Assembly: GCA_016927175.1 (NCBI GenBank)
Contig: JAFGNC010000373.1
Span: forward strand, 1-33,967
Source: Gammaproteobacteria bacterium
GTDB taxonomy: Bacteria; Pseudomonadota; Gammaproteobacteria; Steroidobacterales; Rariloculaceae
Direction of reading: 5' to 3'
Length of the DNA: 33,967 nt
The position numbers and the translations under genes were made by a program. The notes beneath the pieces are model-generated. The model was not told the origin of the DNA. It saw only the letters and a list, made by a program, of their open reading frames with translations, and did not search any database. Below are positions 1 to 33,967 of this stretch, in pieces; position 1 is the stretch's first letter, and every line of letters starts with the position of its first letter.

Positions 1-1636
1 GCGGCGGCTCGAACGCTGCCACCCGCTCGGTGCGGAACGAGTCGCCGTGATCGATGCGGCGCACGGGCCGCGGGTCGGCCGGCACGGCTACGCCGGGGAT
101 TCGCGGAAATTCGAGCTCCCGAAGCGTCGTCAGCGTGCCGTCGGCGAGCCGCGGGCGGCGGCTCGGCGGCGGCTCCGCGCCGTCGGCGATCCATGCGTGC
201 ATGCGCAGGAGCAGCGCGCGCAGGAAACTGCTGTAGTCGTTCGGGTTGTACGGGTGGCGGCCGTCCCGCAGCGGCGGCGGGAAGCGCGCTGGCACGTGCT
301 GCGTGCCGGCGAACAGGTACGACCGCACGTCGGCGGGCAGCTCGAGGTCGCGCCGTCCGGCGGTGTCGACGTGCGTCAGTGCGGCCGAGCCCCTCCAGTA
401 CTCGTTCGACGAGTTCGTGTAGAAGATCTTCGGGCGGAAATTGCCGGGAATCCGGGACAGCAGCCCGTCACGCCGGCCGCCGTCGGCCTGCTCTTCGTCG
501 GCGAACGGAAACAGCGCGTTCGGGTAGAAGAAGCTCCAGCTCGCCCGCGAAGGCTGCGCGAAACGGTGGTTGAAGCTTCCGCGCGCGCCGCCGGCGATGT
601 GCGGCATCAGTCCGTCGAAGACGATCCGCTGCTGCTCATCCTCGTTGAAACCGTCGTACAGGAAGGTCCGGAGCAGCCGCCCGCTCTGCGAGATGCCGAA
701 GCCGATGGCCCGGCGCAGGTCTCCGGCTTCGAGGCCGAGCTCCGGCGCGTCCTCGTGCTTCAGGTAGGACACGGCGTCGCGGATCCCCGCCAGGCCGAGC
801 CCGGCGACCGGCGGTTCCTCGGACAGGTAGACCACTTCGTAGATCCGGTTCGGCTCGAAGCCGCCTTCGAGATGGACGTGGGTCGGGTCCTCGACGATGC
901 GGCCGCCTTCGCGCCGCGCGAACTGCCATTGCGCGCGGGGCACGACCTGCCGATCCCCGACCGGGTCGTCACGCACCGTCATCGAGTGCATTTCGCCTTC
1001 GGGGTCCGCGGCGGGGTAGGGGACCATGTTGCGGTCGCCGAGAGAGTGCGTGTCGGCGCGCGCGCGAACGACGAAGTCGCTGCGCACGAGTCCGGAGACG
1101 CCCGTCGCGGAGGGCACGTCGACTCGCAGCAGGTCGTCCTCCGGCGGGACGTCGAACTGCCAGCCGACCCACAGCAGCGTAAATCCGTTGCGCAGCAGGA
1201 AGCCGTCGCCCATTTCCGCCGCCGCGACCGGAGCCAGGCTGCCGGCTGCGCGGTTCAGCATCGTCAGCATTCCCTTGCCGCCCCGATTCGACACCTCGAA
1301 CAGCAGGGTGCCGTTGCCGCGCGCGGCGGCTGTCGGCTTCAGCAGATAGAAGTCGGCGCTGAACTCGACGCGTCCGGCGGCGTTGACCGGGGCGAGAGCG
1401 ACGTCGGCGACGGCGCGGTTCACACGTGAGGCCGGATCGATCTCGAAGTGGAGCCGGCCGGCAAGCGCCTCGTAGGCTCCGGCGAGGCCGTAGGCGGCGC
1501 CGCCGGCGACTTCGGTCCGCGTCTCGACGTCGATGCGGACGACGGCGGCGGCGGCCGTGCCGACGCCGAGGGCCGCGACCAGGAGTGCCTGGGCGATCAA
1601 CCGGGCTGCGTCCGCGCCTGCGCGAGGAACTGACAT
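1..1636 (-). CDS. Secreted alpha/beta-hydrolase-like protein of unknown function (partial; 3' end lies beyond window start)
   Basis: Not in the ORF track because there is no stop codon in the window. ATG is at 1636-1634 (plus strand '...ctgacatggcg'). Hand translation gives MSVPRAGADAARLIAQALLVAALGVGTAAAAVV... (signal-peptide-like). It stays open to position 1 with GC-rich third positions. It contains a nucleophile-elbow-like GFGISQSGRLLRTFLYDGFN and FYTNSSNEYW. The 460-aa + ORF 47..1429 is its Arg/Ala-rich shadow. Confidence 0.6.
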   Translation of the reverse strand, partial: MSVPRAGADAARLIAQALLVAALGVGTAAAAVVRIDVETRTEVAGGAAYGLAGAYEALAGRLHFEIDPASRVNRAVADVALAPVNAAGRVEFSADFYLLKPTAAARGNGTLLFEVSNRGGKGMLTMLNRAAGSLAPVAAAEMGDGFLLRNGFTLLWVGWQFDVPPEDDLLRVDVPSATGVSGLVRSDFVVRARADTHSLGDRNMVPYPAADPEGEMHSMTVRDDPVGDRQVVPRAQWQFARREGGRIVEDPTHVHLEGGFEPNRIYEVVYLSEEPPVAGLGLAGIRDAVSYLKHEDAPELGLEAGDLRRAIGFGISQSGRLLRTFLYDGFNEDEQQRIVFDGLMPHIAGGARGSFNHRFAQPSRASWSFFYPNALFPFADEEQADGGRRDGLLSRIPGNFRPKIFYTNSSNEYWRGSAALTHVDTAGRRDLELPADVRSYLFAGTQHVPARFPPPLRDGRHPYNPNDYSSFLRALLLRMHAWIADGAEPPPSRRPRLADGTLTTLRELEFPRIPGVAVPADPRPVRRIDHGDSFRTERVAAFEPP

Positions 1637-1767
1637 GGCGTCCGTTCGAGTCTTACCGCCGGGAATTCGGCGCCGATCGAGCATAAAGGGCGCGCGGATG
1701 CGCTGCAATCGCCGCCGCGCGGGCGGCGGCCGGCCGCTCCCGTCCTTCAATCCATCGTTCACTCCGT

Positions 1768-1773
1768 TAGAAT
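1768..1773 (+). promoter_or_regulatory. Candidate -10 element (TAGAAT) for glyA
   Basis: TAGAAT lies 60 nt upstream of the glyA ATG, with a weak -35-like TTCAAT (1746-1751) at 16-nt spacing. An identical TAGAATGG occurs upstream of pobA (5712-5719). Pattern match only. Confidence 0.25.
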
Positions 1774-1798
1774 GGGCGGCCTCTCTGGGCGGCCTCTC
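1774..1798 (+). repeat. Direct repeat GGGCGGCCTCTC x2 (13-nt period) in the glyA leader
   Basis: gggcggcctctc at 1774-1785 and again at 1787-1798, immediately downstream of the TAGAAT box. Confidence 0.5.
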
Positions 1799-1832
1799 CG
1801 TCGCCGAAAACGCAAGGATAGTGAGGAAACAC

Positions 1833-3086
1833 ATGTCGGACATGCCCGCTTTGGCAGCCGCGGACCCGGAAATCCATGAGCTGATTCTGCAGGAGACGCG
1901 CAGGCAGGACGAGTACATCCGCCTGATCCCGTCGGAAAACTATGCGTCCGAGGCCGTCATGGAGGCGACGGGTTCGATCCTGAACAACAAGTACTCCGAA
2001 GGCTATCCGGGGCGGCGTTACTACGAGGGGCAGGAATACATCGACCGCATCGAGACGATCGCGATCGAGCGGGCGAAGGCGCTGTTCGGCGTCTCGCACG
2101 CGAACGTGCAGCCGTATTCGGGCTCGCCGGCGAACCAGGCGGTTTACCTCGCGCTCGTGAAACCGGGCGAGACGGTCATGGGGCTCGGCCTGCCTTTCGG
2201 CGGCCATCTGACGCACGGCTGGGGCGTGAACTTCTCCGGGATCCACTACGACTCCGCGCAGTACGAGGTGGACCCGGAGACGCACCTCGTCGACCTCGAT
2301 CGGGTCGAGACGCTGGCGCGCAAGGTTCGCCCCAAGATGATCATGTGCGGCGGCACCGCTTATCCGCGGATATGGGACTTCGAGGGTTTCGCCCGCATCG
2401 CGGAGGCGGTCGGCGCGGTGCTGGTGGCCGACATCGCGCACATCGCCGGCCTCGTCGCGGCCGGCGCGCATCCGACGCCGTTCCCGCACGCGTCGATCGC
2501 CACGACGACGACTCACAAGACGCTGCGCGGCCCGCGCGGCGGCATGATCCTGTCGGACGGCACGCACGCAAAGGAGATCGATCGCGCCGTCTTCCCGGGG
2601 CTGCAGGGCGGCCCGCACAACCACACGACCGCCGCGATAGCGGTCGCGCTGCGCGAGGCTGCGACGGACGACTTCAAGCGCTATGCGCACCAGGTCGTCG
2701 CAAACGCGAAGGCGCTGGCCGAGAAGCTCAACGAGCGCGGCTTCAGGCTGGTCTCGGGCGGTACCGACAACCACCTGATCCTGATCGACGTGACGCCGCG
2801 CGGCATCAACGGCAAGCCGGCCGCGAAAGCGCTGCATGCGGCAGGCATCGAGTGCAACTACAACACCGTCCCGTTCGATCCCCGCAAGCCCTTCGATCCG
2901 AGCGGTATCAGGATCGGCACGCCGTCGATCACGTCGCGCGGCATGACGGAGAAGGAAATGCCGCAGATCGCCGACTGGATAGACCGCGCCGTATCGGTCG
3001 CGAACGACGAGCAGGCGCTCGTCAGGATCAGGCGGGAGATCGCGGAGTTCTGCCGCGGCTTTCCGGCGCCCGGCATCCGCGTCTGA
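1833..3086 (+). CDS. glyA: Serine hydroxymethyltransferase
   Basis: MSDMPALAAADPEIHELILQETRRQDEYIRLIPSENYASEAVMEATGSILNNKYSEGYPGRRYYEGQEYID... and TTTHKTLRGPRGG (PLP-Lys region) are classic SHMT sequence. ATG 1833 is preceded by GTGAGGA (1821-1827). The 1533 start in the track adds a non-homologous Arg/Ala-rich extension. Confidence 0.95.
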   Translation: MSDMPALAAADPEIHELILQETRRQDEYIRLIPSENYASEAVMEATGSILNNKYSEGYPGRRYYEGQEYIDRIETIAIERAKALFGVSHANVQPYSGSPANQAVYLALVKPGETVMGLGLPFGGHLTHGWGVNFSGIHYDSAQYEVDPETHLVDLDRVETLARKVRPKMIMCGGTAYPRIWDFEGFARIAEAVGAVLVADIAHIAGLVAAGAHPTPFPHASIATTTTHKTLRGPRGGMILSDGTHAKEIDRAVFPGLQGGPHNHTTAAIAVALREAATDDFKRYAHQVVANAKALAEKLNERGFRLVSGGTDNHLILIDVTPRGINGKPAAKALHAAGIECNYNTVPFDPRKPFDPSGIRIGTPSITSRGMTEKEMPQIADWIDRAVSVANDEQALVRIRREIAEFCRGFPAPGIRV

Positions 3087-3148
3087 CACGCGCGGCCGGC
3101 AGCAGATTTCCGGCGCGGCCGGCCCGGCCGGCCGACGGCCGGGAAACG

Positions 3149-3180
3149 AAAAAAAAGGCCGTCCGAATCCGGACGGCCCC
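3149..3180 (-). terminator. Rho-independent terminator (minus strand for the yceI-like gene; hairpin may also serve glyA)
   Basis: Stem ggccgtccg (3157-3165) / cggacggcc (3170-3178) with loop aatc. It is flanked by an A8 run (3149-3156), which is a U-run on the minus strand. It lies between convergent stops at 3086 and 3205. Confidence 0.8.
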
Positions 3181-3204
3181 TGGTTCTCCCCGCGGGGGAA
3201 GCGC

Positions 3205-3762
3205 TTACTGGGTCAGGTTCAGATCCACCTGAACGTCGACGTCCTGGCCGATCCAGCTCGTGTCGTTCCAGCCCTGGCCGACGTCGTAGTCGAAACGGTT
3301 GACCGTGAACGTGCCGGCGAACTGCGCCTCGGAGCCGCTCGTGTCGAACGTGAACCGCATCGTGGCCGGGTTCGTCTTACCCTTGATCGTGAGCTGGCCG
3401 TTCGCGACATAGGCGCCGTCCTCGGCCTCCTCGATGCTCTCGGACTCGAAGCGAGCCTCGGGGTACTCGCGCGTGTTGAACCAGTCCGCGTCCGTCAGCG
3501 CCGCATCACGGTCGTGATCTCGCGTGTTCACCGATTCGGTCTGCACGACGCCGACGATGCTGCCGCTCGACGGGTCCGCCGGATCGAAATCTATCGTGGC
3601 TTCGAATTCCTCGAACGCGCCGTTGAAGCGCGTGCCCTGCTGCACTGCGCTGAATTTCACGGCGCTCGAATCTTCCACGACGTTCCACTCCGCAGCCCAT
3701 GCGCTGCCGACCAGCGTCATGCCTGCGCAGGCGGTGAGGAGTGCTCCAACGCGTATCTTCAT
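3205..3762 (-). CDS. YceI-family periplasmic polyisoprenoid-binding protein
   Basis: Signal peptide MKIRVGALLTACAGMTLVGSAWA. YceI-like pattern: SSAVKFSAVQQGTRFNGAFEEFEATIDFDPADP, NTRDHDRDAALTDADWFNTREYPEARFES, LTIKGKTNP. Confidence 0.85.
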   Translation of the reverse strand: MKIRVGALLTACAGMTLVGSAWAAEWNVVEDSSAVKFSAVQQGTRFNGAFEEFEATIDFDPADPSSGSIVGVVQTESVNTRDHDRDAALTDADWFNTREYPEARFESESIEEAEDGAYVANGQLTIKGKTNPATMRFTFDTSGSEAQFAGTFTVNRFDYDVGQGWNDTSWIGQDVDVQVDLNLTQ

Positions 3763-3925
3763 GATCTGACCATCCTGTCTCGAATGTGTGCTGGAAACAT
3801 TGTATCGGCAGTCGCTTCGAGCGCAACGGCGATTTTCGCCGGATTTTCACGCTGCGTTCAGCAAGCGGGCCGAGCGAAAAGCCTTGTGCCGCGGGGGCTT
3901 GGCGGGGGCGGAGCAACGGGGCCCG

Positions 3926-4912
3926 CTACCCCAGCCGCTCCCTGTCGTGCGGCTGGTCGAAGTCGATCAGCGGCCCTTTCGGCACGATGCCGAGGGGGTT
4001 GCGCAGCTCGCTGAGCGAGAAGTAGCCCTGCTTGTACAGATCGAAGAACACCGTGTCGCGGACGTTTTCCGTCTGGTACAGGTCGCGCGCATACGGCCAC
4101 AGATGCTCGTAATCCGACAGACGGCGAAGGTTGCACTTGAACGCATAGTGATAAGCGACGTCGAAACGGACGAGCGTCGGGAACAGCCGCCAGTCCGCTT
4201 CCGTCTGCTCCGATCCGCACAGGTAGCGCCGGTCCGCCAGACGCCGGTCGAGAAAGTCGAGCGTCTCGAAGACCTGATCGAAGGCTTCCTCGTACGCCTC
4301 CTGCGTCAGCGCGAAGCCGGCACGGTAGACGCCGTTGTTCAGCCCTTCGTAGATGCGCTCGTTCAGCGCGTCGATCTCCGGGCGCAGAGGCTCCGGGTAG
4401 TAGTCGCCCGGCCGCGCGCCGGCATCGTCGAACGCGCTGTTCAGCATCCGGATGATGTCCGCCGATTCGTTCGACACGATGCGCGCGCTCTTTCGGTCGT
4501 AAAGCGTCGGTACCGTGACGCGGCCGGTGTAGCCGGGGTGGCCGTCAGCGTACACCTCCCACAGCGCGCTCTTGCCGAGACAGGTGTCGGCGTAGTCGGG
4601 CGTCGCGTTGTCGAACACCCAGCCCTGCTCGGTGCGGCGCGGTGCCGCGAATGAGACGGAGATCCGATCCTCCAGCCCCTTCAGCACGCGGAAGATCAGC
4701 GTCCGGTGCGCCCACGGGCAGCCGAAAGCAACGTAGAGGTGATAGCGGCCTGCCTCCGCCTTGAAGCCGCCGTCGCCGGTGGGACCCGGCGATCCGTCGG
4801 GCGTGATCCAGTGCCGGATGACGGAAGGGGAGCGCTCGAAGCGTCCTTCACGGTACCTCAGCGACGCAAGCTCTTCATCGGTCGTCCAGCGACCGTCGAT
4901 CATCGTTCCCAT
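3926..4912 (-). CDS. yqjG: Glutathionyl-hydroquinone reductase (Xi-class GST, YqjG/PcpF/ECM4 family)
   Basis: Near-colinear with E. coli YqjG as I recall it: MGTMIDGRW..., GRYHLYVAFGCPWAHRTLI (CPWA active site), GRVTVPTLYDRK...IVSNESADIIRM, NNGVYRAGFALTQEAYEEA, LTEADWRLFPTLVRFD. Confidence 0.9.
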   Translation of the reverse strand: MGTMIDGRWTTDEELASLRYREGRFERSPSVIRHWITPDGSPGPTGDGGFKAEAGRYHLYVAFGCPWAHRTLIFRVLKGLEDRISVSFAAPRRTEQGWVFDNATPDYADTCLGKSALWEVYADGHPGYTGRVTVPTLYDRKSARIVSNESADIIRMLNSAFDDAGARPGDYYPEPLRPEIDALNERIYEGLNNGVYRAGFALTQEAYEEAFDQVFETLDFLDRRLADRRYLCGSEQTEADWRLFPTLVRFDVAYHYAFKCNLRRLSDYEHLWPYARDLYQTENVRDTVFFDLYKQGYFSLSELRNPLGIVPKGPLIDFDQPHDRERLG

Positions 4913-4934
4913 AGTCTCGAAACCGCTGTCGGCG

Positions 4935-5633
4935 CTACTCGCGCGACATGAACAGGCTGAGCACGTACCAGAACATCAGGGCGATCGACGCGAACAGCTC
5001 GAGCGAGGCCGCGACGTAGCGGTCTTCCGGATAGTGGTGCAGCACGTTCGACGTGTCGTACAGGATCGCCGCGCCCGCGAACGCGATCATCGCAGTCGAG
5101 AACCAGGTGCCCATGTGGAAACCGAAGATCACGCTCGCCACGATCGCGATCAGCGCCAGGATGCCGCCCCACATCAGCAGTCCGCGCAGGAACGAGAAGT
5201 CCTTGCGCGTCAGGAACGCGACGGCCGTCAGCCCGGCCGTGCCGAGCAGCGTGACGCCGGCCGCGCTTTCGATGATCGCCGGCTGCAGGCTGACGGCCAG
5301 GTACAGCAGCGGCACGAAGATAACAGCTTCGGCGACGACGAAGCCGGCCAGCGCCGCATACTGCAGAGGCTTCGAATCGACGCGGTGCGCGACATGGCTC
5401 GCGATCCAGCCGACGATCATGAACGCGCCGAGAATCAGCAGCCAGTTGAAGCCGAGCAGCGCCTGCGCGATCTGCTGCCCGAGGCCGGAGTCGAAAAGCC
5501 AGCTTTCGATCGCGCCGAAGCCGAGGATGGCGCCGGCAAGGTGCATATAGGTGCGCTTGATGAACGTCGACCTCGCTTCGGTGTCGAGCGAGGAGACTGG
5601 CGTGCCGACGCGTAGGGCTTGAGCTTGCTGCAT
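4935..5633 (-). CDS. Bax inhibitor-1/YccA family inner-membrane protein
   Basis: From the internal ATG at 5633: MQQAQALRVGTPVSSLDTEARSTFIKRTYMHLAGAILGF..., followed by about 7 hydrophobic spans and ...ILYDTSNVLHHY... The part of the track ORF upstream of 5633 (to 6698) is antisense to pobA. A 22-nt gap to yqjG suggests co-transcription. Confidence 0.85.
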   Translation of the reverse strand: MQQAQALRVGTPVSSLDTEARSTFIKRTYMHLAGAILGFGAIESWLFDSGLGQQIAQALLGFNWLLILGAFMIVGWIASHVAHRVDSKPLQYAALAGFVVAEAVIFVPLLYLAVSLQPAIIESAAGVTLLGTAGLTAVAFLTRKDFSFLRGLLMWGGILALIAIVASVIFGFHMGTWFSTAMIAFAGAAILYDTSNVLHHYPEDRYVAASLELFASIALMFWYVLSLFMSRE

Positions 5634-5714
5634 CGCGGGACTCCGGAACGTTGAACGGAATCCGATTCTAGCACTCGCGGCCGGTCGTCCGTCGCCGGCG
5701 CCGCGCTGCGCTAG

Positions 5715-7958
<2,244 letters not shown>

Positions 7959-7983
<25 letters not shown>

Positions 7984-8468
7984 TTTTCGACGGAATGCGG
8001 GCCGTGGATCGTCTGCAGGACGAGCACGCCTACGCCGTCCGTCGAGCGGAAGCGATACGCGGCGCCTTTCGGCAACAGCGCCTGGTGGCCCCGCCTGAGC
8101 TTCATCAGCCCCATGCGTCGGCCCTGCGGCGGGGCTTCGAGGCGAATCGAGCCTTCGATGTGGGCCGGCGCGATCCGCTCGGGATCGTCCAGCTTGACGA
8201 GGTCGATCTCCACGGAGCCGTCCATGACGATCACGGACTCGTCATGGGATGCGGTGAACCAGTCGGAGGTCCCTTCCGCCCGCAGCGTTTCGATCACGTA
8301 GCGCAGGTTCTTGCCTACCACGACCTTCTCGTACGGCTTCGCCAGCGATGCCACTTCGAAGACGTTCGAGAACGCGTAGTGCCTGCGGTCGTCGTCGATG
8401 ACCTCGATCCCGCCCTTGACGTAGCTGTCCAGGCTGCCGAAAACCGTTTTCGTGTCCGTGAAGCTCAT
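7959..8468 (-). CDS. Cupin-type dioxygenase small subunit, resembling hydroquinone 1,2-dioxygenase alpha subunit (HapC/PnpC/HqdA-like)
   Basis: 169 aa, MSFTDTKTVFGSLDSYVKGG..., with a single cupin-like core HDESVIVMDGSVEIDL ... RRGHQALLPKGAAYRFRS. It is translationally linked to the 346-aa ORF. Confidence 0.55.
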
Positions 8469-8620
8469 CGGCCCGAAGCGTTCCGCTTGTCCCCGTCAGT
8501 ATACTTGCCGCGCTCCGGTAATGCCGCAGAGGCATAGCCGCTCCGCAAAAAGCATTGGCCGGTGTTGCGGCCGGTGTGGCAAAAGATGACTGCAACGGCC
8601 TGCAAGAAGCCGGAGGGGGA

Positions 8621-9178
8621 GTGGCAGTCGCAGAGACCGCAGCATGGTTTCCGACGTCCGGGCACGGGAGCGGTGAGTTCGTTGCCGCTCTTTTTCGTCG
8701 CCACCGGAAGGCGCTGCTGTGGTATCTGAAGGAGCTCGTCGGATCCCCCGACGAGGCGGAGGACATCCTGCAGGAGGCATTCCTCCGTTTGCTGAGAACC
8801 GCGAAACTCGACGAGGACCTGGTGCGCGCTCGCAATTACCTGTTCAAGACCGCGACGAACATCGCGCGCGACGGCTACCGGCGCAGGCAGTCGCGCCGCG
8901 ACCACCTGCACGTCGCCGTGGAATCGGTAGAGGTCGCGGCCGGCGGTCACGATTTCGGCAGGATGCTCGACGCGCAGCGGGGCGCCTGCGTTCTGCACGC
9001 AGCGCTGAAGGATCTTCTGCCGAGGACGCGCACGGCCTTTCTGCTACATTGGCGTGAGGAAATGACGTACGGCGAGATCGCCGCGGAGCTCGGCGTCAGC
9101 AGGAAAACCATCGAGCGCGATGTCGCGCTGACGCTCGAGGTGTGCCGGTCGCGCATGCAGGAGGGGCGCCATGCTTGA
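8621..9178 (+). CDS. ECF-family RNA polymerase sigma-70 factor
   Basis: Region 2: FVAALFRRHRKALLWYLKELVGSPDEAEDILQEAFLRLL...YLFKTATNIARDGYRRR. Region 4 HTH: LPRTRTAFLLHWREEMTYGEIAAELGVSRKTIERDVALTL. I prefer the GTG 8621 start, 4 nt after GGAGG (8612-8616). The track start is TTG 8555. Confidence 0.85.
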   Translation: MAVAETAAWFPTSGHGSGEFVAALFRRHRKALLWYLKELVGSPDEAEDILQEAFLRLLRTAKLDEDLVRARNYLFKTATNIARDGYRRRQSRRDHLHVAVESVEVAAGGHDFGRMLDAQRGACVLHAALKDLLPRTRTAFLLHWREEMTYGEIAAELGVSRKTIERDVALTLEVCRSRMQEGRHA

Positions 9179-10013
9179 GTTTCTCGGCCGCTTCGCGGCG
9201 GCCGCGGCGATCGCCGCGTGGGCGTTCGCGCCGACCGCGGAGGCACAGCTGAATCTGGTCGGATACTGGAATCCGATTTTTCACGAGGACATCGACGAGC
9301 GGATCCCGGGGCCGTCGGTCGGCGATTTTGCAGGGCTGCCGATCAACGACGCCGCGCGGCTGCGCGCGCAGAGCTGGGACGCATCCCTGCTGTCGATGCC
9401 GGAGCATCAGTGCAAGCCGCACCCGTCGACGTATGGTTTCCGCGGTGTCGGGGTGCTTCGTATCTGGGAGGACCGGGACGAGGACACGCAGCAGCTGATC
9501 AGGATCAACACGCACATCGCGTGGCAGGAGCAGCACCGCGAGATCTGGATGGACGGCCGCGAGCATCCGCCTGCGCATGCGCCGCACACATGGCAGGGGT
9601 TCTCGACGGGTCATTACGAGGGCGACACGCTGGTCGTGCGCACGACGCACCTGAAAGCCGGCTGGGTCCGCCGCAACGGCCTGCCGCTCAGCGATCGCGC
9701 GACGATGACCGACCGCTTCCACCGTTACGGCGACGTGCTGACCCACGTCATGATCGTCGAGGACCCGGTCTATCTGACCGAGCCGCTGGTCAAGACGAAC
9801 GGCTTTCTGCTGTCGCCGAACGGCACTATGACGCCTTACCCGTGCGAGCCCGTCATGGAGGTGCTGCGCGAGCCGGGCGACGTCCCGCACTACCTGCCGG
9901 GGCAGAATCCTTTCATCCGCGAGTTCGCCGAGGAGCACGGCCTGCCGTTCGAAGCGACGCAGGGCGGTGCGGAGACGGCGCTGCCGGAATACATGGAGCA
10001 GCTTCGTGACTGA
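9171..10013 (+). CDS. Secreted protein of unknown function, paralog A of a 4-member family in this window
   Basis: ATG overlaps the sigma stop (ATGCTTGA). Signal peptide MLEFLGRFAAAAAIAAWAFAPTAEA|Q. Shared C-terminal module: WQGFSTGHYEGDTLVVRTTHLKAGWVRRNGLPLSDRATMTDRF...VEDPVYLTEP...PYPCEP. Confidence 0.8.
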   Translation: MLEFLGRFAAAAAIAAWAFAPTAEAQLNLVGYWNPIFHEDIDERIPGPSVGDFAGLPINDAARLRAQSWDASLLSMPEHQCKPHPSTYGFRGVGVLRIWEDRDEDTQQLIRINTHIAWQEQHREIWMDGREHPPAHAPHTWQGFSTGHYEGDTLVVRTTHLKAGWVRRNGLPLSDRATMTDRFHRYGDVLTHVMIVEDPVYLTEPLVKTNGFLLSPNGTMTPYPCEPVMEVLREPGDVPHYLPGQNPFIREFAEEHGLPFEATQGGAETALPEYMEQLRD

Positions 10014-10794
10014 TCGCACTCGACTCGGAGCGCTGGTCGCGGCAGCGGCCCTCGGTGCGTTGCTGACCGGCGCGGCGCCTGCCCTCGCGCAGCGTTTCGG
10101 GCCGCAGCCGCCTCCGCCCGGACCGCCGAGAGAGTCGGCGCCGATCGACCTGACCGGTCAGTGGGTCGCCGTCGTCAACGAGGATTGGCGCTGGCGCATG
10201 GTGACGCCGCCGAAAGGCGATTACGCGAGCGTGCCGCTGAACCCGGAAGGGCGCAGGGTCGCCGACACGTGGGAGCCGTCACGGGACGGCGCCTGCGAGG
10301 CTTACGGCGCGGCGGCTCTGCTGCGCATGCCGACGCGCGTGCGCATCGAGTGGCAGGACGAGGACACGCTGCGGCTTCAGACGGACGCCGGTGCGCAGAC
10401 GCGTCTTCTCGAATTCACGCCGCCCGAGGACGAGCGGCCGCGCTCGCTGCAGGGCACTTCCGTGGCGGAGTGGATCAGGCCGGCGCCGCCGCCCGGCGGC
10501 CCGGGGCTCGCCGGGGCCGGCGGCGGCGCCTCGAGCGGCGGTGGCCATCTCGCTGTCACGACGACGGACCTGCTGCCGGGCTGGCTGCGCCGCAACGGCG
10601 TGCCTTACAGCCAGGACGCGGTCGTGACGGAGTACTTCGATCGGTTCGCGGCTCCGAACGGCGACGAGTGGCTGATGGTCACGACGATCGTCGACGATCC
10701 GGCCTACCTGAACACGCGTTACGTCACGAGCTCTCACTTCAAGCGGGAAGACGATGATTCGAAGTGGAATCCGGTGCCCTGTCGTGCGCGGTGA
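10006..10794 (+). CDS. Secreted protein of unknown function, paralog B (contains a Gly/Pro-rich insert)
   Basis: GTG 10006 overlaps the stop of A (GTGACTGA) and gives VTDRTRLGALVAAAALGALLTGAAPALA|Q. Clear similarity to A: LLPGWLRRNGVPYSQDAVVTEYF / LKAGWVRRNGLPLSDRATMTDRF, VDDPAYLN / VEDPVYLT, PVPC / PYPC. The track start at 9967 adds an Arg-rich extension. Confidence 0.75.
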   Translation: MTDRTRLGALVAAAALGALLTGAAPALAQRFGPQPPPPGPPRESAPIDLTGQWVAVVNEDWRWRMVTPPKGDYASVPLNPEGRRVADTWEPSRDGACEAYGAAALLRMPTRVRIEWQDEDTLRLQTDAGAQTRLLEFTPPEDERPRSLQGTSVAEWIRPAPPPGGPGLAGAGGGASSGGGHLAVTTTDLLPGWLRRNGVPYSQDAVVTEYFDRFAAPNGDEWLMVTTIVDDPAYLNTRYVTSSHFKREDDDSKWNPVPCRAR

Positions 10795-11776
10795 GTGCAG
10801 CACGGCTCCGGCTGCCGTCGTTATCGCCTTGCTGGCCGCCGCGGCTTCGCCTGCGGCGCCCGCACAGAGCGGATTCGGCGACGTCGAGATCGAAACCTGG
10901 CACGTGCGGGACGGGATCTACATGCTGGTCGGCGCCGGCGGCAACGTGACCGTGCAGGTCGGGGAGGACGGCGTGCTGATCGTCGACACGCAGTTCGCCG
11001 AAGTGGGGGACAAGCTGCTCGGGGCGATCAGGGAGCTGTCGGACGGGCCGATCCGCTACATCGTCAATACGCACGCTCATCCCGATCACGTCAGCGGCAA
11101 CGGCGTGCTCGCGCCGGCAGGCAGCACGATTGCCGGAGGGAACGTGGCGGGCGCGATTGCCGACGCCGGCGTCGGGGCGACCGTCATCGCGCACGAGAAC
11201 GTGCTGATCGACATGAGCGGCCAGGACCCCGAGATCCCGTTCGAGGCGTGGCCGACCGATACGTACATCGGCGGGCAGAAGGACCTGTTCTTCAACGGCG
11301 AGGCGGTCCAGATCATGCACCAGCCCGCGGCGCATACCGATGGCGACAGCATCGTTTTCTTCCGGCGCACCGACGTGATCAGCGCCGGCGACGTGTTTTC
11401 CACCACGCTTTACCCGGTGATCCTGCCGGACGGCGGCGGCAGCATCGACGGCGTCGTCGCCGCGCTGAACCGCCTGATCGAGCTGACCGTTCCCGAGGAG
11501 AAGCAGGAGGGGGGCACGATGGTGATTCCCGGGCATGGGCGGCTATCCGACGAAGCGGACGTCGTGGAGTATCGTGATATGGTCACGATCATCCGCGACC
11601 GGATTGCACACATGGTCGAGTCGGGCATGAGCCTCGAGCAGGTCAAGGCCGCCCGCCCCACTCGCGACTACGACGCGCGCTACGGCGCCGACAGCGGTTT
11701 CTGGACCACCGAGCAGTTCGTCGAAGCGGCATACCGAAACTTGGCCGGTAACTCGGCAGAGAAGGGCGGCTTCTGA
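10754..11776 (+). CDS. Secreted MBL-fold metallo-hydrolase
   Basis: Signal-like ...APAAVVIALLAAAASPAAPAQS. HxHxDH motif VNTHAHPDHVSGNG, then AHTDGDS and IPGHG. The start is uncertain (ATG 10754 overlapping gene B, or GTG 10784). Confidence 0.85.
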   Translation: MIRSGIRCPVVRGECSTAPAAVVIALLAAAASPAAPAQSGFGDVEIETWHVRDGIYMLVGAGGNVTVQVGEDGVLIVDTQFAEVGDKLLGAIRELSDGPIRYIVNTHAHPDHVSGNGVLAPAGSTIAGGNVAGAIADAGVGATVIAHENVLIDMSGQDPEIPFEAWPTDTYIGGQKDLFFNGEAVQIMHQPAAHTDGDSIVFFRRTDVISAGDVFSTTLYPVILPDGGGSIDGVVAALNRLIELTVPEEKQEGGTMVIPGHGRLSDEADVVEYRDMVTIIRDRIAHMVESGMSLEQVKAARPTRDYDARYGADSGFWTTEQFVEAAYRNLAGNSAEKGGF

Positions 11777-11811
11777 ACAAGCCCTGCGCCGGCGAACATC
11801 AGGGAAAGGTC

Positions 11812-12720
11812 ATGGCTACCAGAATAGAGAATCGGATCAGGAGCGGGCAGTTCGTCATCACGGCCGAGATCGTGCCGCCGCTGTCGGCGGCGGGTACGCG
11901 TCTGCTCGAGGAGGCCGCGCAACTCGGCGACGGCGTCGACGCGATCAACGTCACCGATGCGGCGGCCGGCAGAACGGCGATGAGCAGTTTCGCCGCCGCG
12001 GCGATCTTGGCCGCCAAGGGGTACGAGCCCGTGCTGCAGGTCACGTGCCGCGACCGTAATCGCATCGCGCTCGCCGGCGATCTGCTCGGAGCCGCGGCGC
12101 AGGGCATCGGCAACCTGCTGATCCTGCACGGCGACGATCCGTCCGGCGGCGACCAGCCCGAAGCGAAGGGCGTGTTCGACCTCGACTCGCGCCAGGTCAT
12201 GCTGCTCGCGAGAACGATGCGCGACGAAGGCAAGCTGCCGTCCGGCCGGGAGATCGAGGAACCGCCGCACTTCTTCATCGGGGGTGCCGACGTCCCTCGC
12301 GATCCGGGACCCGACTTCAGCGCGAAGGGGCTGATCGGCAAGGCGGACGCCGGCGCGAACTTCGTGCAGACGCAGTTCTGCTTCGATCTCGGCGTCGCGC
12401 GGCGCTACATCGAACGTCTGCGTGACGAGGGGCTGATCGAGCGGCTCGGCGTCATCATCGGTGTCGGTCCGATCCGCTCCGCGAAGTCCGCGAGGTGGAT
12501 GAACGAGAACCTGTTCGGCGTGCACGTCCCCGACGATGTGATCCGGCGCCTCGAAGACGCCGACAAGCCCGCCGCCGAGGGGCGGAAGATCTGCGCCGAG
12601 CTGATCGAGGGCCTGCGCGACATCCCCGGCGTGGCCGGCGCTCACATCATGGCGCCGGGCGGGGGGACCGCGGCGATCGCGGAGACGCTGGCGCTGCTGC
12701 CAGTGCGCGACGCGCGCTGA
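11812..12720 (+). CDS. Methylenetetrahydrofolate reductase family protein (non-canonical MetF-like)
   Basis: [51 protein letters not shown] (compare E. coli MetF KVDAGANRAITQFFFD). Confidence 0.8.
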
Positions 12721-12773
12721 CGAAAATTTGCGCGCTCCCGAGTGGCGCGGAAGGTTGGTTGGAGGAGAAACGA

Positions 12774-14354
12774 ATGGTAGCTAAACGCGGATCGTCCGTC
12801 AGTCCGGACGATATCGGCGCAGTCAGATACGATCGGCCGCAGAACGGCGCGGAGTATCTGGAATCATTGAGGGACGGCCGCGAGGTCTACATCTACGGCG
12901 ACCGGGTGGAGGACGTCACGACTCACCCGGCATTCCGCAATACGGCGCGCATGACGGCCCGCCTGTTCGACGCGCTGCACGATCCGGAGCGCAGCGAAAA
13001 GATCCTGCTGCCGACCGACACGGACGGCAGCGGCAGGACACACGCGTTCTTCAAGGCGCCGAAAACGGTCGAGGAGTCGGTTGCCGGCCGCGACGCGATC
13101 GCGGAGTGGCAGCGCATCACCTACGGGTGGATGGGGCGTGCCCCGGACTACAAGGCTTCGTTCCTCGGCACGCTCGGGGGCAACGCGGAGTTCTACGAGC
13201 CCTATCATGAGAACGCGAAGCGCTGGTACACGTATTCGCAGGAGCGCGTGCCCTTCGTGAACCACGCGATCATCCATCCGCCGGTCGACCGGGACAAGCC
13301 GCCCGACCAGGTGGCGGACGTGTGCGTGCACGTGGAGAAAGAGACGGACAGCGGCATCGTCGTGTCCGGGGCGAAAGTCGTCGCGACGGGATCGGTGCTG
13401 ACGAACTACACGTTCATCGCGCATCACGGCCTGATACCGCTCGGCGACAAGAAGTTCGCGCTCGTCTTCATGGTGCCGACGAACGCGCCGGGCGTGAAGT
13501 TTATCTGCCGTACGTCGTACGAGATGACGGCGACGGCCATGGCGAGCCCGTTCGACCAGCCGCTGTCGTCGCGCCTCGACGAGAACGACGCCGTGTTCAT
13601 CATGGACAATGTGTTCATCCCGTGGGAGAACGTGTTCGTCTACGGTGACGTGGAGAAGGCCAACAACTTCTTCCCGCGCACGGGCTTCCTGCCGCGCTTC
13701 GTCGTGCACGGATGCACGCGTCTCGCCGTCAAGCTCGACTTCATCGCCGGACTGCTGCTGAAGGCCGTCGAGGCGGCCGGCACGAAGGACTTCCGCGGCG
13801 TGCAGGCGAACGTCGGGGAGGTGCTCGCGTGGCGCAACATGTTCTGGTCGCTGACGGAAGCCATGGTGCGCAACCCGCAGCCGTGGAAGGGCGACTATCT
13901 GCTGCCGAACATGGATCCGGGCAACGCATACCAGATACTCGCGACGATCGCTTATTCGAAGATCAAGTACATCATCGAGCAGACGGTCGCGTCGGGCCTG
14001 ATCTACCTGAACTCGCATACGCGCGATTTCGCGAACCCCGAGATCCGGCCGTACATCGACAAGTACATGCGGGGCTCCAACGGCTACACGGCCGAGCAGC
14101 GCGCGAAGCTGATGAAGCTGCTGTGGGACTGCATCGGCACGGAGTTCGGCGCACGCCACGAGCTTTACGAGATCAACTACGGCGGCAGCACGGAGGAGAT
14201 CCGGCGTTACGCGCTGTTCAGCGCGATGGGTAACGGCAATGCCGAGCGGCTGCGAGGATTTGCCGAGCAGTGCATGGAGGAGTACGACCTGAACGGCTGG
14301 ACGGTGCCCGATCTGATCAATCCCGACGACCTGTCGGTGCACAACAGGAAATAG
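12774..14354 (+). CDS. HpaB-family (group D) FADH2-dependent aromatic monooxygenase, oxygenase component
   Basis: ATG 12774 follows GGAGGAG (12761-12767). MVAKRGSS...[33 protein letters not shown]...[10 protein letters not shown]...[22 protein letters not shown]... is typical of 4-hydroxyphenylacetate/phenol 3-hydroxylase large components. The track ORF start at 12495 lies inside the MTHFR gene. Confidence 0.85.
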
Positions 14355-14392
14355 TGAGCAAAGACTTGCGCAGCGGGGGGTGAGCTGCGGCG

Positions 14393-14439
14393 GAGAGGGC
14401 AGGCGGAGGCACGAGTGATCGGGCCGAAGCCGCCCTCTC
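14393..14439 (+). terminator. Possible terminator hairpin after the HpaB-like gene (no U-run)
   Basis: GAGAGGGCaGGC (14393-14404) pairs with GCCGCCCTCTC (14429-14439), with one bulged A and a loop of about 24 nt. Confidence 0.3.
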
Positions 14440-14707
14440 GCGCCTTCCGGGAGACCTGGCCCCGGGGCGGTAGAGCGGCATCAAACTAACCCATTATTGG
14501 GTTTGCAATTGCCCGCCTGACCCTATCCGCCAGGGAAAGTCGATGGCCCGAACAACGCGCTACGGCGTCGTGATGGGCTGCGTTCTGCGCATTTTCGCCT
14601 CTACTCGCAGCAGCTCGAAACCATCCGCAGCGCGCTGACGCTGGATCGGCTCCGGCCTCGTTGGGTAGTGAAACGCCGGGGCGTTGTCGCGCAGCGATCG
14701 GTCGAGC

Positions 14708-16468
14708 TCACTCCGGCAGCGCGAACACGTACAGGTTGTTCGCCGTTCCGGGCCGAAGCTCGGGGGTCAGCCGCGTCACGCCGAAGCTGTTCGGCGTGGC
14801 GCCGGTGCTGATCGCGACGTACTGCCGGCCGTCCGCCTCGAACGTGACGGGGAAGCCGGTCACGGACGAGCCGAGATTCACTTCCCACAGCACTTCGCCC
14901 GTGCTCGCGTCGTAGGCGCGGAACCGGCCCGCGACGTCGCCGCCGAAGACGAGCCCGCCTGCCGTCGACATCAGCGACGTCGTGCCGGAGCGATTCTCGA
15001 TCTTCCAGGCCGTCGCGCCGGTCGAGACGTCGATGGCCTCGATCGTGCCGACGTTGCGCTCGCCAGGCGCGATCTGATCGCGCCCGCGGACGGCATACAG
15101 ATCGTCCGGGCTCGGCGTTTCGGACGTCGACGTCATCTCGGAGCACGTGTTCTGGAGCGGGTAGTACATCAGGCCCGTGTCCGGGCTGTACGTGCCCGTG
15201 GGATAGTTCTTTCCGCCCGTCAGGGCAGGACACACGAGCCGCTCCTGACCCGCGGCCGTGAACAGAGTGTCCGGATTCACGGTCGCGGCCCCCGACTCGA
15301 CATTGATGTCTTCGATCACGTTCTGGTGAATGGTCGGCCGCGCCCACAGGAACTGGCCGGTCTCGCGATCGAGCGTGTACACGACGCCGGTTTTGCCGGG
15401 GATGCCGGTCAGCACTTTGCGCGTCTCGCCGGAGCGCACGCGCGGATTGATCCACGTGACGTCGTCGGGATCCGGTGCGACCACCGTGTCGACGATCAGC
15501 CGCTCGAACGGATGGTCGAGATCCCAGTGATCCACGACGTGCTGGAAGTACCACTCGATCTCGCCGGTGTCCGCGTTCAGCGCGAGCGTCGAGTTGTGGT
15601 ACAGGTACTGCTCGTCGTTGCCCGCCAGCATGAACTTCGGTGCCGGCGACGTCACGGACGTGCCGACGTAGACGAGGTTCAGCTCCGGGTCGAAGCTCGG
15701 CACCATCCACGCGCCGACGTGTTTTCGCTCCTCGTACGGGATGTCGCCCCACGTCTCGTCGCCGGGCTCGCCCGGCGCCGGAATCGTGCGCGTTCTCCAC
15801 AGTTCCTCGCCGGTGTCGGCGTCGAAGGCGGTGATGACGCACGCTTCGGGTCCGCCTTCGGGCTCGCAACCGCGACTGGAGATCACCTTGCCGTTCGCGA
15901 CGATCGGGCCGGACGTGTGCTGCGCGCCGCGGCGGTAGTCGAGTATCTGCGTCTCCCACGCGACCTCGCCCGTGCGCGCGTCGAGCGCGTAGGCATAGTT
16001 GTCCGTGCCGTTGTCGAACAGCAGCGTGCCGTGGATCGCGAGGTTGCGGTTGATCGACGGGACCGGGAAATACTCGGCGGCGTCGTCGGGCTGCGGACGG
16101 CGGTATTCCCAGATCAGGTCGCCCGTCGTCGCGTCGATCGCCTGCGTCACGTCGCTCGGGCCTGGAAAGTACATGATGCCGTCGTAGACGAGGGGCGTGC
16201 CTTCCTGGACTCCGATGCTGAGCGGCCGCGTCCACACGAGCGCGAGGTTGCCGACGTTGCCGCGGTCGATCTGCGTCAGCGGACTATGCCCCCAGTGATT
16301 CAGCGTGCGCCGCCACATCAGCCAGTCGGCCGGGTCGGGATTCTGCAGCATCTCGTCGGTGACCGGCTCGAAATCCGCGATGGCCGGCGCCTCGGACGTC
16401 TGAGCCAGCGCGAGACTCCCCGCCAGCGCGGCGGAGACGGACGTGAACAGCAACGACAGGCGGGTCAT
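14708..16468 (-). CDS. PQQ-dependent dehydrogenase (methanol/ethanol quinoprotein family), periplasmic, non-canonical
   Basis: ATG 16468 lies 6 nt after GGAGGA. Signal MTRLSLLFTSVSAALAGSLALA|Q. Eight-bladed propeller hallmarks: repeated DA(T/R)TG(E/D)..W, LNLVYVGT, FQHVVDHWDLD, AIDVSTGATAW, AYDASTGEVLW. The track start at 16747 adds an implausible extension. Confidence 0.9.
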   Translation of the reverse strand: MTRLSLLFTSVSAALAGSLALAQTSEAPAIADFEPVTDEMLQNPDPADWLMWRRTLNHWGHSPLTQIDRGNVGNLALVWTRPLSIGVQEGTPLVYDGIMYFPGPSDVTQAIDATTGDLIWEYRRPQPDDAAEYFPVPSINRNLAIHGTLLFDNGTDNYAYALDARTGEVAWETQILDYRRGAQHTSGPIVANGKVISSRGCEPEGGPEACVITAFDADTGEELWRTRTIPAPGEPGDETWGDIPYEERKHVGAWMVPSFDPELNLVYVGTSVTSPAPKFMLAGNDEQYLYHNSTLALNADTGEIEWYFQHVVDHWDLDHPFERLIVDTVVAPDPDDVTWINPRVRSGETRKVLTGIPGKTGVVYTLDRETGQFLWARPTIHQNVIEDINVESGAATVNPDTLFTAAGQERLVCPALTGGKNYPTGTYSPDTGLMYYPLQNTCSEMTSTSETPSPDDLYAVRGRDQIAPGERNVGTIEAIDVSTGATAWKIENRSGTTSLMSTAGGLVFGGDVAGRFRAYDASTGEVLWEVNLGSSVTGFPVTFEADGRQYVAISTGATPNSFGVTRLTPELRPGTANNLYVFALPE

Positions 16469-16527
16469 CGGGCATCCTCCGCGGGGTGATTCGCCGCATC
16501 TTACCAGTATCGCGTCGCCCGGCTGTT

Positions 16528-16554
16528 CAGCAACGGAATCGAAAGGGGTTGCTG
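16528..16554. promoter_or_regulatory. Inverted repeat CAGCAAC-N13-GTTGCTG in the divergent PQQ-DH / paralog C control region
   Basis: cagcaac at 16528-16534 and gttgctg at 16548-16554, a perfect 7-bp dyad. This is a candidate operator or 5'-UTR hairpin. Confidence 0.3.
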
Positions 16555-16616
16555 CTATGATTCCTGATGCCACGGACGCTCCGACAGCAGCGTACCGGCC
16601 TATTTCGGGGGAGCAC

Positions 16617-17537
16617 ATGACGGACATTCGCACATCCTCTGGCAGGAGCGCCTTGCAGCGGCGGGCTCGGCTGCTCGCGCTCGCGGCGGCGGCCGCCGCC
16701 GTGCCGGCCGCGGCCGACATCAGCCTGCCCGACGGCAAGGAAGGCATGCAGGCCCTCGGCCGCGCGCATCCGACTGCAGAGGCTCTTTACGAGCATTTCA
16801 GGGAACAGGCCGACGGCGGCGATCGCGTCGCGCCGGACGACATGCCGGACTGGTCGGGCGTCTACTCGCGCGGCGGGATCATCTTCAACTTCGACCCCGA
16901 TCAGGGCACGGACCGCCTGCCGACCGCGAAGCTGACGGAGGAGTACGAGCAGCGCCTCTCCGAGAAGCTCGATCGGCTGGAACGCGGTATCGAGTACGAC
17001 CGGTTGAGCGAGTGCGCGCCGCCGGGTCATCCGCGCTGGCTGACGGAGCCCTTCCTGCGCGAGTTCGTGCCGACACCGGATCAGACATGGCTGATCAACG
17101 AGATGGTCAACGACATCCGGCGCGTGTATACGGACGGTCGCGGCCACGTGCCGGAGGCCGACCGCTACCCGCTGTACAACGGAGATTCGATCGGCTTCTG
17201 GGACGAAGGCAGGCTCGTCGTGCACACGAACCAGCTGATGGCGGGGCAGTACCAGCGCACGCAGCCGGATTATTCGGAACAGGTCGAGACGGTCGAGATC
17301 TGGGAGAAGGTCGACGAGCGCAACCTCGTCGCGCACGTCTGGGTGTACGATCCGCCGGCGCTCGAGGAGCCCTGGTACGCGAAGCAGACCTACACGAAGC
17401 TCAGCGACCCCGATCGTCGCCTGCGCATTCGGTACTGGCACTGCGACGAGAATCCCAACAACGAGGTGGAGCGGACCGACGAAGGGTCTTCGCAGTTTCG
17501 GGACTTCACCTTCACGGACGAAGACGACTCCCCCTAG
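16617..17537 (+). CDS. Secreted protein of unknown function, paralog C
   Basis: MTDIRTSSGRSALQRRARLLALAAAAAAVPAAA (RR-containing, possibly Tat). Family module: SECAPPGHP ... YNGDSIGFWDEGRLVVHTNQL ... VYDPPALEEP ... YWHCDEN. The alternative start is ATG 16557. Confidence 0.75.
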   Translation: MTDIRTSSGRSALQRRARLLALAAAAAAVPAAADISLPDGKEGMQALGRAHPTAEALYEHFREQADGGDRVAPDDMPDWSGVYSRGGIIFNFDPDQGTDRLPTAKLTEEYEQRLSEKLDRLERGIEYDRLSECAPPGHPRWLTEPFLREFVPTPDQTWLINEMVNDIRRVYTDGRGHVPEADRYPLYNGDSIGFWDEGRLVVHTNQLMAGQYQRTQPDYSEQVETVEIWEKVDERNLVAHVWVYDPPALEEPWYAKQTYTKLSDPDRRLRIRYWHCDENPNNEVERTDEGSSQFRDFTFTDEDDSP

Positions 17538-17569
17538 GGAAGCTCCGCGGGGGCTGTGCAGAGCTTCCC
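17537..17569. terminator. Bidirectional terminator hairpin between convergent genes C and D
   Basis: GGGAAGCTC (17537-17545) / GAGCTTCCC (17561-17569), a 9-bp perfect stem with a 15-nt loop, in the 47-nt convergent spacer. No clear U-run. Confidence 0.5.
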
Positions 17570-17584
17570 TGGCGCACCGAAGGG

Positions 17585-18673
17585 CTACTCGAACAGCTCC
17601 GAGTAGTCCTTCATGTTCTCGGCGCAGACGTATTCGCCGATTTCCCACTCCGGATGCAGCACGAGGTCGCCCCGGTATTCGACCGGCTCGGCGAACACGT
17701 TCGGGTCGGTGACGACGGCCTGGTATTCGATGACGTCGCGCGACGTGCGGCGGTAGCGCTCCGTGACGCGCATGGCCTCGGTGTGCCGATGCCCGCTGAC
17801 GATCGTCTTGTCGTTGAAGCTCGACACCTCGACGACCAGCGTGTCCCCGTCCCAGCGTCCGACCGAATAACCCATCCACAACGGGTCGAGATCGTCCGGC
17901 GCGCTCCTGCCGATCGGAATGATCCTGAACAGGTTATAGGCCTCGTACAGAATCACGACCACGTCGGGCCGCGCGACGATCTGCAGCGGATAGGGCATCA
18001 TCGTCGCGGCCGGCACGCCCGGCGGCAGACACAGCGCGCCCTGGCCGAGATCGTCGTCCCGTTGCGGCACGCGGAAACGCTCGGCGCCAGGGCGCAGCGA
18101 CACCGGATCGGCGAGCCGTACGCCGCGGCCGCCGAGGTAGACGCCGGACAGGTCGGGTTTACCGTCGGCGAGGCGCGGTATGTCGCGTTGCCGCGCGTCC
18201 GGCTCGGCGGACGATACCGCCGCGGGCACCGCGCCTTCGACCGTGACCGTCACGGATTCGCGTTCCTCGCCGTCGGAGCCGGTCACGGTCAGCGTATAGG
18301 TCGTCGTGCGAGCGGGCGTGACGGTGGCCGAGCCGCGCGTCGCGACGGCGCCGACGTCGGGTGCGATGGTCAGCGAAAAGGCGTTCAGACCTTCCCACGT
18401 AAGGGTCGTGCTGTCGCCGGCCCGGAGCCGGGCCGGCTCTGCGCGAAACGACACGATCTCGGCCGGCGGCCCCTGCGGCGCCTCGCCGGGGAAGCCGGTC
18501 GGCGGCGGCGCCTGCGCGCCGGCGCAGGCGCACCAGGCGACAGCGGCGGTCAGAATCGACGCGACGGCCGCCGCGTGCCGGCGATGGCGCGCGCCGCCGG
18601 CGCGGCGCGCGTTCGGGCTCGCGGCGCACGCGTCAAGACGCTCGGCGTTCGCGGACAGATGTCGGGCGCGCAC
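17585..18673 (-). CDS. Secreted protein, N-terminal Ig-like beta-sandwich domain + paralog D of the unknown family
   Basis: The track ORF (to 18943) would overlap the DUF6152-like gene. GTG 18673 lies 7 nt after GAGGG and gives VRARHLSAN...RHAAAVASILTAAVAWCACAGA. Ig-like: IVSFRAEPARLRAGDSTTLTWEGLNAFSLTIAPDVGAV...TTTYTLTVTG. Family module: ALCLPPGVP ... WMGYSVGRWDGDTLVVEVSSF ... VTDPNVFAEP ... EYVCAEN. Confidence 0.7.
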   Translation of the reverse strand: MRARHLSANAERLDACAASPNARRAGGARHRRHAAAVASILTAAVAWCACAGAQAPPPTGFPGEAPQGPPAEIVSFRAEPARLRAGDSTTLTWEGLNAFSLTIAPDVGAVATRGSATVTPARTTTYTLTVTGSDGEERESVTVTVEGAVPAAVSSAEPDARQRDIPRLADGKPDLSGVYLGGRGVRLADPVSLRPGAERFRVPQRDDDLGQGALCLPPGVPAATMMPYPLQIVARPDVVVILYEAYNLFRIIPIGRSAPDDLDPLWMGYSVGRWDGDTLVVEVSSFNDKTIVSGHRHTEAMRVTERYRRTSRDVIEYQAVVTDPNVFAEPVEYRGDLVLHPEWEIGEYVCAENMKDYSELFE

Positions 18674-18696
18674 GCTCGAGCCCTCGACACGCACGA

Positions 18697-19107
18697 TCAG
18701 ACCCTCGACCAGACGCGCAGCTGCGTGCCGTCGTCGAGCTCGACGATCGCACCGCGCATCGCGGGGGCGCCCGACTTCGCCGGCGCACCCGTGCACTTGA
18801 TCGTGTCGCCCGCTTCGACCGTGCTCTGACGCCAGCCGTAGCGGCGCAGCAGCACTGGCGGGTCGAGCTCCATGGACCACTCGACGAGGGTGCCGTCGTC
18901 CTGCTGGGCCTCGAAGAACACGAAAACGTGCGGGCTCGTCCACTCGACTCGCGACACGACGCCTTCGACGTCGATCAGGTTGTCGGTGTCGTACATCGCG
19001 ATCGAATGGTGCGCGGCGGCCGGCGCCGCGGAGGCGAGCGCGCAGAGCAGGACCGGGATGAGCCTGCCGGCGCGCTGCGTCCGGCTCGTCTTCTTCGTGT
19101 CGTTCAT
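18697..19107 (-). CDS. DUF6152-like small secreted protein
   Basis: MNDTKKTSRTQRAGRLIPVLLCALASAAPAAA|HHSIAMYD...VEGVVSRVEWTSPHVFVFF...RRYGWRQSTVEAGDTI. The AHHS(F/I)A..D ... W.(N/S)PH pattern is what I recall for DUF6152 proteins. Confidence 0.7.
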   Translation of the reverse strand: MNDTKKTSRTQRAGRLIPVLLCALASAAPAAAHHSIAMYDTDNLIDVEGVVSRVEWTSPHVFVFFEAQQDDGTLVEWSMELDPPVLLRRYGWRQSTVEAGDTIKCTGAPAKSGAPAMRGAIVELDDGTQLRVWSRV

Positions 19108-19140
19108 CGATCAGGCCTTCTGCGGAGGTTCACGGGTTCG

Positions 19141-19692
19141 TCAATCCGCGCGGCCGTCCGGCACCTCCTCGCCGAGCTCGACCGTCGGGGGATGATAACC
19201 TCTCGCGGCCAGCCACTCCCGAAGCGCCGGGCCCGTGCCCCGGGGCCAGGGCTTCAGCTTCGCGATCGGCACTTCCTTGTAGTCGGTCAGCTCCTCCTCG
19301 CACAGCCGGATCGGGCCGGGTCCGCCGCGGACGTGGTAAGCGAAAATGATCTGATTCAGCCGCTCGAAGGGGTAGGCGCCGAGGTATTCGCCGAGCTCGG
19401 CCGGGATGCCGATCTCCTCCTCGACCTCGCGCAGCACGGCGGCTTCCGGCGTCTCGTCCGGCTCGAGGAAACCGGTCACGAGGGCGTACCAGCTGTCGGG
19501 CCAGCCGCGGCTGCGGACGAGCACCACGCGCTCGTCCCGCTCGACGATCGCGGCAACCACCGGTATTGGATTGTCCCAGTGTACGAAGCCGCACCCCGTG
19601 CGCGGGCAGGCGAGCCGCATCCTGCCGCCGCGCATTTCCTCGCCGAGCTCCTCGCGGCAGAGCGGGCAGTACCGGTACCGGGAGCGGCTCAT
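19141..19692 (-). CDS. NUDIX hydrolase with N-terminal zinc ribbon
   Basis: Internal ATG 19692 forms an ATGA overlap with the methyltransferase stop. CPLC...CPRTGC zinc ribbon. Perfect NUDIX box GFLEPDETPEAAVLREVEEEIGI (Gx5Ex7REVxEExGI). Confidence 0.9.
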   Translation of the reverse strand: MSRSRYRYCPLCREELGEEMRGGRMRLACPRTGCGFVHWDNPIPVVAAIVERDERVVLVRSRGWPDSWYALVTGFLEPDETPEAAVLREVEEEIGIPAELGEYLGAYPFERLNQIIFAYHVRGGPGPIRLCEEELTDYKEVPIAKLKPWPRGTGPALREWLAARGYHPPTVELGEEVPDGRAD

Positions 19693-20453
19693 CCCCTCGG
19701 CCGTTCGAGCAGGTGCGAAAAGTAAAGGGTTTCGCCGGACTCGAAACGGCTGAAGGCGCGGTAGCCGACGACCCCGCTCCAGTCCCTGTATTGCTCGCGC
19801 ATCTCGGCCGGCATCGCGTCCACGATGGCTTCCCGCCGCGGGCTGTCGCGGCGCAGGGCCTCGAGCACGTTCGCGGTGATGTTGCGCCGCTCGAGCAGCG
19901 CGAAGCCGGCGCCCGCGAGATCGGCTGTGCAGTCGTCGTCCTTCCAGCAGCCGTCGACATAGCAGAACCGGCCGCCCGGACGCAGCACGCGGAAAACCTC
20001 GTCGAAGAATGCTTTTCTGTCGTCGTACAGGTGCGACGCCTCGATGTTGACCGCCACGTCGAATGACGCGTCGGCGAACTCGAGCGACTCGGCGTTGCCG
20101 ACACCGAACTCGAGATTGCCTGCATGATGGAGCGCCGTTGCGATGCGGATGTTCTCGGCGCTGACGTCGACGCCGACGTAGCGCCGCGGCCCGAAAGTCT
20201 TGGCCAGAAAAGCCGCGCCGCCCCCGCGGCCGCAGCTGATTTCGAGCACGTCGCGGCCGTTCAGAACGGTATCGCGCACGGCGTGCTCGTACAGACGCAG
20301 GCAATAGACCTCGGGCGCACCGTCGGCGACGACGGAATCGTCCGACGGCGCGCAATAGCCGTAGTTCATCAGCGAGAAATCGGGCGCGGAAGCGGCGGCC
20401 TGGTCGTAGTGCGCGCGCGCCGCGTCGGCTCGAGTCGCCGGCGAATCGCTCAT
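19689..20453 (-). CDS. Class I SAM-dependent methyltransferase
   Basis: Motif I VLEISCGRGGGAAFL, then VGVDVS and RVLRPGGRF. The N-terminal SLMNYGY..., ...LYEH pattern resembles small-molecule O/C-methyltransferases. Confidence 0.85.
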   Translation of the reverse strand: MSDSPATRADAARAHYDQAAASAPDFSLMNYGYCAPSDDSVVADGAPEVYCLRLYEHAVRDTVLNGRDVLEISCGRGGGAAFLAKTFGPRRYVGVDVSAENIRIATALHHAGNLEFGVGNAESLEFADASFDVAVNIEASHLYDDRKAFFDEVFRVLRPGGRFCYVDGCWKDDDCTADLAGAGFALLERRNITANVLEALRRDSPRREAIVDAMPAEMREQYRDWSGVVGYRAFSRFESGETLYFSHLLERPRG

Positions 20454-20484
20454 GGCAATCGTACCTCCGACTGCAAAAAGGTGT

Positions 20485-21873
20485 TCAGCTGCGCCGCACG
20501 TACATCTGCATTCCGTAGCGCGGGTGCATCGTCGTGCCGGCTGCCTGCGCGACCTTGTGCCCCGGCACGAGCTCGAGCACGTAGCGTTGCGCGAGCTGCG
20601 CGACCGCGAGCTTCAGCTCCGTCATCGCCATGGACCCGCCGATGCAGTTGCGGTGACCGGCCGCGAACGGAATGAACGCGAACCGCGGTCTTGCGGCCGA
20701 GTTCTGCGGCTCGAAGCGCTCCGGATCGAAACGGTGCGGATCTGGCCACAGCTGCGGCAGGCGATGCACCGCGTACAGGGACACGTAGATCGTCGAGCCC
20801 GCCGGTATAGCGTAGCCGCCGATCGTGTCGTCTTCCAGCGCGACGCGGGAGATCGAATGAATCGGAGAGTACAGGCGCAGCGATTCGTTGACGACCTGCT
20901 CCGTGTAGAGGAGAGCGTCGACGTCCTCCGCAGCGGGCACTCGCGAGCCCACGACCGTTTCGACCTCCTGTTTCAGCTTCGCCCTGACTTCGGGGTGCTC
21001 GTGCAGCAGGTAGTGGATCCACGTCAGCGAGGCCGAGGACGTCTCGTGGCCCGCGAAGAACAGCGTCAGAAGCTGCGCGCGCAGCGACTCGGGCGGGAAC
21101 TCGTCGCCCTGCTCGCGGCTCGCCTGCACGAGTTGGCCGAGCACGCCGCAATCCTCGAAATTCCCCGGCCGCTCCGACTCGATGTACTCGTAAACGCAGG
21201 CGTCGATGTCCCGCACGGCACGCTCGAGCTGCGGCGTCCAGCCGTCGGATCTCCGCACCAGCGCGTGGATCGCGCTTTTCGGCGGCAGGGGCCACAGGTT
21301 CTTGATCTCGACGGCGGCGCGGCAGAAACGGTCCGCGATGCGCTCGAAACCCGGGCCCATCAGATAGCGCCCCGCTATGCGCTGCGAAAGGTCCAGGAAC
21401 TCCGATTCCGTATCGACGGCGATGCCTTGGTCGGCGACTCGTTCCCAGCGGTCGAGGAAGCTCGAGATATCCTGCGCCATCCAGGATACCTGGCGAGCCA
21501 CGTAGTCGGCCTTGAACGTCGGCTGGGTGATCAGCCGCTGCCGCTTCCACGCGTCGCCCTCTGTCAGCAGCAGCCCTTCGCCGAGCACTTCGACCGCGAC
21601 GCGGTAGCGCGTGTTTTTGCGGTACCTGCGCCTTTTCGTGACGAGCAGCTCGTACAGCAGGTCCGGATCGGAGATCAGGTAGACGTGGCGCCCCTTCAGC
21701 GGCACTCGGGCGATGCCGCCGTAGCGCACGGCGATGCCGTGCCAGAACTTCATCGGATTGCGCAGAAGTCCGTCCAGGCAGCCGAAGTACGGCAAGCCCT
21801 TCGGGCCGGGCGGTGTGACGTCTGAAACGCCATCCAGATGCTCCGCCCGCGTAGCGGGATGATTGCGTGCCAC
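20485..21873 (-). CDS. Cytochrome P450
   Basis: GTG 21873 lies 6 nt after GGAGGGGGG. N-terminal PPGPKGLPYFG. I-helix FFAGHETSS, ExxR ESLRLYSP, heme loop FIPFAAGHRNCIGGSMA. Confidence 0.9.
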   Translation of the reverse strand: MARNHPATRAEHLDGVSDVTPPGPKGLPYFGCLDGLLRNPMKFWHGIAVRYGGIARVPLKGRHVYLISDPDLLYELLVTKRRRYRKNTRYRVAVEVLGEGLLLTEGDAWKRQRLITQPTFKADYVARQVSWMAQDISSFLDRWERVADQGIAVDTESEFLDLSQRIAGRYLMGPGFERIADRFCRAAVEIKNLWPLPPKSAIHALVRRSDGWTPQLERAVRDIDACVYEYIESERPGNFEDCGVLGQLVQASREQGDEFPPESLRAQLLTLFFAGHETSSASLTWIHYLLHEHPEVRAKLKQEVETVVGSRVPAAEDVDALLYTEQVVNESLRLYSPIHSISRVALEDDTIGGYAIPAGSTIYVSLYAVHRLPQLWPDPHRFDPERFEPQNSAARPRFAFIPFAAGHRNCIGGSMAMTELKLAVAQLAQRYVLELVPGHKVAQAAGTTMHPRYGMQMYVRRS

Positions 21874-21906
21874 GGCTGCCCCCCCTCCAGCTGCGTGAAT
21901 GGACCG

Positions 21907-21960
21907 CCTTCGCCGGCCATGCCGGCGCCGGAACGCGGCGCCGGCGGACTGCGGCGAAGG
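21907..21960. repeat. Two-tier GC-rich palindrome/hairpin in the P450-metY divergent region
   Basis: Outer arms CCTTCGCC (21907-21914) / GGCGAAGG (21953-21960). Inner perfect arms GCCGGCGCCG (21921-21930) / CGGCGCCGGC (21936-21945), with loop gaacg. Confidence 0.6.
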
Positions 21961-22055
21961 TTGCCGCACGGGTCCCCGGCCGGCGGCCATTTGCTTTCGA
22001 CAGTATCTGTCAGCAAGCTAGTAAAAGACAACGAACGCACCGGAGACTATAGTCA

Positions 22056-23336
22056 GTGAAGCTCGAGACGCAGTGTCTGCACGCCGGCACGCAGCCGGAC
22101 CCGACGACGAATTCCCGCGCGATTCCGATCCATCGCACGAGCTCGTACGTTTTCGACAGCACGGAGCACGCCGCGAATCTGTTTGGGCTCAAAGAGCTCG
22201 GCAACATCTACACGCGGATCATGAACCCTACGCAGGATGCGCTCGAGCAGCGTATGGCCGCGATGGAAGGGGGCGCGGCCGGTCTCGCCCTCGCATCCGG
22301 CACGGCCGCCGTGTTCAACAGCATCAACAACATCTGCCGCGCCGGCGACGAGATCGTCTCGGCCAATAACCTCTACGGCGGCACTTTCACGATGTTCAAC
22401 GACCTGCTGCCGCAGTTCGGCTACAAGGTCAGCTTCGTCGATCCGAACGAGCCGGAGAATTTCGCCGCGGCGATCACGCCGAGGACGAAGCTCCTGTTCG
22501 TCGAGACGCTGTCGAACCCCGCCTGTGACGTAGCCGATATCGAGGCGATCGCGGAGATCGCGCACTCGCACGGTCTGCCGCTCGTCGTCGACGCCACCTT
22601 CACGACGCCCGTGCTGCAGCGTTCTATCGACTTCGGGGCGGACATCGTCGTCAACTCGCTGACGAAGTGGCTCGGCGGTCACGGCACGGGCATCGGCGGC
22701 ATCGTCGTCGATTCCGGCCGCTTCGACTGGAAGAGCGACAAGTTTCCGCTGATGACGGAGCCCGATTCGAGCTACCACGGCGTGCGCTGGGCCTACGATC
22801 TGCCGGAGCCGCTCGCGCCGGTGGCCTATCTGATCAGGATGCGGGTCATCCCGCTGCGCAACCTCGGCGCCTGCATCAGCCCGGACAACGCGTGGATGTT
22901 CATGCAGGGCATCGAGACGCTGCCGCTGCGGATGGAGAGGCACTGCGACAACGCGCTGAGAGTCGCCGAGTACCTGAAGGATCATCCGCAGGTGGAATGG
23001 ATCCGCTACCCGGGCCTGCCGGGAGATCCGGCCAACCGGCTGAACGAGAAGTATCTGAACGGGATGGGCGGCGCGATGGTCGTGTTCGGCATCAAGGGCG
23101 GAACCGAAGCCGGCAGGAAGTTCATCGAGGGGCTCGAGATGTTCAGTCACCTCGCGAACGTCGGCGACGCCAAGAGCCTCGCGATCCACCCGGCCACGAC
23201 GACGCACTCGCAGCTGTCGCCGGAGCAGCAGCGCGCCGGAGGGATCGCGCCAGAGCTCGTACGCCTTTCGGTCGGAATCGAGCACATCGACGACATCGTG
23301 GCCGACATCGACAAGGGGCTCGCGGCGGCAAAGTAG
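22056..23336 (+). CDS. metY: O-acetylhomoserine aminocarboxypropyltransferase/sulfhydrylase
   Basis: MKLETQCLHAGTQPDPTTNSRAIPIHRTSSYVF, NIYTRIMNPT, PLP-Lys motif NSLTKWLGGHGT, and ANVGDAKSLAIHPATTTHSQL. GTG start. Confidence 0.9.
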   Translation: MKLETQCLHAGTQPDPTTNSRAIPIHRTSSYVFDSTEHAANLFGLKELGNIYTRIMNPTQDALEQRMAAMEGGAAGLALASGTAAVFNSINNICRAGDEIVSANNLYGGTFTMFNDLLPQFGYKVSFVDPNEPENFAAAITPRTKLLFVETLSNPACDVADIEAIAEIAHSHGLPLVVDATFTTPVLQRSIDFGADIVVNSLTKWLGGHGTGIGGIVVDSGRFDWKSDKFPLMTEPDSSYHGVRWAYDLPEPLAPVAYLIRMRVIPLRNLGACISPDNAWMFMQGIETLPLRMERHCDNALRVAEYLKDHPQVEWIRYPGLPGDPANRLNEKYLNGMGGAMVVFGIKGGTEAGRKFIEGLEMFSHLANVGDAKSLAIHPATTTHSQLSPEQQRAGGIAPELVRLSVGIEHIDDIVADIDKGLAAAK

Positions 23337-23368
23337 CGCCGGCCCCGTTGACCGGAGCCGATCCGGGC

Positions 23369-24415
23369 GTGACGAAAGCAATCGAAACCTTTGCGAGCTT
23401 CCTGCTCGAGAGCGGCCGGGAGCTGACGGGCATTCCGGTCGCATATCGCGCGTGGGGGCGGCTGAACGCCGCTGCGGACAATGCGGTCGTCGTCTGCCAT
23501 GCGCTGACCGGCAACGTCGACGTGGACGACTGGTGGGCGGGGCTGCTCGGCCCGGGGCGCGCGCTGGATACGGACAGGTACTTCGTCGTCTGCGCCAACG
23601 TGCTCGGCTCGCCTTACGGCACGGCCTCGCCGCTGAGCGAGGATCCCGCGACGGGGCGTGCGTACGGCGCGGACTTTCCGGTCGCGACCGTGCGCGATTC
23701 CGTGGCGCTGCACAGGCGGCTGCTGGAGCGGCTCGGCGTGCGGCAGGTCGCATTCACGATAGGCGGGTCGATGGGCGGCATGCAGGCGCTCGAGTGGGCA
23801 TTCGAGGGCGACTTCGTCCGGGCGATCGTGCCGATCGGCGTCGGCGGGCGCCACTCGGCATGGTGCATCGCATGGAGCGAGGCGCAGCGGCATGCGATCT
23901 ATTCGGATCCGGCCTGGCGAGGCGGGCGCTACGTGCCGGGGCAGGGGCCGGACGCCGGTCTCGCGACGGCGCGTATGATGGCGATGGTTTCGTACCGGTC
24001 GTATGCGTCGTTCGAGGCGCGCTTCGGCCGGTCGGCGGCGGAGGGCGAAGACGGCCCGGCAGGCTTTGCGATCGAGTCCTACCTGCGGCACCAAGGCGAG
24101 AAGCTCGTCGAGCGTTTCGATGCGAACTGCTACGTTCGGCTGACGCAGAAAATGGACACCCACGACGTGTCGCGGGGCCGGGGCGGCTACCATGACGTGC
24201 TCGGCCGCATCGAGCAGCCGGCGCTTATCGTCGGCATCGACACGGATGTGCTGTATCCGCTTGCGGAGCAGCGCGAGCTGGCGCAACGCCTTCCCCGGGC
24301 GCAGCTGGCCGTGCTCGAGGCGGAGCACGGGCACGACTCCTTCCTGATCGAGCTCGATCAGCTGAACGACATCGTCGCGAGCTGGCGGCGCGGCGTCGTC
24401 GACCGCGACCGCTGA
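23369..24415 (+). CDS. metX: Homoserine O-acetyltransferase
   Basis: AVVVCHALTGN, YFVVCANVLGS(P)YG, nucleophile elbow GGSMGGMQALEW, and GIDTDVLYP...HGHDSFL. Start is GTG 23369, or alternatively TTG 23348. The track ORF start at 22667 lies inside metY. Confidence 0.9.
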   Translation: MTKAIETFASFLLESGRELTGIPVAYRAWGRLNAAADNAVVVCHALTGNVDVDDWWAGLLGPGRALDTDRYFVVCANVLGSPYGTASPLSEDPATGRAYGADFPVATVRDSVALHRRLLERLGVRQVAFTIGGSMGGMQALEWAFEGDFVRAIVPIGVGGRHSAWCIAWSEAQRHAIYSDPAWRGGRYVPGQGPDAGLATARMMAMVSYRSYASFEARFGRSAAEGEDGPAGFAIESYLRHQGEKLVERFDANCYVRLTQKMDTHDVSRGRGGYHDVLGRIEQPALIVGIDTDVLYPLAEQRELAQRLPRAQLAVLEAEHGHDSFLIELDQLNDIVASWRRGVVDRDR

Positions 24416-24438
24416 CGACGATGTCCGCGTCGGCGGCG

Positions 24439-24483
24439 GGCGGAGCGCGGCGGCGACCCCTGGCGGCAGCCCGCGTCTCCGCC
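24439..24483 (+). terminator. Possible terminator hairpin after metX (no U-run)
   Basis: GGCGGAGCGCGG (24439-24450) pairs with CCGCGTCTCCGCC (24471-24483), with a one-nucleotide bulge. Confidence 0.25.
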
Positions 24484-24554
24484 GGGTGGACCCGTCCCGG
24501 TTTCGGCGTCAGAATCGCGGGCTTCGTTCGCCTCCTCGAAGGGATCATTCGGAC

Positions 24555-24623
24555 ATGCCGTACGGCAGCGTTGTCATGACCGGCGCGCACGCGCGTCCGT
24601 TCGTCGCAGAGCTCGAACGGTGA
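24555..24623 (+). promoter_or_regulatory. Candidate 22-codon leader ORF translationally coupled to the MFS transporter gene
   Basis: ATG 24555 lies about 7 nt after GAAGGGA. It encodes MPYGSVVMTGAHARPFVAELER, and its TGA (24621-24623) overlaps the GTG start (24620-24622) of the MFS gene (GTGA). Purely sequence-based. Confidence 0.25.
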
Positions 24624-25840
24624 ATCCGCCGCGCAATTTCATTCTGTTCGTCGGCGCGCTGATCGCGCTCGGCCCGCTGAGCCTCGACGCCTACCTGCCG
24701 GCCATGCCGCAGATGGCGGAGGCGTTCGGCGTCGGTATCGTGAAGCTGAACAACACGATCAGCACGTACCTGATCGGCTTCGGGTTCGGGCAGTTCTTCG
24801 GCGGCGCGTTCTCCGACCAGGTCGGACGCAAGCGCATCGGGCTGATCGGGCTCGCCGTGTTCTGCGCTGCGTCACTGGCGATCATGCTCGCCGACACGAT
24901 CGGGCAGGTGCAGGCACTGCGTCTCGTGCAGGCAGTCGGCGGCGGCTTCTCGACCGTGATCTGCATGGCCGCGGTGCGGGACGTGTATCCGGTCGAGGAG
25001 CTCGGGCGCAAGTTCGCTACGGTCACGATGATCATGCTGCTCGCGCCGCTGGTCGCGCCCGGCATCGGCGCGTTTCTGCTCGGCTTCGGCTGGCAGGCGA
25101 TCTTTGCAGCGAAGGCGGCCTACGCGGCAGTGCTGCTGCTCGTCTATCTGCTCGCGGTGCCGGAGACGCATCCCGGGGAGTGGCGGAAGCTGTCCGTCGC
25201 GTCGACGATCCGGCAATGTGCCGAGGTCGTCACGCGGCGCGTCGACGGCCGCCGGCTGCCGATCCGCTACGCCGTCGCGATGGCGCTGTCGGCCAGCGTG
25301 TTCATGACGTTCCTGACCAATTCCTCCTTCCTCTACATCGAGTACTTCGGCGTGGCGCCGACGGCGTTCCCGGTGTTCTTCGGCTTCAACGTGATCGGCA
25401 TGATGTCGGCGAACTTCTTGAGCATGAAGCGCCTCGACTCCGACAACGCCGGCAAGTATTTCCGTCGCGGGCTTCTCGTGCAGGCGGCCGGAGCCGTCTA
25501 CCTGTTGCTGATCGTCGCGGCGGGGCTCGACTCCCTGTGGACCGTCGTTCCGGCGATCGTGCTCGTCGTGTCGACGATGGGCGTCGTGGGGCCCGCCGGT
25601 TCCGCCCGTTACATGAGCTTCTTCCACAAGCTGTCCGGCAGCGCGTCGTCCACGTATACCACGATGATGTTCTCCGGCGGCGCGGCGCTCGGTGCGCTGA
25701 CGGGGGTGTTTTTCGACGGCAGTCTCCTGCCGATAGTGGCCGTCATGGTCGCGGCGAGTCTCGCCGCGAATGCGATCGGGGCCTCGCTGCCCCGCGACGC
25801 GGAAGTGCCGGCGCCGGTTCGTGAGCGCAGCGCCGCCTGA
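24620..25840 (+). CDS. MFS transporter, Bcr/CflA drug-resistance subfamily
   Basis: About 12 hydrophobic spans. N-terminus ILFVGALIALGPLSLDAYLPAMPQMAEAF and GAFSDQVGRKR (MFS motif A), typical of Bcr/CflA-type efflux pumps. Confidence 0.85.
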   Translation: MNPPRNFILFVGALIALGPLSLDAYLPAMPQMAEAFGVGIVKLNNTISTYLIGFGFGQFFGGAFSDQVGRKRIGLIGLAVFCAASLAIMLADTIGQVQALRLVQAVGGGFSTVICMAAVRDVYPVEELGRKFATVTMIMLLAPLVAPGIGAFLLGFGWQAIFAAKAAYAAVLLLVYLLAVPETHPGEWRKLSVASTIRQCAEVVTRRVDGRRLPIRYAVAMALSASVFMTFLTNSSFLYIEYFGVAPTAFPVFFGFNVIGMMSANFLSMKRLDSDNAGKYFRRGLLVQAAGAVYLLLIVAAGLDSLWTVVPAIVLVVSTMGVVGPAGSARYMSFFHKLSGSASSTYTTMMFSGGAALGALTGVFFDGSLLPIVAVMVAASLAANAIGASLPRDAEVPAPVRERSAA

Positions 25841-25941
25841 CGGCGCTTGGGGGCGGCCTATGGTGCTAGACTGCCCCGGACCGGCAGGAAAGGGGCGAAA
25901 CGGCCCCGAGTTTCGCTCGACCAGCGGGAGTTGTATTCGAC

Positions 25942-26967
25942 ATGATCATCGACTGTCACGGGCATTACACGACCGGCCCCAAGGAGCTCGGCGAGTACCG
26001 CGACAAGCAGAAGGCGGCGCTGAAGAAGGATCCGAACCACCAGGCCGTCAAAGGCACGCTGAACATCTCCGACGATCAGCTGCGGGAAAGCGTCGAAGGC
26101 GCGCAGCTCAAGCTGCAGCGCGAACGCGGCACGGACGTCACGATCTTCTCTCCGCGGGCGAGCTGGATGGGGCACCACATCGGCAACGAGTCTACGAGCC
26201 GCGCCTGGACCGAGCACTGCAACGATCTGATCTACCGGCTGACGCAGCTCTATCCGCGCAACTTCGTCGGCGCGGCGCAGCTGCCGCAATCGCCGGGCGC
26301 GCCGATCGACGGTTCCGTCCGGGAGCTCGAGCGCTGTGTGCTCGAGCTCGGCTTCGTCGGCTGCAACCTGAACCCGGATCCGACCGGCGGCTTCTTCACC
26401 GGTCCCGAGCTCGGTGACCGCTACTGGTACCCGCTGTACGAGAAGATGTGCGAGCTCGAAGTCCCGGCGATGATCCATGTCAGCGGCGCCTGCAATACGC
26501 CGTACTTCCAGACCACGGGCTCCTATTACCTCAGCGCCGACACCGTCGCCTTCATGCAGATGATGACATCCGACATCTTCGAGGATTTCCCGGATCTGAA
26601 ATTCATCATTCCGCACGGCGGCGGCGCCGTGCCGTATCACTGGGGGCGCTTCCGCGGCCTCGCCGACATGCTGAAGCGGCCGCCGCTGGACGAGTCCGTG
26701 CTGAACAACGTCTATTTCGACACGTGCGTCTACCACCAGCCCGGAATCGACCTGCTGCTGAAGGTCATCCCGATCGAGAACATTCTGTTCGCGTCCGAGA
26801 TGGTCGGCGCCGTGCGCGGAATCGACCCGGAGACCGGCCACTATTTCGACGACACGAAGCGCTACATCGACGGCAGCGAGGCGCTGACCGAGGCCGAGCG
26901 CCAGCAGATTTTCGAAGGCAACATCCGGCGCGTATTCAAACGTTTTCCGGCCGATCTCCGAAGCTGA
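25942..26967 (+). CDS. ligJ: Amidohydrolase-2 family hydratase, LigJ-like (4-oxalomesaconate hydratase)
   Basis: 341 aa. MIIDCHGHYTT, TIFSPRAS, ELERCVLELGFVGCNLNPDP, FIIPHGGGAVPYHWGRFRGLADMLK, FDTCVYHQPGI and SEMVGAVRGIDPETGHYFDDTKRYID match my recollection of Sphingobium LigJ almost block for block. Confidence 0.65.
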   Translation: MIIDCHGHYTTGPKELGEYRDKQKAALKKDPNHQAVKGTLNISDDQLRESVEGAQLKLQRERGTDVTIFSPRASWMGHHIGNESTSRAWTEHCNDLIYRLTQLYPRNFVGAAQLPQSPGAPIDGSVRELERCVLELGFVGCNLNPDPTGGFFTGPELGDRYWYPLYEKMCELEVPAMIHVSGACNTPYFQTTGSYYLSADTVAFMQMMTSDIFEDFPDLKFIIPHGGGAVPYHWGRFRGLADMLKRPPLDESVLNNVYFDTCVYHQPGIDLLLKVIPIENILFASEMVGAVRGIDPETGHYFDDTKRYIDGSEALTEAERQQIFEGNIRRVFKRFPADLRS

Positions 26968-27008
26968 CGGGGAGCGGGGCGTTGGCGCGCGCGGTCGAGG
27001 AACGTCCC

Positions 27009-27839
27009 ATGGCGGGCGTGGACGTCGACGCCTATTTCCGCAGGATCGGTCACGACGCGAGCGGCGCGCCGACGCTCGCGACGCTGCGCGCGCTGCACCG
27101 GCACCATCCGCTCGCTATCCCTTTCGAGAACCTGACGACTCTGATCGGTCAGACGCCGCCGCTCGACGCGGCGTCGCTGCAGCACAAGATGGTGACGACC
27201 GGCCGCGGCGGGTACTGCTTCGAGCAGAACCACCTGTTCAGCGCGGTGCTGCGCACGCTCGGCTACAAGGTCACGGGGCTCGCCGCACGAGTGCTGTGGG
27301 AACGCGCCGACGACGCGCTGACGCCCCGCACGCACATGCTGCTGGCCGTGCGAATCTCGGGCCGGACCTATATCAGCGACGTCGGTTTCGGCGGTCTCAC
27401 GCTGACGGCACCGCTGCTGCTCGAGCCGGGCATCGAGCAGACGACGCCGCACGAGACTTTCCGCCTGATGTCGGCGAACAGAGGCTTCGTGCTGCAGGCC
27501 AGGCTCGGCGACGAATGGCGGTCGCTTTACTGGTTCGATCTGCAGGAGCACCACGAGATCGACTTCGAAGTCCTGAACCATTTCGTCGCGACCTACCCCG
27601 GCTCGCCGTTTCCGTCACAGCTCTATGCGGCAAGAACGTTGCCGGACCGCCGGCTCGGTCTGAGAAACGAGCGCTTTTCCGTGTACGGGCTCGATGGCAG
27701 CGTCGAGCGCACCGTCCTCGCCGACGTGCCGGCCGTGCGCAGCGTGCTGATGGAGCACTTCGGTCTCGCGCTGCCGGCGGACGACCGGCTGGACGCCGCG
27801 CTCGCGCGGGCAATCTCGGCCGCAGCGCGGACCCCTTAG
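27009..27839 (+). CDS. Arylamine N-acetyltransferase
   Basis: MAGVDVDAYFRRIGH..., PFENL, catalytic Cys in GRGGYCFEQN, HMLL and ISDVGFG (Cys-His-Asp triad context). ATG 27009 is internal to the track ORF 26448. Confidence 0.9.
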   Translation: MAGVDVDAYFRRIGHDASGAPTLATLRALHRHHPLAIPFENLTTLIGQTPPLDAASLQHKMVTTGRGGYCFEQNHLFSAVLRTLGYKVTGLAARVLWERADDALTPRTHMLLAVRISGRTYISDVGFGGLTLTAPLLLEPGIEQTTPHETFRLMSANRGFVLQARLGDEWRSLYWFDLQEHHEIDFEVLNHFVATYPGSPFPSQLYAARTLPDRRLGLRNERFSVYGLDGSVERTVLADVPAVRSVLMEHFGLALPADDRLDAALARAISAAARTP

Positions 27840-27891
27840 GAAGCGCATCACGCCAACGCCGCGCAGCCCCCGCGGTAGGCGGCCGATCGTT

Positions 27892-28815
27892 TCAGCCCTC
27901 CCGGATTCCCCGCGCCGCCTGGCGAACCAGCGCCCGCAGCCAGCGATGCAGCGGATCGTTGGTTCGGCGGTCGTGCCACATCTGCACGTAGTCGAAGCGG
28001 CCGATGTCGAGCTCGGGCGGCGGCTCGCAGATCGCGAGCTTCAGGGAGGACGCGTACAGCTGCGCGAGCCGCTCCGGCACGGGCACGATCATGTTGCTCG
28101 ATTGCGCGAAGAACGGCGCCGCGAGGAAGCGCGGCACGCGCAGCGCGATCTGACGTGACTTGCCGAGGCGCTTCAGCTCACGGTCGATGCCGTGCAGCCG
28201 CGAGTGCAGCACGTCCACGAGCACGTGCGGCCATGCGATGAAATCCTCGACGGTCAGCGTGCCGCCGCCGGCGACGGGGTGGTCGGGCCGCGTCATGACG
28301 ACGAAGCGCTCCGTGAAAAGCGTCTCTGTCCGCATGTCGCGGTACGTCTCTTGGCCCGTCAGGGCCAGGTCGAGAAACCCCGTTTTCAGATGCTCGTAAG
28401 CGTCTTCCCCGATGTCCGTGTAGGCGATCGACAGCTGCGGCGCCGCTTCCGACAGCGCCGCCAGCACGTGCGGCAGCAGCACCGACAGGCCGTAGTCCGT
28501 CGTCGCGATGCGCAGCGTGCCGCGCGCGCCGGCAGGGTCGAACTCTGCCGGTCCCACCATCTGCTCGATGGAAGCGAGAATCTGTCGCAACGGCCCCTGC
28601 AGCTCGAGCGCGCGCGGCGTCGGCGTCATGCTCTGGCCGCGGCGCACGAGCAGCGGGTCGTCGAAATGCTCCCGCAGCCTCTGCAGCGCGTGGCTGACGG
28701 CGGACTGCGTCAGCGCGAGGCGTCTCGCGGCGCGGCTGACCTGGCCTTCCTCGAGCAGCACGTGGAGCGTCAGGAGCAGGTTCAGGTCCAGTCGACGTAA
28801 ATGAACGGCACTCAT
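27892..28815 (-). CDS. LysR-family transcriptional regulator
   Basis: N-terminal wHTH LDLNLLLTLHVLLEEGQVSRAARRLALTQSAVSHALQRLREHF. 307 aa. Divergent from a flavin monooxygenase gene. Confidence 0.9.
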   Translation of the reverse strand: MSAVHLRRLDLNLLLTLHVLLEEGQVSRAARRLALTQSAVSHALQRLREHFDDPLLVRRGQSMTPTPRALELQGPLRQILASIEQMVGPAEFDPAGARGTLRIATTDYGLSVLLPHVLAALSEAAPQLSIAYTDIGEDAYEHLKTGFLDLALTGQETYRDMRTETLFTERFVVMTRPDHPVAGGGTLTVEDFIAWPHVLVDVLHSRLHGIDRELKRLGKSRQIALRVPRFLAAPFFAQSSNMIVPVPERLAQLYASSLKLAICEPPPELDIGRFDYVQMWHDRRTNDPLHRWLRALVRQAARGIREG

Positions 28816-28895
28816 AGAGACTATGATAGATATGCATTAGGTTATTGGCTATCGGCCTTCTATCATTTCCCGCACCAACTCGGGGGGAGCAGTCG
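28816..28895. promoter_or_regulatory. AT-rich divergent control region with 8-bp inverted repeat (candidate LysR operator)
   Basis: ATGATAGA (28823-28830) / TCTATCAT (28859-28866) are perfect inverted repeats 28 nt apart, flanking the ATGCAT palindrome (28832-28837). Local GC is far below the window average. SD GGGGGGAG (28882-28889) precedes ATG 28896. Confidence 0.45.
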
Positions 28896-30464
28896 ATGAA
28901 GACCAGTGAAGTGCCGGTTTTGGTGGTCGGGGCAGGTGCGGCGGGTACGATGCTGACGCTCGAGCTGGCGCGCCGCGGTATCGAAGCGCGGACGGTCGAT
29001 CGCCTGCCGGGCCCCGCGACGACTTCGCGCGCGATCACGGTGCATTCGCGCACGGCGGAGATCCTCGAGCGGATCGATCCGGAGCTGGTCGGGCGTTTTC
29101 TCGAGCGGGCGATCCACAACAAGGGCTACGTGCTGCACTTCGTGGACGCCGAGGGCCGGCGCAGCGTCGTGCGGCCCGGCATCGACTTCACGACGACGGA
29201 CTCGAGCTACCCGTACATCCTGATCCACCGCCAGGACGAGACCGAAAACTTCATCCGCGATTACACCCGCGAGCGCTTCGGCCGTGAGCCGGAGTGGAGC
29301 ACGCGCTGCATCGACGTGCGCCAGGGCGACGACGGCGTCGTCGCGACGCTCGTGCACACGGACCGCGGCGACGAGCGCGAGACCGTTCGCTGCAGGTATC
29401 TGGTCGCGTGCGACGGGATCAACTCCGCCGTGCGCGAGACGCTGAAGCTCGAGCAGGATCAGAGTGACTACAAGGGCACGGTGCTGCAGAACCTCGACGC
29501 GTACCTGCACGGCTTCCCCGACGCCGAAGATTACGTTCACTACTGCGCGGGCACGGATCACTTCATCATGGTCGTGAAGCTGCCCGGCGGCTTCTTCAGG
29601 CTGCTGCTCAGCGACCGCGGTGAAGCGGCCGACCCGAACGTCCCGACGCGCGTCGCCTTCATGAATCTCGTCGACAGGCATTTCGACGGCGTCACGCTCG
29701 GGGATACCGTGTGGCACTCGAAGTGGGAGAGCTGGGTGCGGCTCGCGCACACCTACCGGCAGGGCAACGTGTTTCTGGCGGGCGATTCCGCGCACGTGCA
29801 CTCGACGACCGGCGGCCAGGGCATGAACTGCTGTATGCAGGACGCATACAACCTCGGCTGGAAGCTCGCGATGGTGCTCGAAGGCACGGCGCGACCGGAG
29901 CTGCTCGACACTTACGAGCAGGAACGGCGGCCCATAGCGGAGCAGGTGATCTGGGCCGCGTCGTCTCTGCACGAGATATTCATGGGGCACGGCAAGGACA
30001 TCGCCGAGCGCGCGACGAGGATGAAAGACAAGGCCTTCGTCGATGCGGTCGTCGGCCGCTGCTCGGGCATCTCCTACACGTACCGTGACTACGTCGAGCA
30101 GCCGGTCGCTCTGTCGCCCGTGCCGGGTCCCGCGATCGGCGACCGCGCGCCGGACGCGGACCTCGCCGGCGGCGGCACTCTTTACGGCCTCACGCGCCAC
30201 ACCGGCTTCACGCTGCTCGGCCTGCCGGGCCGCGGCGGCGCGCGGCCGGACGTCGAGGGCGTGCTGTCGCCGTTCCGCGAGCGCTACGGGCGAGTGCTGG
30301 AGGCCCACGCGCTCGACGCGTCGCCGAGCGTCGCCGCCGCGTACGGCAACGGGGGGCCAGCGCGGCTGTACCTGATCAGGCCGGACGGCTACATCGGTTA
30401 CCGCTGCGCGGTAGACGACGCAGAGCGCCTGGAAGAGCATCTGACCTCATCGCTAACGCTCTGA
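28896..30464 (+). CDS. FAD-dependent aromatic-ring monooxygenase (PheA/TfdB/PcpB-type, group A)
   Basis: MKTSEVPVLVVGAGAAGTMLTLELARRG (GxGxxG), CDGINSAVR (DG motif), FLAGDSAHVHSTTGGQGMN (GD motif), and a C-terminal thioredoxin-like extension. Confidence 0.85.
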   Translation: MKTSEVPVLVVGAGAAGTMLTLELARRGIEARTVDRLPGPATTSRAITVHSRTAEILERIDPELVGRFLERAIHNKGYVLHFVDAEGRRSVVRPGIDFTTTDSSYPYILIHRQDETENFIRDYTRERFGREPEWSTRCIDVRQGDDGVVATLVHTDRGDERETVRCRYLVACDGINSAVRETLKLEQDQSDYKGTVLQNLDAYLHGFPDAEDYVHYCAGTDHFIMVVKLPGGFFRLLLSDRGEAADPNVPTRVAFMNLVDRHFDGVTLGDTVWHSKWESWVRLAHTYRQGNVFLAGDSAHVHSTTGGQGMNCCMQDAYNLGWKLAMVLEGTARPELLDTYEQERRPIAEQVIWAASSLHEIFMGHGKDIAERATRMKDKAFVDAVVGRCSGISYTYRDYVEQPVALSPVPGPAIGDRAPDADLAGGGTLYGLTRHTGFTLLGLPGRGGARPDVEGVLSPFRERYGRVLEAHALDASPSVAAAYGNGGPARLYLIRPDGYIGYRCAVDDAERLEEHLTSSLTL

Positions 30465-30597
30465 TGCGCAGGGCGTTTTCGGTTGCCCCCGAGCTTCCGA
30501 TCCGAGCGCTTTCCCATTTGATTTGTCGCGGGTCGCGAACTACAGTGTCGCGACCCGCGGCCGGGCGCGGGAGCGCATTCGGGAAGGTAGCTGGCAC

Positions 30598-31455
30598 ATG
30601 GATTTCATCTATTTCTTGGGCCGTTTTCACGTCCTCGTTCTGCACATTCCGATCGGTATCGTCGTCGCGCTGTTCGCGCTCGAATGGGCTGCTCGCAAGG
30701 AGAAGTACAGGTACCTCGCCGCGGCATCGCCGTTTCTGTGGGGCGCGGCGGCGATCTCGGCTCTGCTGACGGTACTGTTCGGCTATATGCACTTCGCCGA
30801 GGGCGGCTTCGACGGCGCCTCGGCTTCCAACCACCGGCTGTTCGGGACGGTGCTGGCCGTGCTGATCACCGGCGTCGCCTTCCTCAGAATCAGCAAGTTC
30901 GCACCGAATTATGCGCCGCTGTTTTTCCCCGCATCCGCGGTGGCGCTTCTGCTCGCCGCGATCACCGGCCACTACGGAGGCAACCTGACGCACGGCTCCA
31001 CGTATTTGGTCGAGTACGCTCCTCAGCCGCTGCGCTCGATTGCCGGGCTCGGACCGCGGCGGCCGCCCGTCACGGATCTGGCGATGGCGGATCCCTTCCT
31101 CGACGTCGTCGGCCCGATGCTGAGGGAGCGGTGCGGCAGCTGTCACAACGACGACAAGCAGCAGGGCGAGCTGAATCTCGCGACGCACGCGGCCGTCATG
31201 CGCGGCGGCGAGACCGGCTCCGTGGTCACGGCCGGCCGTCCCGAGGTCAGCGAGCTGCTGCGGCGCATCACGCTGCCGAAGGACGACGAGGCGTTCATGC
31301 CGGCAGAGGGCAAGACGCCGCTGACGGACCGGCAGGTCAGAATCATCGAATGGTGGATCAGCGTCGGCGCGCCGCACGAGACGACCATGGCGGAGGTCGA
31401 GGTGCCGCCGGAGATCGAAGCGCTGCTGCGGGCCGAGCTCGGTCTCGACAGCTGA
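30598..31455 (+). CDS. Membrane-anchored c-type cytochrome domain protein (polytopic N-terminal domain + PSCyt1-like CxxCH domain)
   Basis: MDFIYFLGRFHVLVLHIPIGIVVALFALE... has about 4 TM spans. Then VVGPMLRERCGSCHNDDKQQGELNL (CxxCH), MRGGETGSVV, MPAEGKTPLTDRQVRIIEWWI. I prefer ATG 30598 over the track start at 30523. Confidence 0.7.
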   Translation: MDFIYFLGRFHVLVLHIPIGIVVALFALEWAARKEKYRYLAAASPFLWGAAAISALLTVLFGYMHFAEGGFDGASASNHRLFGTVLAVLITGVAFLRISKFAPNYAPLFFPASAVALLLAAITGHYGGNLTHGSTYLVEYAPQPLRSIAGLGPRRPPVTDLAMADPFLDVVGPMLRERCGSCHNDDKQQGELNLATHAAVMRGGETGSVVTAGRPEVSELLRRITLPKDDEAFMPAEGKTPLTDRQVRIIEWWISVGAPHETTMAEVEVPPEIEALLRAELGLDS

Positions 31456-31465
31456 AGGCTCCGGC

Positions 31466-32476
31466 ATGAGGAGGGCCCGCACCCGACGTCGATTCCTGCG
31501 GGACGCGGCGGCGCTGGCGGGAGCGGGCGTTTCGCTGCCGATGGGCTTCGCCGCCATGCGCGCGGCGGCGGCCGAGCAGAGCGACAGGCTCCTGTTGCTC
31601 GGCACCCAGGGCGGCCCGAATTTTCTGCCCGAGCGCAGCGAGACGGCGAGCGCCGTGATCGTCGACGGCGTGCCCTACCTGATCGACTGCGGCTACGGCA
31701 CGCTTGCGGCGCTGATCCGGTCCGGGCTCGGATACCGCGGCGTCGCGAACGTGTTTCTGACTCATCTGCACGACGACCACACCGCCGATCTCGCGGCGTT
31801 CCTGAGTCACCAGTGGACGGGCGGCCGAATCGAGACGACGACCGTTCACGGACCCGCCGGCACGGCGGCGCTCGTCGATGCGGCGCTCGAGTTCGGCGCG
31901 GCGAATGCCGCGATCCGGCTCGTCGACGAGGCCCGGACGCTGTCGCCGCGGGAACTGGTCGAAGCCGTCGACGTCGCGGCCGCCGAGTCGCCGGTCGAAG
32001 TCTTCGAGGACGGGCGCGTCAGCGTCACGGCGGTCGAGAATTCCCATTACCCCGCGGAGTCGCGGCGCCGCATGACGCACCGCTCGGTCGCGTACCGCTT
32101 CGACACCGGCCGGCGCACGATCGTGTTCTCCGGCGACACGGCTTATTCGTCTGCGCTGGTCACGCTCGCGCGCGGCGCCGATGTGCTGGTTTGCGAGGCC
32201 ATGGACGTGGCGGCGATGCGCCGCGCGTTCGAGGCGATGGTCGCCGAAGGCGCGTACGCGGACAATCCGGAGGGGATCTGGCGGCACATCGTCGACACAC
32301 ACACGAGCACCGCCGACGCCGGCAGAATGGCCCGGGAGGCCGGCGTCGGACTGCTGGTTCTGAACCATCTGATTCCGGGCGCGCTGGGCGATCTGCCGGA
32401 GCAGGCTTACGTCGACGGCGTCCGCGGAACGTGGCGCGGCGACGTCGTCGTGGGCCGCGATCTGATGGAGCTGTAG
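31466..32476 (+). CDS. Tat-exported MBL-fold metallo-hydrolase
   Basis: Twin-arginine signal MRRARTRRRFLRDAAALAGAGVSLP. HxHxDH motif FLTHLHDDHTADL, then SGDTAY and LNHL. It starts 10 nt after the cytochrome gene stop. Confidence 0.85.
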   Translation: MRRARTRRRFLRDAAALAGAGVSLPMGFAAMRAAAAEQSDRLLLLGTQGGPNFLPERSETASAVIVDGVPYLIDCGYGTLAALIRSGLGYRGVANVFLTHLHDDHTADLAAFLSHQWTGGRIETTTVHGPAGTAALVDAALEFGAANAAIRLVDEARTLSPRELVEAVDVAAAESPVEVFEDGRVSVTAVENSHYPAESRRRMTHRSVAYRFDTGRRTIVFSGDTAYSSALVTLARGADVLVCEAMDVAAMRRAFEAMVAEGAYADNPEGIWRHIVDTHTSTADAGRMAREAGVGLLVLNHLIPGALGDLPEQAYVDGVRGTWRGDVVVGRDLMEL

Positions 32477-32592
32477 CGGCGCGCCGTGTTGCGTCTCTGC
32501 CGCGGCGACCGCATACTGGCGCGTTCGTGCGGCGTCTCCTCGTCCCACGTCCTTTCCGTCCGTTGAACGAACACCACGCAGAAGGTGTGCCC

Positions 32593-33858
32593 GTGTCCAT
32601 ACAACTCAGCCGTTTCGCCCGATCGCTGACCGTCGAAACCGCCTTCACCGTCCTCGGCATCGCCAAATCGCTGAAGGCGCGCGGCAAGGACGTCGTCGAG
32701 CTCGAGATCGGGGACAGCCCGTTCGACAGCACCGCGTCCGCCCGAGCCGGCGGTGTCGCGGCCATCGAAGACAATCAGTCGCATTACTGCCCGTCGCCCG
32801 GCATACCGGAATTCCGCGAAGCGGCGGCGGCGTTTGTGCGCCGGGAATTCGACGTCCCGGCCGAGGCCGACAACATCGTCGCGGGGCCCGGCGCGAAGGT
32901 CTTCGAGCAGTTCTTCTGCGAGGCTTTCCTGAACCCCGGGGCCGGCGTGCTGGTGTTCAGCCCGTACTTTCCGACCTACGTGCCGAACATCGAGCGCCGC
33001 GGCGCGCGGCCCGTGTTCGTGCCGCTCAGGCAGTCGAACGAGTTCCGGCCGGGCATCGCGGACATCGAGCGTTTCCTGGCCGAGGACGAGTCGCCGAGAG
33101 CGATTTTCCTGAACTCCCCGCACAACCCGACGGGCGGCGTTGCGACCGAGGAGGATCTGGCGCAGATCGCCGATCTCGTCCGCGGACGGGACGTGGCCGT
33201 GTTCAGCGACGAGCCGTATTGCCACATGGTCTGGGAGGGTACCCACCGCTCGCTGCTGAGCCAGCCCGGAATGCTCGAGCAATGCGTCGCGGCTTATACG
33301 TTCAGCAAGTCCTACAGCATGAGCGGCTGGAGGCTCGGCTTCGCCGTCGCGTCACGCGACGTGGCCGACGCGATCGGCAAGATGGTCAACACGACGCTGT
33401 CATGCACGCCGCCGATCGTGCAGCTGGCAGGGACGGCCGCGCTGAAGCACGACGCGGCCGAGCGCGACCGCGTCATGCGCGAGTTTCGCGACAAGGTCGT
33501 GCTGCTGACGGAAGGCCTGAACAGAATCGAGGGCTTTTCGGCGCTCGACCCGAAAGCGACGTTTTACGTGTTCCCGAACGTCGCGCCGGTCTGCAACCGG
33601 CTCGGCGTCACGAGCCACGGTCTCGCGCTGTACATGCTGGAGGGCGCGGACGAGCGCTTCGGCATCGCGAGTCTCGGAGGCGAGTGCTTCGGCGCCGCGG
33701 GAGCGGGCTTTCTGCGCCTCAGCTGTGCCGAGCCGAACGAACGGCTGCGGCAGGCGCTCGACTTCATCCCGGTCGCGCTGTCGCGCCGGGACAGGCTCGA
33801 AGCCTGGCTCGACGAGAAGCCGCAGTATCGACTGCGGGAGCCGTACCGCACGGACTGA
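32593..33858 (+). CDS. Pyridoxal-phosphate-dependent aminotransferase (class I, aspartate/aromatic type)
   Basis: GTG 32593 lies 7 nt after GAAGG. ...LEIGDSPF, NSPHNPTGG, PLP-Lys motif FSKSYSMSGWRLGF, FLRLS. The track ORF start at 31813 is an in-frame GC-rich extension across the upstream gene. Confidence 0.85.
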   Translation: MSIQLSRFARSLTVETAFTVLGIAKSLKARGKDVVELEIGDSPFDSTASARAGGVAAIEDNQSHYCPSPGIPEFREAAAAFVRREFDVPAEADNIVAGPGAKVFEQFFCEAFLNPGAGVLVFSPYFPTYVPNIERRGARPVFVPLRQSNEFRPGIADIERFLAEDESPRAIFLNSPHNPTGGVATEEDLAQIADLVRGRDVAVFSDEPYCHMVWEGTHRSLLSQPGMLEQCVAAYTFSKSYSMSGWRLGFAVASRDVADAIGKMVNTTLSCTPPIVQLAGTAALKHDAAERDRVMREFRDKVVLLTEGLNRIEGFSALDPKATFYVFPNVAPVCNRLGVTSHGLALYMLEGADERFGIASLGGECFGAAGAGFLRLSCAEPNERLRQALDFIPVALSRRDRLEAWLDEKPQYRLREPYRTD

Positions 33859-33881
33859 CGCTCGGCTTCTACCTCGTGCGG

Positions 33882-33967
33882 CCTATCGAGCGGCCGCTCG
33901 GGGCCCGGCTCGTCGAGCGGCTGCTCGGGGCCCGACCCATCGAACGGCTGCTGCTCGGTGCGCGCCC
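33882..33967. repeat. 27-nt tandem repeat (about 3 units), truncated by the window end
   Basis: cctATCGAGCGGCCGCTCGGGGCCCGG / ctcGTCGAGCGGCTGCTCGGGGCCCGA / cccATCGAACGGCTGCTGCTCGG... The period is a multiple of 3. The + frame reads PIERPLGAR LVERLLGAR PIERLL.... Confidence 0.6.

Follow-up and report, generated by a model that had tools for sequence, protein, structure and literature searches.

The Question Raised by the Locus

Four genes within 10 kb of a 33,967-nucleotide contig (the window, meaning the whole stretch analysed) were originally predicted to encode divergent secreted two-cysteine proteins that together form a dedicated periplasmic function. Are the four genes, here termed A to D, really related, with what would their products act, and is there one system or more than one? 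All four open reading frames were found at their predicted positions, D on the minus strand (its strand had not been given), and the neighbours named in the original prediction (ECF sigma factor, PQQ dehydrogenase, P450, and DUF6152 genes) were all present in the window. The features relevant to our argument are as follows.

ECF sigma factor gene, 8555..9178, plus strand: Sigma70_r2 and r4 domains.
Gene A, 9171..10013, plus strand: open reading frame with ribosome-binding site; 280-residue predicted secreted calycin-like barrel protein with Cys81, Cys225, a GxW motif at G31-W33, and a long, conserved C-terminal tail.
Gene B, 10006..10794, plus strand: 262-residue divergent paralog of A with Cys97, Cys259, and a Gly/Pro-rich insert in the central hairpin.
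MBL-fold gene, 10754..11776, plus strand: predicted secreted protein; PF00753 at 51 bits.
HpaB-family flavin-dependent phenol hydroxylase gene, 12774..14354, plus strand: HpaB_N and HpaB domains; 701 bits against TIGR02310, under the cut-off of 885.
PQQ-dependent dehydrogenase gene, methanol/ethanol family, 14708..16468, minus strand: PF01011 at 200 bits; 353 bits against TIGR03075, under the cut-off.
Gene C, 16617..17537, plus strand: ribosome-binding site GGGGGAG; 306-residue predicted secreted paralog with Cys133 and Cys276.
Gene D, 17585..18673, minus strand: leader, Ig/PKD-like domain (about 72-146), and calycin-like barrel (about 177-339); Cys215 and Cys350. Translation starts at GTG 18673 or, alternatively, at GTG 18694, the latter 2 bases past the DUF6152 stop.
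DUF6152 gene, 18697..19107, minus strand: PF19649 at 91 bits.

The GC3 of the A-D open reading frames is 0.81-0.86, the value expected of real genes because the GC content of the window is 67%. The MBL-fold gene, which lies immediately downstream of B, had been overlooked in the original prediction even though it is the main clue to a partnership. Overall, the observation of four related genes is confirmed, and the interpretation placed on it is partly supported.

A to D Belong to One Unnamed Family

All-vs-all BLASTP bore out the claim that the four proteins are divergent paralogs. A matched B (6e-19, 28.5% over 228 aa), D (3e-9), and C (1e-5), and C matched D (9e-9); the B-C match was marginal (0.007), and direct comparison of B with D gave no significant match. 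An HMM built from A-type homologs only, applied to all open reading frames of the window, retrieved B (4e-34), D (3e-13), and C (5e-13), the next open reading frame scoring only 0.45; neither this search nor a further one revealed a fifth copy in the window. Alignments of the separate families were also linked by hhalign (A with D, 97.4%, E 1.4e-11, 140 columns; A with C, 97.2%, 3e-11; D with C, 95.8%, 7e-9, 181 columns). The common module spans about 180 residues, and the three sequence blocks from which it was first recognized align across A-D, as do both cysteines, in a 93-sequence alignment of the superfamily. Residues G268 and D323 (numbered as in D) never vary in this alignment, and conservation is at least 90% at D174, G177, C215, P217, H258, S270, W274, G276, L279, E305, P324, P330, and C350.

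The homologs of A fall into at least 5,512 clusters when grouped at 90% identity and at least 4,780 when grouped at 50%; those of D form at least 5,200 clusters, and those of C at least 2,329. A Pfam search with A-D returned no family at a threshold as loose as E ≤ 10, and no relative was found in NCBIfam or, by sequence or by profile, in the PDB, in agreement with the earlier failure to attach the module to a characterised family. The B-D and B-C comparisons might be taken to mean that the likeness is a chance or compositional effect among high-GC, Ala/Gly/Pro-rich open reading frames and that no true family exists, but the remaining pairs are significant, profile comparisons join all four proteins at 1e-9 to 1e-34, well clear of noise, A, C, and D each have more than 2,000 homolog clusters, and two independent structure models (A and D) show the same fold. 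We give this reading next to no credence, and we rejected it on the profile links, the cluster counts, and the two agreeing models. We conclude that A-D are homologous, distant copies of a very large, hitherto unnamed secreted family of uncultured soil and sediment Gammaproteobacteria and Acidobacteriota: a new family, with a fold that is already known.

The Predicted Fold and the Cysteine Pair

The AlphaFold2 model of A is a β-barrel (pLDDT 93.9) in which one strand is followed by a helical insert and about ten further strands; that of D is also a β-barrel (pLDDT 84.5), with three short helices where A has the helical insert. In Foldseek searches of the PDB the top matches of A were all calycins (FABP, CRBP, CRABP, UnaG, avidin, and nitrophorin), and the barrel of D matched CRABP2, FABP, and nitrophorin, ranked below a few Ig-domain matches. 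The matches are weak (E about 1e-3; TM 0.5-0.6 on the target and 0.25-0.33 on the query; probability up to 1.0). Because the sole, weak PDB fold matches of A are FABP, CRABP, avidin, and nitrophorin, we regard A as calycin-like; the models thus weakly suggest a calycin-like, FABP-like barrel for A-D, as the original prediction had guessed. The barrel core would comprise an N-terminal strand with a GxW/GxY signature, a helical insert holding the first cysteine, and about ten more strands; among about 230 A-type sequences, more than 98% keep G31 and W33. The Ig-like domain proposed for D was recovered as an Ig/PKD-like domain: the N-terminal part of the model matches Ig domains, including the PKD domain 1l0q, and the Pfam PKD score (17.1 bits) is under the 23.5 cut-off.

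For both models the best PDB barrel matches are thus FABP, CRBP, CRABP, and UnaG and the wider calycins (lipocalins, avidins, and nitrophorins). As in FABPs, a helical insert splits the first strand of a predicted antiparallel β-barrel from the rest, and the first strand of A carries the GxW signature. However, the A-D family has no detectable sequence relationship to FABPs or other calycins, and whereas FABPs are cytosolic, A-D are predicted to be secreted. The family is also twice the size of FABPs, with an insert of about 55 rather than about 20 residues and a conserved 65-residue C-terminal tail; it has a conserved cysteine pair and many invariant charged residues, and it occurs in obligate gene pairs or in fusions with other proteins.

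Each of A, B, C, and D begins with a hydrophobic stretch followed by an AxA-like site, consistent with the predicted signal peptides, and from these leaders we infer that all four proteins are secreted. A, B, and C contain exactly two cysteines each, and D contains two outside its leader; in the superfamily alignment, conservation of both columns reaches 90% or more. Among A-family sequences, 196 have both cysteines, 13 have neither, and 16 have one only (Fisher p 1e-11, uncorrected for phylogeny), the two being retained or lost jointly. A predicted disulfide through the second cysteine probably pins the C-terminal extension back onto the helical insert.

A and B Accompany an MBL-Fold Protein

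Adjacent genes overlap, stop over start, by 8 nt at both the ECF-A and the A-B junction, and B overlaps the MBL-fold gene by 41 nt, provided that the latter starts at ATG 10754. A and B share an operon with the MBL-fold gene, and the three would be translationally coupled. In 68 evaluable A-type loci, an MBL-fold gene lies within 3 kb downstream of A on the same strand in 59 and is missing near A in 9; B is found within the same distance and on the same strand in 42, and both genes in 41. The cassette spans two phyla, occurs in the orders A-B-MBL and A-MBL-B, and is present in tandem in some genomes (L023, L055, and L065); its wider genomic context is variable.

The partners are also found joined in single proteins. 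A-MBL fusions account for 31 of the best-scoring 150 cluster representatives, and A-B fusions (for example, P0125) for 2. No signal-peptide-like stretch was present in the linker of any of the 20 full-length A-MBL fusions, and these fusions are therefore genuine rather than read-through of two secreted genes. By gene order and gene fusion, no gene is more strongly associated with A and B than the MBL-fold gene. The ligand set HxHxDH...H...D...H is intact in the window MBL-fold protein (motif at H107-H112), and free-standing partner MBL-fold proteins, including this one, have a complete binuclear metal site; in fusions such as P0131, P0154, P0183, P0202, and P0252 the metal ligands are largely lost. 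A and B thus appear to be fixed partners of a neighbouring zinc-hydrolase-like MBL-fold protein, with which they most likely form a periplasmic complex, as gene order and fusion would suggest.

DUF6152 Accompanies D, and C Is a Satellite

The DUF6152 gene directly precedes D in the same orientation, with a gap of 2-23 nt, and D would be cotranscribed with this small secreted protein. In 33 of 51 loci a DUF6152 gene lies immediately upstream of the D-type gene, and DUF6152-barrel pairs are also found in tandem arrays; the A-type locus set contains 13 DUF6152 matches, 9 of them within 800 bp of a barrel gene. Across 92 unique DUF6152 sequences an A|HHS motif and PH and E positions are conserved, giving a predicted mature N terminus of His-His-Ser. 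DUF6152 thus appears to be a conserved partner of D-type barrels, and most likely D works together with it.

C is placed divergently beside the PQQ dehydrogenase gene, in a conserved synteny of PQQ dehydrogenase, NUDIX, and DUF6152-D. PQQ dehydrogenase genes recur beside C and D (L003, L164, L165, and L088-L100). Conserved linkage to the neighbours first named thus holds for DUF6152 with D but not for the ECF sigma factor (3 of 80 A-type loci) or the P450 (none of 80, and matched in only 1 of the 35 D-type loci listed); PQQ dehydrogenase is loosely associated with A (12 of 80) and commoner beside D. In place of one dedicated system, the four copies appear to represent two separate conserved units, A-B-MBL and DUF6152-D, with C a likely satellite of the PQQ-dehydrogenase-rich neighbourhood of the latter.

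Proposed Role and Alternatives

We favour, at about even confidence, a model in which A-D are divergent secreted calycin-type barrels in two units that present a small molecule to, or take it from, partner proteins. Their most likely function would be that of periplasmic small-molecule-binding subunits acting with the MBL-fold protein or DUF6152: the barrel would hold the molecule in the periplasm and hand it to, or take it from, the partner. The binding or presentation of a hydrophobic or aromatic substrate, as first proposed, remains plausible. About 20 charged or polar residues are invariant in the A type (for example, E39, D40, R44, H84, D128, R130, H132, S145, T146, H160, K162, R167, R168, D175, D198, E204, and E230), and they favour a polar or anionic site and perhaps even catalysis. 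As Arg, Lys, and His are among them, the ligand may be anionic and possibly aromatic.

Such conservation is unusually high for a passive binder, and the barrel could itself be the enzyme, with the MBL-fold protein and DUF6152 as auxiliary or scaffolding partners; allene oxide cyclase, violaxanthin de-epoxidase, and lipocalin-type prostaglandin D synthase are calycin-fold enzymes. A-type proteins of different phyla share 55-72% identity, the superfamily as a whole has an invariant H, S (within GxSxG), E, and D, and the A-type polar residues persist in fusions such as the five named above despite the loss of most MBL ligands, which fits a barrel that is the active part. However, Pfam and NCBIfam searches gave no match to a known catalytic motif or family, the barrels of both models have binding proteins as their structural neighbours, and in the A model the GxSxG lies within a β-strand rather than at a nucleophile elbow. 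Moreover, the complete binuclear site of free-standing partners suggests that there the MBL-fold protein is the catalyst, and we consider an enzymatic barrel unlikely, if worth keeping in mind. It is less probable still that the barrels and DUF6152 are periplasmic metal binders or metallochaperones, similar to the calycin-like periplasmic zinc protein ZinT/YodA, that supply metal to the MBL-fold protein or to the PQQ dehydrogenases. The recurrence of these metalloproteins as partners or neighbours, the conserved His-His-Ser, PH, and E of DUF6152, and the superfamily-wide His, Glu, and Asp of the barrel would all suit such a role, but only a single His is conserved superfamily-wide, and neither ZinT nor a metal-binding family was matched in profile and sequence searches. 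A is also still fused to MBL domains without metal ligands, which makes a chaperone role toward them unlikely in those lineages.

Nor do we place much trust, and here we place very little, in the idea that A is a periplasmic signal sensor controlling the upstream ECF sigma factor. In its favour are the overlap of the two genes, the absence of an adjacent anti-sigma gene, the same ECF-A order in L004, L005, and L007, and the reported precedent of a calycin-fold periplasmic sensor (PMC4933562). But the ECF gene is replaced by a LysR regulator in L001 and L002 and is as rare as noted above, A has neither an anti-sigma domain nor a membrane anchor beyond its leader, and the MBL fusions would be left unexplained; the ECF sigma factor is a lineage-specific regulator of the A-B-MBL operon. 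VtrC and ToxS are reported to be periplasmic calycin-fold bile-salt sensors; like the barrels proposed here, they are secreted bacterial barrels of calycin type that need a partner protein in order to act (PMC4933562, PMC10624426). Their partners are membrane transcription factors, whereas the conserved partners here are an MBL-fold protein and DUF6152, a regulator being linked in particular lineages only.

The small-molecule-binding model has a parallel in the MBL-type (class III) alkylsulfatase SdsA1 (PDB 2CFU). In alkylsulfatases of the SdsA1 type an MBL catalytic domain is joined to an SCP2-like domain that binds hydrophobic ligands and recruits the substrate, and both systems would thus combine an MBL-fold catalytic unit with a separate small-molecule-binding domain, fused or adjacent. 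The window MBL-fold protein matches SdsA1 weakly (E 3.7e-6), in the N-terminal half of its MBL domain. Here, however, the accessory domain is an N-terminal calycin barrel rather than a C-terminal SCP2 domain, the SdsA1 dimerisation domain is absent, and the window protein is closer to SoxH-like proteins. The best-scoring named relatives of the partner are the SoxH-related "quinoprotein relay system zinc metallohydrolases" TIGR04558 and TIGR04559; the latter is the best NCBIfam match of the window protein, at 96.8 bits, far under the family cut-off of 280. In the ped-type system, as described in NCBIfam, the hydrolase is paired with a SoxYZ-like carrier and not with calycin barrels. SoxH-related hydrolases such as PP_2678 of the Pseudomonas ped cluster are secreted, lie near PQQ dehydrogenases, and are functionally uncharacterised (PMC12997753).

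Phenol-Catabolism Genes beside the Cassette

The wider context of the cassette being variable, any deduction about substrate from the HpaB and PnpCD genes is limited to the gammaproteobacterial sublineage. In the window, a phenolic product could be taken up and passed to the adjacent HpaB hydroxylase and the hydroquinone ring-cleavage genes. Of 80 A-type loci, 12 contain an HpaB gene, and in the closest relatives (L001, L004-L007, and L045) this gene comes straight after the cassette; genes for a PnpCD-type hydroquinone dioxygenase, an FAD monooxygenase, and a GST lie close by.

The Four Secreted Proteins Share One Module

The genes of proteins A, B, C, and D and of their neighbors are as follows.

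Genes at 3926-21990 of the window (coordinates, strand, product; MBL, metallo-β-lactamase)
3926-4975, -, GST
5715-6950, +, FAD monooxygenase
6943-8468, -, PnpCD-type hydroquinone dioxygenase; two ORFs, Pfam match in the large subunit only
8555-9178, +, ECF sigma factor
9171-10013, +, A; 280 aa; ribosome-binding site GGAGGGG
10006-10794, +, B; GTG start; 8-nt overlap with the A stop
10754-11776, +, secreted MBL-fold protein; directly after B
11812-12720, +, MTHFR-like protein
12774-14354, +, HpaB-family hydroxylase
14708-16468, -, PQQ dehydrogenase
16617-17537, +, C; ribosome-binding site GGGGGAG
17585-18673, -, D; alternative GTG start at 18694, 2 bases past the stop of the upstream DUF6152 gene
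18697-19107, -, DUF6152 protein
about 19141-19800, -, NUDIX protein
19689-20453, -, methyltransferase
20485-21990, -, P450

The GC content of the window is 64-73%, and a frame-specific GC3 of 0.81-0.86 supports A, B, C, and D as ORFs. Each N terminus is basic and is followed by a hydrophobic stretch and an AxA-like site. There are exactly two cysteines in each of A, B, and C, and two in D outside the leader.

The original prediction held that the four proteins are divergent paralogs of one family, and three kinds of comparison agree with it. All-against-all BLASTP gave significant alignments for A and B (E 6e-19), A and D (3e-9), C and D (9e-9), and A and C (1e-5); the B-C alignment scored 0.007, and B-D was not significant. 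A profile of A-type sequences only, run against all six-frame ORFs of the window, recovered B (4e-34), D (3e-13), and C (5e-13), with the next match at 0.45. When family alignments that had been gathered independently were compared profile to profile, A matched D at 97.4% (E 1.4e-11) and C at 97.2% (3e-11), and D matched C at 95.8% (7e-9, 181 columns), the aligned span running from ahead of the first cysteine through the last.

The C-terminal blocks that had been read by eye as common to the four proteins resolve, in a 93-sequence superfamily alignment, into one signature: D-x-x-G ... C-x-P ... H-P ... G-x-S-x-G-x-W-x-G-x-x-L ... E ... D-P ... P ... C. Each of the two cysteine columns is at least 90% conserved in this alignment. 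Among about 225 A-type sequences, both cysteines are present in 196, neither in 13, and one alone in 16 (Fisher p 1e-11, uncorrected for phylogeny), and such co-presence and co-loss is the pattern that would be expected of a disulfide pair.

The Shared Module Is Predicted to Be a Calycin-Type Barrel

The AlphaFold2 model of A (56 sequences; pLDDT 93.9, pTM 0.87) has a leader helix and 11 consecutive strands in all. A strand at residues 31-36 carries G31-x-W33, a 55-residue insert of short helices holds C81, ten more strands occupy residues 96-214, and a long, confidently placed C-terminal coil-and-helix tail holds C225. The top 14 Foldseek matches of this model in the PDB were FABP, CRBP, UnaG, and SAHS structures, with avidins lower, and all were weak (E about 2e-3, probability up to 1.0, TM 0.5-0.6 on the target). 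In the model of D (93 sequences; pLDDT 84.5), the barrel spans residues 177-339, with about nine strands plus short bridges, and it matched CRABP2, FABP, and nitrophorin (E about 1e-3, TM 0.5-0.6 on the target).

Calycins are closed antiparallel β-barrels of 8-10 strands with up-and-down topology, and the best PDB barrel matches of both models are calycins, although the matches are weak and are those of predicted structures. The calycin GxW on the first strand is present in the A type (G31 in 228 of 229 sequences, W33 in 227 of 230); its equivalents are LTGQW in B and SGVY (GxY) in C and D. Another calycin feature is a conserved basic residue (Arg or Lys) close to the end of the barrel, packed over the Trp of the motif; at the sequence level K162, R167, and R168 are invariant in the A type. 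In the FABP form, a cytosolic protein of about 130 aa, a helix-turn-helix separates strands A and B of a ten-stranded barrel. Protein A has its helical insert at the equivalent point of the topology, but this insert runs to about 55 aa, and the proteins described here are 260-360 aa and have secretion leaders. No match to PF00061 (FABP / cytosolic lipocalin) was found for A-D at E<=10, and none for the barrel of the 93 members. We conclude from the models and their Foldseek matches that the module is probably a calycin-type, FABP-like barrel, in a large decorated version that has no close solved relative. The lipocalin/calycin fold about which the original prediction had asked is thus weakly backed (E about 1e-3). 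We are highly confident that the family is real and that it combines a shared module, a calycin-like fold, and a conserved cysteine pair.

The Ig-like domain that had been proposed for D appears in the model as an Ig/PKD-like sandwich of seven strands (residues 72-146, pLDDT >90), and Foldseek matched it to the PKD domain of 1l0q with probability 1.0, but its score against PF00801 (17.1 bits) is below the cut-off of 23.5.

A and B Form a Unit with a Secreted MBL-Fold Protein

Natural gene fusions join A to the MBL-fold protein. Proteins P0124, P0126, P0131, and P0133, each of about 600 aa, consist of an A domain and a copy of the window's MBL-fold protein, and P0125 (501 aa) is a fusion of A and B. 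The 150 best-scoring representatives at 50% identity include 31 A-MBL and 2 A-B fusions. The linkers of 20/20 full-length fusions are hydrophilic and have no signal-peptide-like stretch, which indicates that these are true fusions rather than read-through of two secreted genes.

The same partnership is seen in gene neighborhoods. We surveyed 80 genomic loci, recovered with the A-type alignment of a closer set (A4), of which 68 were evaluable. A same-strand MBL-fold gene lies within 3 kb downstream of A in 59/68, B lies within the same distance and on the same strand in 42/68, and both do in 41/68. Close gammaproteobacterial relatives have the order A-B-MBL, Acidobacteriota the order A-MBL-B, and tandem runs of two or three cassettes occur in some genomes. 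By contrast, the neighbors that the original prediction had linked to the four copies, counted anywhere in the A-type loci, are far less frequent: PQQ dehydrogenase in 12/80, DUF6152 in 10/80, ECF sigma factors in 3/80, and P450 in 0/80. HpaB occurs in 12/80.

The MBL-fold protein scores 51 bits against PF00753 (cut-off 22.7) and has a complete set of metal ligands, HxHxDH...H...D...H (HAHPDH 107-112, H194, D213, H261). The full set is found in most free-standing partners; the exact pattern occurs in 55/118 aligned rows, many of the others being partial sequences or fused forms. Among named families, the SoxH-like "quinoprotein relay system" hydrolases come closest to the window protein, but well short of the cut-off: against TIGR04559 (quinoprotein relay system zinc metallohydrolase 2) it scores 96.8 bits where 280 are required, so it is not a member. 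Those hydrolases are themselves uncharacterised; our literature search for the "quinoprotein relay system" found one table entry (PMC12997753), in which the MBL protein is described as such. SdsA1-like alkylsulfatases combine MBL, dimerisation, and SCP2-like domains, whereas the window protein has 340 aa and no extra domains; its weak match to SdsA1 (E 3.7e-6) extends over residues 47-151 and takes in only some of the MBL domain. Methyl-parathion hydrolase was considered because of the neighboring p-nitrophenol-type genes, and it was rejected when the PDB search gave only an unnamed MBL (8d2z), SdsA1, and β-lactamases.

Several fused proteins depart from these patterns. In the A-MBL fusions (P0124-P0252), the first two His of HxHxDH are often replaced (S/G-x-D-x-D-H), and in P0131, P0154, P0183, P0202, and P0252 most MBL ligands are gone. 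Almost fully degenerate motifs of the fused forms include SDENHDQR, TGDYNDGR, and SDSSHDSK, and the free-standing partners stay canonical. Fused MBL domains with an altered motif may be pseudo-enzymes, or they may have a remodelled metal site. P0184 (611 aa) carries a tannase/feruloyl-esterase fragment ahead of its A domain. This could reflect a merger of gene calls or a genuine connection with the hydrolysis of aromatic esters, and because a merger is possible we set P0184 aside as evidence.

D Is Paired with DUF6152

The DUF6152 gene next to D encodes a protein that scores 91 bits against PF19649 (gathering threshold 27). Among 80 metagenomic D-type loci, 51 were evaluable, and in 33 of the 51 a DUF6152 gene lies directly upstream of D on the same strand, as the linkage named in the original prediction would have it; in others the two adjoin in another orientation. 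Arrays of several DUF6152-barrel pairs also occur. The closest D orthologs keep most of the wider neighbors (PQQ dehydrogenase, methyltransferase, DUF6152-D, NUDIX, and C), and P450 is near them in loci L096 and L164. By the two locus surveys, the four copies fall into separate units: A and B go with the MBL-fold gene (A-B-MBL) and D goes with DUF6152 (DUF6152-D), while C is attached to the neighborhood of the latter. The survey of homologs thus bore out a conserved setting for the family, but one that does not include the ECF sigma factor or P450.

In 92 unique DUF6152 sequences (the window and L084-L163), a predicted signal-peptidase site followed by His-His-Ser is conserved, as are a "PH" and a Glu, which suggests that the mature N-terminal His-His may be a metal site. 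At L165 (9575-10570), what looks like a fusion of DUF6152 to a barrel is garbled in its middle segment; we attribute it to a frameshift artefact of long-read assembly and counted it as adjacency only. At L001, a 518 aa protein (14637-16193, -) contains two tandem barrel modules, each with a cysteine pair and GxW, and adjoins a DUF6152 gene. A second C-type paralog with a lipoprotein-like leader (LAAC) follows C at L164 (7928-8836) and L165 (7923-8864); the window has one C. An arylamine N-acetyltransferase gene (PF00797) lies beside the methyltransferase/DUF6152-D/NUDIX block at L003 (8716-9519), L164 (9419-10231), and L165 (12078-12890), and none is among the window genes scanned, which cover part of the window.

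A Large Family without a Pfam or NCBIfam Model

Word-seeded searches, in which 8,000 candidates were scored per query, gave at least 5,512 clusters at 90% identity for A, at least 5,200 for D, and at least 2,329 for C. An exhaustive phmmer search with A against 1.84 billion representatives gave 4,780 clusters at 50% identity (E<=1e-3), 364 of them at E<=1e-30. Among the matches listed for A, C, and D, every source name is "hypothetical protein" and none carries a precomputed Pfam domain. Pfam-A (2025 copy) had no match for A-D even at E<=10 and none for the barrel of the 93 members, NCBIfam release 20 had no profile match to the barrel module, and PDB sequence and profile searches with A, D, DUF6152, and alignments A1 and A5 returned noise only. 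Our literature searches found no paper on DUF6152 and nothing relevant on a calycin combined with an MBL fold.

The carriers are nearly all uncultured MAGs. They include Steroidobacteraceae, Rariloculaceae, and Pseudohongiellaceae in the Gammaproteobacteria and Vicinamibacterales, Bryobacterales, and Solibacteraceae in the Acidobacteriota, and several genomes have more than one A-type locus. This is therefore a very large and strongly conserved family, common in dominant uncultured soil bacteria, yet with no Pfam or NCBIfam model, solved structure, or literature. We regard it as a new family, so far unannotated, whose fold class is known and whose partnerships are new; it lies outside every named family and is not a categorically new system. 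The analysis assigns it a fold, defines its sequence signature, and names two partner proteins, so that a "hypothetical protein" becomes part of a testable three-protein periplasmic system of A, B, and the MBL-fold protein. Uncharacterised domain families are common discoveries; what recommends this one for experiments is its size, its dominance in uncultured soil phyla, and its three-protein unit, which is backed by fusions. The partnerships also offer a first way into the function of DUF6152 and of the so far unstudied, SoxH-like secreted MBL-fold proteins near PQQ dehydrogenases.

Possible Functions of the Barrels

We consider it probable that A and B function jointly with the MBL-fold protein, and D with DUF6152. 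For the barrel we lean, with at best even confidence, toward a subunit that binds or presents a small molecule. An anionic ligand would go well with the basic cluster of H160, K162, R167, and R168. Between phyla, A-type proteins are 55-72% identical, which seems high for a passive carrier. In the ligand-poor fusions, the A domain keeps essentially all of its ~20 invariant polar residues; their persistence beside a degenerate MBL domain confirms that the association matters even without MBL catalysis, and it makes it more likely that the functional core lies in the barrel. The same persistence is a point in favor of a barrel that is itself catalytic, which we nevertheless regard as doubtful. 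That the barrels and DUF6152 handle metal is improbable. A role for A as a sensor for the ECF sigma factor is very improbable, and one as its anti-sigma factor was rejected on the architecture of A and on co-occurrence in 3/80 loci.

For the binding or presenting subunit that we prefer, the window's sublineage offers a possible substrate. There, an HpaB-type phenol hydroxylase directly follows the cassette and hydroquinone ring-cleavage genes lie alongside, which suggests a periplasmic step that would release or capture a phenolic compound; outside this sublineage the gene context varies. Should the connection with HpaB and hydroquinone catabolism prove right, this system may act as a first extracytoplasmic step in phenolic-conjugate turnover in soil. 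More speculatively, and on balance unlikely, the calycin barrels, MBL-fold proteins, and DUF6152 would make up a modular periplasmic enzyme system that has so far gone unrecognised and that abounds in the uncultured Acidobacteriota and Gammaproteobacteria of soil. Its barrel would determine specificity or even be catalytic, and the expansion of its paralogs, through tandem cassettes, double barrels, PKD fusions, and MBL fusions with remodelled metal sites, would diversify its substrates, conjugated phenolics being those of the window's lineage.

Other Features of the Loci

Aromatic catabolic genes flank the cassette at 3926-8468 and 11812-14354 (GST, FAD monooxygenase, two-subunit PnpCD-type hydroquinone 1,2-dioxygenase, MTHFR-like, and HpaB-family), and this gene set recurs in L001, L004-L007, and L045. 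Downstream of the A-B-MBL cassette in a single Acidobacteriota-type locus (L167, 11944-13266) come genes for an MFS transporter and a molybdoenzyme resembling sulfite oxidase, which may hint at substrates that contain sulfur.

The A-type profile found no fifth copy of the barrel module among the six-frame ORFs of the window. On the minus strand at 33.3-33.9 kb, two frames matched the A-HMM at E 0.45 and 0.84, as a frameshifted paralog might; we dismissed this candidate because the minus-strand frames there are full of stops and the plus strand carries one long ORF, which we take from its reading to be aminotransferase-like.

The ECF sigma factor gene (8555-9178, +) has no adjoining anti-sigma gene, and its stop codon overlaps the start of A (ATGCTTGA), an arrangement common to L004, L005, and L007 only. 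The PQQ dehydrogenase (14708-16468, -) contains HWDLDHP; a D-x-D at that position is a mark of lanthanide-dependent XoxF/PedH-type enzymes.
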